Notes under the pieces: generated by a model
Told to the model about the DNA's origin: nothing
Database searches by the model: none
Seen by the model: the letters and a program-made list of their open reading frames with translations, nothing else
Shown: positions 1 through 64,000 of the stretch, piece by piece
Layout of the letters: the number at the start of each line of letters is the position of its first letter
How positions within the stretch are numbered: position 1 is the first letter of the stretch
Position numbers and translations under genes: made by a program
From: Desulfarculia bacterium
GTDB taxonomy: Bacteria; Desulfobacterota; Desulfarculia; Adiutricales; JAGVGV01
Length of the DNA: 64,000 nucleotides
Reading direction: 5' to 3'
NCBI GenBank assembly: GCA_963662445.1
Contig: OY759590.1
Location: forward strand, 2,560,249 to 2,624,248

Positions 1-1859
1 GGGCCTTGGCGTTAACCTCGGACATGACCTGAGGCGTCGCGCCCCTCGCGGGCGCGTGGATTGAAACCCACCTGCCCCTCTACGATGTTGTACCCAGGCG
101 AACGTCGCGCCCCTCGCGGGCGCGTGGATTGAAACGTACTCGCGCAGGTCCACCGACCGGCGGCTGAAGGTCGCGCCCCTCGCGGGCGCGTGGATTGAAA
201 CACAATTGGTAGCCGAAGCCCGCGGACGGCGTCGTCCCGTCGCGCCCCTCGCGGGCGCGTGGATTGAAACAATCGACGTAAACAATCCGGCATTAAAAAA
301 TCTCAGGTCGCGCCCCTCGCGGGCGCGTGGATTGAAACAAAAACCCTGTCAATATGCCAGTAAGGGAGTTTTGTCGCGCCCCTCGCGGGCGCGTGGATTG
401 AAACCGAGCGGCAACAGGTCGGTATGAACAACCCGCTCGAGTCGCGCCCCTCGCGGGCGCGTGGATTGAAACATGCAGGTCCGGGCGGATGAGGGAGGAG
501 CGGCCCGTCGCGCCCCTCGCGGGCGCGTGGATTGAAACTGTCATTGCCCATTTTGGCCAACTGAACAGTATCGTCGCGCCCCTCGCGGGCGCGTGGATTG
601 AAACAAACGGGAACTTGATGAACTGCTGTTTGAAGCCAGTCGCGCCCCTCACGGGCGCGTGGATTGAAACGTCATAGAACCCCTGATAGTAGGCCAGCAG
701 TTGGTCGCGCCCCTCGCGGGCGCGTGGATTGAAACGGGGGCTGAGCGTTCGGGGGCGGCTGGAGTTTCGCGTCGCGCCCCTCGCGGGCGCGTGGATTGAA
801 ACTTTGTGGACATTTCCCGCGATGCAGACGCCTATCTGTCGCGCCCCTCGCGGGCGCGTGGATTGAAACTGCTCGACCGGCTCAATGCCCGCCGAAGCAA
901 GGCGCGTCGCGCCCCTCGCGGGCGCGTGGATTGAAACTCCTGCACCCCGTCGATGATCGGCTGCCCGGTGGGTCGCGCCCCTCGCGGGCGCGTGGATTGA
1001 AACATTCATACAAGAGATGGCCTCCGGGCATGTTGGGTCGCGCCCCTCGCGGGCGCGTGGATTGAAACAAACAGAGACGACGGCACCTGGCGGACGCCTG
1101 AATTGTCGCGCCCCTCGCGGGCGCGTGGATTGAAACCCAAAGTCGGGCGGATGGTGCTGGTACCACCATGTCGCGCCCCTCGCGGGCGCGTGGATTGAAA
1201 CGAAATAGACGACATCTCCGAACAGGGATCAACCGGTCGCGCCCCTCGCGGGCGCGTGGATTGAAACAACCTCATACCATCGTACCGGCGAGGATTGAGA
1301 CCGTCGCGCCCCTCGCGGGCGCGTGGATTGAAACATTTTTTGCACGGTCGGGGCCGGTCTAATTGGACGTCGCGCCCCTCGCGGGCGCGTGGATTGAAAC
1401 GCTAATAATAATCAGGAGGTAACAAATGGAAAGGTCGCGCCCCTCGCGGGCGCGTGGATTGAAACTTCTGACAACCCATACGGCCTTGCCGATTGACAGT
1501 CGCGCCCCTCGCGGGCGCGTGGATTGAAACCAGAACCTGGGCGATTCAACTTGCCGGGTATGGGGTCGCGCCCCTCGCGGGCGCGTGGATTGAAACCTGG
1601 ATGCCCTGGAACGTAACGCCTACGGCTTGGTCGCGCCCCTCGCGGGCGCGTGGATTGAAACCGGTTAAGCTGGCTCAGGGCCAGGACCGGCGCGGTCGCG
1701 CCCCTCGCGGGCGCGTGGATTGAAACCGGCAGTATGATGGCGGCGCGTCCGAGGCCGACTGTCGCGCCCCTCGCGGGCGCGTGGATTGAAACTAAGGAAT
1801 TATCGGGATATGGGTCTATGTCATCATGTCGCGCCCCTCGCGGGCGCGTGAATTGAAAC
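1..1859 (+). CRISPR. CRISPR array: 28 copies of a 32-nt repeat, 27 complete spacers of 33-37 nt; open at the left window edge
   Basis: The repeat GTCGCGCCCCTCGCGGGCGCGTGGATTGAAAC starts at 36, 104, 170, 239, 307, 373, 441, 507, 573, 639, 704, 771, 838, 906, 972, 1037, 1105, 1170, 1236, 1303, 1369, 1434, 1499, 1565, 1630, 1695, 1761 and 1828. Its internal palindrome (GCGCCC..GGGCGC) and 3' ATTGAAAC match my recollection of subtype I-C repeats. The repeat at 639 carries CTCACGGG. The last repeat, at 1828, carries GTGAATTGAAAC, i.e. a degenerate trailer repeat, so the leader and cas genes should lie left of the window. Confidence 0.97.
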
Positions 1860-1927
1860 AACCGTTGCGACAGCCGCCGGGCCATGTTCAGGCCCATCCG
1901 GCCCAGTCCGATCATGCCGAGACGCAT
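1860..1927 (-). pseudogene. 5' stub (about 22 codons) of a 6-phosphogluconate / 3-hydroxyisobutyrate dehydrogenase-family gene, ending at the terminal CRISPR repeat
   Basis: The minus strand reads AAGGAGG-N6-ATG and then MRLGMIGLGRMGLNMARRLSQRL. This is a GxGxxG Rossmann N-terminus typical of gnd-like NAD(P) dehydrogenases. The reading frame then runs straight into repeat sequence, and no remainder of the gene is present in the window. Confidence 0.6.
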
Positions 1928-2230
1928 GGAATACCTCCTTGGATGTATGCCGATTGAATACCCATGATAACCTTTTAATAAAGAGAATGCCAAGGGGTGT
2001 ATGCGGGGAAATGGGCCATGCTATCTCCGTTCAGGGAGATACTATACAGGGCCTATGTTCTGGGGCCTGCATTCGTCGCCGGGAAAATGATTGTATCGTT
2101 GATATTGATGCGTTATGGTATGCGGCAAAATATTTGACTTTCGCATGCGTTACCAGTTATGCATGCTGTTAGGACGAAGAACAGTCGTGACAATAAGAAA
2201 CGTATACTGCGGGTGGTCAAAGGCTGAATA

Positions 2231-3106
2231 ATGTCCGTAAAAGGTATCATATTGGCTGGCGGGAGCGGGTCTCGCCTTTATCCCATAACCATGGTTACGT
2301 CAAAGCAGTTGCTGCCTGTTTATGACAAGCCCATGGTCTATTATCCTCTGTCCGTGCTCATGCTTGCCGGAATCAGGGATATTCTGATTATTACAACGCC
2401 CAAGGACAGGCTGCGGTTCGCCGACCTTTTGGGCGATGGACAACAGTTGGGGCTCAACTTTTCCTATGCGGAGCAAGCCGTTCCACGGGGGCTGGTTGAC
2501 GCTTTCCTGATTGGCGAGAAATTTGTCGGAAACTCCCGGGTCGCCCTGGCTCTGGGGGACAATATATTCTATGGGGGCAGCTTCAGACCCCGATTGGAAC
2601 GGGCTGCGGGCAAGGAACGGGGCGCAACCATATTCGGTTACCCGGTTGAAGACCCCGTGCGTTATGGTGTTGTCGAGTTTGATGAAAAATTTCGCGTAGT
2701 ATCGCTGGAGGAGAAGCCTGCTTCGCCCAAAAGCAATTTCGCCGTAACCGGACTGTATTTTTACGACAATGAAGTGGTGTCGCTGGCCAAGACGATCAAG
2801 CCATCCGAAAGAGGCGAACTGGAGATAACGGATCTCAACAGGATATATTTACAGAACGGATTGCTGGATGTCGAACTGTTGGGCCGGGGATTTGCCTGGT
2901 TTGACGCCGGAACCCATGAGAGCCTGCTGGACGCCTCTCAATTCGTGGAAACAATAGAAAAGAGGCAAGGCCTGAAGATTGCCTGCCTTGAAGAGATAGC
3001 CTGGAGTTCCGGGTGGATCGATTCCGAACAGGTGTTGCGGCTGGCTGCCACGATGTCTGTAAACGGCTATGGAAAATATCTGAGAAAGATGGTTGGTTCG
3101 CGGTGA
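2231..3106 (+). CDS. rfbA: glucose-1-phosphate thymidylyltransferase
   Basis: N-terminus [35 protein letters not shown], and the full-length 291-aa RmlA-like sequence. Confidence 0.93.
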
Positions 3107-4155
3107 TCGGCGGCAGTATTCTGATTACCGGCGGTGCTGGGTTTATAGGGTCGAATTTCGTCGCCTATTATCTGGATAAGCACCCCCAGGCAACAGTGGT
3201 GAATCTGGACAAATTGACGTATGCCGGGGACATGAAAAACCTGGAGGAACTCCGGGGCGATCCCAGGCACATATTTGTGCAGGGAGATGTCGGCAACAGG
3301 GAACTGGTCGAATTCCTGTTCATCACCCACGACATCAGGGGAGTCATCCATTTCGCCGCCGAGAGCCACGTGGACAATTCCATCGCCGGACCGGAAATTT
3401 TTGTCAGAACCAATGTCAATGGAGTTTTCACTCTGCTGGATGTGGCCAGGCGCTTCTGGATGGAGAAGCCTTTCGCCTGCAAGGCCGGTTATGAAAACTG
3501 CCGTTTTCACAATATCAGCACGGATGAGGTTTACGGTTCTCTGGGACAGCAGGGGTTCTTCACGGAAACTTCACCATATGCTCCTAACAGCCCGTACAGC
3601 GCCACCAAGGCTGCCGGCGACATGCTGGTGAGAAGTTTTCATCACACTTACGGACTGAATGCGGTTATTTCCAACTGTTCCAATAATTACGGACCGAAAC
3701 AGCACGATGAGAAGCTGATTCCTACCGTCATCAGGAGCGCTCTGCAGGGAAGCCCCATACCAATTTACGGAGACGGAAAAAACGTCCGGGACTGGCTCTA
3801 TGTCCTTGATCACTGCCGGGGCATAGATTCCGTCTACCACCATGGCCGGGCGGGGGAGACGTATAACATCGGCGGCCGCAATGAGCGCAGCAACAACGAA
3901 CTGGCCGTGAGCATCTGTCGTTGCTTGGACAGATTAAATCCTCGCCCGGACGGTGGAAGCTATGAAGAGCAGATCACCTACGTGGCGGACCGGCCTGGCC
4001 ACGACCGGCGTTATGCCATCGACGCGGCCAAGATAGAAGGCGAACTGGGCTGGCAGGCTGAAGAGAGCCTGGAAACCGGGATGGAAAAAACCGTCGCCTG
4101 GTATCTGGCCAAGTATAAGGGGCAGGATGCCGGCCTGCGCCAAAGAGACAATTGA
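3103..4155 (+). CDS. rfbB: dTDP-glucose 4,6-dehydratase
   Basis: [21 protein letters not shown] and YSATKAA motifs of RmlB. I chose the GTG at 3103, which overlaps the rfbA stop (GTGA). The 3013 ATG of the ORF track lies inside rfbA. Confidence 0.92.
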
Positions 4156-4217
4156 TCAAGTGTGCAGCCGGAAGGCGGCCCGCGGCTCCGAGCCGCCTTG
4201 CCGGGCTGAGAGATAAT

Positions 4218-4943
4218 ATGCCGCAGGACAACAAGAAAAAGGATTCAGGCCGCAAAATCGCCATCGTCCAGTCGAATTACATCCCCTGGAAAGGTTATTT
4301 CGACATGATCGCCGCCGTGGATGAGTTCATCCTTTACGACGACATGCAATATACGAGGCGCGATTGGCGCAACCGCAACCAGATCAAGACGCCCAAAGGG
4401 CAACAATGGCTTACAGTTCCGGTCAAGGTAAAAGGTAAATATTATCAGACGATCCGCGAAACTGAAATTGATTGCACCAATTGGGCCCAAAAGCACTGGG
4501 CTACGCTTGCACTGAACTACCGCCGTGCCCCTCACTTTAAAGAAATATCCAGTATATTCGAACCATTGTATCTCGATTGCCCGCATATTTACCTGTCTGA
4601 GCTCAACCGGTCATTTATCGAGACGGTGTGCGCCTGTCTGGGTATTACCACGAAAATAAGCAATTCATGGGATTATGACCTGGTCGAGGGCAAGACCGAG
4701 CGGCTGGTCGACCTGTGCACCAAGGCTGGAGGGACGGAATATATCTCCGGCCCGGCGGCCAAGGATTATATCGAGGAGAAGTGTTTTGAGGAAAAAGGGA
4801 TAAAACTGACCTGGTTCGAATATGATGGCTATCCCGAGTATCCCCAATTGTGGGGGGATTTCATCCATGGGGTGACCATCCTGGACCTGCTGTTCAACTG
4901 CGGCCCGGATGCGCCCAGATACATGAAATACGTGCGCCCATGA
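4218..4943 (+). CDS. WbqC-family protein (unknown function, found in glycan clusters)
   Basis: IAIVQSNYIPWKGYFDMI..ILYDDMQYTRRDWRNRNQIKT matches my recollection of the WbqC-like family. The start was taken at the internal ATG 4218. Confidence 0.72.
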   Translation: MPQDNKKKDSGRKIAIVQSNYIPWKGYFDMIAAVDEFILYDDMQYTRRDWRNRNQIKTPKGQQWLTVPVKVKGKYYQTIRETEIDCTNWAQKHWATLALNYRRAPHFKEISSIFEPLYLDCPHIYLSELNRSFIETVCACLGITTKISNSWDYDLVEGKTERLVDLCTKAGGTEYISGPAAKDYIEEKCFEEKGIKLTWFEYDGYPEYPQLWGDFIHGVTILDLLFNCGPDAPRYMKYVRP

Positions 4944-5869
4944 AGCTATCCATTGTCTCAACTCTGTACCAGTCCGCAGCATATGTAGACCGTTTTTATG
5001 AACGGGCCAGTGTGGCCGCCCGACAATTTGCCGCTGAAGACTACGAGATCATTCTGGTGAATGACGGCTCGCCGGACAACAGCCTGGACATGGCCGTAAA
5101 ACTCACCAAAAGAGACAGTCATGTGGCTGTGGTGGACCTTTCCAGGAATTTTGGCCACCATAAGGCCATGATGACCGGTCTCGCCCATGCCCGGGGGGAT
5201 TATCTGTTTCTGATTGACAGTGATCTGGAAGAGGAGCCGGAATGGTTGAGCAGATTCGCGGAGCAGATGGCGCAGGACAAGTGCGATGTCGTGTATGGCG
5301 TGCAGGAACAGCGTAAGGGCGGCTTTAACGAGCGATGGAATGGGCTGGTATTTTATCGTCTGTTCAATGCGTTGACAGGGTTGGATATCCCTGCAAACAT
5401 TGTCACAGCCAGGCTGATGACCCGCCGCTACGTCGATGCTTTGTTGCGCCATGATGAACGCGAGGTTTTCATAGCCGGCCTTTGGCATATAACGGGCTTT
5501 GACCAGCGTTCGCAAGCAGTTCATAAGCATTCCACAAGCGAAACGACCTATACGTTTCGTCGCAAGATGTCTTTGCTTATCAATTCTGTAACCGCATTCA
5601 GCAACGTTCCGCTGATCATTATCTTTTATATCGGCATCACAATACTAACGTTGGCTGGACTTTACACTGCCTATCTAATTACAAATTGGCTTTTTTTCGC
5701 CAAACCACTAAGCGGGTGGACTTCTCTCATGGCATCTATCTGGCTGTTGGGAGGCTTGATCACTTCGTTTATTGGCGTAATAGGCATCTATCTGTCTAGG
5801 ATTTTTTCTGAAACAAAGCGGCGTCCTTACACCATCGTGAGGAAGGTTTATGGCCAAAAAGACAACTGA
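4940..5869 (+). CDS. GT2 polyprenyl-phosphate glycosyltransferase (ArnC/GtrB/DPM1-like)
   Basis: N-terminal GT-A domain (LSIVSTLY..EIILVNDGSPDNS..FLIDSDLEE) plus two C-terminal hydrophobic helices, the ArnC/GtrB architecture. The ATGA overlap with the upstream stop suggests translational coupling. Confidence 0.8.
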   Translation: MKLSIVSTLYQSAAYVDRFYERASVAARQFAAEDYEIILVNDGSPDNSLDMAVKLTKRDSHVAVVDLSRNFGHHKAMMTGLAHARGDYLFLIDSDLEEEPEWLSRFAEQMAQDKCDVVYGVQEQRKGGFNERWNGLVFYRLFNALTGLDIPANIVTARLMTRRYVDALLRHDEREVFIAGLWHITGFDQRSQAVHKHSTSETTYTFRRKMSLLINSVTAFSNVPLIIIFYIGITILTLAGLYTAYLITNWLFFAKPLSGWTSLMASIWLLGGLITSFIGVIGIYLSRIFSETKRRPYTIVRKVYGQKDN

Positions 5870-6488
5870 AATAATAACAGAAGTGGCAGAGTATTATTCT
5901 GCCAAACTTGCCGAGCATGGCCGGACGCCTCGGGGCGTAGACTGGAACGGCGAAGAAAGCCAGAGATTACGTTTTTCTCAACTAACCAAGGTAATTAACG
6001 AGACAAGCGGGTTCTCTCTCAATGACATAGGCTGCGGCTACGGTGCGCTATATGACTATTTGCAAGAGAGGTATTGCGATTTTATTTACAGAGGCTGCGA
6101 TGTTTCTTTTGATATGATTCGTGCGGCTGGAGAACGCTGGGCTGACAGTTCAGGCGTTTTTTTTGCCGTGGCTGCCGAACCTGCGAATTTTGCGGACTAC
6201 GGAATAGCCAGTGGCATTTTTAACGTGAGATTAGGGTATAGCGACGCAGAGTGGCTTGAGTATATGACGGAGATAATTGGTATTATGGACAAAACCAGCA
6301 GAAGGGGATTCGCCTTTAATTGTCTGACATCATATTCTGATGCAGATAAGAAGAAAGATTATCTTTACTATGCCGATCCCTGCGCCATGTTTGACTTCTG
6401 TAAAAAGCATTATTCACGCCAAGTTGCGCTGTTGCACGACTATGGTCTTTATGAGTTTACAATTCTGGTGAGGAAACACTCATGGTAA
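5850..6488 (+). CDS. class I SAM-dependent methyltransferase
   Basis: Motif I-like LNDIGCGYGALYDYL. Overlaps the previous gene by 20 nt. Confidence 0.65.
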   Translation: MAKKTTEIITEVAEYYSAKLAEHGRTPRGVDWNGEESQRLRFSQLTKVINETSGFSLNDIGCGYGALYDYLQERYCDFIYRGCDVSFDMIRAAGERWADSSGVFFAVAAEPANFADYGIASGIFNVRLGYSDAEWLEYMTEIIGIMDKTSRRGFAFNCLTSYSDADKKKDYLYYADPCAMFDFCKKHYSRQVALLHDYGLYEFTILVRKHSW

Positions 6489-7147
6489 ACCAGTTAGTCA
6501 TTTTTGGTGCGGGCGATATCGCCCAACTGGCCCATTACTATTTTACTACTGATTCCGACTATGAAGTTGTTGGTTTTACTGTGGATTCTGCCTACATCAA
6601 GTCGCAGAAGTTTTGCGGACTTCCGATCATACCATTTGAAGAGGTGGCAGAGACTTATCCGCCTGATAATTATACTATATTTGTTGCCCTGAGTTATTCC
6701 AAACTTAATCAAATCCGCAAGCAAAAATACCTTGATTCCAAGGCATTGGGGTATCGCCTTGCCAGTTATGTCAGTTCCCATGCCACGGTTCTTAATGATG
6801 GTAGAGTTGGGGATAACTGCTTTATTCTTGAAGACAACACTGTACAACCATTCGTCACTATCGGCAACAACGTTACTTTGTGGAGCGGTAACCATATAGG
6901 GCATCATTCCACAATAGAAGACCATTGTTTTTTGGCGTCCCATATTGTGGTTTCCGGGGGGGTGGAAATCGGCGAAGCCAGTTTCATTGGTGTTAATGCC
7001 ACACTGCGGGACCATATCAAGGTCGGGGAACGTTGCGTCATCGGCGCAGGAACGTTGATACTCTCGGATGCGGAGCCTGGAAGTGTGTACATTGGACGGG
7101 CTACGGAACGGGCCGAGATATCCAGTGACCGGCTGAAAAGATTGTGA
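6482..7147 (+). CDS. NeuD/PglD-type hexapeptide-repeat sugar acyltransferase
   Basis: N-terminal Rossmann-like LVIFGAGDIAQLAHYY..EVVGF followed by left-handed beta-helix hexapeptide repeats (IGNNVTLWSGNHIGHHSTIEDHCFLASHIVVSGGVEIGE). Confidence 0.8.
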   Translation: MVNQLVIFGAGDIAQLAHYYFTTDSDYEVVGFTVDSAYIKSQKFCGLPIIPFEEVAETYPPDNYTIFVALSYSKLNQIRKQKYLDSKALGYRLASYVSSHATVLNDGRVGDNCFILEDNTVQPFVTIGNNVTLWSGNHIGHHSTIEDHCFLASHIVVSGGVEIGEASFIGVNATLRDHIKVGERCVIGAGTLILSDAEPGSVYIGRATERAEISSDRLKRL

Positions 7148-7158
7148 GGGACTAAGTC

Positions 7159-8070
7159 TTGCATTGGAAGAAACTGGGACTGATCTATTGTCCAGAGCCC
7201 ATTCATCCTAAGCTGATCACGCATGCCGCCAATCCACTGCCGGTTTTGCTTGAAGGAGACGTATACCGTGTCTTTTTTAGTGGGAGAGACGTGGAGAACC
7301 GGTCTTCGGTAGGATTTGTTGATATGGATTTGGTCAAACGTAAGGTTATTTATGTACATGACAGACCCGTATTCACACATGGCGATGAAAACAGTTTTTT
7401 CTCCCATGGCGTTAGCATTGGGAATTGCTATACGGTGAAAGGGACCCATTTTATTTTGTTTATGGCTTGGCAATGCCCGGCGGGCAGGCATTGGCGTGGG
7501 GTAGTCGGCAGATTGGTTCTCCATGACGACTGCTCTATGACCCTAGATGGTGATCGCCCGTTCATGGAGACGGATGAGACCGATCAGGTCAGCATTTCTT
7601 ACCCCTGGGTCATCCAGGATGAAGATGGACTCTATAGAATGTACTATGGTTCTACTGTTTCTTGGGATACGGGCAACGGAGAGATGTTGCATGTGATCAA
7701 TCAGGCGAGTTCGGTTGATGGGAATCAATGGAAACGTGAAGGGCTGGCAGTGCCGTACTGTATTGGTGTGGCTCAGGCATTTTCTCGACCGACTGTTGTT
7801 GGTAATAAGAATAATGGATATCACATGTGGTTTTCCTATAGGAGTGGTGCGGGAACCACATATCGTATTGGTTATGCTTTCAGTTCAGATGGCAATGTTT
7901 GGGACATTGATTTAGAAAAAGTCGGCATTGATGTTTCCCCATCAGGTTGGGATTCCGAGATGATTGAATACCCCTTTGTTATTGATCATAAAGGCCAAAG
8001 ATACATGCTCTATAATGGGAATCATTATGGTAAGACAGGATTCGGGATTGCCGTATTGAATAATGACTAA
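7159..8070 (+). CDS. predicted five-bladed beta-propeller protein (GH32/43/130-like fold), function unknown
   Basis: 303-aa ORF with repeated W/Y-rich strand motifs (YRVFFSGRD, YRMYYGST, YHMWFSYRS, YMLYNGNHY). TTG start. The family assignment is from memory only. Confidence 0.45.
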   Translation: MHWKKLGLIYCPEPIHPKLITHAANPLPVLLEGDVYRVFFSGRDVENRSSVGFVDMDLVKRKVIYVHDRPVFTHGDENSFFSHGVSIGNCYTVKGTHFILFMAWQCPAGRHWRGVVGRLVLHDDCSMTLDGDRPFMETDETDQVSISYPWVIQDEDGLYRMYYGSTVSWDTGNGEMLHVINQASSVDGNQWKREGLAVPYCIGVAQAFSRPTVVGNKNNGYHMWFSYRSGAGTTYRIGYAFSSDGNVWDIDLEKVGIDVSPSGWDSEMIEYPFVIDHKGQRYMLYNGNHYGKTGFGIAVLNND

Positions 8071-8265
8071 TTTCCTGGAACAACACACTACTGAACTGAG
8101 TATACTCAACATAATTTGATCATTCAGTCTGGGGAAAAATGCTGATCGCGTCATCACGTAGCCATTGAATGATGTTGACCTCTTTCACTACTCAGTGCTG
8201 TAGGTGACGATGTGTTGTTAAAAAAATCAAAAATTAGTGCGTTCAATATTGAGGAGAATTTGTCG

Positions 8266-8636
8266 ATGAACAACCGATTGCTGGATCATTTATATTTCCT
8301 TTTTACGATAAGCCTAACTTCATATGGCCTTTCAATTATAAAATGGCGTATTGCCAAAGTGGGCGTTTTACCACAGGAGATGATACCCAAACTACGTTTC
8401 CTGTTGCAGATGTTTCTATATCCGCTTGTATTAGTCCGGCTATATCGCGGCCTTTTTGGCTGGCTTGGCCTGGCTGGCGGCCATGACAAAATTTGATCTT
8501 AGCTACGGCTATCCGTTTATGGGTTTGAATTTCGTGGCAGTGCTTTTACTCATCGGCATTTTTCTTGGAGAGTCCATTACCCTGACTAAGGTGGCAGTTG
8601 GTAAATCTTTGTTTAGAAATACCGTATTGGAGTAAT
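8266..8636 (+). pseudogene. frameshifted small 4-TM EamA/ArnE-ArnF-like flippase subunit
   Basis: Frame 1 (MNNRLLDHLYFLFTISLTSYGLSIIKWRIAKVG..) parallels the downstream paralogue up to about 8431-8437. Homology then continues in another frame (SGYIAAFLAGLAWLAAMTKFDLSYGYPFMGLNFVAVLLL..) to the TAA at 8634-8636. Confidence 0.6.
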
Positions 8637-8644
8637 ATCAAATC

Positions 8645-9019
8645 ATGTCGCGTTTTATTGATTATCTCTATATTTTTTCTACAGTGGGTTTTACAGCTTA
8701 CGGGCAAATAGTCATTAAGTGGCGTATCGTCAAATTCGGCCCAATGCCACCGGACTTGCTGGAAAAGGTAAAATTCCTGATATTACTTATCGTTGATCCC
8801 GTGATCTTTTCCGGTTTTGCGGCTGCATTTCTGGCTTCCCTCGCGTGGATGGCCGCCATGACCAAATTTGAACTTAGCCATGCGTATCCTTTCATGAGCC
8901 TGAATTTCGTTATTGTCCTGCTTTTGAGTGGGTGGCTTCTGAAAGAACCATTGTCGATACCCCGTATAGCGGGCGTGGGGTTGATTGTGCTGGGAACTGT
9001 GGTGGCAGCCCGTGGCTGA
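8645..9019 (+). CDS. small 4-TM EamA/ArnE-ArnF-like flippase subunit
   Basis: 124 aa with four hydrophobic segments. It is a paralogue of 8266-8636. It lies downstream of an ArnC-like GT2 and upstream of GT-C candidates. Confidence 0.62.
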   Translation: MSRFIDYLYIFSTVGFTAYGQIVIKWRIVKFGPMPPDLLEKVKFLILLIVDPVIFSGFAAAFLASLAWMAAMTKFELSHAYPFMSLNFVIVLLLSGWLLKEPLSIPRIAGVGLIVLGTVVAARG

Positions 9020-10343
9020 ATATTATCTGTCTACGGAGGAATACAGGCAGATTTCAGCGAAACCGACCAATAGATATCTTGGTAGATATTTGCCACTTTT
9101 AATTCTGATTTTGGCAACTGCCATATTCTGGGGACCGGTAAAATATAAATTGATCGTGCTCATGAAAGTGCCTTTTGTCGACTATAAACAACATATTGAT
9201 ATTGCACTAAAGTTTGCTGAATGTGGAGAAATAAAGATACCATACTTCCTCTTTCATGTCATTACCGCAGGCATTCATTGGCTAACAGGCTTGGAGATTC
9301 GCTTGTCGGCCTATCTGTCTGATATGATGGCCATCATTTTGACCGCAGTTATTATGTTTCATTTTATTACTTCTGAGATTCCATCAGAGCACCTTTTTAA
9401 AGGCAGGCTGGTCGCTATTCCCATGACTTTCTTCGCTTTACTTTTTGCCCCTATTGCGTTCAACGGCTTTATGTCGAGCGCGCCTCTTGGCTCATGGTTG
9501 AGATATTTGTCATTTTACACCGGTTATTTTCATAGTGCCAATATATATCACAACCCGACTTTGTTGATGTTAAAACCAATCGCATTGTTATTATTCTGGA
9601 AATATGCTGCCATTATCAGTAAGTTTTATGCTCCGGACACACGACAGTTTAGTTTGCGTTCTGGCTTGGTAATGGTCTTGCTAATTATCTTTAACGCATT
9701 AGCTAAGCCTAATCTGTTAATCTGCTTTCTGCCAACTGTAACTATGACAATTCTCTATTTTTTTGTGATGGCTTTAAAATGTCGAGGAAATTATGCGTCT
9801 TCATTTTTCCTGTCAAGAATTAAATTCATAATATTATACGCATTTGGACCAACATTTATCGTTTTGTTAATTCAATACGCTTTCATGTTTCTAAATATAT
9901 TTGATTTGGATATAAAAGATGTTAGCCTAAAATTTGCTCCATTTGCTGTACTTGCTAACAACTTCACGTTAATATCCTTTGGGGCCAATTTTACTCTATC
10001 TGTTGCCTTTTTGATGTCTGTATATTTACTATTTCGTATGAAATTTGTTCGAAATATTTACACAATATTGGCGACTGTTCTCACTGTTGTAGGATTACTA
10101 TATGTCATACTATTTGCGGATTATATTAACCATAAGCTATCCAACGCTGGAAATCTATTTTGGAGTCTTCAGATCACACTTTTTATCACCGTCGCTGTTA
10201 CTATGAAATTTATGACTCATAATATGGTCAACTTTCACCAGCTGTCACCCCGAGATAGAACCCTTACCTTGATATCATTGACTATTTTGTCCATTCATAT
10301 TTTTTCCGGACTGTATTGGTATATTTCACTTCTTCACATTTAG
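8985..10343 (+). CDS. polytopic membrane protein, candidate GT-C glycosyltransferase or polymerase
   Basis: 452-aa, very hydrophobic, AT-rich ORF with at least 10 predicted helices by eye. No diagnostic motif was recognised. The start is uncertain (35-nt overlap with the upstream gene). Confidence 0.4.
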   Translation: MCWELWWQPVAEYYLSTEEYRQISAKPTNRYLGRYLPLLILILATAIFWGPVKYKLIVLMKVPFVDYKQHIDIALKFAECGEIKIPYFLFHVITAGIHWLTGLEIRLSAYLSDMMAIILTAVIMFHFITSEIPSEHLFKGRLVAIPMTFFALLFAPIAFNGFMSSAPLGSWLRYLSFYTGYFHSANIYHNPTLLMLKPIALLLFWKYAAIISKFYAPDTRQFSLRSGLVMVLLIIFNALAKPNLLICFLPTVTMTILYFFVMALKCRGNYASSFFLSRIKFIILYAFGPTFIVLLIQYAFMFLNIFDLDIKDVSLKFAPFAVLANNFTLISFGANFTLSVAFLMSVYLLFRMKFVRNIYTILATVLTVVGLLYVILFADYINHKLSNAGNLFWSLQITLFITVAVTMKFMTHNMVNFHQLSPRDRTLTLISLTILSIHIFSGLYWYISLLHI

Positions 10344-10357
10344 GGTTAATATACTCT

Positions 10358-11893
10358 ATGACACAATCAGCACTGCCCTCATTAAGGAATTACTGCCGGA
10401 ACTTAATATCCATGTTGGGATCGATTTCTCGCGGAATCGAGTCGGCCATGCTTGCTTTTGCCGCAGTTGTTTGTGCTTATCTGTTTGTATTTGTAATAAA
10501 TGATATTTCAATATGGGACTATTCACCATTCGAAAGCGATGCCATTTCTTATCTACTTCAAATTCGCTCTGCGGCGCATTATGGATTAGCCTCTGGTGCT
10601 TACGGAATCCAGGAATTTGCGGCATGGTTTTCACCTTCACCATTTGGAGTTCATGGCCCTCAATTTCCCTTGTCCTATGGCACCATTTTGGCGCCGTTCT
10701 CGTGGACAGATGCAAATCCATTGTTGCTGAATCATATTCTCTTTGGCCTTGCTCTATTTTATTTTTTAACCCGCTATAATGCCGGTAATTTAGATAATCT
10801 TCTATTTACCATATTTGCTGTTACATACTGGCCTATAAGCCTGATGCTGTCCATATGCATGCAGGAAGCTTTTTTAGGTTCTTTGGCCTTGGTTAGTTGT
10901 GGATTTTTGTACAAAAAAGATACAAGTAGACGTGGTTTCTGCTTTTCAATGGTTTGCTCAATATTTTCTGGCATTACCCGTCCGCTATACGCTTTCTATT
11001 TAGTAGCTGTGACGCTTCCTGGACCAGTGAAAACCTGGAAACGGGCAATTATCTTATTGGTCGGCATCGGGTGCAGTCTTGTTTTGTCTATGTTAGTTTT
11101 TTGGATGCTTTCTGCCTCGCCAGATTCTCCTTTTGCGACAGGACCTTCTCAAGAGAGAATCAGTCCAGTTATAGGTGATTTTATTCAGAGTAAAATAACC
11201 AATGGAGGCCAAAATCTTCTTGAGAATGTAAAAAGGTCTTGGATATTATTGGGATCATATACTGTTGAGTCGCATCTCATTTTTGTTTCTGTCATTTTGG
11301 TAGTTTTCCTAATTTGTTTTTCTGTGCCTAATCCATTACAAAGTGATGAGTTTCCATTGCTCATTATATTCTTATGGGCAATTATTATAAATATGATATT
11401 CTATAGAGTTCAAGGCTACATATTCTTCAGAATGATAGGTCCTGTGGTATTATTTTTATCGCCTTTTATATTAAGAAAGCGTATAGTAATTATCTCTCTA
11501 ATCATCATCAATTTTATATATCTTCCGGCGGCAGACGATTTCGTCAAGAATTATAGAGCACGTTCTTTTGTTATAGATTCAAACCATACCAATTTAAGAG
11601 GGATCAGAGAAATACTGTCACAGTTATCATTTGATCCTTTAGGAGATCGCTGGGATAATTCGATAGCAATTATAGATTCTCCAGAATTACTGCGCTATTT
11701 GCCCAGTTTACCGGTAGGATTTGGCTTTCATGTCTTTCGCAAGTTCAAAAAATCATACCAGCCAAAATGTCGCTACATCCTTGCAAAAAGAAAAGTAGTG
11801 ATAGAAGTATTGTCAGATGATAAAATACACAGTATAGCTGATGGTTATGTGCTCTACGACTTAAGAAAACTGGAACCACATCATGCGCGATGA
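10358..11893 (+). CDS. polytopic membrane protein, candidate GT-C (ArnT/PMT-like) glycosyltransferase
   Basis: About 511 aa. The first loop after TM1 carries an acidic motif (WDYSPFESDAISY) reminiscent of the GT-C catalytic loop. It has many TM segments and a soluble C-terminal tail. Confidence 0.45.
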   Translation: MTQSALPSLRNYCRNLISMLGSISRGIESAMLAFAAVVCAYLFVFVINDISIWDYSPFESDAISYLLQIRSAAHYGLASGAYGIQEFAAWFSPSPFGVHGPQFPLSYGTILAPFSWTDANPLLLNHILFGLALFYFLTRYNAGNLDNLLFTIFAVTYWPISLMLSICMQEAFLGSLALVSCGFLYKKDTSRRGFCFSMVCSIFSGITRPLYAFYLVAVTLPGPVKTWKRAIILLVGIGCSLVLSMLVFWMLSASPDSPFATGPSQERISPVIGDFIQSKITNGGQNLLENVKRSWILLGSYTVESHLIFVSVILVVFLICFSVPNPLQSDEFPLLIIFLWAIIINMIFYRVQGYIFFRMIGPVVLFLSPFILRKRIVIISLIIINFIYLPAADDFVKNYRARSFVIDSNHTNLRGIREILSQLSFDPLGDRWDNSIAIIDSPELLRYLPSLPVGFGFHVFRKFKKSYQPKCRYILAKRKVVIEVLSDDKIHSIADGYVLYDLRKLEPHHAR

Positions 11894-12149
11894 AAAATTA
11901 CCAATACAAATATGATTCAGAAAATAGAGTAGGTGTGTAAGGTGGTATGGGCAACGCTTAAGCGATTTATTCAGCGGAATTTAAAGAAAGATACCTAGTG
12001 AGGCATAGGGAGGCACGTAGATTCTACGTGCAGGCTGCTCCTCGTTTTTATAAAGGGGCAGGAGTGAGAATCCGCTGAATCTGATGATTATTTTTGTGGG
12101 CGCCCGGAAGTTTATGGAAACGCTATGGGATGTTTTCCTGGATAGACCG

Positions 12150-12480
12150 GCTCGGTTATGGCTGATGCACGGAAATCAGGATTTCAATGGAAGGAAAAGG
12201 GACGATTGGGCACGTCACAATCGAACGGCTCTGGTTGTCCCTGAAGTGTGAATGCCTCTAACTGCATGCCTTGGAGACTTGCTACCAGGCCAGGAAAGGC
12301 ATCGGAGACTGGCTTGATTACTACAACCAGAGCCGGCCCCACTCCAGTCTGGACGGCATGACCCGGATGAGGCATACTGGGGCCTGTCTGAGATGCGGAG
12401 AACTGAAGCGGCGGCATGAAAACAACCCAAGCCATCCACCTTAAGAAAGCCGCCATTATGTCCAAACAATGGGGACCACC
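12150..12480 (+). mobile_element. IS3-family transposase (OrfB) 3' remnant
   Basis: Translates as ..EIRISMEGKGTIGHVTIERLWLSLKCECL*LHALETCYQARKGIGDWLDYYNQSRPHSSLDGMT, then a frameshift, then ..HLKKAAIMSKQWGPPL. This is the conserved integrase C-terminus, with one in-frame TAA and one missing C. No 5' part and no inverted repeats were identified. Confidence 0.75.
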
Positions 12481-12630
12481 TCTTTGTGGCGCGCAGGCAA
12501 GGGGGCTTTTCAGGTCTGGCCAACTTCTGGAGTTTAGGGCAAAAAGGTCTTAACGTGATAGAATCAGGGAAACAATTCTGTCCCTCAAAACAAGGCAGGT
12601 AGGCCATTGCGCGGAGCAAGGTTAAAAAAA

Positions 12631-13770
12631 ATGAACGAATTCGTCCCTTTCAACAAACCATATATCGCAGGCAAGGAGCTGTATTACATTGCTCAGGCCG
12701 TTATCAGCAACAGCCGCATATCCGGTGACGGACCCTTCACAAACCTGTGCCAGAAATGGCTGGAAGACAATCTGAACTGCCGGAAGGTTCTGCTGACTCA
12801 TTCCTGTACGGCCGCGCTGGAGATGAGCGCCTTGCTCTGCGGAATCGGTCCCGGTGACGAAGTCATCATGCCTTCGTTCACCTTTGTCTCCACGGCCAAT
12901 GCCTTTGTTCTGCGCGGCGCGGTTCCGGTGTTTGTGGATATCCGTGAGGACGACCTGAACATTGATGAGAACCTGGCGGCCGACGCCGTTACCCCGAGGA
13001 CAAAAGCCATTGTGCCGGTGCATTATGCGGGTATTCCGTGTGATATGGAGGCTATCGTCAGCCTGGCCCGGAGCCGGGGATTGCGAGTCATCGAGGATGC
13101 GGCTCAGGGGCTGCTTTCAAAATACCAGGAACAGTATCTGGGAACGATCGGCGATCTGGGGTGTCTGAGCTTCCACGAAACAAAGAACATAATCAGCGGA
13201 GAAGGCGGGGCCCTGCTGATCAATGACCCGGAACTGCGGGAGAGAGCCGAAATCATCTGGGAGAAGGGCACCAACCGGAAACGGTTCTTCCGCGGCGAGG
13301 TGGACAAGTATACCTGGGTGGATGTGGGCTCATCGTATCTGCCCAGCGATATCATTGCGGCCTTTTTGTTCGCCCAACTGGAGATGGCTGAGACCATAAT
13401 ATCCGCCAGACGCAACATTTTTCGGCGCTATCTGGATGGGCTGGGGGGCCTTGAAGCGAAAGGCTGCATCAGGCTGCCGTTTATCGGCCAGAATGGAACC
13501 GGCAATGGGCATATAATGTATATCCTGACGGAGTCACTTGCGGCCCGCACCAGACTGATCGAGCACCTGAACAACCGCGACATCAAATCGGTATTCCATT
13601 ATGTCCCGCTGCATTCATCGCCCATGGGGGAGAAATGCTGCCGCACTTATGGACCAATGAAAGTGACAGACAGTATCAGCGACCGCCTGCTTCGTTTGCC
13701 CATGTTCTATGAAATGTCGCACGATGATGTTGACCGGGTTGTTCAGGCTTTATGTGATTTTTATGAATAG
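12631..13770 (+). CDS. wecE: dTDP-4-amino-4,6-dideoxygalactose (dTDP-4-keto-6-deoxyglucose) transaminase
   Basis: Near-colinear with my recollection of E. coli WecE/RffA: FNKPY..GKEL.Y, LLTHSCTAALEMSALL, GDEVIMPSFTFVSTANAFVLRGA, FHETKN, EKGTNR..FFRGEVDKYTWVDVGSSYL, FHYVPLH, RLLRLP. Confidence 0.9.
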   Translation: MNEFVPFNKPYIAGKELYYIAQAVISNSRISGDGPFTNLCQKWLEDNLNCRKVLLTHSCTAALEMSALLCGIGPGDEVIMPSFTFVSTANAFVLRGAVPVFVDIREDDLNIDENLAADAVTPRTKAIVPVHYAGIPCDMEAIVSLARSRGLRVIEDAAQGLLSKYQEQYLGTIGDLGCLSFHETKNIISGEGGALLINDPELRERAEIIWEKGTNRKRFFRGEVDKYTWVDVGSSYLPSDIIAAFLFAQLEMAETIISARRNIFRRYLDGLGGLEAKGCIRLPFIGQNGTGNGHIMYILTESLAARTRLIEHLNNRDIKSVFHYVPLHSSPMGEKCCRTYGPMKVTDSISDRLLRLPMFYEMSHDDVDRVVQALCDFYE

Positions 13771-13874
13771 GAATTCATGACGGGTTCCATAGGTATTCTG
13801 TCTGTTGAATAATCACGGCTGTTGCGGTTCTACTGAAGTGACTGCCCGGATTAGACCGGTTAAGGATAATATTG

Positions 13875-15998
13875 ATGACTAAGCCCAATATTTCAACCGC
13901 CAGGTGGCTGGCTCTGCAAATATTTCTGTTCGCATTATACTTCGCTCTGTCATGCCTTTACTATCACTTCTATTTGACCAATGAATACACGCCTGGTGGT
14001 GATGGAGGCAGGATATATACCTACTTGAAGTACATGGAGAAGGTTCCCGAGATCATCCCTTTCTGGCAGGCTCATAAATATCATGGTTATCCTCTCCTGG
14101 CCGATCCGGAAAATCACATGCTGTGGAGTCTTTTTCTTGATACGGAATCACCTTATTTCAATATTCAACTTAATATGGTTTTTTTCACACTGACAGCGGT
14201 GTTCGCCTTCTGCTGCCGCGGTATCGGCAGAATACTTGGTTTTTCCGAAGTGGCTGCTTTCGCTGTTGGCCTTGTTTCAATCAGTTGTGTGCCTATGGTG
14301 AGAGTGTTCATGCATGGGTCGTTGTCCTCACTGCAGCCTACGGTTTTTATTTATGTTTCCATATTCATGATATTGTATTTTGTACAGAGCCAAAATACCA
14401 AGTCTGTCTTACTGTTATTGATCTCATCTCTGCTTATGGCGGCAGCCTTAGTCACCACAGGATATTACTTTCCTTTGGCGGCTTTTCCGCCATTGGTTAT
14501 AGGACTGTCCTGTCTGTATCTGAGCAAAGAAACAAGGGCTAGGCAGATCGCTGCCCGCATATTTGTAGTCTTGTCCATCATCTCGGTTTTGACTCTTTTG
14601 TTTTCTCTTCCTTTGGTTTTGCCGGTTATTGACGGAGTTGTTTCGTCCCGGATATTTTTCTCGGATTCTCCCGTCATTAATGTCACTGATGCCCCATTAT
14701 ATAATTTTTATCTTGGACTTTGGCCTTTCATATTGCTGGCTGTTATCTATGCCAGGGGAACTCTCAGGCGCTGTGCAACATTGTTTGCGATTTTGGGAAG
14801 TGTCAATTTAATTCTTATCTTATTGGAAATTGCCGGTTGTGCCCTGTTTTTTGACGTTTGGTCTCAGATACCAATTCTGCGGAATATACGCTGGCAACAT
14901 CCGTTTACCGAGTTGGCCAGCATCGGAGCTGCGTTCTGCCTGGGTATATATCTTGATGCAAGTAGGACAAAGGAGGCTATAGAACCACCACAGACAAAAT
15001 TTGTTCTGATTGGGGGATTTTGTCTACTGATGGCAGTTCTGGCCTTTGGGCAATATCAAAATGGGGATGAATACCATCAGATTGTTATCAGTCTTCTTTT
15101 CATTTTGGTAGCCCTGGTCGGTAGAAGATTTAGAATTGCTTTGTCTCTATCTCTGGCAATATTGCTGCTTATGATCGTTAATTTTGAAAAGTGTCCTCTG
15201 GGAAATCAGCTTTATAAGGCCACCAATTCGCAAAAAATCCAGACATATGTTGGACCATACAGATGGATGGGGGGGTACGGATACGACGAATTTACCCCCA
15301 GTTTCGCTTATGGCAAGTATTCAATGGTTTTTATTAAAGAATACAGAAACATACTGTCGGTAATGACCGGTGTTGAGATTATGGCTCAGCGCCCGCATTG
15401 GGTAGGACTTTATGAAGAAATTGACGAGACCAAGGTAAACAAGAGAGTGGAACGCCTTATGGCTATAGATAATCCAGTCAGAAAGAAAGCGAAACGTAAA
15501 GACAGGAAGAATTACAAAATAAGGCCTTTCAGGGTGTATGACCGGTGGGTCGTTCTCGACGACGAGAACGCTTTAAAGATGATGACGGATGGAACTTTTT
15601 CGGTCAATGGTCCAATAATTTTGGCTCAGGAGCCACCCTTTGAAAAAGACGCCAATAAAAGGAAGTTAAATTGGGATGCTAAATTAACCGGAAAGACCGC
15701 AGATACATTGACTTTGCATGTAAAAACGGACAGGAACAGTATCTTATTTATACCAGAGATATATCATCGAGATTGGACCGCGGAGGTGGATGGCGAAAGG
15801 GCTCCTGTAATCAAGGCCTACGCTTCAATGCGCGCAGTACCAATCGGATCGGGGGAACATACGATTGTCCTGCGGTTTGTTTACCGGCCATTTTACTGGG
15901 GCTTGGCCATTTCGGGATTCATGTTATTTTTCTCTTTCTTATTACTGCTTGTTTTTCGAGATAAGGTACATCGCTACTTGAGTTTTCAACCTCTGTAG
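13875..15998 (+). CDS. YfhO-family (GT-C) membrane glycosyltransferase
   Basis: About 707 aa with many N-terminal TM helices, a soluble domain, and a C-terminal block DWTAEVDGERAPVIKAYASMRAVPIGSGEHTIVLRFVYRPFYWGLAISG followed by a final TM. This matches the YfhO C-terminus as I remember it. Confidence 0.62.
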   Translation: MTKPNISTARWLALQIFLFALYFALSCLYYHFYLTNEYTPGGDGGRIYTYLKYMEKVPEIIPFWQAHKYHGYPLLADPENHMLWSLFLDTESPYFNIQLNMVFFTLTAVFAFCCRGIGRILGFSEVAAFAVGLVSISCVPMVRVFMHGSLSSLQPTVFIYVSIFMILYFVQSQNTKSVLLLLISSLLMAAALVTTGYYFPLAAFPPLVIGLSCLYLSKETRARQIAARIFVVLSIISVLTLLFSLPLVLPVIDGVVSSRIFFSDSPVINVTDAPLYNFYLGLWPFILLAVIYARGTLRRCATLFAILGSVNLILILLEIAGCALFFDVWSQIPILRNIRWQHPFTELASIGAAFCLGIYLDASRTKEAIEPPQTKFVLIGGFCLLMAVLAFGQYQNGDEYHQIVISLLFILVALVGRRFRIALSLSLAILLLMIVNFEKCPLGNQLYKATNSQKIQTYVGPYRWMGGYGYDEFTPSFAYGKYSMVFIKEYRNILSVMTGVEIMAQRPHWVGLYEEIDETKVNKRVERLMAIDNPVRKKAKRKDRKNYKIRPFRVYDRWVVLDDENALKMMTDGTFSVNGPIILAQEPPFEKDANKRKLNWDAKLTGKTADTLTLHVKTDRNSILFIPEIYHRDWTAEVDGERAPVIKAYASMRAVPIGSGEHTIVLRFVYRPFYWGLAISGFMLFFSFLLLLVFRDKVHRYLSFQPL

Positions 15999-16115
15999 GC
16001 AGGCTGGTCTGGCCGTCAGTCTAAGCAGGGCATTGCATGGGATTCTATTCATTAGGGGCTTGCTTCGGATACTCAAAACTGATATATCGTTCCCAGAGTT
16101 ACGGAGGCAGAAACG

Positions 16116-17303
16116 ATGGCTGATATATTGATATTGGGCGGAGATGGTTATCTGGGCTGGCCCACGGCCATGTATTTTTCCAGTCAAGGGCATAGCGTGA
16201 CCGTGGCCGATAACTATTTTCGGCGCAACGCCTGCACTGAGCTGGATGTCGGCATGCTCTACCAGGTGCCTACACTTGCCAACCGAGCGAGGCTCTGGTA
16301 CGAGTTGACCGGCCGGGAGATAAAGGTCGTCGTCGGCGATCTGAGCGATGCAGAAGTCATGCGTTCATTCTTCGACGGCAGGGTTAAGTATCAATGGGCT
16401 GTCGACTCAGCTTTCAAAGGCGCACCCGAGGCGGTAGTCCATTATGCCGAGCAGCCATCGGCACCGTACTCGCTTATAGATTACAAATACGCCAATTTCA
16501 CTCTGACCAACAACCTTCTGGTTACCAATAACCTCATGTTCGCGGTGCGTGATTTTTCCCGGGAAACTCACATTATCAAGCTGGGAACCATGGGGGAATA
16601 CGGGACGCCCAATATTGATATTGAAGAAGGCTGGTTAGAGATTGAGCATAAGGGCCGGAAAGGCAGATTTTTGTTTCCCAGGCAGGCAGGTTCGTTGTAC
16701 CATACCACAAAGGTCATGGATACCGACCTGCTGTGGTTTGGTGTGCGCATGTGGGACCTTAGGGTCACAGACCTCATGCAGGGCCCTGTCTACGGCCTGG
16801 AGACAGAAGAATCGGCCGCCGATCCTCGGTTGCGGACCATATTCAATTATGACGAAGTGTTCGGCACAGTGCTGAACAGGTTCATCACCCAGGCTGTGGT
16901 GGGATATCCTTTGACGGTCTATGGCCAAGGCGGCCAGACCAGGGGATACCTGAACATCAAGGACACATTGCAGTGTGTGGGCAAGTCTCTTGAGACGCCG
17001 GCCGGAAAAGGCGAGCTGCGGATATTCAATCAGATCATGGAAACATTCAGTGTTTCCGAGCTGGCTGAATTGACGAAGAAGGTCGGTGATGCTCTTGGGT
17101 TTGATGTGGAGATCAAAAGCATCGATAACCCGCGGAAGGAAGCGGAAGAGCATTATTACAATCCTACCTATCAGGGGCTGGTGGATATTGGGGTTGAGCC
17201 ACATTACCTGACCGAAGAGGTCATGAAAGGCATGTTCCGGATCGTGGCCGAACACCGGGACAGTATCAGGCGCGATGTGATTTTCAGAGGGATTAAGTGG
17301 TGA
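16116..17303 (+). CDS. sqdB: UDP-sulfoquinovose synthase
   Basis: Long identical strings to plant SQD1 / bacterial SqdB as recalled: ILGGDGY.GWPTA, KLGTMGEYGTPNIDIEEG, GGQTRGYL.I.DT.QCV, FNQ..E.FSV.ELA, NPR.EAEEHYYN, G.EPHYL. Confidence 0.9.
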   Translation: MADILILGGDGYLGWPTAMYFSSQGHSVTVADNYFRRNACTELDVGMLYQVPTLANRARLWYELTGREIKVVVGDLSDAEVMRSFFDGRVKYQWAVDSAFKGAPEAVVHYAEQPSAPYSLIDYKYANFTLTNNLLVTNNLMFAVRDFSRETHIIKLGTMGEYGTPNIDIEEGWLEIEHKGRKGRFLFPRQAGSLYHTTKVMDTDLLWFGVRMWDLRVTDLMQGPVYGLETEESAADPRLRTIFNYDEVFGTVLNRFITQAVVGYPLTVYGQGGQTRGYLNIKDTLQCVGKSLETPAGKGELRIFNQIMETFSVSELAELTKKVGDALGFDVEIKSIDNPRKEAEEHYYNPTYQGLVDIGVEPHYLTEEVMKGMFRIVAEHRDSIRRDVIFRGIKW

Positions 17304-17308
17304 AGGTA

Positions 17309-18007
17309 ATGGCCAATTTTATATCCCGATTATCTGCTTCATATAACTGGCTAAAACGAAAGAGAGTCCGAAGGCCATGGCCGGAAGGTGAGGCAGGATT
17401 AAAAAAACGTGACCATAGGCGAATGGTTGGGGCTCGATGGGATGAACTCGGGCCTTTACAGTTTAATTTCATGACTGAAGTGGCTGGATTAAAGCCGGAT
17501 GATATTTTTTTGGAGATATCCTGTGGATCATTCCGGGCAGGGCGCTTCTTTATACAATATCTTAATGAAGGTAATTACTTAGGTATTGATAAGCAAGAAG
17601 TTCTAGTGAGGGAAGGCAAGCAACATGAAATACCTGCCCATATATGGAACGATAAAAAACCAGAAATAGTTATATCCGGTGAGTTTGATTTTAATAAGTT
17701 TTCGAAAACACCTGGGCTATCATTGGAGCAATCTCTTTTCACACATCTTACACCAAGAGATATCATAAAATGTCTAAGAAAACTTTCTCAATATGTAAGT
17801 TCATGCCATCGTTTCTATGCTACATTCAATGAAACAGATACGCCGCCATATTATATATTACCATCACATTCTAGTCGTTTCGACTATTCTTTTAAGCAAA
17901 TTGCAACTTGGGGGAAACGTTATGGATGGGATTGTACTTACATTGGGAGCTGGGGGCATCCACTTGATCAGAAGATGATAATGTTTGAGAGAAAGGATGA
18001 GCATTGA
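17309..18007 (+). CDS. putative SAM-dependent methyltransferase-like protein
   Basis: FLEISCGSFRAGRFFIQYL..YLGIDK resembles motif I / post-I of class I methyltransferases. AT-rich. The start is 17309 ATG or 17297 GTG. Confidence 0.4.
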   Translation: MANFISRLSASYNWLKRKRVRRPWPEGEAGLKKRDHRRMVGARWDELGPLQFNFMTEVAGLKPDDIFLEISCGSFRAGRFFIQYLNEGNYLGIDKQEVLVREGKQHEIPAHIWNDKKPEIVISGEFDFNKFSKTPGLSLEQSLFTHLTPRDIIKCLRKLSQYVSSCHRFYATFNETDTPPYYILPSHSSRFDYSFKQIATWGKRYGWDCTYIGSWGHPLDQKMIMFERKDEH

Positions 18008-18296
18008 ATTATAAACAGGCAACCATGAATGAATGTTGTTAGATGACAAGGGGTCTTAATTTGACGATAATGGCATAACTTTGTGGACAAATAGTTGGTA
18101 GCCTGAAGATAGTTTACGTAGTGAAAAAATTTGAGATGTAAACATTTTTTAGCATAGAATCCTTAGGTGGTGGGTAATAATTAGATTACAATCATTTTTG
18201 CTTATAGTAGTATGAAGCAATTAATAATGTGTAAGTTGAGGGGTGTTGGTAATGACTTTGAAGAGAAATTTAATCGATGATGATAGTGATATTATA

Positions 18297-18380
18297 CCAT
18301 GTGGCCTGCACAGAGATTCACTTTTTGCTGATAGAAAAAGCCATCTTAAGAAAGCCGCCATACTGTCCAAACAATGTTGA
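18297..18380 (+). mobile_element. second short IS3-type transposase 3'-end scar
   Basis: CTTAAGAAAGCCGCCATACTGTCCAAACAATG (18344-18375) matches 12440-12471 at 30 of 32 positions. Weaker similarity extends upstream (TGGCCTGCACAGAGAT versus TGGGGCCTGTCTGAGAT). Confidence 0.5.
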
Positions 18381-18497
18381 CTACCTCTAATTTCTAATAC
18401 CCCATGGGCATTGATGGGAGTTGTTGAAATAGATGACAATTGTCGATAAGTTGTATAAAGTCGTAATTAGGGGTTTGAACGGGGTCTATTAGACGGC

Positions 18498-21400
18498 ATG
18501 AAAATACTTTTTATAAGTCCTCGGCCTTTCGGTCTGATGGGGACTCCCGGAACATATCTTCTTGTGGAAGCGTATGCGCAAAATGCTCATGTCTGTGTCA
18601 TTGCCAATAAGGACCATGACGATTCGTTCAGAATCGTGCATCCTCCATCCTCCCGTGTTGAATTGCATGAGATATCTTTTAGCAATGCTGAATATCTTCT
18701 CGACATACTGAGAATTGTCCAAATATTTAGACCTGATATCGTAACAATCGGGAGTCACCCTGGATGGACATTCATTCTTGATTACCTAAAAGCGCATTAT
18801 TCAGCAGCGAAGTATGTCTATGACATAAAATCTCCTCTTCTGGCTCCGGGCAATTCGAGGAGGAGCCTTGAAACTGCAAAAAGAGGTAGAATATCTGCGA
18901 AGAATGTTGATCTGGTCCTGACCCGTTGCCTCGAAGATGTGCAGACATGGATTCCCGAATGCTCAAAGCCTGTCCTGGTCTACCCTTTGGGAGTAAAACT
19001 GACGAATTATGAGCCTATAAAAATAGGTGAGGGTTTCTCCAGCTGCACGAGATTTGTTTATGTGGGAGCCATTGCTCCACTGAGGATGCTTGAAAAACTT
19101 CTTGAATTTATAGCCGCATTGCCTTGGAAGATCAGAAAGGTCGTCAGGTTTGATTTTTATGGATCGGGCCCTGCTGAATCAAGTTTTGTAAATACAATAG
19201 ATGAACTTCGCCTTAATAAGATTGTATCGTATAATGGTTGTGCCGATACAGTCCAACTGCCCAAATTACTGACAAATTATGAAGCTGGATTAGCTTGGGT
19301 GCCCCACGAACTATATGATACGGCTCCATCTTTGAAGATAGTTGAGTATACATCTGCAGGGCTATTACCGATTGCTATGGATACTACCGCGCACAAGCGT
19401 TTTGCGGATAATGGCTTCCATGTATCATTCTTCTCTGATACAGCCAATTCCTTTGCCTGTGCAATTGGAAAAGCCGTTATCGAAGGTTACAATGCAGAAA
19501 AAAGATCCGAAAATATGGATAGAATTAGGAAGTATGATTGGTCTAACATTGTAGAAAGCTATATATTTCCGGCTTTTGTTGATCTATTAGACACGAATGC
19601 GATGATGACAAGCCAAAGGGAAAATGAGCCGGTTGACAAGAGTCACCATGCTTTCACGTATAGCGATCAGAGTATTGTTGTTCGCAATAATTGGCAACAT
19701 GATTTGCACAATATGGAAATTGAGAAAAAGAGAATACTGTTTATTGGTCCCCCTGGATTTGCTGAAAAGATATGGGATACTAGGGCAAGATATATCATTC
19801 CAGATTTGTTTGATAGTATTCCTTCGAATTGGGATGTATATTTTCTTACTGGAGAAGTGCCGGAATATGCGTGGGACGCTATTAATTCCCTCATTGAAAA
19901 ATATAAAATTAGACACATTGAAATAGGGCCAAAACCTAAAAGAATTTCATTCGATGAATATTGGGATTCAGAAATTGTCAAATACGCTAAATTTGTTCGG
20001 CCGGACTTCATCTCGAACATATTTGGGGCATTAAGGGCAGGTAAAGCCATTGCCCTTGCAGCAGAGGACGTAGGGGCAAGAGCAATATTGCGTGTCCCTG
20101 GGGATGAAATATTGTCGAGGGTTAACATGGGCGTATATCAAGAGAAGTCCAATAAATACATTGTGGATATGGAGCGGCAGCAGATTGCTTATGATCTGTC
20201 CGACGCCATCATTGCAATGTCGCCGTGGGAAAGAGAGCGCATATGCGGATTTCTCGAAGAAGATAAACATGCCAAAGTTCATATCTGTATGAGAGGTGTT
20301 GATACAGATATTTTCAAACCAAATTACGCGAAGGAAAACAATACTAAACAAATAAAACGTTTTCTTTATCTTGGAAGAATGTCTAAGGAAAAAGGCTACG
20401 ATATAGTTGAGGAAGCAGCCAAGATATGTTGGGAGAAGGAAAAAGATATTGAATTTACATTTGCTGGTAACTTTGGAACGAGTAAAATAGCTAACAGAAA
20501 CTATATCGGTTGGGTGGAGAGCTCCTCACTACCAGATATCTTCAGAGGTCATGATGCGCTAATACTGGTGTCACGAACGGAAGGATTTCCTCAAGTCGTG
20601 GCGGAAGCTATGGCTAGTGGATTACCCTGTATATTGTCCAGGTCGCTATTTTCCAAGATATTTAGAAACAAGGAAGATGCTTTACTGACAGAGATGAATC
20701 CGCAGGCGGCGTCAGATGCTGTATTGGAGCTGTATAACGACGTTCAATTATCTCATATGCTGGCAAAAAGGAGCAGGTTGATAGCGACGACATATATGAA
20801 AAAGGAAATATGGAAAGAAGTATACCGCGATATAATATTGGGTAATAATCAATATTCAACGAGAAAAAGACAATCTTACTATATGACCAAGTGGCATGAT
20901 TTTGGAAATGAATCCGGAATTGAAGCTGCATTTAATTGTGAAAGAATAACTAATTGCCACGCAGATGTTGCGAGAGTTACCAATAGACAAAGAGTGAAAA
21001 GTGTCACCACGAGTATGCGAAGGCAAAATACTCTCTACTCTGTTGCTGAAAAAAAATTAAAGATGTTGATGATTAGTCCGAGACCATTCGGCCTAATGGG
21101 GACTCCAGGCACCTATGAGTTAGCTGAACGTCTATCTGACTATATGGATGTATGTGTAGTTTCAAATTCAAATAAAGTAAAGAATATAGAAATTGTTCAT
21201 TCGGCCTCAAATAACATCAGATTGTACGGAATTGATTTTGCGGATAAGACAATAGTTTTTGCTTTGATGAAGGAGATTCTTTCTCAATATAGGCCAGATA
21301 TTGTATATCTTCTCTGTGGCGCTGATTGGTTTTCGTTTTTGGATTATTGTAAAAAAGAAAGGCCTAGTAGTAAGTATGTATTGGACATCAAATCTCCATA

Positions 21401-24035
21401 TTTCCATTCCCAAAAGATAGAACGTCATGAGTCGCTTAAGAAAAATGGTGATTCAGAGTCAAACAAACTTGACTTGATATTGAGTTATTCCGAAGAGATA
21501 ATTGACTCATGGTTTAGTAAAAGGGATGTTAATAGCATAGTATATCGTCTTGGAATTGAGAAGGCAAACTATAGTCCTAAAAAAATAAATACAGCGACAA
21601 TTCCTTGCATGAAAATTGTATATATTGGGTCTATACACCCAAAAAGGAAAATGCATCGCCTTTTGAATTATATTGAGTCATTACCTTTACAGATAAGGGA
21701 AAAGGTGCGTTTTAGCTTTTTCGGAAGCGGCCCGGGAGTTGATGATCTCTGTAAAGACATTATTAAGAAAGGGCTAAATAGAAATGTCTCATATGAAGGA
21801 TGCCTGAATGGATTAGATCTGGCAAATAGATTGAGTGAATATGATGCAGGATTGGCATGGGTTCCACATGAAATATTCAACTATTCTCCATCTTTAAAGA
21901 TATTGGAATATATGGCAGCAGGTCTTTGTCCCATAGCGATGGATACAGTTGCCCATAAACGATTGGCGGAGCAAGGTTTTGAAATTAAATTTTTTACGGA
22001 TTCAGCAGAATCATTCGCCGCTACTATCGGTGAATTAGTTAAGGGTGGTTTTTTGAATGTTCAAAGGGAAAACAATCTGAAATTGATTGATAGGCATGAT
22101 TGGGACAATATTGTGAAAGAAGAAATATTGCCAGTATTGATGGGTGTGATGGGAAAGACGGAAAAGAATATAAGAAAAAAAGACGATAAGACTAAACAAA
22201 GTGATGTCAATATGCGAACAGAAGATAACTGGGGTTTTGCAAATAATATGAACAGAAAACATGAAATCGATATAGAAAAAACATATTTTTGGGACTTGTC
22301 ATATAATATTGAGAAACACAAAAGGATAACAACCGGAAAAACACGCATAGCCGGTATAGTTGGAGAGAGACTTTTTAGCAGCATAAGATACGATGCGGAA
22401 TTACTGGTATTAACACCAAATAATTGGGAACAGATACTTAAATATGGAAAACCACGCTTTATATTGATGGAATCGACATGGTCTACGGTAACTGGTCATT
22501 GGTATATGGCACAGAGTATAAAGAATAGTGAACAAGAAGAACTATTAGAAATATTGGATCAGGCAAAGAAGCGTGGAATACCCAGCGTCTATTGGATAAC
22601 ATCTGATCACTCAATGCACGATCATTTTAGCGATTTTGCTAAGCATTTTGATTTTGTCTATTGCGCAGACATGAAAGAAATAGGTTTATTTAAAAGGGAT
22701 GGTATAAACGCGGCGATATTACTTCCTGCGGTTCAACCGGTTATTTTTAATCCCATACATAATTTCAATCAAAATAAAATAAGGAAATCAGGAATCCTTT
22801 ATGATGGCTGGGTCGATCTTTTTAGGTACCCGGAACTTGGTAATATATTGAGTAAAGTTAAAAAAGATAATCTAAATATATATCAATCTGACTTGATGAT
22901 GTACAGAACACAAGTTAAGCACACAGCTAACAATTTGGCTCAATCAATTAGAGGTACAATAACAAAAAGTGCTTTGCCATATCTTTTAAGAGACGCAGAG
23001 ATGTATATATCATTTGAGAAAACAGCCTTATCAAAGACACAAAAATTATGGTCCTTATTGGAGGCTGCTGCGTCTAGACTACCCTTAGCTCATTTAGGCA
23101 AAATAGAAGTTGATGATCCTCGCAATAAACTTGTAAAACAATTTGATAATGAATTTGAATTTATTCAATTTGTAAATCAGGAGAGTGAGTTCAGTTTTGA
23201 AATAGAAAAAAATAGGCATCTGGCCTGGAGAGAAACATTTTACAAGCATATCATGGCCAAACGTATCCAGCAGATATGTAATGACATAGGTATTGAAGAT
23301 GAATGGCAGGAATTTCCTAAGGCTACTTTAGTTACCGGAACAATGAGACGAACATTATTGCCTAAGTGTTTTGAACAGTATGAGAATCAAGTATACCCTA
23401 ATAAAGAGTTGATTCTTATCTATAATGGCAATGTTAGTGATGTCGAAGAATATAAGAAACTCTATTCTGATAGAGATGATATCATAATTGAGGCTATTTC
23501 AACTGATTTTTCCGTTGGAACAGTGTTAAATTATGGAATAATCAGGGCAAGGGGAGACTATTTTTTTCGTATTGATGACGATGACATATATGGTCCCAAT
23601 TATATTTTGGATTCATTGTTATATCTAAGGGGAACCGACGCTGATATATTTGGTAAAAGAGCCTCATATTTTAGCTTTGAAGATGATCCTGCAGTGTATC
23701 TAAGAAATAAGTTGTTACCAATAATACAAAAATTTCCATCAAAAAGACTTCATGAGAGTCATGATACGCTTATAAGTGGCTGTAGTTTTGGAGGAAAAAC
23801 TGAGTATTTAAAAAGACATAGATATCCTGACGGTATACATGCTTCAGCTGATACTGCAATCATTGATTCACTTAAGAGGCAAAAACAAGATGTTGAATGC
23901 CTAATTATGGATAGCTTAAACTTGGTTGTAAAAAGAAATAGCCGGCTTAATAGTCATACATGGAGAATGGACAATAATAAAATAAAGGACGAGGCAATAA
24001 AGGCAACTGAAAATTGCTCTGATGTCATATTTTAA
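18498..24035 (+). CDS. 1845-aa five-module glycosyltransferase: GT4-like A1, canonical GT4, GT4-like A2, CgeB/DUF3880-like, GT2
   Basis: Single uninterrupted ORF. A1 spans aa 1-365 and A2 spans aa 856-1215; they share MISPRPFGLMGTPGTY, RPDIV, KYV.DIKSP, GSGP, AGLAWVPHE, SPSLKI.EY..AGL.PIAMDT.AHKR. The GT4 module (aa 411-781) has LGRMSKEKGYD..SRTEGFPQVVAEAMASGLP. The C-terminal GT2 has YPNKELILIYNG..FFRIDDDDIYGPNY. Confidence 0.85.
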   Translation: MKILFISPRPFGLMGTPGTYLLVEAYAQNAHVCVIANKDHDDSFRIVHPPSSRVELHEISFSNAEYLLDILRIVQIFRPDIVTIGSHPGWTFILDYLKAHYSAAKYVYDIKSPLLAPGNSRRSLETAKRGRISAKNVDLVLTRCLEDVQTWIPECSKPVLVYPLGVKLTNYEPIKIGEGFSSCTRFVYVGAIAPLRMLEKLLEFIAALPWKIRKVVRFDFYGSGPAESSFVNTIDELRLNKIVSYNGCADTVQLPKLLTNYEAGLAWVPHELYDTAPSLKIVEYTSAGLLPIAMDTTAHKRFADNGFHVSFFSDTANSFACAIGKAVIEGYNAEKRSENMDRIRKYDWSNIVESYIFPAFVDLLDTNAMMTSQRENEPVDKSHHAFTYSDQSIVVRNNWQHDLHNMEIEKKRILFIGPPGFAEKIWDTRARYIIPDLFDSIPSNWDVYFLTGEVPEYAWDAINSLIEKYKIRHIEIGPKPKRISFDEYWDSEIVKYAKFVRPDFISNIFGALRAGKAIALAAEDVGARAILRVPGDEILSRVNMGVYQEKSNKYIVDMERQQIAYDLSDAIIAMSPWERERICGFLEEDKHAKVHICMRGVDTDIFKPNYAKENNTKQIKRFLYLGRMSKEKGYDIVEEAAKICWEKEKDIEFTFAGNFGTSKIANRNYIGWVESSSLPDIFRGHDALILVSRTEGFPQVVAEAMASGLPCILSRSLFSKIFRNKEDALLTEMNPQAASDAVLELYNDVQLSHMLAKRSRLIATTYMKKEIWKEVYRDIILGNNQYSTRKRQSYYMTKWHDFGNESGIEAAFNCERITNCHADVARVTNRQRVKSVTTSMRRQNTLYSVAEKKLKMLMISPRPFGLMGTPGTYELAERLSDYMDVCVVSNSNKVKNIEIVHSASNNIRLYGIDFADKTIVFALMKEILSQYRPDIVYLLCGADWFSFLDYCKKERPSSKYVLDIKSPYFHSQKIERHESLKKNGDSESNKLDLILSYSEEIIDSWFSKRDVNSIVYRLGIEKANYSPKKINTATIPCMKIVYIGSIHPKRKMHRLLNYIESLPLQIREKVRFSFFGSGPGVDDLCKDIIKKGLNRNVSYEGCLNGLDLANRLSEYDAGLAWVPHEIFNYSPSLKILEYMAAGLCPIAMDTVAHKRLAEQGFEIKFFTDSAESFAATIGELVKGGFLNVQRENNLKLIDRHDWDNIVKEEILPVLMGVMGKTEKNIRKKDDKTKQSDVNMRTEDNWGFANNMNRKHEIDIEKTYFWDLSYNIEKHKRITTGKTRIAGIVGERLFSSIRYDAELLVLTPNNWEQILKYGKPRFILMESTWSTVTGHWYMAQSIKNSEQEELLEILDQAKKRGIPSVYWITSDHSMHDHFSDFAKHFDFVYCADMKEIGLFKRDGINAAILLPAVQPVIFNPIHNFNQNKIRKSGILYDGWVDLFRYPELGNILSKVKKDNLNIYQSDLMMYRTQVKHTANNLAQSIRGTITKSALPYLLRDAEMYISFEKTALSKTQKLWSLLEAAASRLPLAHLGKIEVDDPRNKLVKQFDNEFEFIQFVNQESEFSFEIEKNRHLAWRETFYKHIMAKRIQQICNDIGIEDEWQEFPKATLVTGTMRRTLLPKCFEQYENQVYPNKELILIYNGNVSDVEEYKKLYSDRDDIIIEAISTDFSVGTVLNYGIIRARGDYFFRIDDDDIYGPNYILDSLLYLRGTDADIFGKRASYFSFEDDPAVYLRNKLLPIIQKFPSKRLHESHDTLISGCSFGGKTEYLKRHRYPDGIHASADTAIIDSLKRQKQDVECLIMDSLNLVVKRNSRLNSHTWRMDNNKIKDEAIKATENCSDVIF

Positions 24036-24099
24036 TGAAAGATAGACAAAGACAAGGCCTTTAGCATAGCAAATTCAATAATGCAAATTGGTGAGGAGT

Positions 24100-25116
24100 A
24101 TGTTAGAATATTGTAATATATTGATTACAGGTGGCTGCGGATTTATTGGGACATCAATAGTAGATAGAATTAATAGACTGTACAGTGGAAAGAAGGTATT
24201 AATTCTAGACAATTTTGTTACTGGAACTCCAAAAGATCTGGCTGAGGTGGCAAGTTTTAAAACGGCTTCAAGCGGTGATTGGCCAACGAAAGAAGGAATA
24301 ACACTGGTCAAAGGAGATATACGTGATAAGGATTGTGTTATGCAGTGTTGTAAGGGGGTCGACTGTATTATACATCTAGCGGCGAATACTGGAGTTGGCC
24401 CATCAGTTCAAAATCCATCGTTGGACATGGAATGCAATGTTGTCGGAACATTTAATTTATTGGAGGCGGCTAGATTAAATAATGTAAAAAAGTTCATATT
24501 TGCTTCTTCGGGAGCACCTGCCGGGGAAGTTGAACCACCTATACACGAAGAGTTACCTCCACATCCTGTATCACCCTATGGAGCGAGTAAATTGGCTGGA
24601 GAAGGATACTGTTCAGCTTACTACAGAACTTTTGGGTTGCGAACAATTTGTTTAAGATTCGGCAACGTATATGGTCCCAGGTCAAAGAAGAAGTCAAGCG
24701 TGGTGGCAAAATTCATCAGGCAGGCCTTGGCTGGAGAAGAGTGCGTTATATTTGGCGATGGAACACAAACCAGGGACTTTATTTATATTGATGATTTAGT
24801 AGGTGCTGTCTTGCTGGCAATGCACAAGGATGTGGGGGGGGAGACTTTTCAAATTGCCACAGGCCTGGAATGTACGGTAAGTGAGATTGCAGAATTAATT
24901 CAAAAAAAGATGCATAAAAACGGAATAGATATGAAAATTGTTTATGATAATCCGCGAATGGGAGACGTAAGACGTAACTTTGCAGATACAACAAAAGCCA
25001 AAATTGGTTTAGGCTGGACTGCTGCTGTGCCACTGGAAGAGGGATTAGAGAAAACACTATCATACTTTTTAGATATTGCTGTTAGTGACCAGAACAAGGA
25101 GATGACCGATGACTGA
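24100..25116 (+). CDS. NAD-dependent sugar-nucleotide epimerase/dehydratase (extended SDR)
   Basis: ILITGGCGFIGTSIV and the YGASKLAGE catalytic YxxxK. Substrate is not assignable. The start is ambiguous (24088 TTG or 24100 ATG). Confidence 0.85.
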   Translation: MLEYCNILITGGCGFIGTSIVDRINRLYSGKKVLILDNFVTGTPKDLAEVASFKTASSGDWPTKEGITLVKGDIRDKDCVMQCCKGVDCIIHLAANTGVGPSVQNPSLDMECNVVGTFNLLEAARLNNVKKFIFASSGAPAGEVEPPIHEELPPHPVSPYGASKLAGEGYCSAYYRTFGLRTICLRFGNVYGPRSKKKSSVVAKFIRQALAGEECVIFGDGTQTRDFIYIDDLVGAVLLAMHKDVGGETFQIATGLECTVSEIAELIQKKMHKNGIDMKIVYDNPRMGDVRRNFADTTKAKIGLGWTAAVPLEEGLEKTLSYFLDIAVSDQNKEMTDD

Positions 25117-26410
25117 TAACCAGACTAAAGATGTAGTTGTGGTATTAAGCGCCGGCAGGTCTGGTACGTCTTTACTTATGAATGTCATGAACAGGTTGGG
25201 GATGGAGCTTTCCGAGGAGATGATTCCTGGAAGGTACGGAAATCCGGATGGTTATTTTGAAGATTCTGAAATAGTTCAGATACACCAGAATTTAATTAAA
25301 GATATTTCCGCAAAGGCTAATCTGCCACTCCCAGATAACTGGCTATTGAATGAAAAGGTAAAAAGTGCTGTACCCAAACTTAAGACGATATTGAAAGATC
25401 GTCTTCAAAAATGTAACGGAACATGGGGGTTTAAAGATCCTCGTACTTCGGTGTTGTTGCCTTTATGGCTAAGAGTTTTCAATTCCGCAGTAGTAAATCC
25501 GATTTTTGTCCTGGCCATAAGACATCCAGCGGCAATGGTAGTTTCAATGCGCCGCATCGTAGACAATGACGATACGGTAACAGAACTACAATGGCTTCAC
25601 CGCACATGTGAAGCTCTGTATAACACTTCCGGCGATTGCTACATCGTTCATTATGAAGACTGGTTTAGAAGAGGGGAAGAAATAGCTGGTGAGCTACTTA
25701 ATTACACCGGTCTGGAAAATAGTTTTGGGGAAAAAGACATTAGCGATGCGCTGCGGGGACTGATAAAAGACAATTTGAACCGTTCAGTCTATGAAGATTA
25801 TGACATACAGAACAAGTATGTAGCTATGTTATATGAGAGCCTACAAAATTGTCGGGGCAAGGATTTTGATCGTTCGAAGTTGATGGAGACCGTGAAAGAA
25901 TGTCGGAATGCTATTCACGGTTTTAAGGGGTGGTACCAATTGGCTCTGGAGGCCGGGAGCGATAAGAACCAGGAAAACGTTAATAAGATAAAGAAACTAG
26001 AAAATGAGCTAAAGGACAAAGAAGAGAAGCAATCCGCCAGAATAGAAGAACTTGAGATTGATGTTGCTAAAAGTGTATCAAATTGCAATAGTTATTTACA
26101 TAAGATAAAGGATCTGGAGGATGAAGTCTGCCATTTGAGAATAAGAGTTACAGCCCTGGCTTTGGCCTCTACTAACAACGCCTCTGAAAGTGGTAGACAG
26201 TCCAAAGGTATTGTAAGCGGCTTAGACTATGAATTGAACAGGTGTCGTTGCGAGTTGCGGGCTATGAGATCTTCAGTCACCTATAGAACAGGCTATTTCG
26301 TTGTAAAAGCGTTCTCTAAGCCGGGGAAAAACACAATTTTGCTTCCTTACCGGCTGATCCGGATTTTTCTAAAACACCTGGCCACACGAAAACGGAAAGT
26401 AATAACTTGA
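25109..26410 (+). CDS. sulfotransferase-family protein with C-terminal coiled coil and basic amphipathic tail
   Basis: 5'-PSB-like VVLSAGRSGTSLLMNVM, 3'-PB-like GFKDPRTS and AIRHPAAMVVSM. Residues about 285-350 show heptad-like K/E/L-rich sequence (NKIKKLENELKDKEEKQSARIEELEIDVAK..IKDLEDEVCHLRIRV). The last ~40 aa are basic and hydrophobic. Confidence 0.72.
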   Translation: MTDNQTKDVVVVLSAGRSGTSLLMNVMNRLGMELSEEMIPGRYGNPDGYFEDSEIVQIHQNLIKDISAKANLPLPDNWLLNEKVKSAVPKLKTILKDRLQKCNGTWGFKDPRTSVLLPLWLRVFNSAVVNPIFVLAIRHPAAMVVSMRRIVDNDDTVTELQWLHRTCEALYNTSGDCYIVHYEDWFRRGEEIAGELLNYTGLENSFGEKDISDALRGLIKDNLNRSVYEDYDIQNKYVAMLYESLQNCRGKDFDRSKLMETVKECRNAIHGFKGWYQLALEAGSDKNQENVNKIKKLENELKDKEEKQSARIEELEIDVAKSVSNCNSYLHKIKDLEDEVCHLRIRVTALALASTNNASESGRQSKGIVSGLDYELNRCRCELRAMRSSVTYRTGYFVVKAFSKPGKNTILLPYRLIRIFLKHLATRKRKVIT

Positions 26411-26468
26411 TATCTATGGGATATGAAGGTCAAAAAGTATAGTTAGAAAAATTATAAAGGCTATCATA

Positions 26469-27251
26469 ATGCTACAACTCACACGCAATTTGCGCGATTA
26501 CCGCAACGCTTTGGTGATTCAGTTCTGGGTCAACATCAGAACAACTGTTGCTGCGACAAGACTCGGTGTCCTATGGTGGATTCTTGATCCGCTCATGCTC
26601 ATGATGATTTATTATTTTGTTATAAAGATTGTTTTTAACCGCGGCGGGCCGGGTTACCATTTTTATGCACTTTGTGGAATTGTGACATGGCAATCTTTTT
26701 CGCGATCTCTGACTCAGTGTACAAACGCACTGATTGGCAATTCTGCGTTAATTAAACAAGCTGTTCTGCCGATAGATCTTTATGTTTTGTTGCCCCCTAT
26801 TGTGCAGGCATTTTTTTATTTAATAGGTCTGGCTATAATAGCTATCTGGAACAATAATGTAGTGGGTTGGTATACTCCAACTGTTCTGGTATTGCTGATT
26901 CCGATGGTCCTTCTGCCATATGCTTTGGGGCTTTTTCTTGCAATACTGAGAACTAGATCTCCAGATTTGGGAAAATTTGTTCCTTATATATTAAGATTCG
27001 GGTTCTATTTCAGTCCTGTTTTGTACGGTCCAGAAAGAATTTATGATTTACACATACCGCAGCTATTTAAAACTTTATATTCTTTGAACCCTATGGTTCA
27101 CATCATAACTGCTGTGCGAGAAGTCTTGTTCGAGGGGCGTATGTTTGATTTGCGTCCGATATTATTGGTATCGATTGCCGCTATCTTATTAACACAGGCT
27201 GGACTTGTATTTTTCCGGCGATTTGCACCGTCAATTCCTAAGTATTTGTAA
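26469..27251 (+). CDS. wzm: ABC-2 type polysaccharide export permease
   Basis: 260 aa, six hydrophobic segments, ABC-2 (Wzm/TagG/KpsM-like) layout, immediately upstream of a Wzt-type ATPase. Confidence 0.85.
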   Translation: MLQLTRNLRDYRNALVIQFWVNIRTTVAATRLGVLWWILDPLMLMMIYYFVIKIVFNRGGPGYHFYALCGIVTWQSFSRSLTQCTNALIGNSALIKQAVLPIDLYVLLPPIVQAFFYLIGLAIIAIWNNNVVGWYTPTVLVLLIPMVLLPYALGLFLAILRTRSPDLGKFVPYILRFGFYFSPVLYGPERIYDLHIPQLFKTLYSLNPMVHIITAVREVLFEGRMFDLRPILLVSIAAILLTQAGLVFFRRFAPSIPKYL

Positions 27252-27317
27252 AATAGATAAAGTGAATATAAAATCGTCTCAAAACAATAAAGTTGACGGT
27301 TTAGCCGTGAGCGTAAA

Positions 27318-29321
27318 ATGAGTTTAATAATCGCCAGCATATTCTCCCGCAAACAGCAAGGTGCGGGGCTTATGGTTTACGATTTGACAAAATCGGAAGC
27401 CGCATATGTCCAGTTGCTCAATTTTGAGTCAATTCCCACGCGGCTTCATCAGCTACGAGGAATAAGCGTTCTGGCGGATCAGCTCTACGCCGTCGTTCCT
27501 GGCGCGTTGTTGATATTTCGTATTCAGACCAAAGAGAATGGTCCGCTTTTTATTCTCGAAAAGACTGTTGTACGGCCGGATTGGGTTTTGGGAAAGGAAG
27601 CCCAGGGCGACCTGCATGCGGTCTATGCTTCAACTAGACGCAATCGTCTTTTTGTGTCTTTCAACAGCCAGGCTGCCGTGGAAATCCTAGACCTGGATGG
27701 GAATTTTCTGGAAAGGCAATATCTTTGGGAAATCGCGCCAGATATATTCCCTTTGCCGACAAAGATTGCGGGGAATAGTTTTCAATTCGGCATAATCAGG
27801 CATATTTTCGAGGCGCCCGACGGGGAAGTCATGCTGACAACAGCCCTGTTGAACGGTACTCTGGAAGGCGGAATTATAAGTTACGATGACGGCCGGATGG
27901 TTCTGGGGCCGACACCGCAGCCTCCTCACGGGGGCTTGTTTTTTCAGAACAGACTTGCTTATTGCGACATACGCCAAGCGGAAGTCCCGGTTTACAAGTG
28001 GTCTTCCGGGATGAGTATTACAGCAAACGAACCAAGCAGTGTTTTCAGACCAGAGATTACCGAAAAGCGCTGGCAGGACAGCGAGCAGGCCGTTAGAGGT
28101 ATGACCTGCATTGACGAACATCTGCTATGCGGCGTTTTCTATCTTGGCAAACCTAAGAAAAAACAGATTCCCCCAAGAATGGTCGAGTTCGACCTGGATG
28201 CGGGCAAACAGATCAGGGAACACTTCCTGCCCTCTTTCAAGGGGCTGGAAGAGCCGATGATCTATGCGCTGTTGCCTGCTTCGCCGGAGATTGAAGCTGC
28301 CGCGGCAATGTATGCGGAGCCGAGATATTTCCGTGGAGATGAGCCGTTTGCACCCGAGTTGCTAAAACAGCCACAAGAAATGCCTGAGCAGTCTCCGGAA
28401 AAAGGTGCTGTTACTCCTGTGGAAGCCCAATCAGGCGTAAAGGAAAACACTAAATCAGAAGAGACAGAATCTGAAATCCAGGCTCCATCTGATTTGCATT
28501 GCGAAGCCCCGCAGTTACCGGTTATTGAAAGAAAGCCAACAGTTGTACTTGATGGAGTGAGCGTGAAGTTTGTCCGCTCGGGAAAGCTGCTGGCGAAATT
28601 CAGTAATCAGCTCCGAAAGAAGAGAATCCATTGGGCGTTGCGCGGCGTCTCCTTGTCAGTCTTCGAAGGAGAGGTTCTGGGTATCATCGGGCGTAATGGA
28701 TCTGGAAAGTCCACTATGTCGATGGTCTGCGCCGGGGTTTACCAACCAGATGAGGGAAAAATCACGGTTCAGGGGCGGGTTCAGCTTCTGGCCTTGGGTG
28801 TTGGTTTTAAAAATGAACTCAGCGGTCGGGAGAATGTCGTCATCAGCGGGAGCTTGATGGGGTTGAGCCGACGTGAGATATTGGCCAAAATGGACGAAGT
28901 TGAAGAATTTGCGGAACTGGGGGATTTTATGGATGAGCCGGTCCGCACTTATTCCAGCGGCATGCGCAGCCGTCTGGGATTCGCTGTGGCCACGGCGGTT
29001 CAGCCGGATATTCTCATTCTGGACGAGATCATGGCGACAGGCGACAGGGCCTTTCAGGACAAGGCCATGAATCGTATGAAGGAGATGCGCAGCCTTGCCA
29101 GAAGCGTGATTATCGTTTCCCATGCGCCGGGCCAGTTGAGAAAGCTGTGCGACAAGGTTCTATGGCTGGAGAAGGGGAGAACCGTCATGCTTGGGGAAAC
29201 CAAGGAGGTTCTCAACGCCTACGACAATTTCTGCCAGAATCCCCAGAAATGGCTCATGAGGCATCAGCAGGAAGTCGATATCCCGCCTGATGCAGGTGAG
29301 GGTTGTTCACAGACGGAGTAA
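27318..29321 (+). CDS. wzt: polysaccharide export ATP-binding protein with ~400-aa N-terminal extra domain
   Basis: The C-terminal NBD spans about aa 407-667: Walker A GRNGSGKST, signature YSSGMRSRLGF, Walker B ILILDE, H-loop VSHA (Wzt/TagH type). Residues 1-340 are a non-NBD, beta-rich domain. Residues 345-405 are a P/E/Q/S-rich linker. Confidence 0.85.
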   Translation: MSLIIASIFSRKQQGAGLMVYDLTKSEAAYVQLLNFESIPTRLHQLRGISVLADQLYAVVPGALLIFRIQTKENGPLFILEKTVVRPDWVLGKEAQGDLHAVYASTRRNRLFVSFNSQAAVEILDLDGNFLERQYLWEIAPDIFPLPTKIAGNSFQFGIIRHIFEAPDGEVMLTTALLNGTLEGGIISYDDGRMVLGPTPQPPHGGLFFQNRLAYCDIRQAEVPVYKWSSGMSITANEPSSVFRPEITEKRWQDSEQAVRGMTCIDEHLLCGVFYLGKPKKKQIPPRMVEFDLDAGKQIREHFLPSFKGLEEPMIYALLPASPEIEAAAAMYAEPRYFRGDEPFAPELLKQPQEMPEQSPEKGAVTPVEAQSGVKENTKSEETESEIQAPSDLHCEAPQLPVIERKPTVVLDGVSVKFVRSGKLLAKFSNQLRKKRIHWALRGVSLSVFEGEVLGIIGRNGSGKSTMSMVCAGVYQPDEGKITVQGRVQLLALGVGFKNELSGRENVVISGSLMGLSRREILAKMDEVEEFAELGDFMDEPVRTYSSGMRSRLGFAVATAVQPDILILDEIMATGDRAFQDKAMNRMKEMRSLARSVIIVSHAPGQLRKLCDKVLWLEKGRTVMLGETKEVLNAYDNFCQNPQKWLMRHQQEVDIPPDAGEGCSQTE

Positions 29322-29329
29322 CATTCAGG

Positions 29330-32266
29330 ATGAATTCTTTTTTGGAGATATATACCGAGGCTATCAAGCTGTTTCATAGAAGGCGCTTCGCCGAAGCTGA
29401 AAAGGCGATTCTGGCGTACAGGGGTGAAGCTGACTATTTTGCTTTGGAACATGTGGATAAACGTTCCGAGAAAAGACCTCTGGCCTCGGTTGTCATAGTT
29501 TCGAGAAAGGGCGAAGAAGGCCTGCTGCACTGTCTCGACTCACTGGAAAGAGAAAGCGAAACAGCATTTGAAACCATTGTGGTTAACAATGGCGAAAATG
29601 ACAGTGTTCTGGATAGATTGCTTTTGAGGGATATCTGCCTTGTGCAGGGTAATGCCGTTTTTACTCCTTCTGAAGGCCGGAACATCGGAGCGGCTTATGC
29701 CAGGTCGGAATTATTGATTTTTCTGGATGATGACGCCTTGGTTGGCCAGGATTTCGTAAAAAACGCCATTGCCGCTTTTAGGGCATATCCCTTTCTGGGC
29801 ATACGCGGCCGCGTCCTTCCCAAAACCAGCGAAGGCAACAATGCGGTTGCCGGCCACTATGACATCGGGGAACTCCCTATCCCCGCCGTGTTGGACACCG
29901 AAGGCAATATGGCCGTGCCGAAGGATGTTTATGAAGCCGTGGGCGGAATGAATCCTTTGATGTTCGGTTCGGAGGGGCTTGAACTTTCCCATCGGCTGTT
30001 GAAGGAATTTCCGGGCAGAGACATCTACTATTGGCCCTCCATGACCATACTTCATGATTTTGCCCAGGGCGGGCGGCTGGAAGCAAAAATGAAACGGTAC
30101 ATCTTGGCTACGGAATACTTCAATGCCATGATGCCCGACGCCTTGAAGATGAGAAAGCAGTACCTGGCCTGGATTCTTTCGAGACCGGGAACAGATATGA
30201 AGACTGACCGCATTATCGGGGAATCTGCGGGCTCCGAAGACATGGAAAAGGCGGAACTGCTGTTTCGGATTTCCCGCCTGGAAAAAGAGTTGGAGATTAC
30301 CACCAATTCATTTGCCTTGCGTCTGGGCCGTTTGTTGGGCCGGGCCTACTCTTCGCCATGGCGGGAGGGGCCGCTTCTGCCCCTGAAAATGTTTCGTCTC
30401 GCCAGGGAATGGCGGAGTGGAGGGAAGAACCTGTTCCGCGTGAACAATTCTCCCCGAACGGCCATTATGTCCATTGTGGGATCGGAGCTTCGCAATGAAA
30501 AAAATTATGCCACCCCGGGCAAGACGGAACATGTCTATGGTATTTTCCCAGCCTTCCGTCCATTGCGAAAAGGAAAACTGTCTTCTTCGCTCCGCATAGC
30601 CTGTATACTTGGCGAACATACATTCCGTTGTCTTGAACCTGACGCACACCTCTTTCCTCTTTCGGAAAACGGCTGGAAAGAAGAGATCGAGCATGCGGCA
30701 CCTCAGATGCTGCTGGTCGAATCTCTGTGGCAGGCCTCCGACGGCGGCTGGAAAAACGTGCTGGCTACAACGGATGATTGGCCGACCTCGTTAAAGGATA
30801 TTCTGGCTTACTGCAACGAGCGATCTATTCCGGCCGTTTTCTGGAATACCGAGGATGTTGCCCATTATCCATTTTTCAGGAATGCGGCCAAATACTTTGA
30901 GCATATATTCGCCATGGATGCCCGGGTGGTGAGTCTGTACAAGCAGGAGACAAACAAACCTGTTCATCACCTGCCGCCGGCGGTGCAACCGGTCTATCAC
31001 AATCCTGTTCGCTCGGCCGAAAACGAGCCTGAAGTGAAGGGGTTCACGTATCTGTTTGATGGATGGGCTGATCTGATTGAGAAGCCGGAAGATTTTTCTT
31101 GTCTGGATCAGCTCTGTGAACGCGGTCTGCACATTGTGGAATCAAGGTACCGGTTCAGAGCGAATAAACTGGACGAGAACCCTGCATATAAAAAATCCAT
31201 CATGGGGTGCCTTGACTACGAACAGTTGTTAACCGCCTGGAGATATTACCAGGTGGCTGTCATGTCGCCGACATCGCTGTCCACGCCTCTGGTCAGATTC
31301 AAACGCGCCATCGAGGCCGTGGCCTGCGGGACTCCCGTGCTGCACTTCGGCAAGACGGACTGGGAATGGCCCGCCCATGGAATTGTTCAGACCGAGAACG
31401 CCGCTGATTTCAAAGGCAAAGCGCGAGATCTGATCGAAGATAAGGCTCTCAATGGCCGTCTGTCTCATCTGGGCCGCCGGGAATTGTACTTGTCCCATAC
31501 CTATGCTCACCGTCTGAAGCATATATCTTCCGTGTTGGGCCTGCAAAACGACTGGGTTGAATATCCGAAGGCCTGCGTGATAACCCCCACCAAGAGGCCG
31601 GACCTTATCCCCGGCTGCATAGAAAAGTTCGAAGCTCAGGTTTATCCCAACAAGGAATTGATTATCATCGTCAACACCACGGATGCCGATTCGGACTCAA
31701 TCGGAAAAACCCTGGCCGGCCGCGACAATATCAAGTTTTTTCAGCTCCATCAGGAGAAAAATATAGGGGCCTGTCTGAACTACGGCATTTCACAGGCCAC
31801 CGGCGCCTACTGGTTCAAGATGGATGATGATGATTTTTATGGCAGGAACTATCTGCTGGATACGATGATTGCCCTAAGAGGCTTTGATGATTGCGTTTTC
31901 GGAAAGCCGCCCGGGTTTGTCTACTTTGAGGAGAATGACAAGATATTCAACAGGGGCGAAGGATTTGACGGAAAACACATCCAGGGCGACAAGCATGCGC
32001 CGTACATAAGCGGGGCGACACTTGGCGGAAAAATAGGGCTCGATATTGATTTTTCCGAGGAGCATCGTGCCTGCGTGGACAGCTTCTTTCTGGAGACCAG
32101 CAGCAGAAGGCGGGGCCTGCCCACCTATGCTTCGGATATTTTCAATTTCGTGGCCTACCGTTCCCGGAGTGCCGCCGACCATACCTGGAAAGTCGATCCC
32201 AGGGCAATAAAGAGACGTTCCGTGCCTTTTGCGGATGGACTTGATTTTACAAACATTATGATCTGA
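29330..32266 (+). CDS. three-module glycosyltransferase: GT2, CgeB/DUF3880-like, GT2
   Basis: The N-terminal GT2 has ASVVIVSRKG..ETIVVNNGEND..FLDDDA. The middle and C-terminal modules are colinear with aa 1282-1845 of the 18498-24035 product (RIA.I.GE, P..L.ES.W, IP.V.W.T.D, LP.AVQPV..NP; YPNKELI.I.N, LNYGI, DDDD.YG.NY). The ATG at 29330 was chosen. Confidence 0.8.
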   Translation: MNSFLEIYTEAIKLFHRRRFAEAEKAILAYRGEADYFALEHVDKRSEKRPLASVVIVSRKGEEGLLHCLDSLERESETAFETIVVNNGENDSVLDRLLLRDICLVQGNAVFTPSEGRNIGAAYARSELLIFLDDDALVGQDFVKNAIAAFRAYPFLGIRGRVLPKTSEGNNAVAGHYDIGELPIPAVLDTEGNMAVPKDVYEAVGGMNPLMFGSEGLELSHRLLKEFPGRDIYYWPSMTILHDFAQGGRLEAKMKRYILATEYFNAMMPDALKMRKQYLAWILSRPGTDMKTDRIIGESAGSEDMEKAELLFRISRLEKELEITTNSFALRLGRLLGRAYSSPWREGPLLPLKMFRLAREWRSGGKNLFRVNNSPRTAIMSIVGSELRNEKNYATPGKTEHVYGIFPAFRPLRKGKLSSSLRIACILGEHTFRCLEPDAHLFPLSENGWKEEIEHAAPQMLLVESLWQASDGGWKNVLATTDDWPTSLKDILAYCNERSIPAVFWNTEDVAHYPFFRNAAKYFEHIFAMDARVVSLYKQETNKPVHHLPPAVQPVYHNPVRSAENEPEVKGFTYLFDGWADLIEKPEDFSCLDQLCERGLHIVESRYRFRANKLDENPAYKKSIMGCLDYEQLLTAWRYYQVAVMSPTSLSTPLVRFKRAIEAVACGTPVLHFGKTDWEWPAHGIVQTENAADFKGKARDLIEDKALNGRLSHLGRRELYLSHTYAHRLKHISSVLGLQNDWVEYPKACVITPTKRPDLIPGCIEKFEAQVYPNKELIIIVNTTDADSDSIGKTLAGRDNIKFFQLHQEKNIGACLNYGISQATGAYWFKMDDDDFYGRNYLLDTMIALRGFDDCVFGKPPGFVYFEENDKIFNRGEGFDGKHIQGDKHAPYISGATLGGKIGLDIDFSEEHRACVDSFFLETSSRRRGLPTYASDIFNFVAYRSRSAADHTWKVDPRAIKRRSVPFADGLDFTNIMI

Positions 32267-32496
32267 GTGTAATCCGCGCCAAGAAGATGAATACGATTTG
32301 GGTGAGAGATGGGAGACGATAAACCGGCCAAAGAAAATGACCAAGAGGGAGCTGACTTTGGGGGAACTCGCGGCAATCTCGCGACACGGTTTGCGATATG
32401 GAAGACCCGTCCGGCTTCACCGGTCAATTACCAATCAACTAACCGATCACTCGAGTAGAAACCTCGTCTGGAATTGGACATCAAAGAAAAGGCTTA

Positions 32497-32808
32497 ATGG
32501 ACACAGATGATTTGACTGCAATGGCATGGGACGTCATCGCCCGGGCGGACCGCTTTTCTGGTGCGTTAAAAACCGAATTTGGTTCAATGGCCAGCCAGTT
32601 TCGATCCGAGGATGAATGGCTTCGAGGAGTTCGTGCCCATTTAGAAGAAATCACTGAAGATCCGGAAGGGTATGAGGACTATTGGGACCTTGAAAACGAG
32701 GAAGGAGCGTCGGCAGCCATGATCGGGAGTTGCGCGACAGAACTCAGTCTTCGAGTGGATGAAATACTTGCCACGCCTTTGAACAAGAGGGACGCAAGGG
32801 CATGGTGA
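32497..32808 (+). CDS. acidic hypothetical protein
   Basis: 103-aa ORF with ATGGTGA start/stop overlap with the next ORF. No family recognised. Confidence 0.35.
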   Translation: MDTDDLTAMAWDVIARADRFSGALKTEFGSMASQFRSEDEWLRGVRAHLEEITEDPEGYEDYWDLENEEGASAAMIGSCATELSLRVDEILATPLNKRDARAW

Positions 32809-33143
32809 TTGTAAGAATGCCAGAGCGCTTCAAGCCTTTCTTCAACCGTTACGTCGGCATCGACTACTCTGGAGCGGAGCCCCCTGATTCCAGCTTGAAG
32901 GGCCTTCGGGTCTACGAAGTCACTCGTGAATTCCTGCCGGTGGAAGTGGAGCCGCCGCTCAGCCCTCGCAAATTTTGGACACTGCGTGGCCTCACCGAGT
33001 GGCTGGCAGAACATTTAACTGAAGACGTGCCGAATTATCGTCGTGCCTACCACCTTACAACATTGTCCGATTTATGGGGTCCACCTCTGTTGAGTCTTGG
33101 CGCTTTAAAGAACCACCCCGTCAGAGTTGATTCCGCTCATTAG
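32802..33143 (+). pseudogene. hypothetical gene whose 3' part is IS-scar-derived (probably truncated)
   Basis: The N-terminal part (FNRYVGIDYSGAEPPDSSLKGLRVYEV..) looks genic. From about 33040 the frame reads through sequence homologous to the IS3-type scar (..LSDLWGPPLL). Confidence 0.3.
33040..33100 (+). mobile_element. third short IS3-type 3'-end scar
   Basis: CCACCTTA..TGTCCGATTTATGGGGTCCACCTCTGTTG parallels 12435-12490 (CCACCTTA..TGTCCAAACAATGGGGACCACCTCTTTGTG) with an internal deletion. Aligned by eye. Confidence 0.4.
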
Positions 33144-33169
33144 CGGGCCGGCCGGGCAGAGCTGAGCGC

Positions 33170-33314
33170 TGCATTTTGCCGCAAATCGGACCATTTTAAC
33201 CAACCATAGTTAATTGATTTAAATTACTATTATTTTCAATCTTCAGCCGCCGAAGGTGATGCATTTTGCGGCAACCGGCATCACCCGGAAACCGGTTGAT
33301 GCATTTTGATACAA
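33170..33314 (+). promoter_or_regulatory. three copies of TGCATTTTG(C/A)nnCAA; candidate enhancer-binding-protein sites
   Basis: Copies at 33170-33184, 33260-33274 and 33300-33314. The middle copy is embedded in an inverted repeat, GGTGATGC (33255-33262) / GCATCACC (33278-33285). All lie 65-200 nt upstream of the predicted -24/-12 promoter. Confidence 0.4.
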
Positions 33315-33366
33315 CGTTTTCTTTATTAAATTCGATAAATTACCACCAAGGGACTTCCTTCGCCAT

Positions 33367-33381
33367 TGGCCCGTTTGTTGC
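33367..33381 (+). promoter_or_regulatory. sigma-54 (-24/-12) promoter candidate
   Basis: TGGCCCGTTTGTTGC has GG-N10-GC spacing and fits TGGCAC-N5-TTGC at 9 of the 10 specified positions. It lies 49 nt upstream of ATG 33430, which has an AAAGGAGGTG RBS. Confidence 0.55.
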
Positions 33382-33429
33382 CATTGATAGAAGCAGAGAC
33401 AGACAGGCGTCCACAAAAGGAGGTGCCTT

Positions 33430-34353
33430 ATGACAAGAAAGACTCACAGGGCGGAAAATCCCCAACAAGTCGTTATTTACGACATGAAAACCAACCTTTG
33501 CGTCTGGAGCAGGGCTGGAGTACTGAAGCCCATGACGTGCGTCAATGCCTTTGACTGCCTGCACTGCCCGGTCGACCGTAAGATGAAGATGGAAATAAGA
33601 AACGGCAGGCTCAAGGACGGACGGGCTCTGGCCGGACGTGACTGGTTCGGCGAAATCAGGCCGCGTCCATTGGAAAACAGAAAATGCCGCCACATGCTCT
33701 CCGGCAGGGTCTCGGTAAAATACTGCATCAATGATTACGATTGCGCACGTTGCGAGTATCACCAGTTGATGATGGACGAAAACCTGGCCGAACCTCTCGG
33801 GCGGCCCGAGCAGGAGGTCGCCGGCGGCTTCATGGTTGCGCCGAACTACTACTACCATAGCGGACACGCCTGGGCCCGCGTGGAGTACGGCGGACGTGTC
33901 CGGGTGGGGCTGGATGATTTCGCAGCCCGCCTCTTCGGCCCTTTCAACCGCTTTGAACTGCCGCGCCTCGGCCAAGTGATAAAGCAGGGCGAACCTGGTT
34001 TCGGATTCATCCGCGAGGACCTGGACGCCCAGTGCCTCAGCCCCCTGGAGGGAGTTGTTGTAGCGGTCAATCCCGAAGCCAGGGAAAACGGCCGGATAGC
34101 CGACGATCCTTATGCCCGCGGCTGGCTCATGGTCATTGAGCCTCAAAAGCTGCGCCTGGGTCTGCGCAACCTGCTCTTCATGGAGGAAAGCCTTTCCTGG
34201 ATGGAAGAAGAGTCCTCCAAGCTGGTGAACTTGTTACCCGAAGAAACCGGGTTTCAACTGGCGGCCACCGGCGGTCTGGCCATCACGGATATCTTCGGAC
34301 ATTTTTCAAGTCTTGGTTGGGAACGGCTCAGAAAGGAGTTTTTAGGAACCTGA
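33430..34353 (+). CDS. GcvH-like (lipoyl/biotinyl-fold) domain protein with Cys-rich N-terminal region
   Basis: YYHSGHAWARVEYGGRVRVGLDDFAARL..GW resembles the glycine-cleavage H fold. The N-terminal 110 aa carry CxxxxCxxC and CxxC-like clusters (CVNAFDCLHCP; CINDYDCARCEYH). Confidence 0.65.
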   Translation: MTRKTHRAENPQQVVIYDMKTNLCVWSRAGVLKPMTCVNAFDCLHCPVDRKMKMEIRNGRLKDGRALAGRDWFGEIRPRPLENRKCRHMLSGRVSVKYCINDYDCARCEYHQLMMDENLAEPLGRPEQEVAGGFMVAPNYYYHSGHAWARVEYGGRVRVGLDDFAARLFGPFNRFELPRLGQVIKQGEPGFGFIREDLDAQCLSPLEGVVVAVNPEARENGRIADDPYARGWLMVIEPQKLRLGLRNLLFMEESLSWMEEESSKLVNLLPEETGFQLAATGGLAITDIFGHFSSLGWERLRKEFLGT

Positions 34354-34380
34354 ACAGGCGCCCCTGACAGCCCAAGCGGC

Positions 34381-34932
34381 TCATTCAGATATGCGACACC
34401 TGATTTCATTCTCGCAGTCACGGCAGAAGCCCATAAACAGCGCATCCAATTGTTTCAACCCCAGCGAAAAGGCCATCAGGCATTCAGGGGCGCGGCAATG
34501 CCTGAGGCCCAGAATGTGGGCAACCTCGTGGACCGCCACCTTGGCCAACCGTTCCAGGAAAATGTCCGTGCGGACCGGTTGGCCATCCGGACCTCGGCGC
34601 AAACGGTGCAAAGAGACGACGGCGGCTCGGCCGCCAACCTGGGCTTCACCGAAAACATAGCTGAGGATAGGCAGGCAAAGGTCGCCATTCATGAGCCCCA
34701 GGCGCAGCAGGCCGGAACCTTGAAGGTTTGCTGACAGATCATTGAGTATCGGCATGGCGTTGTATTGCATCCGGGGATGAAGCAAGGCATGCTCCGGCTC
34801 GGGCCAAGCCTCGGCCGCGTCAGCCGGAAGACCGGTAAAGGTCTGAATATTGGCTGCGGCGACGGCGACGGCGACTTGATCGACTCGCCCCAGGGGAATC
34901 ACTTCTATATGTCGCGGCCCGCGGGCTGCCAT
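34381..34932 (-). CDS. archaemetzincin-type zinc metallopeptidase (family M54)
   Basis: HEVAHILGLRHC (HExxHxxGxxH) followed by C..C....CxxC (CRAPECLM..FCRDCENEIRC), the two-zinc layout I recall for archaemetzincins. Confidence 0.78.
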   Translation of the reverse strand: MAARGPRHIEVIPLGRVDQVAVAVAAANIQTFTGLPADAAEAWPEPEHALLHPRMQYNAMPILNDLSANLQGSGLLRLGLMNGDLCLPILSYVFGEAQVGGRAAVVSLHRLRRGPDGQPVRTDIFLERLAKVAVHEVAHILGLRHCRAPECLMAFSLGLKQLDALFMGFCRDCENEIRCRISE

Positions 34933-34955
34933 CAGAGGGAATGCCCCAATTGTGT

Positions 34956-36296
34956 TCAGCCTAAACCATACTTTTTTATCTTCCGGGCCAAGGTGCCCCG
35001 GTTAATGCCCAACCGCTCCGCCGCCCGGGAAACGATCCCGCCGCATTCCTCCAGGGTTCTTCTGATGTGGTCTATCTCGACATCCTCCAATGATGCACCA
35101 AGCAAGGGTTCTTTCTTTTCTTTCGATAAAAAGGTTAAATCCTTCACGTCGATCATGCCGCCACGATTAAGCACTACCGCACGTTCCATCACGTTGCGCA
35201 ACTCCCGCACATTGCCTGGCCAGTCATAGGCTTTCAGGAGTTCATAAGCCGCTCTGGTCAGGCCGTCGACAGGCTTGCTCATCTCCTGGGAGAATCTCAA
35301 GACGAAGTGATTGGCCAGCAGGGCCGCGTCATCAACTCTTTCTCTCAAGGGCGGTATGTGGATGGAGATAACCTTGATCCGGTAGTAGAAATCGCTCCTG
35401 AGCAAGCCCTGAGAGAGCAGAGACTCCATGTTCCGGTGGGTAGCGCATATCAGCCGGAAATCCGTTTCCACCTCGCGGCTCCCGCCCAGCCTTATAAGTC
35501 TCTTTTCTTCCAGGACTCTCAAAAGGTTAACCTGCACATGAGTAGACACCTCGCCTACCTCGTCCAGAAACAATGTACCTTGGTCGGCCATTTCCAACCG
35601 CCCGAGGCGTGTCTTCACCGCGCCGGTAAAAGCCCCCCTTTCGTGGCCGAAAAGCTCGCTCTCCAACAGGTGTTCCGGCAAGGCGCCGCAGTTTATGGCT
35701 ATGAACGGCCCCTGTTTCCTCAGGCTCCGCGAGTGGATGGCCCTGGCCACCAACTCCTTGCCAGTGCCGGTCTCGCCGGTGATGAGAACCGGCGCTTCCG
35801 TCTTCGCCACCTCCTCAATCATGGCAAAGACTTCCTTCATGGCCCCGGAACCGCCGATCAAGTCCTCAAATGCCGAAGATTCCAGTTCGGTCAACCGGGC
35901 CCGGACGCTCATATATTCGTCCATCACCTCTTTCTGGGCTGCCATCTTCTGGATCAGCAGCATAAGATGTTCGGGATCGAAAGGCTTGAGCAGATAGTCG
36001 TTGGCTCCTTCCTTCATGGCCTCGACGGCCGATTCGATACTGCCGTAGGCCGTTATCATGACCACCATGACGGATGGATAGTCCTGTCTTATACGGCGAA
36101 GGAGTTCGAGTCCGTCCATACCCGGCATCTTGATATCCACAAGGAGCAAGTCGTGTTCCCGGCCTGACAGCAGGTTCAGAGCCTCTTCCCCGCCGGCCGC
36201 TTTAGTCACCTCATTGCCGCCCTTCTCCAGCCAGGCGGCCAGGGACTCCCTCATGGCTTCCTCATCGTCAACGATCATGATCCTCAAGTTGTTCAT
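34956..36296 (-). CDS. sigma-54-dependent response regulator (NtrC family)
   Basis: REC domain (IVDDEE..LLLVDIKMPGMDG), AAA+ domain with GETGTGKE and GAFTGA, and a C-terminal Fis-type HTH. Confidence 0.93.
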   Translation of the reverse strand: MNNLRIMIVDDEEAMRESLAAWLEKGGNEVTKAAGGEEALNLLSGREHDLLLVDIKMPGMDGLELLRRIRQDYPSVMVVMITAYGSIESAVEAMKEGANDYLLKPFDPEHLMLLIQKMAAQKEVMDEYMSVRARLTELESSAFEDLIGGSGAMKEVFAMIEEVAKTEAPVLITGETGTGKELVARAIHSRSLRKQGPFIAINCGALPEHLLESELFGHERGAFTGAVKTRLGRLEMADQGTLFLDEVGEVSTHVQVNLLRVLEEKRLIRLGGSREVETDFRLICATHRNMESLLSQGLLRSDFYYRIKVISIHIPPLRERVDDAALLANHFVLRFSQEMSKPVDGLTRAAYELLKAYDWPGNVRELRNVMERAVVLNRGGMIDVKDLTFLSKEKKEPLLGASLEDVEIDHIRRTLEECGGIVSRAAERLGINRGTLARKIKKYGLG

Positions 36297-37861
36297 AATC
36301 CTCCAAACTTGGCAGCCTCAGTCTGGACCATGGGCAGGGCGATTCTGAATGATGCCCCTTTCCCTTCCTCGCTTTTTACCGATATGTCGCCTCGATGTTC
36401 ACGGATTATGCCATAGACCATGGACAATCCAAGCCCGACCCCGTGCCCGGCCTCCTTGGTGGTAAAAAAAGGCTCAAATATGCATTCCATGGTCTCCGGG
36501 CTCATGCCCACTCCTGTATCTGATATTTCCGCCCAGACCAATCCTTCTCCGGCGTCCACCCCGCCCCGGATCGACAGCAAGCCTCCCTGGGGCATGGCTT
36601 CCATGGCGTTAAAAATCAGGTTAATCAGACACTGTTGAATCTGCGTGAAATCGCCGAGAACTTCCAGGGGCTTCTTTTCCCATTTCCAGTCCAGACTGAT
36701 ATTGGATAATTCCATTTTGTGCCGGGTCAGGCCGATTATCTGGTCGATTATCTCGCAAAGATCCAGAACCTTCGGTTCCACGGCTTTCTGCCGTGCGAAC
36801 GATAGAAGATTACTGACGATATTGCCGCACCGCTGGGCTTCCCGAAGAGTCAATTCCAGATATTTGTCATAATTTTCCAGGGCCTTCGGATTTGTTTCGC
36901 CTTCCGCAAGGGACTTCTTGATCAGCTTCGCAAAATTGATGATCGAGCAGATTGGATTATTGATTTCATGAGCGACCGAAGCCACCATCTTTCCCAGGGC
37001 CACCAGCTTGTCTTCCTGGACCAGGAGAGCGATGTCCTTCTTCAGATCCCTGGTGCGGCGTTCGAACTTTTCGTTGAGATCCTCGGTGATGTCTCTTATA
37101 ACCTCGACAACTTCCACGACGTTCCCTTCGCTGTTGAAGAGCGGGTAGGTGGAAACGTCACAGTAAGTTGTCCGGCCGCTTTTGTGCTTGTGCTCATGAA
37201 TGGCCTGGGCGGCCAGTCCGCTGGAAAGGGTTTCCTTCATGGGGCAGGGATTGTCCGGCTGGGAACATGGACTTATCTGTTGGTGGGTGACCTGGAAGCA
37301 GTATTGGCCCATGGCCTCTTCACGGGTCAATCCCGAAGCCTTGAGTTCCGCATCATTTATCCAGACTATCCGGTAGCTCGTATCCAGCACCATGACGCCA
37401 ACGATGGTAGCCTTGGACATGGCCCGGGCAAAAGATTGAGCACGCGTGATCTCGTCTGCCTGGGCGTCGATTCTTCTGCTGGCTCCCAGGATGCTCTGAA
37501 TTATCTCATGGAAAAGACGGGAAGCGGGATAAGGCAGCACAGTGACGTGCTCGGGAGCCTTGCTCTCAAGCTCCCAACCCAAGTCCTGACTGCCCGTCAG
37601 ATTGATGAGCAGTTCCAGATCGGGTAGTTTTAGAAGGTTCCGGAAGTCATCGGAAGTGAATATGCCTGAATCTCTGGCGTAGACCAAGCCTGCCGCTTCG
37701 GGGTTGATATCGGCTACGCCGAGAATCCTGATTTTCACGCCATTCTGAGCACAGAATTCCAGCGTCTGCAACAAGGACAGGCAACGCTGGCCGCCTCCCA
37801 CGACAGCCAGATTCATTTCACTCGGGGTTTTCCTTTGAGATGAACCTTTTGGTTTCGTCAT
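36293..37861 (-). CDS. cytoplasmic sensor histidine kinase (Rossmann-like N-domain, PAS, HisKA, HATPase)
   Basis: The H-box reads VASVAHEINNP. N, G1 and G2 boxes are present (NLIFNAMEAM, DTGVGM, GHGVGLGL). The PAS-like segment contains CFQVTHQQISPCSQPDNPCP. No TM segments. ATGA overlap with the regulator gene. Confidence 0.88.
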   Translation of the reverse strand: MTKPKGSSQRKTPSEMNLAVVGGGQRCLSLLQTLEFCAQNGVKIRILGVADINPEAAGLVYARDSGIFTSDDFRNLLKLPDLELLINLTGSQDLGWELESKAPEHVTVLPYPASRLFHEIIQSILGASRRIDAQADEITRAQSFARAMSKATIVGVMVLDTSYRIVWINDAELKASGLTREEAMGQYCFQVTHQQISPCSQPDNPCPMKETLSSGLAAQAIHEHKHKSGRTTYCDVSTYPLFNSEGNVVEVVEVIRDITEDLNEKFERRTRDLKKDIALLVQEDKLVALGKMVASVAHEINNPICSIINFAKLIKKSLAEGETNPKALENYDKYLELTLREAQRCGNIVSNLLSFARQKAVEPKVLDLCEIIDQIIGLTRHKMELSNISLDWKWEKKPLEVLGDFTQIQQCLINLIFNAMEAMPQGGLLSIRGGVDAGEGLVWAEISDTGVGMSPETMECIFEPFFTTKEAGHGVGLGLSMVYGIIREHRGDISVKSEEGKGASFRIALPMVQTEAAKFGGL

Positions 37862-38208
37862 GCCGTCCCCTCTGACGGTCTGTTGTTGACTTAACTTATT
37901 TTACCATTAATAGCGCCGCCTTTCCATATCGGATAGCCCCTCGCAACTAGAAAACGCGGGCCTTCGCGGAGTTCTCTAACTGGCTTCCACCTCTCTGGTT
38001 GGGTAATCTGTTCGTGAGCCAACAAGGTTTCCCACAGTTAGGCGGCTATGGGAAAGCAAGCAGGCTGTGGCCCCCGGGGCTTTGACCTGCCTGCGAGGCT
38101 CCCGCTCAGACACTGTCGCGGGTGAGCTTGGGGCATCCTCGTTCAATCGTCTTTTTCCAGTAAAAATAGCCAGCGAACGCCCTTCAATGAGCTCCTGAAA
38201 TAAGTTTT

Positions 38209-38285
38209 GCTTGACACAAGGAGTTGTTTGTGATGAATTCAATGGTAATTCAATCTGCTTCATGTACGCTTTTATCGTGAATTTG
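38209..38285 (+). promoter_or_regulatory. conserved promoter/operator-like element, copy A (upstream of the hut operon)
   Basis: TTGACA (38211-38216), a 17-nt spacer, then TGaTGAATT (extended -10-like, 38231-38239). This is followed by TTCAAT..TAATTCAAT and GTGAATTT boxes. About 70% ungapped identity over ~76 nt with 52876-52952 (counted by eye). Confidence 0.5.
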
Positions 38286-38648
38286 CATATTGAGCTTCCA
38301 GAGAAAGCTGTTCGCGGGTTCTCTGTCAAAACGGTTCAAAGCGACTCAACACGGTGCGATTGACTATGATTTCTCGTCTGAACAAAAAAAACTGTGTTTC
38401 CGCCGCCGGTTTTCGGCCTAAACCGCTGTCCGTGAATCTCGGGAGTATCGCCGATACAGGATGTCATCCCGAAAATCGCCGGACGTGCCCGGTTTGGCAT
38501 ATCAATTGGCATTATCGGAGATGGTCGGCCGCGAGTCTTCACTCGCCGATTTCGGCCGAATGAGGAAGCCTGCGTCTTGTGCTTTTAGGTAAACGATCAG
38601 AATCAAGGCAAGACCGTCTGTTCTTTCAGTTAACTTGAGGATAAGAAA

Positions 38649-40304
38649 ATGACTCGTCAGATAAAGGCCATGCGTGGTCCTGAGTTGCGCTGCAAGGGGT
38701 GGCGTCAGGAGACTCTCCTGAGAATGCTGGAGAACGTGCTGGAAGTAGGGGAGAGGCCCGAGGATCTGGTCATCTACATGTCCAGCGCCAGAGCTGCCCG
38801 CAACTGGGAATGTTTCGACGAAATTGTCCGCGTTCTCAAGACCATGAATGAGGACGAAACCCTTTTGATTCAGTCCGGCAAGCCGGTGGGGCTTTTTCAG
38901 ACTCATGCCGACGCGCCTCTGGTGATTATGGCCAATGCCAACCTGGTCGGCCAGTACTCCCGTCCCGAAGTCTTTTATGAACTCGAAGCCAAGGGCTTGA
39001 CCATGCCCGCCGGTTTCACGGCCGGCGGTTGGCAATACATAGGCACTCAAGGCATTGTCCAGGGGACCTATATGACTTTTTATGCTGTCGCCAGGCAGTA
39101 CTTCGGCGGCAGCCTGGCCGGAAAATTCGTGGTTACGGGCGGATGCGGCGGCATGGGCGGGGCTCAGCCTCTGGCGGTGACCATGAACGGCGGCGTGGCT
39201 CTGGTTGTGGATGTGAACCCGGCCAAGATACAGCGCCGGGTGGATAACGGATATTGCGACCGTATTGTCTACGACCTTGACGAAGCCCTGCTGCTTTGCC
39301 GCACGGCCTTGGCCGATAAAAGGCCTTTCTCGGTAGGGCTGGTGGGCAATACCGCTGAAGTTCTGCCTGAACTGCTGCGCCGGGGAATAATACCTGATGT
39401 CGTGACCGATCAGACCGCCGCCAGCGATCCCCTGGCGGGCGGATACGTGCCTGCCGGTTTCGATGTCAAACCGGCCGCCGAATTAGCCCGCACCAAGCCG
39501 GAAGAATATTTGAAGGAAGCCTTCAAATCCATGGGCATCCATATGAAAGCCATCCTGGAGTTCCAGAAGAGAGGCGCCGTGGCTTTCGAATACGGCAACC
39601 TGCTCAGGGAAAAAGCCCGGGACCACGGCGGAGTGGCCGATGCATTCGATGTCCCCGGTTTCATGGAGAAATTTATCAGGCCTTTCTTCTGCCAGGGCTG
39701 CGGCCCCTTCCGCTGGATAGCCGTTTCCGGTGATCCCGAGGACATAGATGTGATAGACGAATTGCTGATCCGGGAATTTCCCGATGAGCCGCACATTTCG
39801 GGCTGGCTCAAACTGGCGGCCGGGCATGTCCCCTTTGAGGGCCTTCCCGCCCGTATCTGCTGGGCCTCTCATGGGCAGAGAAGCAGAATAGGGGTCATGG
39901 TCAACAACCTGGTTATGGAAGGCAAGATCAAGGGGCCGGTGGCTTTTACAAGGGATCATCTGGATGCGGCTTCGGTGGCCATGCCTCACCGCGAAACGGA
40001 AAATATGCTTGACGGCAGCGACGCCATTGCCGATTGGCCGTTGCTGAACGCATTGCTCAATGTCACTTGCCGCGCCGACTTGGTCACCATCCATTCGGCG
40101 GCCGGGGGCAGCACCGGGGTGAGCACCAGTTGCGGGACAACCCTGATTGCCGATGGCACACGGCTGGCCGCGACCAGAATCCAGAAGACTCTGGACGCTG
40201 AAACAGGACTGGGAGTCCTTCGATATGCGGATGCGGGGTATGATACCGCCCGGGAATGCGCCCGCACTAACCATATTGGCAAGGTGTCTTTCCTGAGGAC
40301 TTAG
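38649..40304 (+). CDS. hutU: urocanate hydratase
   Basis: 551 aa, colinear with urocanases (GWRQE..LRML.N, GGWQYIGTQGIVQGTY, GGMGGAQPLA). Confidence 0.95.
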   Translation: MTRQIKAMRGPELRCKGWRQETLLRMLENVLEVGERPEDLVIYMSSARAARNWECFDEIVRVLKTMNEDETLLIQSGKPVGLFQTHADAPLVIMANANLVGQYSRPEVFYELEAKGLTMPAGFTAGGWQYIGTQGIVQGTYMTFYAVARQYFGGSLAGKFVVTGGCGGMGGAQPLAVTMNGGVALVVDVNPAKIQRRVDNGYCDRIVYDLDEALLLCRTALADKRPFSVGLVGNTAEVLPELLRRGIIPDVVTDQTAASDPLAGGYVPAGFDVKPAAELARTKPEEYLKEAFKSMGIHMKAILEFQKRGAVAFEYGNLLREKARDHGGVADAFDVPGFMEKFIRPFFCQGCGPFRWIAVSGDPEDIDVIDELLIREFPDEPHISGWLKLAAGHVPFEGLPARICWASHGQRSRIGVMVNNLVMEGKIKGPVAFTRDHLDAASVAMPHRETENMLDGSDAIADWPLLNALLNVTCRADLVTIHSAAGGSTGVSTSCGTTLIADGTRLAATRIQKTLDAETGLGVLRYADAGYDTARECARTNHIGKVSFLRT

Positions 40305-40398
40305 ACCGGCTTTTAATTTGAATGGCCCGAAGTTCCAAGGAAGCGAATAGTGAAGTGCTCAACAAACTAATGAGAACTTTTATGCAAAGGGGGAACTG

Positions 40399-41427
40399 AT
40401 GAAGACCATCAATTTTTGCAGAATCGGAATGGTAGCGCTTTTGACTCTGGCCCTGCTCTTGCCGATTGGACTGACCCCGGCGAAAGCCGTGGCCGAGGAC
40501 AAAACCCTCACGATCATGTTATGGGGCGCGACATGGAATGTGGGCGTAAAGGATGTAGCCAAGAAGTTCGAAGAAAAATACGGCGTCCCGGTCAAGGCCG
40601 TCATGCAGTCAGGGTCCTCCGAGGGGCTGGCCAAGATGATGGCCTCCCAGGGCAAGCCGGGCGTTGACGTTTGGTTCTGCGATGCGGCCATGCCCAGCAC
40701 CGCGCCTCCGGGCCTGATCGCCGACATCGACCCGGCCAAGATTACCAACAGTCCCGATCTGGTTCAAGGCGCTCTCACCAAAAAATACGTAGCCCAACTC
40801 TATTACCCGCAAGGCATCATCTACCGCAAAGACATCTGTCCCATGGAAATTAAAACCTGGGAAGACCTGTGGAAGCCGGAATTCAAAAAACAGCTGGCCG
40901 TCCCGCCGCCGGCCTTCGACCAGGGGACCTTCCTTGTTGTTGCTGCCAAACTCAACGGCGGCAGCGAAACAGACATCCAGCCCGGTTTCGAAAAGATCAA
41001 ACAGCTCATGCCCAACGTGGTCACTTTCTACGACAATGATTCAACTTCCCGCAAGCTGCTGGCCCAGGGCGAAGTGTCGGTTCTCATCGGCAATACCGGC
41101 AGCCTGGATTATCTCACTGAAGCGGGCATTCCTGCGGAAGTCGTCAATCCCAAGCCGACCCCGGTCTCCTTTGACGTCATGACCGTGGTCAACAACGGCA
41201 ATGAGGATCTGGCCCACAAGTTCATAGACATGATGGTTTCCAAGTGGGCTCAGGAAATCTCCGTGCTGCCGCACAAGTGCGCTCCGGTAAACAGCAAGGT
41301 GGACGCCACGGAAATCTTCGCGGGCGACTTTCCCAAGCCCGAAGACTCTCTGATTATCGACCACGCCGCTGTCAAGGACAACCTGGATAAGTGGATAGAG
41401 CAGTGGGACAAGGAATTCGTCAAGTAG
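40399..41427 (+). CDS. ABC transporter periplasmic substrate-binding protein (family 1, PotD-like)
   Basis: Signal peptide (MKTINFCRIGMVALLTLALLLPIGLTPAKA) and a 342-aa PotD/PotF-like sequence. Confidence 0.8.
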   Translation: MKTINFCRIGMVALLTLALLLPIGLTPAKAVAEDKTLTIMLWGATWNVGVKDVAKKFEEKYGVPVKAVMQSGSSEGLAKMMASQGKPGVDVWFCDAAMPSTAPPGLIADIDPAKITNSPDLVQGALTKKYVAQLYYPQGIIYRKDICPMEIKTWEDLWKPEFKKQLAVPPPAFDQGTFLVVAAKLNGGSETDIQPGFEKIKQLMPNVVTFYDNDSTSRKLLAQGEVSVLIGNTGSLDYLTEAGIPAEVVNPKPTPVSFDVMTVVNNGNEDLAHKFIDMMVSKWAQEISVLPHKCAPVNSKVDATEIFAGDFPKPEDSLIIDHAAVKDNLDKWIEQWDKEFVK

Positions 41428-41601
41428 GCGCGTAAGTTGACAATAGGCTCCCCAGACGTGATGACGGGAATCATCCCGTCATCACGGGACAACCGGGCAG
41501 GCGGAACAGAATGCCGCCGGTTCCTGATTCTATCGGCGCCCGCATGTCCGCCCGGCGGGCGCGGTTCCAAGGCAAATACTCCAGGGAAGTAATTGATACC
41601 T

Positions 41602-42720
41602 ATGCAGCAAACATCCCAAACCGATTATGTGGAATTCAGTGATATCTGCAAGGTTTATGGACGCAAGAAAGTACTTTCCGGCGTCTCTTTAACCATTAGA
41701 GAAGGTGAATTGCTCTCTCTGCTGGGGCCGAGCGGATGCGGCAAGACCACGCTTTTGAGAATTCTGGCCGGGTTTGTCACCCCCTCACGGGGCGAAGTCA
41801 GGGTTGGCGGCAAGCTCCTCAACCCCATACCCCCAAACAAGCGTAATGTCGGCATGGTTTTTCAACATTACTGCCTTTTTCCTCACATGACCGTGTACGA
41901 CAACGTTACGTTTGGTCTCAAGATGCGCGGCATGGATCGGAAAAAGATGGATAAAAGGGCTATGGAGTGCCTGGATCTGGTCCATCTGGCCGACCTGAAG
42001 AATCACTATCCCGGTCAATTGAGCGGCGGAATGAAGCAGAGAATCGCGCTGGCCCGCGTTCTCGCCTTCCAGCCAAGTGTTCTTCTCCTGGATGAACCTT
42101 TTGCCGCTCTGGACCGCAATCTTAAGGACGAAATGCAGTTCGAGGTCCGTAAGCTCCAGCAACTGCTAAAGATAACCACTTTGTTCGTGACCCACGACCA
42201 GAAGGAAGCCATGACCATCTCCGACCGCATTGCGGTCATGAATTACGGGCTTATAGAACACGAAGGCAAGCCTCTGGAAATATACGACCATCCACGGACC
42301 AAGTTCGTGGCCGAGTTTCTGGGCGTGCCTCACTTCTTCAGCGCGAAAGTTATAAGCACGAACGGCCGGGAAGCCACCGTGGAGCTGCTGAACGGAAAAA
42401 AGCTGACTGTGCCGGTCACACAAAAGCCTGCTTCGCCGGATGTCTCAATCGCCGTCAGGGCCGAGCGCATTCAGGTCGCCCCCAGGAACAGCAACGGCAG
42501 CGTCCAGAGGAGTCAAAACACGGACGATAGCCTGCATCTCTCAGGCGTTGTAACCTTCACGACAAATGCCGGCTACATCATAACCTACGAAATCCAGATC
42601 CCGGACGGGCCTAAGCTGATTGTCGAGGCTCCGCGACAGGAAAGGTGCGCCGGTTTCGAGCCCGATGACGAGGTGGAAATCACTATCATGGGGCAAAACT
42701 GCACCTTGATCGAAAGGTAA
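41602..42720 (+). CDS. ABC transporter ATP-binding protein (PotA-like, with C-terminal TOBE-like domain)
   Basis: Walker A GPSGCGKTT, signature LSGGMKQR, Walker B LLLDEP. ATG 41602 is preferred over TTG 41593. Confidence 0.9.
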   Translation: MQQTSQTDYVEFSDICKVYGRKKVLSGVSLTIREGELLSLLGPSGCGKTTLLRILAGFVTPSRGEVRVGGKLLNPIPPNKRNVGMVFQHYCLFPHMTVYDNVTFGLKMRGMDRKKMDKRAMECLDLVHLADLKNHYPGQLSGGMKQRIALARVLAFQPSVLLLDEPFAALDRNLKDEMQFEVRKLQQLLKITTLFVTHDQKEAMTISDRIAVMNYGLIEHEGKPLEIYDHPRTKFVAEFLGVPHFFSAKVISTNGREATVELLNGKKLTVPVTQKPASPDVSIAVRAERIQVAPRNSNGSVQRSQNTDDSLHLSGVVTFTTNAGYIITYEIQIPDGPKLIVEAPRQERCAGFEPDDEVEITIMGQNCTLIER

Positions 42721-42727
42721 GCTGACC

Positions 42728-43660
42728 GTGGCAGATGCTTCATTGACGTACGACGGCTCCATGGAAACGATTCTGGGGCAAGACAGAGACTACCAGACAC
42801 TGACCGGGAGAACCCTCTGCTTCCTGCTGGTGCCTACCCTGGTCCTGCTGCTGATTTTCTTCGTCTCCTACCTGTCATTCATCATTGAGAGTTTTCATGA
42901 ACTCGTGCCCGGCCTGGCCATGGTCGGAGACGAATGGACCCTGAACAGCTACCGGCGGTTCTTCGGCGACCCCTTGTATCCGTCCTTTTTGTGGGAATCT
43001 ATATGGCGGTCGGCCGAGATGACGGCCATCACCCTGGTGATTGCCTATCCCCTGGCTTATTTCACCGTGCGAACCAGATCGAATATGGCCAGGTACATCA
43101 TCATGATCGTCATGCTGGTTCCCCTGCTGGCCGGCGGCATCACCATCGCTTATGCCTGGATAATCATGCTGGGTAATGTGGGTCTGGTGAATTCAATCCT
43201 GAAGGGTATAGGCATCATCGACCATCCGATCAAGTTCCTGTACTCATGGCGGGGCGTGGTCATAAGCGTTGTTCATTACCTGGTGCCTTTTGCGGCCCTG
43301 GTCCTACTTGGGCCTATTCAGAACATTCCCCGTTCACTGGAAGAAGCCGCCGTGAACCTGGGCGCGACCAAGCTCAGGGTTTTCGTGAAAGTCATTTTCC
43401 CGCTTACCATATCGGGCGTGATCGAGACGGTCTCCCTGACTTTCGCCTTGGCTTTGAGTTCCTTTCTTTTCCCGCTGCTTCTGGGCGGAGGCCGGGTGAA
43501 GATGATGTCCAACATCATCTATGAAAGGATAGCCATTTCCTACGACCTGCCTTTTGCCGCCGTACTGGCCATCATGTTGCTGTTTGTTTCCCTGGCCACG
43601 GTCCTTGGCCTGGCCCGGTTGCAGAAATTCTACAAACAAAAGTATGAGCAGGGGCTGTGA
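42728..43660 (+). CDS. ABC transporter permease (PotB-like)
   Basis: Six hydrophobic segments and an EAA-like loop (SLEEAAVNLGATKLRVF). Confidence 0.85.
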   Translation: MADASLTYDGSMETILGQDRDYQTLTGRTLCFLLVPTLVLLLIFFVSYLSFIIESFHELVPGLAMVGDEWTLNSYRRFFGDPLYPSFLWESIWRSAEMTAITLVIAYPLAYFTVRTRSNMARYIIMIVMLVPLLAGGITIAYAWIIMLGNVGLVNSILKGIGIIDHPIKFLYSWRGVVISVVHYLVPFAALVLLGPIQNIPRSLEEAAVNLGATKLRVFVKVIFPLTISGVIETVSLTFALALSSFLFPLLLGGGRVKMMSNIIYERIAISYDLPFAAVLAIMLLFVSLATVLGLARLQKFYKQKYEQGL

Positions 43661-44481
43661 GAATGGCATTTATCAAGCGGCGTAACGACTTCAGCATGAT
43701 CGGCCCGGGCCTGAGCATCACCGTGGCGGCAATTGTCATCTTTATTGCCATGCCGGTGGTTTTCACCATAGCCTATTCATTCAACCCGAGTCCCTATTTC
43801 GGATTTTCCGTCACCCGTCTTTCCCTGAGGTGGTATTTCAACCTGTTTTCACTCGACTACTTCAGGCACGCTTTTCTCGTAAGCCTCGGTCTGGCGGCCT
43901 GCGTGATGCCTCTGGCCACCTTGTTCGGCATGGGAGCAGCCTATGCCCTGGTCAGGGGAGAATTCAAGGGCAAGGAATTGCTGAATTCGCTGGTGCTGTC
44001 GCCGATTGTGGTTCCGGGCATCATCACCGGTATGGCCCTGCTGACTTTTTACAGCATCGTCTGTCTGAACTGGAGCTTCGGCAAGCTGGTTCTGGCCATG
44101 ACCATCTGTACCGTGGCCTATCCCATCAGAACCATAACGGCAAATCTTCACGGACTCACTTCCCACATAGAGGAAGCCGCCATCAATATGGGCGCCAGCC
44201 GCTGGACCACCTTCTGGCGGATCGTCTTTCCTCAGATTGGGCCGGGAATCCTCAGCGGATGCATCTTCATATTCACCATGGTGCTCGAAGACGTATCCAT
44301 TGTCATCTTCCTGGTGGACATGCACACCAATACCCTGGCCATAGAAGCCATGAACTACATGCGGACCATGGATGATCCGACCATAGCGGCCATGTCCACC
44401 ATGCTGATCGTCATGACTCTGCTGCTGGCCCTGGTCATCGAAAAATTCATCGGTATCGGCAAGTTTATGAGCCTGGATTAG
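43657..44481 (+). CDS. ABC transporter permease (PotC-like)
   Basis: EAA-like loop (HIEEAAINMGASRWTTFW). Overlaps the upstream stop by 4 nt. Confidence 0.85.
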   Translation: MRMAFIKRRNDFSMIGPGLSITVAAIVIFIAMPVVFTIAYSFNPSPYFGFSVTRLSLRWYFNLFSLDYFRHAFLVSLGLAACVMPLATLFGMGAAYALVRGEFKGKELLNSLVLSPIVVPGIITGMALLTFYSIVCLNWSFGKLVLAMTICTVAYPIRTITANLHGLTSHIEEAAINMGASRWTTFWRIVFPQIGPGILSGCIFIFTMVLEDVSIVIFLVDMHTNTLAIEAMNYMRTMDDPTIAAMSTMLIVMTLLLALVIEKFIGIGKFMSLD

Positions 44482-44490
44482 AAGTCAGAT

Positions 44491-45651
44491 ATGAAAAAAG
44501 AGATCACTGAATACCTGGAAAGCATCAAGCACCAGCCGCTGAAGCACATCGAAGCTCTGGTGAATATCGAAACCAGTTCCCACGACAAGGAAGGTGTCGA
44601 CAGGGCCGGAGCATATATGGCCCGCGAACTTGAGCGCATAGGTTTTCTCATTGAAAAGAGGCCTCAAGAGGTCATCGGCGACCAGATACTGGCCCGCCGC
44701 CTTTTCGGCGGGCGGGGCCGGGTCCTTATTCTGGGGCATCTGGATACGGTCTGGCCCAAAGGGACCCTGGCCGGTTGGCCTTATGCCGTTACCAGCGACG
44801 GTTTTGCCGTGGGGCCTGGGGTTGGAGATATGAAAGGCGGCATAGTGGTCGCCCTGACCGCGCTGGAGGCGCTTATGGCCACAGGCGCGGCGGACCATCT
44901 GGAATCAATTACCTTCATGCTTGTTCCGGATGAAGAGATAGGCTCGCCCATCTCCCGGACCTGGATAGAAGAGGAAGGCGGCAAGGCCGACTGGGCCCTG
45001 GTCATGGAGCCTGGCCGGGAGAACGGCGGCGTGGTCACCAAAAGGGCGGTCATGGGCCGGTTCACCATAACCGCTCATGGCGTGAGTGCTCACTGCGCCG
45101 TGAATAAAGGTGAAGGGGCCAGCGCCATCAGGGAACTCGCGGCCAAGGTGGCCCTCCTGGAGGACCTGACCCGGATAGACCTCGGGATACTGGTCAATGT
45201 GGGGTTGTTCAAGGGGGGCGAGGCTCGGCAGGTTATTCCGGCCAGGGCGGAGATGGAGATAGATTACCGGGCTCCCAGCCAGGACGAAGCCGACAGGCTG
45301 GTGGAAAACATCCGCCGGATAGCCCTGCACAAACTGAATTCCAAGGTCTCCATCGAGTTGGAAGGACGGCAGTCGCGCCCGGAATTTCCCCGCTCTCCGG
45401 GCACGTTGGAACTCTACCGCCGGGCCCTGGCTATCGCCAATGAGATGGAAATGCCTTTACCGGAAATACACACCAAGGGCGGATCGGACGGCAGTTTCGT
45501 GGCCGCGCTGGGGGTGCCCACACTGGATGGGCTCGGCCCCATCGCCCTGGACGATTGCAGCCGCCGGGAACGGCTGCTCATCAGCAGCATCATACCCAGA
45601 ACACGCCTGCTGGCCAGACTGATCGCCGGTCTCGGCCAAGCGGAAAATTAA
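44491..45651 (+). CDS. M20-family metallohydrolase (carboxypeptidase G2 / dipeptidase / aminoacylase-like)
   Basis: LGHLDTV, GPGVGDMKGG, PDEEIGS, GGSDG motifs of the M20 family. Substrate not assignable. Confidence 0.8.
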   Translation: MKKEITEYLESIKHQPLKHIEALVNIETSSHDKEGVDRAGAYMARELERIGFLIEKRPQEVIGDQILARRLFGGRGRVLILGHLDTVWPKGTLAGWPYAVTSDGFAVGPGVGDMKGGIVVALTALEALMATGAADHLESITFMLVPDEEIGSPISRTWIEEEGGKADWALVMEPGRENGGVVTKRAVMGRFTITAHGVSAHCAVNKGEGASAIRELAAKVALLEDLTRIDLGILVNVGLFKGGEARQVIPARAEMEIDYRAPSQDEADRLVENIRRIALHKLNSKVSIELEGRQSRPEFPRSPGTLELYRRALAIANEMEMPLPEIHTKGGSDGSFVAALGVPTLDGLGPIALDDCSRRERLLISSIIPRTRLLARLIAGLGQAEN

Positions 45652-45693
45652 AATACGGACGTTGAAACGGCCTGAGTTCGAGGAGAAAACGTA

Positions 45694-47226
45694 ATGGTTG
45701 TTTTGAAGATAAATGGCAATAATCTGCAACTGGAAGACGTCATAAACGTTGCCTTGTACGGGCAGAAAGTTAAATTGGATTCCGACAGCCGCCGCGCCGT
45801 TACGGCCGCCTACAGGCAGGTGGAGAGAGCGGTTGTGCAGAATCTCAAGATATACGGTATAACAACCGGCCTGGGCCATTTGAGTGAAGTAAGCATCAGC
45901 CAGGAGATGACCAAAAAACTTCAGGAAAACCTGATCCTGAGCCATTGTTCTGGCGTCGGCGACGAATTCCCCGTGGAGATATGCCGGGCCATGATGCTGC
46001 TCCGGGCCAACGCCCTGGCCAAAGGTTATTCCGGAGTGCGCCCCGAAATCATCGAAAATCTTCTGACGCTGCTGAACGCCGGGATCACTCCGGTGATATT
46101 CAAACAGGGATCGGTCGGGGCCAGCGGTGATCTTGTTCCGCTGGCTCACATGGCCCTGCTTCTGACCGGCAAGGGCAATGCCCGCCGGAATGGAACACTC
46201 ATAACCGGTGTGGAGGGACTCAAAGCCGCCGGTTTGGAGCCAATGGAACTTGAGGCCAAGGAAGCATTGGCCCTGGTCAACGGAACCCAGGCCATGGCCT
46301 CCGTTTGCGCCCTCACCCTGAGCCGGGGATTGCATCTGGCCAAGGTGGCCGACATCGCCGGAGCAATGACTCTCGAAGCTCTGGGAGGCACGGCGGCCGC
46401 CTTTGATGCCAGAATCCATCAAGCCCGTCCCATCCCCGGCCAGGGTGAGGTGGCCGCAAACGTCCTCAAAGTCGTCAATGGCAGCTCGATCACGCCGCCT
46501 AGCCTGAATTCCAGGGTTCAGGACGCCTATTCTCTCCGCTGCATGCCCCAGGTTCACGGAAGTGTGCGGGAGGTTTTGAAGTTCGTCCGTTACCTTCTGG
46601 AGATTGAACTGAACTCCGCCACCGACAACCCTCTGGTTTTCCCGGAAGACGGCGATTTCCTGTCCGGCGGCAATTTCCATGGCGAACCTCTGGCCTTTGC
46701 CGGAGACTTCATGAGTATTGCCCTATCGGAACTGGCCAACATTAGTGACCGCCGCAGCGCCCGGCTGACCGATCCTCATTGCAGCGACCTGCCGCCCAGC
46801 CTTTCCAAATTCGCCGGTGAAGGCAACTGTTTCGGCATCCTGCAGATTGTCACCGCGTCTCTGGTTTCGGACAATAAGTCCTTGGCTCACCCGGCCAGCG
46901 TGGACAGCGTGCCCACCAGCGCCAACCAGGAAGATCACGTGAGCATGGGGCTCAACGCCGCCCGTAAGGCCTGCGATATAGCGGACAACCTGGAAAATGT
47001 CCTGGCCATAGAATGCATCTGCGCGGCCCAGGCCCTGGATTTTGTGGGGCTGGAGCGTTGCGGACGGGGAACCCGGGCGGCTCATGCGGCCATAAGGACC
47101 TGTATGCCCTGGGTTGACGGAGATGTGGCCAGACTTTTCTCGGATGACATAAGGGTGGTCAGGGAATTCATAACCAGCGGAAAATTTCTGCAAGCCGTGG
47201 TCGAGTCTGTAGGGGAGCTGCATTGA
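45694..47226 (+). CDS. hutH: histidine ammonia-lyase
   Basis: 510 aa. MIO-forming GASGDLVPLAH, NGTQ and QEDHVSMG motifs. Confidence 0.93.
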   Translation: MVVLKINGNNLQLEDVINVALYGQKVKLDSDSRRAVTAAYRQVERAVVQNLKIYGITTGLGHLSEVSISQEMTKKLQENLILSHCSGVGDEFPVEICRAMMLLRANALAKGYSGVRPEIIENLLTLLNAGITPVIFKQGSVGASGDLVPLAHMALLLTGKGNARRNGTLITGVEGLKAAGLEPMELEAKEALALVNGTQAMASVCALTLSRGLHLAKVADIAGAMTLEALGGTAAAFDARIHQARPIPGQGEVAANVLKVVNGSSITPPSLNSRVQDAYSLRCMPQVHGSVREVLKFVRYLLEIELNSATDNPLVFPEDGDFLSGGNFHGEPLAFAGDFMSIALSELANISDRRSARLTDPHCSDLPPSLSKFAGEGNCFGILQIVTASLVSDNKSLAHPASVDSVPTSANQEDHVSMGLNAARKACDIADNLENVLAIECICAAQALDFVGLERCGRGTRAAHAAIRTCMPWVDGDVARLFSDDIRVVREFITSGKFLQAVVESVGELH

Positions 47227-48503
47227 CGGTTTTTCCCGGACATCCCGACCTGATTATCCATAACGCCGGAGAACTGGCCACCCTGGCTTCAACGGGAAGA
47301 GGACCCCGATGCGGCCGGGATATGGATGAAATAGCCTCTGTAAAAAAAGGGGCTGTGGCCGTGGCTGGCGGCCGGATACTGGCCGCCGGTCCCGAGGATG
47401 AAATCACGGCCCGGTTTGAAGCCGGGCCGGAAACCCGGTTGATTGACGCCGGGGGGCGTTTTGTCTCTCCTGGACTCGTGGATGCCCACACCCACCTGGT
47501 TTTCGCCGGGTCACGCGAAAATGAGTTTCGCCTGAAAATAGTAGAGGGGCTGAGCTACGGCGAGATAGAACGCCTGGGCGGGGGGGTGCCTGAGTCGGTG
47601 AGGCAGACCAGGGCCGCCAGCCTGGAAACCCTGCTGGACCAAGCCCGCCCGGTCCTCCGGCGGATGATGAGAAACGGCGTCACCACCATAGAAGCCAAAA
47701 GCGGCTATGCTTTGAACACCGCGGGAGAGATCAGGCTGCTCGAAGCCATGCGTATTCTGGACCGGGAAGGCCCGGTTGAGATAGTGCCCACTTTGTTCGG
47801 AGCACACGACATGCCTCCGGAATACTCCGCCCGGCCGGAAGGTTTTCTTGAACTCATCATCAGCGAGATGATTCCCGCCGTGGCCGCCCGAGGCTTGGCC
47901 AGATTTTACGACAGCGGTGTTACCTTTCCTCCTGAACAGACCGCCCGGCTTTTTGAAGCCGCCAAGGCGCACGGGCTTCGGCCCAAGGTCCATGCCGACG
48001 AGTTCGCCCATATGGGCGGCGCGGCTTTGGCCGCCCGCTGTGGAGCCATCAGTGCCGAGCATTGTCTGAACTCCACCCCGGAAGACCTGGAAGCCATGCG
48101 CCGGGCCGGAGTCATGGCCGTGCTGCTGCCGGCGATCCCCATAGTGCACCGCCTGAAACAATCCGTGGATGCCCGCCGGTTTATCGACGCCGGGCTGGCC
48201 GTAGCCCTGGGGACTGATTTCAATCCCAGTTGCCCGGTTGAATCATTGTCCATGGTCATGTCCCTGGGATGCTACACAAGCGGCATGAGTCCGGCCGAAG
48301 CCCTGACTTCGGCCACGGTCAATTCAGCCCATGCCATTGGCCGGGGGGGCGAGATCGGCTCCCTGGAACCGGGAAAACAGGCTGATCTGGTGATCTGGGA
48401 TGTGGCCAATCACTTGCAACTCTGCGCCAATCCCAGCGGCGGCCTGGCTGGCATGGTCGTCAAGAAAGGCGAGATTGTCTGGGAAAGCTGTTCTTCCCGC
48501 TGA
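47223..48503 (+). CDS. hutI: imidazolonepropionase
   Basis: GLVDAHTHLVFAGSRENEF, KVHADE, GTDFNP motifs. The TTG start overlaps the hutH stop. Confidence 0.9.
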   Translation: MTVFPGHPDLIIHNAGELATLASTGRGPRCGRDMDEIASVKKGAVAVAGGRILAAGPEDEITARFEAGPETRLIDAGGRFVSPGLVDAHTHLVFAGSRENEFRLKIVEGLSYGEIERLGGGVPESVRQTRAASLETLLDQARPVLRRMMRNGVTTIEAKSGYALNTAGEIRLLEAMRILDREGPVEIVPTLFGAHDMPPEYSARPEGFLELIISEMIPAVAARGLARFYDSGVTFPPEQTARLFEAAKAHGLRPKVHADEFAHMGGAALAARCGAISAEHCLNSTPEDLEAMRRAGVMAVLLPAIPIVHRLKQSVDARRFIDAGLAVALGTDFNPSCPVESLSMVMSLGCYTSGMSPAEALTSATVNSAHAIGRGGEIGSLEPGKQADLVIWDVANHLQLCANPSGGLAGMVVKKGEIVWESCSSR

Positions 48504-48517
48504 TCTGAGGTTTTGCC

Positions 48518-48778
48518 ATGGACCAGAAAGCTTTTGCGATGCTGACAGCCCTGAGCGGCCTTGAACTGTCGGAGAGCCGCTCAAAGGAACTGTACGACTA
48601 CAGCCGGCAGTTGTTCGCCAGTCTGAAGCCGCAACCGGGACAGGATGATTCCGCTGATGAAGCGACGGCTGACCAGGTGAAGCGGATATTCGGCAAAGCC
48701 CGCTCCATCCAGGAACTGGACCTGGCCCGGGTGGAACCGGCCGTGAATTTCGGCATCGAACACCTGTCCGGGGATTGA
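48518..48778 (+). CDS. small protein, possible GatC/AtzG-like partner of the downstream amidase
   Basis: 86-aa ORF located 6 nt upstream of an amidase-signature gene. Assignment is by position and size only. Confidence 0.35.
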   Translation: MDQKAFAMLTALSGLELSESRSKELYDYSRQLFASLKPQPGQDDSADEATADQVKRIFGKARSIQELDLARVEPAVNFGIEHLSGD

Positions 48779-48784
48779 GGCCAT

Positions 48785-50203
48785 ATGTCAGCCAACGATC
48801 TCTGCTTCATGGGTATCAAAAAACTGGCCGAACTGCTCGGCCACGGTGAGATTTCGCCGGTCGAACTGACCACGGCCTGTCTGGACCGTATTGAAGCCTA
48901 TGACGCCAGAATAAATTCATTTATCAATGTATTTCGGGATGAAGCCTTGGCTCGGGCCCGGTTGGCCGAGGAGGAGATATTCAAAGGGGGCTGGCGCGGC
49001 CCGCTGCATGGAATCCCCTTCGGGCTGAAAGATCTTTTCATGGTCCAGGGTAAACCTTTCACCCTGGGCAGCCGGCTTTTTCATGATGAGATTGCTTCCC
49101 TGGACAGCACGGTGGCTCTGCGCCTGAGGCAGGCCGGGGCTATACTCCTGGGCAAACAGAACATGAATCCGCTGGCTTATGGCCCTTTTGCCACGGAACC
49201 GGGATACGACTACGGCCATACCTTCAATCCCTGGGATACAACACGCATCTCCGGCGGCTCCAGCGGCGGCTCCGGAGCGGCCGTAGCGGCTGGGTTCTGC
49301 CCCTTCTCCGTGGGCAGCGATACGGGCGGTTCGGTCCGCATACCGGCGGCCTGGTGCGGGACCGTGGCCATGAAGCCCACCTATGGGCGCATCAGCAGGC
49401 ATGGAGTGCAGGCACTGGCCTGGAGCCTGGATCATCCGGGGCCTTTCACCCGGCGGGTGGAAGACTGCGCCCTGGTGATGCAGGTCCTTAGCGGCCACGA
49501 CCCAATGGACCCGTCTTCCGCCGGAAAAAAAGCGCCTTTTTTTTCGGGCCTGCTGAACAGTGACATCAAGGGCCTGAAAATCGGCCTTCCAGTTGAATAC
49601 TGGCAGCTCCCCCTGGATCCGGAAGTGAAAAAAAAGGCCGAACAGGCCGTCATGGTCCTTGAGGAACTGGGGGCCGAGACGGTGGAATTGTCCTGGCCCA
49701 TGCTGGCCTATGCGGAAAATACCAGCAACATCATCCTGCTGGCCGAAGCATCCTCCGCTTATGAGCAGTTGGTGAAGCAGCAAGGCCAAAGGCTTTGGCC
49801 TGCCTTGAGGTTGCGGCTGGAAGCCGGTCTGCTGCTTTCGGCGGCCGACTATCTGCGGGCTCAGAAAGCCAGAACTCTGCTCGTCGCGGAAACCAACCGG
49901 CTATTCGAGAAGGTCGACCTGCTCGCCGGACCGGCCATGCCGGTCACCGCCAGCCGCCCCGGACAGGCCCTGGTGCAGGCCGGTGAGAATGAGATAGGGG
50001 TCGTCAGGGCCATGACCCAGTACAACGAGGTCTTCAATCTGACCGGACATCCGGCCCTCTGCCTGCCCTGCGGCTTTTCCGCGTCGGGACTCCCCATCGG
50101 CCTGCAACTGGTGGGAAGGCCTTTTGCCGAGGCGCTTGTTTTACAAGCGGGCCAGGCCTTCGAAACGGCGACCGGTTTCTGGAAGCCGAGGCCCGAACTT
50201 TAA
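48785..50203 (+). CDS. amidase-signature family amidase (GatA/AtzE-like)
   Basis: GIPFGLKDL (catalytic Lys), GGSSGGSGAAVAAG, GSDTGGSVRIPA. Confidence 0.88.
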   Translation: MSANDLCFMGIKKLAELLGHGEISPVELTTACLDRIEAYDARINSFINVFRDEALARARLAEEEIFKGGWRGPLHGIPFGLKDLFMVQGKPFTLGSRLFHDEIASLDSTVALRLRQAGAILLGKQNMNPLAYGPFATEPGYDYGHTFNPWDTTRISGGSSGGSGAAVAAGFCPFSVGSDTGGSVRIPAAWCGTVAMKPTYGRISRHGVQALAWSLDHPGPFTRRVEDCALVMQVLSGHDPMDPSSAGKKAPFFSGLLNSDIKGLKIGLPVEYWQLPLDPEVKKKAEQAVMVLEELGAETVELSWPMLAYAENTSNIILLAEASSAYEQLVKQQGQRLWPALRLRLEAGLLLSAADYLRAQKARTLLVAETNRLFEKVDLLAGPAMPVTASRPGQALVQAGENEIGVVRAMTQYNEVFNLTGHPALCLPCGFSASGLPIGLQLVGRPFAEALVLQAGQAFETATGFWKPRPEL

Positions 50204-50231
50204 AATCTGTTGTGAGGAGAGTCTTATACCA

Positions 50232-51638
50232 ATGCCTGAGATAATGCCCAACGAATACCGGCCCGCATCGTTGTCCGACGTGCGGAAGCTTCACGAAGCC
50301 TCCTTGCACATCCTGGAAAAAAACGGCCTGGCCTTCCATCATCAGGGAGCCCTTGAGCTATTCAGAAAGGCCGGAGCCCACATCGACGGCGACATTGTGC
50401 GCATCAAGCCAGCCCTGGTCGATTGGGCCTTACAGGCAGCGCCCAAGGAATTGACCATCTATAACCGAAATCTGGAACCGGCCATGCTGATCGGGGGCGG
50501 ACGCCGAACGAGTTATTACGGAGTGGGTTCGGACAGCATCTATATCTACGACCTCGAAAACGGCCAGCGCCGCAAAGCTGTTCTTCGTGACATATCTGAA
50601 GGCATGCGGCTTGTCTCCGGCCTTTCCAATGTCGACTTTGTCATGTCCATGTTCGTTCCCTCGGATATTTCGGCCGAGGATTACGGGCGTCATCAGATGC
50701 TGGTGATGCTCAACGAGAACATCAAGCCCATTGTCTTCACCGGGGTGACCAGGGAATGCGTCGCGGAGGCGATAGGCATGGCGGCCCTGGTGCACGGGCG
50801 GGATGAACTGAGTAAAAAACCCTTTATCATAAATTACGTCAACACCGTCACCGCGCTTAAGCACAACGAGGAGAGCGTGCAGAGGCTTATGGAAGCGGCC
50901 GTGGAAAATATACCCACCATCTATGCGCCCGGCAACTCCAGAGGCACCACGGCACCCATGACCGTGGCCGGTATGCTGGCCCTGGGCAACGCCGGGCAGT
51001 TGGGCGGGCTGGTGCTGTCCCAGTTGGTGCGAGAAGGCTCGCCGTTTATCCTGAACAATCCCAGCGTGGGTGTTATGGACATGAAAACCATGGTGGACCT
51101 GTATGTCAGCCCTGACGGCGGCATATACAGTTGCGCCCTGGCCAATCATTACGGTCTGGCAGCGCTCTGTTCAGCCGGGGCCAGCGACTCCAAGGTTTTT
51201 GACGGGCAGGCCGCCGGTGAAGCCTGCCTGACCCTCTTCAGCAATACCTTCCGGGGGGCCAACCTGATACAGAATCTGGGTTACCTGGATTCGGCCATGA
51301 CCGGCAGCTTTGAACTGATTGTCTTTTGCGATGAGATAATAGGCTGGCTGAAGCGGTTTATGGAACCGCTGGAGGTCAATGACGAAACTCTGGCCCTGGA
51401 TGTCATTGACCAGGCCGCGCCTGGGTGCAATTTCATCGCTACGGAACACACCTTCCGCCATTTCCGGGATGACTGGCAGCCCCGCCTGTTGGACCGCTGG
51501 AGTTTCAGCCAGTGGGAACAGAACGGATGCCAGAGTCTCAACCGGAGGGCCAATGCACTGGCCCGCGATCTTCTGTCAAAGGCCCCGGTTGAGCCTTTGC
51601 CGCCGGAAACTCTGGCCGGGCTTAAGGCCATGCTCTAG
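50232..51638 (+). CDS. MttB-superfamily (COG5598) corrinoid-dependent methyltransferase, non-pyrrolysine type
   Basis: About 468 aa, colinear with the second MttB homologue at 53883. Uninterrupted frame with no in-frame TAG. GAGGAG RBS upstream of ATG 50232. Confidence 0.85.
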   Translation: MPEIMPNEYRPASLSDVRKLHEASLHILEKNGLAFHHQGALELFRKAGAHIDGDIVRIKPALVDWALQAAPKELTIYNRNLEPAMLIGGGRRTSYYGVGSDSIYIYDLENGQRRKAVLRDISEGMRLVSGLSNVDFVMSMFVPSDISAEDYGRHQMLVMLNENIKPIVFTGVTRECVAEAIGMAALVHGRDELSKKPFIINYVNTVTALKHNEESVQRLMEAAVENIPTIYAPGNSRGTTAPMTVAGMLALGNAGQLGGLVLSQLVREGSPFILNNPSVGVMDMKTMVDLYVSPDGGIYSCALANHYGLAALCSAGASDSKVFDGQAAGEACLTLFSNTFRGANLIQNLGYLDSAMTGSFELIVFCDEIIGWLKRFMEPLEVNDETLALDVIDQAAPGCNFIATEHTFRHFRDDWQPRLLDRWSFSQWEQNGCQSLNRRANALARDLLSKAPVEPLPPETLAGLKAML

Positions 51639-51653
51639 TCCGTGAAAAAATTG

Positions 51654-51685
51654 CCCTTTCCCAGCCGGTTGCGGCAGGGAAGGGG
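51654..51685. terminator. hairpin between convergent genes (possible bidirectional terminator)
   Basis: CCCTTTCCC (51654-51662) pairs with GGGAAGGGG (51677-51685), including one G-U pair, with a 14-nt loop. No clear U-tract. Confidence 0.3.
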
Positions 51686-51699
51686 AGTATCTCTGCGGA

Positions 51700-52515
51700 T
51701 CAGATATGCCCGTAGTAGTCTCTGTGGGCGACTATGGAATAGGCGAAATCGAAAAGCGTCCCCCAACTGAAGACAGGTATATCTATCTCTCTTTGCAGGG
51801 CGCGGGCAAAGGGCGGAAACCCCGTGCATTCCAGGACCATGGCCCCCATATTGGGGTAAGCTTCGAAAAAGGCCACGGCCTCCGCCAGGAACTCCCTTTC
51901 CGCTTTTTCGTAGAGAGCCTGGGGAATCTCGGAACGCACACCTTCAGTCCACAGGTTGTGAAACTCCGGGCACCTCTGGTCGTCCATCACCCCGCCGATG
52001 ACATAGTTGCCCCCCAACTGTATGCCGACGTTCACTAAATGAGCGTCCTGCAGAACGTCCTGGCAGCTCATGAGAATGCCAACAACCTTTTGGGGACCGA
52101 TGATCTGCTGGGCCCAGGGCACCTGCAGGAGGCTGGACATGAAAACGGGGATGTCCACACAGGCGGCTATTTCCTTCTGAAAATAGGAGAAATAACCGCA
52201 TTCGGCCATGATGGCCCGGCAGCCCATGTATTCGAGTTTCCGGGCGGCCTTAACCAGGGGTTCCAGGCAGGCGGACTTGTCTTCCTGATAGACCAGGGCC
52301 TGTATGTCGACTCCTTCGGCTATTTCGTACTGTATTGGGTAAGGAAAGCCGCTGGCGTTGCGGACGTCGCCCGGAAACCCCGGATAGACCTCATCCAGGA
52401 GCAGCACCCCCAGCCCCATGCCGTAACAGTGTCTGTTCTTGCGGGTTGCCGCCTTTTTAATGCCCATATCCCTGTTCTGCCGCCACATCTCCCTGCACTC
52501 CTGTTCCGCTGTCAA
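51700..52515 (-). CDS. Asp/Glu/hydantoin racemase-family protein
   Basis: GVLLLD..PGDVRNA..F.YP, AIMAECGYF and LECTGFPPFA blocks, with two Cys-containing active-site-like segments. Recollection-based call; the start is uncertain. Confidence 0.55.
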   Translation of the reverse strand: MTAEQECREMWRQNRDMGIKKAATRKNRHCYGMGLGVLLLDEVYPGFPGDVRNASGFPYPIQYEIAEGVDIQALVYQEDKSACLEPLVKAARKLEYMGCRAIMAECGYFSYFQKEIAACVDIPVFMSSLLQVPWAQQIIGPQKVVGILMSCQDVLQDAHLVNVGIQLGGNYVIGGVMDDQRCPEFHNLWTEGVRSEIPQALYEKAEREFLAEAVAFFEAYPNMGAMVLECTGFPPFARALQREIDIPVFSWGTLFDFAYSIVAHRDYYGHI

Positions 52516-52875
52516 AGAAAACAGCTTCCGTGAAATATACCTATCTCTTGAATAGTAATGAATAAATACAGTTGGCCTCGCGGGTTTACGGCCTTCCGGT
52601 TCGACCCGGAGGCGATATTATGAATTTAGTATGAATCAATTGTGTTGTCTATATCAATTCAATATACCCGCAAGCCTGGCCCAATCTAAACCCGGCTGCT
52701 GAACGGCTACGCAAATCAGGTGGCCTGAACTTCGACCGTCTGGGGAACGGTGGAAAAACAATCGCATACAGCTTCTGTTTTTCCCCTTGGTATTCAAGTT
52801 TTTCAATTCTTTCCGGGCTGTCCGCTTTTTGCTGTTTGGCCGCGCCATCTTGCCGGATCGGGCCGCGATTAATTT

Positions 52876-52952
52876 TCTTGACACCCAAAATCATTTGTGG
52901 TGAATTCAATCTTAATTCAACCTGACTACGAAACGCCTTTATTGTGAATTTT
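52876..52952 (+). promoter_or_regulatory. conserved promoter/operator-like element, copy B (upstream of the corrinoid methyltransferase operon)
   Basis: TTGACA (52878-52883), a 17-nt spacer, then TGgTGAATT (52898-52906), then TTCAAT..TAATTCAAC and GTGAATTT boxes. Paralogous to 38209-38285. Confidence 0.5.
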
Positions 52953-53178
52953 TGATTGGACAGCAACTTGAACATTCACTAGGCAGGCAGAATGACAACC
53001 GATCCCACCACAACGGCGTTGCCTTGTAATGAGATACTGAGATTCAGTCTCGGATATCCGTGGCCCGGACCGATGATCCGGCCAAGGGCGGCTACGCGGA
53101 AAAGTATCGGGAATGTCCGGATAATCTCATGACCCGCAAAAAACAATTCCATCTAAAGGGAAGGAGACCGAAGAGAAT

Positions 53179-53847
53179 ATGAGCGAAATACTTGCCAACG
53201 AGTCTGCGAGAGCGGCTTTCACGGCCTTGAGCGAGGCGGTCGCCAACGGAAACATCCCCGGAGCGGTAGCTGAGACCAGGCGTCTGGTCGACGGTGGAGC
53301 AGCGGTTTCGGGCATACTGGATCTCGGACTGGTTCCGGCCATGGATAAGGTTGGAGCAAAATTCGCGGCCGGGGAAATCTTCATCCCTCAGATGCTCCTG
53401 TCCGCCAAAACCATGCAGGAATGCATGAAGGTCCTGGAGCCGCTATTCAAAAAAGGCGACAAGACCACCAAGGGCAAGGTGCTCATCGGCACCGTACAGG
53501 GCGACCTGCATGATATAGGCAAGAACCTGGTGGCGGTCATGCTGGAAGGCGCCGGTTTTACCGTTACCGACCTGGGTGTGGACGTCTCGCCGGAGAAATT
53601 CGTTCAGAAGGCGAGTGAAGTGGAACCGGATATCATCGCCATGTCGGCCCTGCTTTCCACCACCATGCCCGCCATGTCCAAAACCATCAAGGCGTTGCAG
53701 GATGCCGGGCTGAAGGACAAGATCAAGGTCATGATCGGCGGCGCGCCCGTAACCGAGAAATTCGCCGGAGAGATCAACGCGGACCTTTTCGCCCCGGATG
53801 CCGGCGCGGCCGTCATCAAAGTCAAGGAAGCCCTCAACCTGGCTTAA
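53179..53847 (+). CDS. corrinoid (B12-binding) protein, MtgC/MttC-like
   Basis: DxHxxG motif (GDLHDIGKN), SALLSTT and MIGGAPV. N-terminal helical cap domain. Confidence 0.9.
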   Translation: MSEILANESARAAFTALSEAVANGNIPGAVAETRRLVDGGAAVSGILDLGLVPAMDKVGAKFAAGEIFIPQMLLSAKTMQECMKVLEPLFKKGDKTTKGKVLIGTVQGDLHDIGKNLVAVMLEGAGFTVTDLGVDVSPEKFVQKASEVEPDIIAMSALLSTTMPAMSKTIKALQDAGLKDKIKVMIGGAPVTEKFAGEINADLFAPDAGAAVIKVKEALNLA

Positions 53848-53882
53848 TAAATTACCTGAAAAAGGACAGAAGGATATAAAAG

Positions 53883-55328
53883 ATGTCGCAGATGGATATT
53901 CCGACCTTTCAGCCTTATCTGAAGGTCCTGACCCGTGAGCAGGCATTGGCTATCCACACCGCCGCCCTGGAGGTGCTGGAGAAGATCGGTATAAAAATGG
54001 AACATCCGGAAGTACGGCAGATGCTTCTGGACAAGGGCTGCCGGTCCGGTGAGGGCGACTGGATCTACATCCCCTCCTTCCTTGTTGAGGATGCCCTGAA
54101 GTCGGCTCCGAGACAGATTGTGCTATACGATCAGTTGGGCAACAAAGCGATGCCCCTGGTGGACAACAACCCCTTCTATGGAACAGGTTCCGACACTACC
54201 TTCACCCTGGACCTGGAAACCGGTGAACGCCGCCGGACCTGCCTGAAAGACACGGCCAACTTCGCCCGCCTGGTCGATGGACTGAAAAACATCTCTTTCG
54301 CCATGTCCATGTCCAACCCGGAGGACGTGCCGGTCGACAGCATCTATGTCCATTCCTTCGCCGAGATGGTGAAGAATACAAATAAACCAATTGTCTTCAT
54401 TGCCGACAACGGCACCGATATCGCCAAGATACATGGAATCGCCAGCGCCGTGGCCGGCGGTGAGGAAAACCTCCGCCAGAAGCCTTTTCTGCTGAACTAT
54501 TCCGAGGCCATAAGTCCTCTCAGATTTCCTGCCCACGTGATGGACAGGCTTGTTTTCTGCGCTCGGAAAGGCATCCCGGTCTGTCTGCCATCAGGCTCGA
54601 ACGCCGGCGGCGGAGCCCCGGCCACTATGGCCGGAGCCATGGCCATGGGCATTGCCGAAAACCTGGCCGGTCTGACGATTCACCAGCTCGCCTACCGCGG
54701 CGCTCCGTTCCTGTTCGGACCCAATGTCAGCGTCCTGGACATGAAATCCGGTGTTGTCTCCTACGGCTGCCCGGAATGGAGCCTCACCCAGGCGGCTCTG
54801 GCCCAGATGCGTGACGAAATCTACGGCTTGCCGGTCTGGGCCTATGCGGGCGCGACGGACTCGAAACTGATGGACGCCCAGGCGGGCGCGGAATCGATGT
54901 TTTCCATTGCCACCTCCATGCTCTCCCGCTGCAACCTGATACACGACGTCGGTTACATCGAATACGGAAACACTTCCTGCCTGGAAATGATAACCATGGC
55001 CGATGAACTGGTGGAAATGTGCAAGTTCTTTGTTCAGGGCATTCCCGTCAATGAGGATACTCTGGCTCTCGACGCCATCAGGCGGGTGGGGACCGGCAGC
55101 TCCGGGCAGATATTCCTGTCTGATGAACATACCTTCAAACACTTCATGACCGCCCAGTTTCTGCCGAATCTCCTGAACCGGTCACGCCATGACGTCTGGG
55201 AAAAGGCCGGGGCCATGGACCTGTACAAACGTTGCAATGTGGAAACCAAGCGCATTCTGGCCGAGCATCAGCCTCAGCCGAAATCCTCGGATGTGCTGGC
55301 CGAAATCCGGAAAATACTCGAGTCATAG
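53883..55328 (+). CDS. MttB-superfamily corrinoid-dependent methyltransferase, non-pyrrolysine type
   Basis: 481 aa. It shares blocks with 50232-51638 (AL.IH.A.L..LEK.G; YG.GSD; VDF.MSM; NY...ISPL; GA.D.K..D.QAG.E). No in-frame TAG. Confidence 0.88.
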   Translation: MSQMDIPTFQPYLKVLTREQALAIHTAALEVLEKIGIKMEHPEVRQMLLDKGCRSGEGDWIYIPSFLVEDALKSAPRQIVLYDQLGNKAMPLVDNNPFYGTGSDTTFTLDLETGERRRTCLKDTANFARLVDGLKNISFAMSMSNPEDVPVDSIYVHSFAEMVKNTNKPIVFIADNGTDIAKIHGIASAVAGGEENLRQKPFLLNYSEAISPLRFPAHVMDRLVFCARKGIPVCLPSGSNAGGGAPATMAGAMAMGIAENLAGLTIHQLAYRGAPFLFGPNVSVLDMKSGVVSYGCPEWSLTQAALAQMRDEIYGLPVWAYAGATDSKLMDAQAGAESMFSIATSMLSRCNLIHDVGYIEYGNTSCLEMITMADELVEMCKFFVQGIPVNEDTLALDAIRRVGTGSSGQIFLSDEHTFKHFMTAQFLPNLLNRSRHDVWEKAGAMDLYKRCNVETKRILAEHQPQPKSSDVLAEIRKILES

Positions 55329-55403
55329 AAAAAGCCGAAGCATGGCGGACGGTTCGGATTACCGCCCGCCATGCGGCGAAATGAAGTTCAATGGGGAAAG
55401 CAA

Positions 55404-56204
55404 ATGATCATAGTCGGCGAAAAGATCAATACCAGCCGCAAGAAGATATCTGAAGCAGTCGAAAAACGGGACGCCGGTTTCATCTGCCAGGTGGCCCGCG
55501 AACAGGTGGACGCCGGCGCGGACTTCATTGATGTCAATGCCGGAACCTTTGTGGAAAAGGAAACCGAGTGCCTGTGCTGGCTGGTGGAGACGGTTCAGAG
55601 CGCCGTGGATGTCCCTCTGTCCCTCGACAGCCCCAGCCCGCGGGCCTTGGCTGAAGCGATAAAGCTGCATAAAGGCGAACCGATGATTAATTCCATTTCC
55701 CTGGAGGTGGAACGGCTCGGCCCTATTCTGGACATAATAACCTCCACACCATGTCACGTCGTGGCCCTGTGCATGGGACAGGCTTCCATGCCCACCACGG
55801 TCGAGGAGCGTTTCGAGGTTGGTTCGGCCCTGATCGGCAGACTCACCGGCGCTGGATTTCCCCTGGAAAAAATCCACGTGGACCCGCTGATTCAGCCCGT
55901 ATCCGTTGATCTGAACATGGGACTGGCGGCGCTCGGGACGATCAAAAGACTTATGACGGAATTCCCGGGCGTCAATACCATCTGCGGCCTGTCCAACATA
56001 TCCTACGGTCTGCCCCGGCGTCATCTGATAAACCGCAACTTCCTGGCCTTGGCCATGAGTTACGGCCTGTCCGGGGCCATACTGGACCCCAACGACAAGG
56101 AATTGATGTCCACCCTTTTTTCCATTGACATGCTCCTCGGCCGGGACGAGTACTGCGGCCGGTTCATCACGGCTTTCCAGAACGGCCGTCTGGTCGAGAG
56201 GTAA
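55404..56204 (+). CDS. methyl-tetrahydrofolate:corrinoid methyltransferase (pterin-binding, MtgA/MtrH-like)
   Basis: IIVGEKINTSRK, GADFIDVNAG, PLSLDS, PMINSIS, LSNISYGLP resemble DHPS-like pterin-binding methyltransferases. ATG 55404 was chosen. Confidence 0.8.
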   Translation: MIIVGEKINTSRKKISEAVEKRDAGFICQVAREQVDAGADFIDVNAGTFVEKETECLCWLVETVQSAVDVPLSLDSPSPRALAEAIKLHKGEPMINSISLEVERLGPILDIITSTPCHVVALCMGQASMPTTVEERFEVGSALIGRLTGAGFPLEKIHVDPLIQPVSVDLNMGLAALGTIKRLMTEFPGVNTICGLSNISYGLPRRHLINRNFLALAMSYGLSGAILDPNDKELMSTLFSIDMLLGRDEYCGRFITAFQNGRLVER

Positions 56205-56563
56205 GTCTCCGTCTTTGAGCAATAATCGGCCGGAATGAAATGTTTCACCGATTATTGATCGGGATAATGCAGCATGAAGAATAAGCAGTAAAACTTACTG
56301 GTTGATTTGACTCCGTTCCTGGTGTATTAAGACCGCCAGGAACGGGGTTCAGTGAGCAAATAAGAAGGTTTTGCGATCACGCAGGCCGAACTCTCCAGGG
56401 GCAGATAAGGGCATCTGACTATCATCGGTGACGGCGTGTTTGGACCGGTGTCCTTGTCCGAATCTTGAAGGCCCTTTCAAATGGCTGGTTGTTTTTTCAG
56501 GCGGTGCCAGCTTCTGTTGTATTCGAATAATCCGTCCCGTTTGCCATGATGAAATTTTCTGTA

Positions 56564-56617
56564 TTGACAATAAGCTATACCTGAAACTATATTGATTGTA
56601 TTCACAGTTAATTCAAT
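56564..56617 (+). promoter_or_regulatory. sigma-70-like promoter with downstream operator-like motif (upstream of the GntR gene)
   Basis: TTGACA (56564-56569), an 18-nt spacer, then TATATT (56588-56593). This is followed by ATTGTATTCACA (56595-56606) and TAATTCAAT (56609-56617). These are related to the GTGAATTCAAT / TAATTCAA boxes of elements A and B, with the first box in inverted orientation. Confidence 0.45.
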
Positions 56618-56654
56618 TTAACTCAAATCAAGATTGTATGATGTGAAGGGTGTC

Positions 56655-57266
56655 ATGGACTCGAAAAAAATTCACGAAATTCTTCGGAACAAAATAATCC
56701 ATCTGGAGATGGAGCCCGAACACATCATCAACGTCAGTGATTTGGCCACCAATTTCGGGATCAGCCGGACACCGATCAAGGAGGCTTTGATCCTGCTGCA
56801 GGGAGAGGGCTGGCTTCTGCGTCACGGCAGTCATTTCATGGTGACCCCGCTGAGCATAAAACGCCTTAAGGATAATATTGAAATCCGGCTGCTTATGGAG
56901 CCTCAGGCCTATGTCTGGGCCATGCAGCGCATGACGGAGACCGATCAGCAGGAGCTTTGGGCGCTGGAACGCGAAATGCGTGAACTCAGCACCGAGGAGC
57001 CTGCCAGAGCCTTCGGCGAGCTGGACCAGCGGTTTCACGAAACACTCCTCAAGGCTACCAATAATCAGGAAATTTTTGTCCTGCTTTCCCGTGTTATAGG
57101 CCAGTGTCTGCGTTACTGGTTGTCCCCGGTCGAAAAGGACAAGGAAAACTACTTTAATTCAGCACTGGAAATCATCGACGCCATTCGCCGTCAGGATGCC
57201 GAACGTTTAAAGGAAGCTGCTACCGAACATATCAAGATGTCTCTTCTCGAAGTAAAGCTGCTTTGA
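56655..57266 (+). CDS. GntR-family transcriptional regulator (FadR/FCD subfamily)
   Basis: wHTH segment (VSDLATNFGISRTPIKEALILLQGEGWL) plus an all-helical C-terminal FCD-like domain. The start is 56655 ATG or 56634 TTG. Confidence 0.85.
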   Translation: MDSKKIHEILRNKIIHLEMEPEHIINVSDLATNFGISRTPIKEALILLQGEGWLLRHGSHFMVTPLSIKRLKDNIEIRLLMEPQAYVWAMQRMTETDQQELWALEREMRELSTEEPARAFGELDQRFHETLLKATNNQEIFVLLSRVIGQCLRYWLSPVEKDKENYFNSALEIIDAIRRQDAERLKEAATEHIKMSLLEVKLL

Positions 57267-57724
57267 TTCCTCAGTCCAGCTTTGCACAATACAATTCCGG
57301 CTGCACTTATCCTCGAAAAACTGGCGGGTGCTTGTAGAGATTCAGGGTATCCGTAATGCTGCACCGGCAAATCGCCCAGGGACAGGCTCTCCGGGAAAAC
57401 CAGGACGCGGGCAACAGTGATCTCTGCGGCAATCCCCGTCTTTCCATCCAGTGACGGATTTTCCCCCGATCATGCCGAAACCGTGGCCGTGCATGTGCCG
57501 ACCAGGGCATGATCGACCGGCCTTGACATCAAACGGGCTAACAAGGTAATAGTGGGTGCGCCAAGGGTGTTTCCTCCTGAAGGGGTTTCAAAATGCGGGG
57601 GAGAACCATCCGGGCTTTTCATGTGCTTGTGAACATATTGGCCCGGCTGCGGCACGGTCTGCTAGGTCTGTGCCCGCAGTGCCGCAGCGTCTGATATTGA
57701 AAGATAACTGACCGAGAATTCAAC

Positions 57725-59173
57725 ATGCCTTATATCCTCATAATCGACGACGACCAGACCTATGGGGAAATGCTCGGCCTCAAGATACGGCGCATGGGGT
57801 ATGAGGTGAAAAACGCGGATTCTCTGGCCGAGGGCTTGAAAGCGGCCAGGCAGGCCGACTACGACGTTATTTTTCTGGATGTCCTACTCCCTGACGGCAA
57901 CGGTCTGGAAGCACTCACCGATTTTCAGTCCATGCCTTCCATCCCAGAAATAATCATCATAACCGGGTTGGGCGATGCCGACGGCGCTGAAATGGCCATA
58001 AAAAGCGGCGCGTGGGCTTATGTCGAGAAGGGGGCTTCCATCAAGGACGTGATTCTGCCTTTGGAACGTGCGCTGCAGTATCGTAAAGAGAAACGAGCCC
58101 ACAAGGCTCCCGTGCTTCTGAAGCGGGAAAGTATAGTTGGAACGAGTCCAAAGATCGACACCTGTCTCAGAATGACCGCCCAGGCGGCCAACGGCAATTC
58201 CCCTGTTTTGATTTCCGGGGAGACGGGTACCGGCAAGGAGCTTTTTTCGCTGGCAATACACGAGAACAGCCCCCGGGCGGCACACAATTTCGTGGTGGTG
58301 GATTGTGCCTCCCTGCCTGGCACTCTGGTGGAAAGCGTCCTTTTTGGTCACGAAAAAGGGGCCTTTACCGGAGCGGATCAGGCTCAGGACGGTTTGATCG
58401 CCCAAGCTCACAAGGGAACTTTGTTCCTGGATGAAGTAGGCGAACTGCCCCTGCCGGTTCAGAAGGCTTTTCTGCGTGTGCTGCAGGAGCATAGTTACAG
58501 ACCTGTGGGCGGACAAAAAGAGCGTTACAGCGATTTTCGGCTGGTTGCCGCCACCAACAGAGACTTGAACACAATGGCCGAGAGGGGCCAATTCCGCAAA
58601 GATCTGTTATATAGACTGCGCGGCTTTGTCATTGAACTGCCTCCCTTGCGGGAACGCCTGGAAGACACGCGGGACATCGTCTTTGATTATACGGCCAGAC
58701 TCTGCCGCAACCACGGCATGGCCATAAAAGGGTTCTCCCCCGACTTCTTCGATGCCTTGACCGCCTACGATTGGCCGGGCAATGTCCGCGAACTCCTGAA
58801 CACCATGGATCGGGTCCTGGCTGCTGCTCAGGACGATCCAACTCTGTATGTCAAGCATCTGCCTCAGCATATCCGCATAGTCGTCGCCCGAAACTCTTTG
58901 GCCGAAGAAACCGGTGAACAAGACACCAAGCATCTTTCGCCGATGAATGCCGGTGCAGGTTTCCCGGCGTTGCAGCTTTTCCGGGAAACCACTGAACGCA
59001 AGTATTTTCAGGATCTGCTGGCCGTTACCGCCGGTGACACCAAGGCGGCCTTGGAAATATCCGGCTTGTCTCGTTCGCGTTTTTATGAATTGCTGAAGAA
59101 ATATAAAATCGCCGTCCGGTCAGATCATAATAATTCCGAAATAATCGGACAAAATCCGGAATATCGGAAATAA
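57725..59173 (+). CDS. sigma-54-dependent response regulator (NtrC family), no adjacent kinase
   Basis: REC (IIDDDQ..VIFLDVLLPDGNG), AAA+ with GETGTGKE and GAFTGA, and a C-terminal HTH. Confidence 0.92.
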   Translation: MPYILIIDDDQTYGEMLGLKIRRMGYEVKNADSLAEGLKAARQADYDVIFLDVLLPDGNGLEALTDFQSMPSIPEIIIITGLGDADGAEMAIKSGAWAYVEKGASIKDVILPLERALQYRKEKRAHKAPVLLKRESIVGTSPKIDTCLRMTAQAANGNSPVLISGETGTGKELFSLAIHENSPRAAHNFVVVDCASLPGTLVESVLFGHEKGAFTGADQAQDGLIAQAHKGTLFLDEVGELPLPVQKAFLRVLQEHSYRPVGGQKERYSDFRLVAATNRDLNTMAERGQFRKDLLYRLRGFVIELPPLRERLEDTRDIVFDYTARLCRNHGMAIKGFSPDFFDALTAYDWPGNVRELLNTMDRVLAAAQDDPTLYVKHLPQHIRIVVARNSLAEETGEQDTKHLSPMNAGAGFPALQLFRETTERKYFQDLLAVTAGDTKAALEISGLSRSRFYELLKKYKIAVRSDHNNSEIIGQNPEYRK

Positions 59174-59296
59174 TCCTGAAAACAATACGGCATATTTCCT
59201 GTCTGTTCAAATCCTTTCGCCCCAATTATTCATTAATATCCTGAAAATAAACAATAATCAGACAGGGAGCACTCCGGCCGTCTTCATGGCGTCAAC

Positions 59297-59312
59297 TGGC
59301 ATGTTCTTTGTA
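59297..59312 (+). promoter_or_regulatory. weak sigma-54-like promoter candidate
   Basis: TGGCATGTTCTTTGTA has correct GG-N10 spacing, but the -12 element is GT instead of GC. It lies 70 nt upstream of ATG 59383. Confidence 0.22.
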
Positions 59313-59382
59313 TCACCCTTAAAATGCATGCTGAAAGTCAGAGTTGGATGAACCGGCCCCTGAAGAAAGGTTTGGAGAGCTG

Positions 59383-59790
59383 ATGACGGCGGTAATATGG
59401 TCTCGGGAAAACGACGGACTGAGCACATCGCTGGCCGGAATTCTGGAATCCGTTCTGCCTGTTGAGGAAATCAGGAGTTCGTCTTGCCTGGATGATCTGA
59501 GGGACATCCTGATGGGAAGCAGGTTCAAGGATTCTCTGGTCGTGCTGCTTCCCGCCGACTGTCAGGATCTCAAGGATTTACAGTCTGTTAAAGACTTGCT
59601 TGAGCGTGTCCGCATAATCCTGGTCGCTCCGGACAGGGACGCCGAGACCGTGGCTCTGGCCCACGGCCTCCGGCCTCGTTATCTCGGTTACCGTGATGGA
59701 CCCTTGTGGGACGTTGTGGCGGTCATGACCAAGATGCTGGAGAAAATGGACAGAACAGGTGCGCCGCAGGCAGGGGCGCGGGAGGAATGA
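59383..59790 (+). CDS. hypothetical protein (receiver-like alpha/beta pattern, no family recognised)
   Basis: 135-aa ORF with a GGAGAG RBS, downstream of the sigma-54 regulator gene. Confidence 0.4.
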   Translation: MTAVIWSRENDGLSTSLAGILESVLPVEEIRSSSCLDDLRDILMGSRFKDSLVVLLPADCQDLKDLQSVKDLLERVRIILVAPDRDAETVALAHGLRPRYLGYRDGPLWDVVAVMTKMLEKMDRTGAPQAGAREE

Positions 59791-59907
59791 CTGCGTTGAG
59801 CGGAACACTCAAAAATGGAGAATAGCGTTTTCCGTTTTTTCTGTGTGCATATTCAGCTTGGTAAAAGCTGTGACGCAATAAAATGAAATGCATAGGAGTA
59901 AAAGGAA

Positions 59908-61911
59908 ATGTTCGCCAAATTCAAACTGAGTACTCGAATGCTGGTATCCATCTGCAGTATTGTCGTCTTGGCTTTTGGCTTGACCATTGGCTATGTTTCG
60001 ATCAAATCGGCCCGGATGGCCGAAGATCAGGCCATGGATACAGCTATGGAAATGGCCAACAGGTATTCGGCCGAAGTCAAGGCCGACCTGGAAGTGGCCA
60101 TGGGCGCGGCCCGGACCCTGGCGCAGACCTTGGAAGGCATGAAAGCGTCGGGTATAACGCCTGACCGGGCGGTGATTGACGGCATGCTGCGCCGCTTGAT
60201 CGAATCGAACAGCTTTATCGGAGTCTGGACCTGCTGGGAGCCCAACGCCCTGGACGGGCGGGATTCAGAATTTGTCAACGCCAAGGGGCACGACCAGACC
60301 GGCCGTTATGTTCCATATTGGAATAAAGGTAGCGGTACTGCGGCGGTGGAGCCTCTGGTTGATTATGATAAACCGGGCGCCGGCGATTATTATCTGCTGG
60401 CCAGGCAATCCGGCCGTGAGATTATTCTTGACCCTTACAGCTACGAACTTGGCGGAAAGCAGGTGCTGCTGACCAGCGTTGCGGTGCCGATAAAGGACAA
60501 GGGACAGGTTGTCGGAGTGGCCGGAGTGGACATGGTTCTTACGTCTTTTTCCGATATGATCAAAAAAATCAAACCTTTTGAGGATGGTTACGCTTTTCTG
60601 GTTTCCAACAACGGAAGCTTTGTTGCTCATCCCAAAGACGATGTGCTGGGCAAAAGCATCGCCACCCTCGGCGCTAGCCCTGCTGTTGTGGCGGCCATAA
60701 GTGACGGACAGCCTATTTCCGAACGGAAAGAGGCCTTGGAGAGCGGTCTGATATCCCACGTCCAATTTATCCCCGTAGTGATAGGCAACACCGATACTCC
60801 CTGGTCCTTCGCAGTCAACATTCCCATGAATCGGGTTCTGGCCGGGGCCAGGTCTGTGACCTATTCGGCCTTGACCATCGGGCTGATATCGCTTCTCATA
60901 CTGATAGCGGTCGTCTTTTTCATTGCCCGTGGCATCGCCAAACCGATGGACAGGATAGCCCAGGGGCTGAACGCCGGAGCCGACCAGGTCGCGGCGGCGG
61001 CCGGACAGGTCTCCTCCACCAGCCAGGCGCTGGCTGAGGGGGCTTCGGAGCAGGCGGCATCGGTGGAAGAGACTTCAGCCTCACTGGAAGAGTCTTCGGC
61101 CATGGTCAAACAGAACGCTCTCAACGCCAAGGAAGCTGAAACGACGGTTAAGAGGACGAGCGTGAGTATTGAAGAGTCCGACAAGGCCATGGGCGAGTTG
61201 CAGAAATCAATGCGGTCCATTTCTGCCAGCAGTGAGGAAACCCGAAAAATCATTAAAACCATTGATGAAATAGCCTTTCAGACCAACCTGTTGGCTTTGA
61301 ACGCGGCGGTCGAGGCTGCCCGGGCTGGGGAAGCGGGAGCCGGTTTCGCCGTAGTGGCCGACGAGGTCCGGAACCTGGCCATGCGGGCGGCTGATGCGGC
61401 CAAGAATACGGCTCAGATTATCGAGGACACAGTCAAGAGGGTCGACGAGGGAGCTGGTCTGGTCGAAAGACTCACAGCCTCTTTCCGCCAGGTCGGCATA
61501 GACTCGGCCAAGGTCAGGGATCTCATCGTCGAGATCGCCGCGGCTTCGGATGAGCAGAACCAGGGCTTGGAGCAGATCAGCCAGGCCATGAATCAGATGG
61601 ACAAGGTCACCCAGCAGAATGCGGCCAGTGCGGAAGAGTCGGCCAGTGCTTCCGAGGAGTTGAGCGCACAGGCCGAACAGATGAAGGACATGGTTACCGA
61701 GCTGGTCGCTCTGGTCGAGGGTGCAGGCAGGCAGTCCGCCGAGGGATACGAGAGAGCGGCAAGGAGTGTTCCGGCGGCGAACAGAGGAAAGAAAAGAATA
61801 TCGGGCCAAAGCAAAAAGGCGTCTCTTCCCGCCAAGTCTGATTCCGGTCGCCGCAATGTTGTCAAGCCTGAGGATATTTTACCTTTGGATGATGATTTTG
61901 CTGATTTTTGA
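59908..61911 (+). CDS. methyl-accepting chemotaxis protein with periplasmic dCache-like sensor
   Basis: Two TM segments flank a ~280-aa Cache-like domain (YVPYWNK..DYYLLARQ..DPYSY..LLTSVAVPI). HAMP domain. The conserved signalling hairpin reads IAFQTNLLALNAAVEAARAGEAGAGFAVVADEVRNLA. Confidence 0.93.
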   Translation: MFAKFKLSTRMLVSICSIVVLAFGLTIGYVSIKSARMAEDQAMDTAMEMANRYSAEVKADLEVAMGAARTLAQTLEGMKASGITPDRAVIDGMLRRLIESNSFIGVWTCWEPNALDGRDSEFVNAKGHDQTGRYVPYWNKGSGTAAVEPLVDYDKPGAGDYYLLARQSGREIILDPYSYELGGKQVLLTSVAVPIKDKGQVVGVAGVDMVLTSFSDMIKKIKPFEDGYAFLVSNNGSFVAHPKDDVLGKSIATLGASPAVVAAISDGQPISERKEALESGLISHVQFIPVVIGNTDTPWSFAVNIPMNRVLAGARSVTYSALTIGLISLLILIAVVFFIARGIAKPMDRIAQGLNAGADQVAAAAGQVSSTSQALAEGASEQAASVEETSASLEESSAMVKQNALNAKEAETTVKRTSVSIEESDKAMGELQKSMRSISASSEETRKIIKTIDEIAFQTNLLALNAAVEAARAGEAGAGFAVVADEVRNLAMRAADAAKNTAQIIEDTVKRVDEGAGLVERLTASFRQVGIDSAKVRDLIVEIAAASDEQNQGLEQISQAMNQMDKVTQQNAASAEESASASEELSAQAEQMKDMVTELVALVEGAGRQSAEGYERAARSVPAANRGKKRISGQSKKASLPAKSDSGRRNVVKPEDILPLDDDFADF

Positions 61912-61920
61912 CATATAATG

Positions 61921-61953
61921 GTTTCCAGCCGGGGCTGTTCCCCGGCTGGAAAC
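61921..61953 (+). terminator. strong hairpin after the MCP gene (likely intrinsic terminator)
   Basis: GTTTCCAGCCGGGG (61921-61934) pairs perfectly with CCCCGGCTGGAAAC (61940-61953) around a 5-nt loop. The downstream U-tract is poor. Confidence 0.55.
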
Positions 61954-62025
61954 TGATTGAGACTGTTTGAAGTAATTCAAGCGGAGAGACCGGTGGTTGC
62001 AACCATTTGGGAGGGGTTCTGAAAA

Positions 62026-62538
62026 ATGGCTCAAAACGCGGAAAGGCCAAAGGGAGATATGATTAACCAGGAAGCACGTGAAGGGAAATACCTGACATTT
62101 TCCCTGGCCAGCGAAGAATACGGTATCGGCATACTCAAAGTCAGAGAGATTATCGGCATGCTGCCCATAACCTCCGTGCCGCAGACTCCGGAGTTTGTCA
62201 AAGGGGTTGTCAACCTGCGGGGCAAGGTCATACCGGTAATTGATCTGCGTCTGAAATTCGGAATGCCGGAAATTGATTATACTGAAAGAACAAGTATCAT
62301 AGTCGTGGAAGTGACTGGCCGCAGCGACACGGTGCAGATAGGCATCGTCGTGGATTCCGTGTCCGAAGTCGTCAACATCAAGTCCGAGGACATAGAAGAC
62401 ACCCCCAAATTCGGCAGCCGTCTTAACACCGGCTATATTCTGGGGATGGCCAAACTTGAAGGCCGGGTAAAGATACTGCTCAACATAGATCAGGTGCTCA
62501 GCAGCGAGGAAATCAGTCAATTGGAACAGTCTGCCTGA
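62026..62538 (+). CDS. cheW: chemotaxis coupling protein CheW
   Basis: 170 aa. YLTFSLASEEYGIGILKVREI and NLRGKVIPVIDLR motifs. Confidence 0.92.
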   Translation: MAQNAERPKGDMINQEAREGKYLTFSLASEEYGIGILKVREIIGMLPITSVPQTPEFVKGVVNLRGKVIPVIDLRLKFGMPEIDYTERTSIIVVEVTGRSDTVQIGIVVDSVSEVVNIKSEDIEDTPKFGSRLNTGYILGMAKLEGRVKILLNIDQVLSSEEISQLEQSA

Positions 62539-62686
62539 TTTGGGTTTCCCGACTTGACCGTTTTTCTATTTTGACCAGGGGGGCTGCGATAAAACGCCCC
62601 TGAAGGCCTGTTCTCCGTTTTTCTTTTCAGAAAGCCGGAGACAGCTTGCAAGAACAGTCCATGGCAGCAAGGCGTAAGGTGTGGTA

Positions 62687-64000
62687 ATGAGCGAAAATAC
62701 TATGAAGATCAAAGAACTTCTGGATGATTTGAGCTTAGGCTTGGTTATGGTCGATCCCGAGGACTTGATGGCTTTGGGGACCGTGCTGGAAAAGATTGAA
62801 AGCGTAAGCCTGGCCTATGAAGCTGAGGGTCCGGATGTGGCCAAGCATGTTGCCAATGGCCTGAAAAAGGCCCTGGAAAACATCATCCTGGAGAAGGTTA
62901 CGGACAAAGCTGCGGCCATGGAGCTTTTCGGAAGAGGTGTCAGCGTTCTGCAAGAGATTGACCGGAGCGGGGCAGCCAAGGACGATCAGCATGAACTGTT
63001 TGCCGCTTTGAACAAAACGGCGAACGTCGATATGGCTCTCATGGGAGAAAAATCCGTGGAGGCGGGTGAAGGCGGTGCTGCGCAGGACGCCGGTCCCGAA
63101 GAAGAGATACAGGATTTCAGCCAGGACAGGGACCTTTTCATCGGCTTCATCGCCGAGGCCATGGAGCACATTGAATCCATCGAGGTCAATATTGTCACCC
63201 TGGAGCAGGAACCGGACAACAGGGATACCATAAACGCGGTTTTCCGGCCGTTCCACACCATCAAAGGCGTTGCCGGATTCCTGAACCTCGGACAGGTTCA
63301 TCATTTGACTCACGAGGTGGAAAACCTTTTGGATTCCGCCCGCAACGGCAAATTGCAGGTCACCCCGCCGATGATTGACCTAATCCTGGATGCCGTTGAT
63401 ATTTTGAAGCGGATGATCAACGACCTGCAAAAATCCCTGGAAACAGGCCAGCCCGTTGAGGATGATTACAACCTCGAAGAATTTTTCGTGTGTATCAAGG
63501 ATGTTCAGTCCGGAGGGACCGACGATGACCGCGAGGATGATTACTCTCCATATGGCGGGCAGAAACTGGGCGAAATATTAGTCGAACAGGGCTTGATTAA
63601 CGAAGAAGAATTGGACGGCATGCTCAAGTCCCAGGAGGAATCGCGTCTGCGGCGTCTGGGTGAAGTCCTGGTGGAACGGGGCGTCATCGACGCCGAAGAG
63701 CTGGAGGAGACTCTGCGCCGTCAGATGGACGAGGCCGGCAAACGCCTGGGAGAACTGCTCATAGAAACCGGCAAAGCCGATCCCCTGTCGGTTTCGGAGG
63801 CCCTGGAGGAACAGATCGAGGGGCGGCAGCAGAAACTGGGCGCCATACTCATCAAGGAAAAAAAGGTCGATGCCCGTAAGGTTACAACCGCCTTGCGTGA
63901 ACAGAAAAAGTCTCCTGACGCAGGACAGGCCGCTTCCGGCCGGACGGTCAAGGTGGATACGGAGAAGCTGGACAACCTGGTGGATCTGGTCGGCGAACTG
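62687..64000 (+). CDS. cheA: chemotaxis histidine kinase CheA, 5' part (runs off the right edge)
   Basis: Open frame of 438 codons from ATG 62687 to the window end; it is not in the ORF track because it has no stop. HPt motif FRPFHTIKGVAGF (His codon at 63254-63256). The last residues, VDTEKLDNLVDLVGEL, are the start of the dimerisation domain. Confidence 0.85.
   Translation, partial: MSENTMKIKELLDDLSLGLVMVDPEDLMALGTVLEKIESVSLAYEAEGPDVAKHVANGLKKALENIILEKVTDKAAAMELFGRGVSVLQEIDRSGAAKDDQHELFAALNKTANVDMALMGEKSVEAGEGGAAQDAGPEEEIQDFSQDRDLFIGFIAEAMEHIESIEVNIVTLEQEPDNRDTINAVFRPFHTIKGVAGFLNLGQVHHLTHEVENLLDSARNGKLQVTPPMIDLILDAVDILKRMINDLQKSLETGQPVEDDYNLEEFFVCIKDVQSGGTDDDREDDYSPYGGQKLGEILVEQGLINEEELDGMLKSQEESRLRRLGEVLVERGVIDAEELEETLRRQMDEAGKRLGELLIETGKADPLSVSEALEEQIEGRQQKLGAILIKEKKVDARKVTTALREQKKSPDAGQAASGRTVKVDTEKLDNLVDLVGEL
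63563..63904 (+). other. four tandem 24-residue MshEN/T2SSE_N-like motifs inside CheA
   Basis: KLGEILVEQGLINEEELDGMLKSQ (63563-63634), a 5-aa spacer, RLGEVLVERGVIDAEELEETLRRQ (63653-63724), RLGELLIETGKADPLSVSEALEEQ (63743-63814) and KLGAILIKEKKVDARKVTTALREQ (63833-63904). They were compared with the recalled motif RLGxx(L/V/I)(L/V/I)xxG(L/V/I)(L/V/I)xxxxLxxxLxxQ. Confidence 0.6.

Follow-up and report, generated by a model that had tools for sequence, protein, structure and literature searches.

The locus was analysed within a window of 64,000 nucleotides, the whole stretch of DNA under study. The initial annotation had described eleven co-directional, tightly spaced genes at 38649-51638, and all eleven ORFs were present on the + strand at the positions it gave, with intergenic gaps of -4 to 165 nt. 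Its family assignments (HutU, HutH and HutI, a PotABCD-like importer, an M20 hydrolase, a small ORF plus an amidase, and a non-Pyl MttB) were upheld by profile searches. The start of the in-operon MttB gene, previously placed at TTG 50124, was not upheld; the most probable start codon is ATG 50232, 28 nt past the amidase stop, which gives the 468-aa protein called in relatives. In our best reading the unit extends beyond the eleven genes to a single GntR-controlled regulon of ~19 kb (38.2-57.3 kb), with the following features:

38206..38284, + strand: hut operon promoter/operator element; longest direct repeat in 37800-57400
38649..40304, + strand: HutU-like hydratase, urocanase family, of a divergent subfamily (TIGR01228)
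40399..41427, + strand: periplasmic solute-binding protein, PotD/PhnS-like class (Pfam SBP_bac_8/6/11/1)
41593..42720, + strand: ABC transporter ATPase with TOBE domain, PotA-like (profile matches)
42728..43660, + strand: ABC permease, PotB-like (profile matches)
43657..44481, + strand: ABC permease, PotC-like (profile matches)
44491..45651, + strand: M20 metallohydrolase, carboxypeptidase G2-like (Pfam M20 and dimerisation domain)
45694..47226, + strand: histidine ammonia-lyase (HutH) with MIO-forming ASG triad (TIGR01225)
47223..48503, + strand: imidazolonepropionase (HutI; TIGR01224)
48518..48778, + strand: 86-aa small amidase partner, possibly GatC/AtzG-like; relatives also have it directly before the amidase gene
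48785..50203, + strand: amidase-signature enzyme, GatA/AtzE-like (PF01425, 1.5e-118)
50232..51638, + strand: MttB1, non-Pyl MttB-superfamily methyltransferase (PF06253), accessory trio member
51700..52488, - strand: Asp/Glu-racemase-like protein (PRK07475; NF005679, 257 bits, cut-off 231)
52873..52951, + strand: second promoter/operator copy, upstream of the corrinoid-protein operon; repeat of the 38206-38284 element
53179..53847, + strand: corrinoid (B12-binding) protein, MtgC-like (Pfam B12-binding and B12-binding_2)
53883..55328, + strand: MttB2, non-Pyl MttB-superfamily methyltransferase (PF06253)
55371..56204, + strand: methyl-corrinoid:tetrahydrofolate methyltransferase (NF005719, 318 bits, cut-off 259; Pfam Pterin_bind)
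56564..56623, + strand: gntR promoter (TTGACA-18-TATATT) and third, partial operator copy
56634..57266, + strand: GntR/FCD-family regulator (Pfam GntR and FCD)

The gene arrangement is not due to chance, because the same order recurs in ~12 relatives (amidase identity 67-98%), which keep hutU through MttB1 followed by the racemase-like gene, MttB2 and GntR. A more distant relative, L176, whose HutU is 67% identical, holds GntR, MttB2 (68%), HutU, the binding protein, the ABC genes, M20 (61%), HutH and HutI together, co-directional and with short gaps but in a rearranged order. Here the MttB2 orthologue, the single MttB in view, lies beside GntR and upstream of HutU; MttB and hutU of L176 are probably in one operon. 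L176 lacks an accessory trio, made up of the amidase pair, the in-operon MttB and the racemase-like gene. It is the downstream MttB2 (53883-55328), rather than the in-operon MttB1, that shares an evolutionary bond with the hut genes.

The hut operon, the operon for the corrinoid protein, MttB2 and the methyl-THF methyltransferase, and gntR have one conserved promoter/operator in common. The 79-nt element at 38206-38284, located 365-443 nt upstream of the hutU ATG, comprises TTGACA, 17 nt, TGAATTCA-N3-TAATTCAA and then GTGAATT. It recurs at 52873-52951, before the corrinoid-protein operon, and local alignment of the two copies scored 37, compared with a mean of 11-14 and a maximum of 25 for shuffles. 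The third, partial operator copy, TGTATTCA-N3-TTAATTCAA, lies at 56597-56623, upstream of gntR. The hutU-side element is kept upstream of hutU in L012 and L013, the second copy upstream of MttB2 in L003, and the gntR-side promoter/operator upstream of gntR in L001, L003, L004 and L012; the layout TTGACA / TGAATTCA / TAATTCAA is kept upstream of hutU, MttB2 and gntR across L003, L004, L012 and L013. The GntR/FCD regulator, whose gene adjoins MttB2 in every relative and in L176, is likely the repressor of all three promoters.

HutU, HutH and HutI all scored above their NCBI equivalog cut-offs (714 bits against 375, 611 against 539 and 379 against 298, respectively). That HutH is a true MIO ammonia-lyase was borne out by the ASG triad, within GSVGASGDLVPLAH, and by retention of all catalytic and substrate residues of P. 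putida HAL (Y53, H83, N195, Q277, Y280, R283, F329 and E414); Gly replaces M382. By the share of canonical-invariant positions changed, both HutH and HutI fall inside canonical variation. Because HutH keeps every histidine-binding residue of an MIO lyase, and neither it nor HutI departs from canonical variation, histidine itself is likely the lyase substrate. HutU has 23% of its canonical-invariant positions altered, compared with 3-11% among canonical enzymes, and is non-canonical at 21 of the 33 positions that distinguish canonical from thio-type enzymes. Its top NCBIfam match was S-methyl-thiourocanate hydratase, and it scored higher with this model (791 bits, cut-off 880) and with that for thiourocanate hydratase (749 bits, cut-off 930) than with TIGR01228. 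The equivalents of Cys410 and Arg455, both lost in thio-type hydratases, are nevertheless retained. The HutU subfamily was monophyletic in 50/50 bootstraps; the tree gave no clean clade with thio-type hydratases, and overall identity was equidistant from the canonical and thio groups. HutU belongs to a subfamily of its own, which diverges from canonical urocanases as much as thiourocanate hydratases do.

The hydratase matches and the extent of HutU deviation, as great as that of thio-type enzymes, raise the unlikely alternative that these Hut-like enzymes never meet histidine, urocanate or formiminoglutamate. The substrate would instead be a ring-substituted histidine with a quaternary amine: ergothioneine or S-methyl-ergothioneine (after N-demethylation to 2-thiohistidine), ovothiol, or free diphthamide or diphthine. 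HutU would hydrate a substituted urocanate, HutI would open the ring and yield N-(thio)carbamoyl- or N-acylimidoyl-glutamate, and the M20 enzyme and AtzE/GatA-like amidase would free glutamate and ammonia, with no formiminoglutamate enzyme required. Known ergothioneine clusters end in an amidohydrolase and a Zn-dependent hydrolase, and ureido compounds are substrates for amidase-signature enzymes of the AtzE and allophanate hydrolase type. With diphthamide, the carboxamide would suit the amidase and the trimethylammonio group the MttBs, and a CPG2-like N-acyl-glutamate hydrolase would also have a natural role, but the compound is scarce in nature. The M382G change of HutH is also found in Burkholderia ergothionase; HutH nevertheless retains the MIO triad, and it does not have the Lys with which ergothionases handle the thiolate (Lys384; bioRxiv preprint 10.64898/2026.04.22.720169). 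The canonical character of HutH and HutI, the Cys and Arg retained in HutU and its lack of a clean clade with thio types also argue against a ring-substituted substrate. In addition, the M20 enzyme is unrelated to the Zn hydrolases of ergothioneine clusters, tblastn gave no match to the DUF917 protein found alongside the hydratase in the two plasmid ergothioneine-type clusters, and ergothioneine would still require three demethylations.

As claimed earlier, the usual last-step enzymes are missing from the window. None of the window ORFs scanned carried Arginase, FGase or FTCD Pfam domains, and eight reference enzymes (three arginase-type HutG, FtcD, cyclodeaminase, HutF and two N-formylglutamate deformylases) had no six-frame tblastn match with E<=0.01, either within the window or among eight related loci. 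Another part of the genome may encode a canonical hutG, hutF or ftcD; alternatively, the amidase and/or the M20 enzyme could plausibly substitute for HutG/HutF. The amidase, with visible GGSSGGS and catalytic Lys motifs, falls under the GatA (356 against 481) and AtzE (356 against 461) cut-offs, and its closest solved relatives are GatA and AtzE (6c62). The 86-aa ORF matches the GatC model weakly (E 0.11; its L173 homologue, E 0.0026), and the profile search found no solved relative of it. This amidase family also occurs in unrelated contexts. The nearest solved relative of the M20 enzyme is carboxypeptidase G2 (CPG2, E 2.7e-40), which cleaves N-acyl-L-glutamates; five of the six metal/catalytic residues are retained, with Zn-ligand H385 changed to Cys. 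Because the M20 gene travels with HutU, HutH and HutI in both lineages, at the same position in L176, and because of its kinship with CPG2, it is a better candidate for replacing HutG/HutF than the amidase, and may be a glutamate-releasing or unmasking enzyme.

A module of ABC and M20 genes also exists independently of hut genes, in Parapusillimonas and on a Paracoccaceae plasmid. This speaks just as much for unmasking at the start of the pathway, with M20 acting on the imported solute rather than on formiminoglutamate. This module, which would be ancestral, and the M20 start 9 nt after the permease gene are consistent with uptake and hydrolysis of histidine dipeptides or N-acyl-histidines (carnosine, anserine, N-acetylhistidine), M20 being a peptidase or deacylase, the amidase having a side role, the last hut step lying elsewhere and the MttBs serving methylated variants only or being idle. 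The M20 family does include carnosinases and anserinase. We nonetheless consider this explanation improbable: the nearest solved relative is a glutamate-releasing carboxypeptidase rather than a Xaa-His dipeptidase, no PepD- or PepV-type model was among the top NCBIfam matches, and the co-regulated corrinoid system is unexplained unless the substrates are methylated dipeptides, which would merge this explanation with the methylated-histidine reading given below. The importer itself does not look like known histidine importers. The resemblance is to PotD/PhnS for the binding protein, to PotA for the ATPase, and to PotB and PotC for the two permeases, all under equivalog cut-offs (the binding protein far under those for PotD and PhnS); the solved structure closest to the binding protein, 4edp, has a molecule name that mentions no ligand.

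Neither MttB1 nor MttB2 appears to be a glycine betaine enzyme, because the MtgB substrate residues are largely missing. MttB1, which has no in-frame stop and is 100% identical to P0121 (468 aa), keeps none of four (Y97S, R312L, H348Q, F356A); MttB2 has S, W, H and G at positions 97, 312, 348 and 356, keeping only H348. Both thus lack R312, which is reported to be conserved in all characterised MttB-superfamily members (PMC13080624). The corrinoid protein falls under the MtgC and pyl_corrinoid cut-offs. The nearest outside relatives of MttB1 (54-59% identity) adjoin a racemase-like gene, whose product here has two conserved Cys; an MttB lies next to the racemase-like gene in 62 of ~84 loci. 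No MttB2-type gene of >51% identity was found in 84 other MttB-rich loci.

The wide occurrence of the racemase-like gene and MttB pair in non-hut contexts would suit a plain L-histidine pathway whose last step falls to a non-orthologous enzyme (M20 and/or the amidase pair) or to a canonical one encoded at another site. In that case the MttB, corrinoid and racemase-like genes would serve an unrelated quaternary amine and be merely co-located and co-regulated, for example in a general regulon for nitrogen-rich osmolytes. Consistent with this are the equivalog scores of all three Hut enzymes, the canonical HutH residues, the coverage of the hutG/hutF/ftcD search (the window and eight related loci) and known MttB chemistry, which yields no primary amine from betaine (PMC13080624). 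We regard it as rather unlikely, however, given an operator common to three promoters and conserved across species, MttB2 and GntR still beside the hut genes in the rearranged L176, the lack of MttB2-type genes of >51% identity in the 84 other MttB-rich loci, the PotD/PhnS-type importer and the divergence of HutU.

The reading that we tentatively favour is that the cluster is one GntR-controlled regulon by which an N-methylated derivative of histidine is used anaerobically, with M20 and the amidase standing in for HutG/HutF/FtcD. The ABC system would import the compound; MttB2, plus MttB1 in this lineage, would transfer N-methyl groups to the corrinoid protein, from which the pterin-binding methyltransferase would hand them to tetrahydrofolate. 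The demethylated product would be L-histidine, which HutH, HutU and HutI would convert to formiminoglutamate. M20 would then free L-glutamate from formiminoglutamate directly, or from N-formylglutamate after the GatCA-like amidase removes ammonia. The compound could be hercynine or one of its partly demethylated forms, N-pi- or N-tau-methylhistidine, or a dipeptide such as anserine. We infer both that MttB products feed HutH and which reactions M20, the amidase pair and the racemase-like protein catalyse. The corrinoid protein and methyl-THF methyltransferase inside the regulon support this reading. Against it, plain urocanate as an intermediate would leave the divergence of HutU unexplained, the amidase pair is missing from L176, and the racemase-like protein has no clear role. 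The earlier proposal that an imported histidine derivative is unmasked by the hydrolase or an MttB enzyme thus gains comparative support from the shared operator and the MttB beside hutU in L176, but its focus on the in-operon MttB does not stand, MttB2 being the hut-tied one.

Histidine-degradation genes without the usual last enzyme are here tied, in a sediment-type anaerobe, by a control sequence to vitamin-B12-type demethylases; if the methylated-histidine reading is true, they would represent a previously undescribed route for eating methylated histidine. Known MttB-superfamily enzymes take only one methyl off a trimethylammonium, so turning a betaine into a substrate for HutH would take three steps, and the initial caveat that a single MttB step cannot convert betaine to histidine stands. 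We know of no MttB-family member that demethylates a ring N-methyl group. MthK/MthB provides a precedent for an accessory enzyme that prepares an MttB substrate (PMC12155760).

The eleven ORFs at 38649-51638, which the initial annotation described as a co-directional and tightly spaced hut operon, are indeed arranged in this way, with intergenic gaps of -4 to 165 nt, and Pfam and NCBIfam searches upheld the families proposed there for HutU, the importer, the M20 hydrolase, HutH, HutI, the amidase and a non-Pyl MttB. The start of this MttB homologue (MttB1) is most likely ATG 50232, giving a protein of 468 aa; its relatives are called from the same position, and a 468-aa database protein is 100% identical. 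The importer consists of a PotD/PhnS-like binding protein, a PotA-like ATPase and two permeases. Every NCBIfam equivalog cut-off was far from reached, those for PotA, PotB, PotC and PotD included (for PotD, 50 against 582), and the resemblance to PotABCD holds at class level only.

Genes of the cluster and its surroundings (window positions)
38649-51638: hut operon, eleven genes, hutU to MttB1
44491-45651: M20 hydrolase, within the operon
48518-48778: small ORF of 86 aa, within the operon
48785-50203: amidase, within the operon
50232-51638: MttB1, last gene of the operon
51700-52488 (-): racemase-like protein
53179-53847: corrinoid protein
53883-55328: second MttB homologue (MttB2)
55371-56204: Pterin_bind methyltransferase
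56634-57266: gntR, regulator of the GntR/FCD type

This gene order (hutU, SBP, ATPase, two permeases, M20, hutH, hutI, small ORF, amidase, MttB1) was found with all amidase homologues of 67-98% identity, followed in the same relatives by the racemase-like gene on the opposite strand and then by a second MttB and a GntR/FCD regulator. The corrinoid protein and the methyl-tetrahydrofolate methyltransferase flank MttB2 in the window and in its 98% relative. Among GTDB species representatives only two carry the cluster, both of them uncultured MAGs ('delta proteobacterium' and 'Pseudomonadota'). Several genes in related loci are split or fused (L004 25-1612 and 10001-11857; L012 18215-19657; L176 17032-18565): hutU is broken in two, MttB2 and HutH lie in fragments, and a single 618-aa product joins the small ORF to the amidase. 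These look like assembly frameshift errors rather than true fusions or pseudogenes. Elsewhere in the window, a polysaccharide/O-antigen-type biosynthesis cluster occupies approximately 3000-33000 (GDP-mannose dehydratase-like, glycosyltransferase, DegT aminotransferase, epimerase and ABC-2 exporter genes) and includes stretches of 34-43% GC, compared with 53-60% in the hut region. A 307-aa ORF at 33430-34353 has a GcvH (glycine-cleavage H protein) domain in its C-terminal half only, the N-terminal half having no family match.

The three Hut enzymes were compared with their canonical counterparts. HutH scored 611 bits against the TIGR01225 cut-off of 539, carries the MIO-forming Ala-Ser-Gly triad in GSVGASGDLVPLAH, and, when aligned with Pseudomonas putida HAL, keeps all eight of Y53, H83, N195, Q277, Y280, R283, F329 and E414. 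It shares M382G with the distantly related locus L176 and with a Burkholderia ergothionase, and the ergothionase Lys is absent from it. HutI scored 379 bits against the TIGR01224 cut-off of 298, with HxH, HADE, EH and DxNP motifs visible. HutU scored 714 bits against the TIGR01228 cut-off of 375 and has the equivalents of Cys410 and Arg455; the canonical motifs YGGxGK, WIY, HHGGG and RHADAGY are replaced. In a leave-one-out test, the fraction of canonical-invariant positions that were changed was determined for each enzyme relative to canonical enzymes from four or five phyla.

Canonical-invariant positions changed
HutH: 11% in the cluster enzyme; canonical range 4-15%
HutI: 15% in the cluster enzyme; canonical range 6-21%
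HutU: 23-25% in the cluster enzyme; canonical range 3-11%; thio-type hydratases 27-29%

Only HutU stands out from canonical variation. The lists of changed positions had suggested that HutH and HutI might be clearly specialised paralogues, but the leave-one-out baseline placed both inside the canonical range, and histidine is therefore, judged from these alignments, the most economical substrate for the lyase.

At least 38 protein clusters make up the subfamily of HutU, which is well supported (50 of 50 bootstraps). The top NCBIfam matches of HutU are the S-methyl-thiourocanate and thiourocanate hydratases, both below cut-off (NF058531, 791 against 880; NF058530, 749 against 930). Of the 33 positions that distinguish the canonical enzymes from the thio types, 21 are non-canonical in HutU, which retains the Cys and Arg that the thio-type hydratases have lost and is equidistant from the two groups by overall identity; HutU and the thio-type hydratases did not come together in a clean clade. 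Since the divergence of HutU is unexplained, a ring-substituted substrate, such as an ergothioneine-type compound, ovothiol or a diphthamide-type compound, stays in play. Ert-type clusters are recognised by an MIO-less trimethylammonia-lyase, a DUF917 protein, a hydantoinase-type amidohydrolase and an AmaB-type Zn hydrolase. The lyase here has the MIO triad, and searches with the DUF917 proteins and Zn hydrolases of Burkholderia and Agrobacterium gave no match in the cluster. With the thio-type signature of HutU on one side and its retained Cys and Arg and the MIO lyase on the other, we consider a ring-substituted substrate unlikely. On plasmids, the nearest relatives of HutU were found within ergothioneine-type clusters, on Agrobacterium pAt (L174), a Burkholderia plasmid (L175) and in Neorhizobium (L181); these comprise a hydratase, DUF917 protein, amidohydrolase and Zn hydrolase, to which the Agrobacterium cluster adds a molybdopterin S/N-oxide reductase and a ProX-type transporter.

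None of the usual last-step enzymes had been recognised in the window, and this was borne out by a Pfam scan of the window ORFs together with tblastn. No Arginase, FGase or FTCD domain was present among the ORFs scanned, and six-frame tblastn with eight reference terminal enzymes (E<=0.01) gave no match in either the window or eight related loci; thus neither HutG, nor HutF with N-formylglutamate deformylase, nor FtcD was found within these nine regions. Reference hut operons were taken from annotated plasmids of Priestia, Thermus and Tsukamurella (arginase-type HutG), Cetobacterium (FtcD and cyclodeaminase), and Rhizobium and Klebsiella (HutF and N-formylglutamate deformylase). In the reference operons compared, the terminal gene adjoins hutI or hutH.

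Two genes of the operon are candidates for the missing step. The closest solved relative of the M20 protein is carboxypeptidase G2 (CPG2; E 2.7e-40), with which it shares both the catalytic and the dimerisation domain and five of six metal/catalytic residues (H112, D141, E175, E176 and E200). It differs from CPG2 in having Cys in place of the Zn ligand H385 and in its linkage to an ABC importer, and no signal peptide or folate context was evident. It falls below the PRK07473 and PRK06133 cut-offs, and no similarity was found to the Zn hydrolases of ergothioneine clusters, so that a relationship to these was rejected. The Cys variant, with the motif D-x-C-S-R, is common to L176, Parapusillimonas, a Paracoccaceae plasmid and a Bacillota MAG, while more distant homologues keep His.

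Cys-variant M20 genes
Window: 44491-45651
L176 (distant relative): 15788-17017
L014 (comparison locus): 9950-11167
L177 (comparison locus): 7911-9131
L015 (comparison locus)

A PotABCD-like ABC importer adjoins the Cys-variant M20 gene in the hut clusters and also in L014 and L177; the Parapusillimonas and Paracoccaceae plasmid loci encode a homologous importer adjacent to the M20 gene, along with flavin monooxygenases, and have no hut genes. Two roles for M20 are supported about equally by its sequence and neighbours: it may release glutamate from formiminoglutamate or N-formylglutamate, or it may hydrolyse an imported conjugate. The former agrees with the chemistry of CPG2 and with the absence of a last-step enzyme, above all in L176. 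The latter would place M20 at the front end of a pathway for a dipeptide or N-acyl-histidine, in keeping with its pairing with an importer; as an account of the whole cluster, with the last hut step then encoded elsewhere, we regard such a pathway as very unlikely.

The amidase matches PF01425 and contains the GGSSGGS and Lys motifs. Its best solved relatives are GatA and AtzE, and as in AtzE/AtzG (1-carboxybiuret hydrolase) and GatC/GatA a small ORF precedes the amidase-signature enzyme. In contrast to those systems, it scores below both the GatA and AtzE cut-offs, there is no GatB among the scanned window ORFs, and the context is hut and MttB genes rather than s-triazine catabolism or tRNA transamidation. 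Identification of the amidase as a real GatA was rejected, the broader family (protein clusters P0066 and P0068) likewise being under the GatA cut-off. The 86-aa ORF has no family match beyond a weak GatC signal (E 0.11), and a profile search against solved structures gave no significant match; homology to GatC or AtzG could thus not be demonstrated. The wider amidase family (~54% identity) is paired with a small ORF in unrelated, housekeeping-like contexts. In two large genomes the pair stands alone (L006 9755-11413 and L173 9781-11413), both times near a trehalose-6-phosphate synthase-type glycosyltransferase, and these amidases also miss both cut-offs. The amidase of the hut operon could deiminate formiminoglutamate; it could hydrolyse formamide, N-formylisoglutamine or an N-carbamoyl group; or, by analogy with the preparation of the MthB substrate by MthK (PMC12155760), it could convert an amide to the acid needed by MttB1.

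MttB1 and MttB2 both match PF06253 (E ~1e-80), and the corrinoid protein and Pterin_bind methyltransferase are encoded nearby. Neither is a Pyl-dependent trimethylamine methyltransferase: no in-frame stop interrupts either ORF, and they score 313 and 382 bits against the TIGR02369 cut-off of 525. Both were aligned to glycine-betaine-bound MtgB, in which the roles of the substrate residues Y97, R312, H348 and F356 have been described, R312 being conserved in all characterised MttB members, whose substrates are all acidic quaternary amines (PMC13080624). The corresponding residues are S, L, Q and A in MttB1 and S, W, H and G in MttB2. Neither protein is thus of the glycine-betaine type. Positions 312 and 348 are L and Q in the hut-linked clade of MttB1, and F and H in its nearest outside relatives (54-59% identity), which adjoin a racemase-like gene. 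No plasmid-borne counterpart of MttB2 or of M20 exceeded 44% identity, and a literature search for links between MttB and histidine derivatives (hercynine, methylhistidine, urocanate) or a racemase returned nothing relevant.

The racemase-like protein belongs to the Asp/Glu racemase superfamily (PRK07475) and has two conserved Cys. A metagenome scan with this protein yielded 80 loci (L092-L171), which were combined with four fetched earlier (L008-L011); an MttB gene adjoins the racemase-like gene in 62 of these ~84 loci, a pairing for which no description was found in the literature. The loci are rich in MttB paralogues, with Opp-type ABC transporters, CBS proteins, methylaspartate ammonia-lyase, corrinoid proteins, GntR regulators and PLP enzymes (Cys/Met gamma-lyase type, PALP and aminotransferases) as further neighbours. 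Because the neighbouring enzymes need primary amines, these islands hint at complete N-demethylation, or at methyl groups carried elsewhere than on the alpha-nitrogen. A role for the racemase-like protein as the thiohydantoin desulfurase known from ergothioneine pathways was rejected: two plasmid ergothioneine-type clusters have a DUF917 gene beside the hydratase and no gene of the Asp/Glu racemase family.

Evidence that the hut and MttB2 operons belong together came from their promoter regions. A 79-nt element, the longest repeat within 37.8-57.4 kb, occurs upstream of hutU at 38206-38284 and again upstream of the corrinoid-protein gene at 52873-52951; local alignment of the two copies scored 37, whereas shuffled sequences averaged 11-14 and reached 25 at most. 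A partial third copy (56597-56623) lies just upstream of gntR, beside a strong TTGACA-18-TATATT promoter. The element consists of TTGACA, ~17 nt, the palindrome TGAATTCA, 3-4 nt and TAATTCAA, and this layout is conserved in related loci upstream of hutU (L012, L013), MttB2 (L003) and gntR (L001, L003, L004, L012). An operator common to the member promoters and kept across species indicates that a single regulator most likely governs the hut operon, the corrinoid/MttB2/methyltransferase operon and gntR; this is probably the GntR protein itself, a predicted binder. Between the element and the hutU start codon lies an unusually long leader (38285-38648, ~365 nt; ~190 nt in L012 and 100 nt in L013), variable in sequence among relatives downstream of the element, and neither this leader nor the corrinoid leader had an Rfam match at E<=1. 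A sigma-54 promoter for hutU was rejected, the sole motif (38495) being weak and unconserved in L012 and L013, and motif counts being below chance. Divergent from hutU (34956-37861, minus strand) are genes for a PAS histidine kinase and a sigma-54-dependent response regulator; lacking a conserved sigma-54 promoter upstream of hutU, the operon is probably unrelated to this pair. Plain histidine use, accompanied by an MttB system that is co-regulated yet unrelated, is a rival explanation with which HutH and HutI agree and which leaves the divergence of HutU unaccounted for; we consider it rather unlikely.

L176, a 468-kb contig carrying a member of the HutU subfamily (67% identical), separates core from accessory genes. 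Its cluster, all co-directional with short gaps, has the order GntR/FCD, MttB2 orthologue (68%), POR-gamma-like ORF, HutU, SBP (47%), ATPase (52%), permeases, M20 (61%), HutH (frameshifted), aminotransferase, HutI (61%) and pieces of 2-oxoacid:ferredoxin oxidoreductase. The amidase, MttB1 and the racemase-like gene were not in view at this cluster. The core thus comprises GntR, MttB2, HutU, the importer, M20, HutH and HutI; accessory to it is a trio made up of the amidase pair, MttB1 and the racemase-like gene. Two truncated metagenome contigs show this trio in the same order, with the amidase first, then an MttB1-type gene and then the racemase-like gene. In L176 (9461-9979 and 18579-21656) the aminotransferase lies between hutH and hutI, with 2-oxoacid:ferredoxin oxidoreductase and AMP-binding domains flanking; these genes may serve onward glutamate oxidation or a parallel transamination route.

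The best-supported reading of the gene content and shared operator, which we favour tentatively, is that these genes form a regulon for using an N-methylated derivative of histidine. MttB2, joined in this lineage by MttB1, would pass methyl groups to the corrinoid protein and on to tetrahydrofolate; the resulting histidine would be degraded by HutH, HutU and HutI; and M20 with the amidase would replace the canonical terminal enzymes. Known MttB enzymes have a one-methyl limit. A more specific version, in which the corrinoid-dependent MttBs demethylate the compound all the way to a primary amine for the MIO lyase, and the Cys-variant M20 and a GatCA-derived amidase release glutamate instead of HutG, HutF or FtcD, is possible but doubtful; candidate compounds are hercynine or ergothioneine (stepwise), a ring-N-methyl histidine and ovothiol. 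If true, it would add a new substrate class to the MttB superfamily, which to our knowledge has thousands of members, most without a known substrate, and would provide a methyl-conserving anaerobic alternative to trimethylamine-releasing lyases. We know of the three-step Hut template being repurposed only for ergothioneine and N-tau-methylhistidine, in the papers of the Seebeck group. A further version with B12-dependent methyl harvest would show anaerobic use of methylated histidines, from fungal, bacterial and animal biomass, without trimethylamine release. Such a pathway would also give functions to the Cys-variant M20 subfamily and to the widespread GatCA/AtzEG-like amidase pair. The cluster further points to the very common, uncharacterised pairing of MttB and racemase-like genes, its operator offers a direct experimental handle (regulator binding, effector screening), and the arrangement is relevant to research on both histidine-derivative catabolism and the MttB superfamily.

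Like the canonical Hut pathway, the cluster encodes HutH with the MIO triad and all catalytic residues, HutU and HutI, each above its NCBI equivalog threshold. It differs in that none of the three terminal enzyme types is in the locus, HutU is of a divergent subfamily, the importer is of PotABCD type, the regulator is GntR/FCD with no HutC or HutP match found, and the operon is co-regulated with a corrinoid methyltransferase system. With the ergothioneine pathways and the N-tau-methylhistidine pathway, the latter reportedly described in Bacillus terra by Beliaeva, Atac and Seebeck in 2022, it would share a Hut-like template repurposed for a modified histidine. The ergothioneine clusters also resemble it in their hydratases, which match HutU at many signature positions, and in ending with metallohydrolases other than HutG. 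Unlike those clusters, however, the lyase here keeps its MIO group, and so needs a primary amine, the canonical Cys and Arg are still present in HutU, a search for a DUF917 homologue found none, and M20 is of another subfamily; methyl groups would go to MttB enzymes instead of leaving as trimethylamine or N-methylformamide. As in the characterised MttB systems (MtgB/C/A for glycine betaine, MtpB, MtcB, MtyB, and MthB with MthK), an MttB homologue is encoded together with its cognate corrinoid protein and a methyl-tetrahydrofolate methyltransferase, and MthK shows that an accessory enzyme encoded alongside can prepare the substrate. Both MttBs here, in contrast, are without R312, Y97 and F356, MttB1 also being without H348, and the genes around them encode Hut enzymes, an amidase pair and a racemase-like protein.
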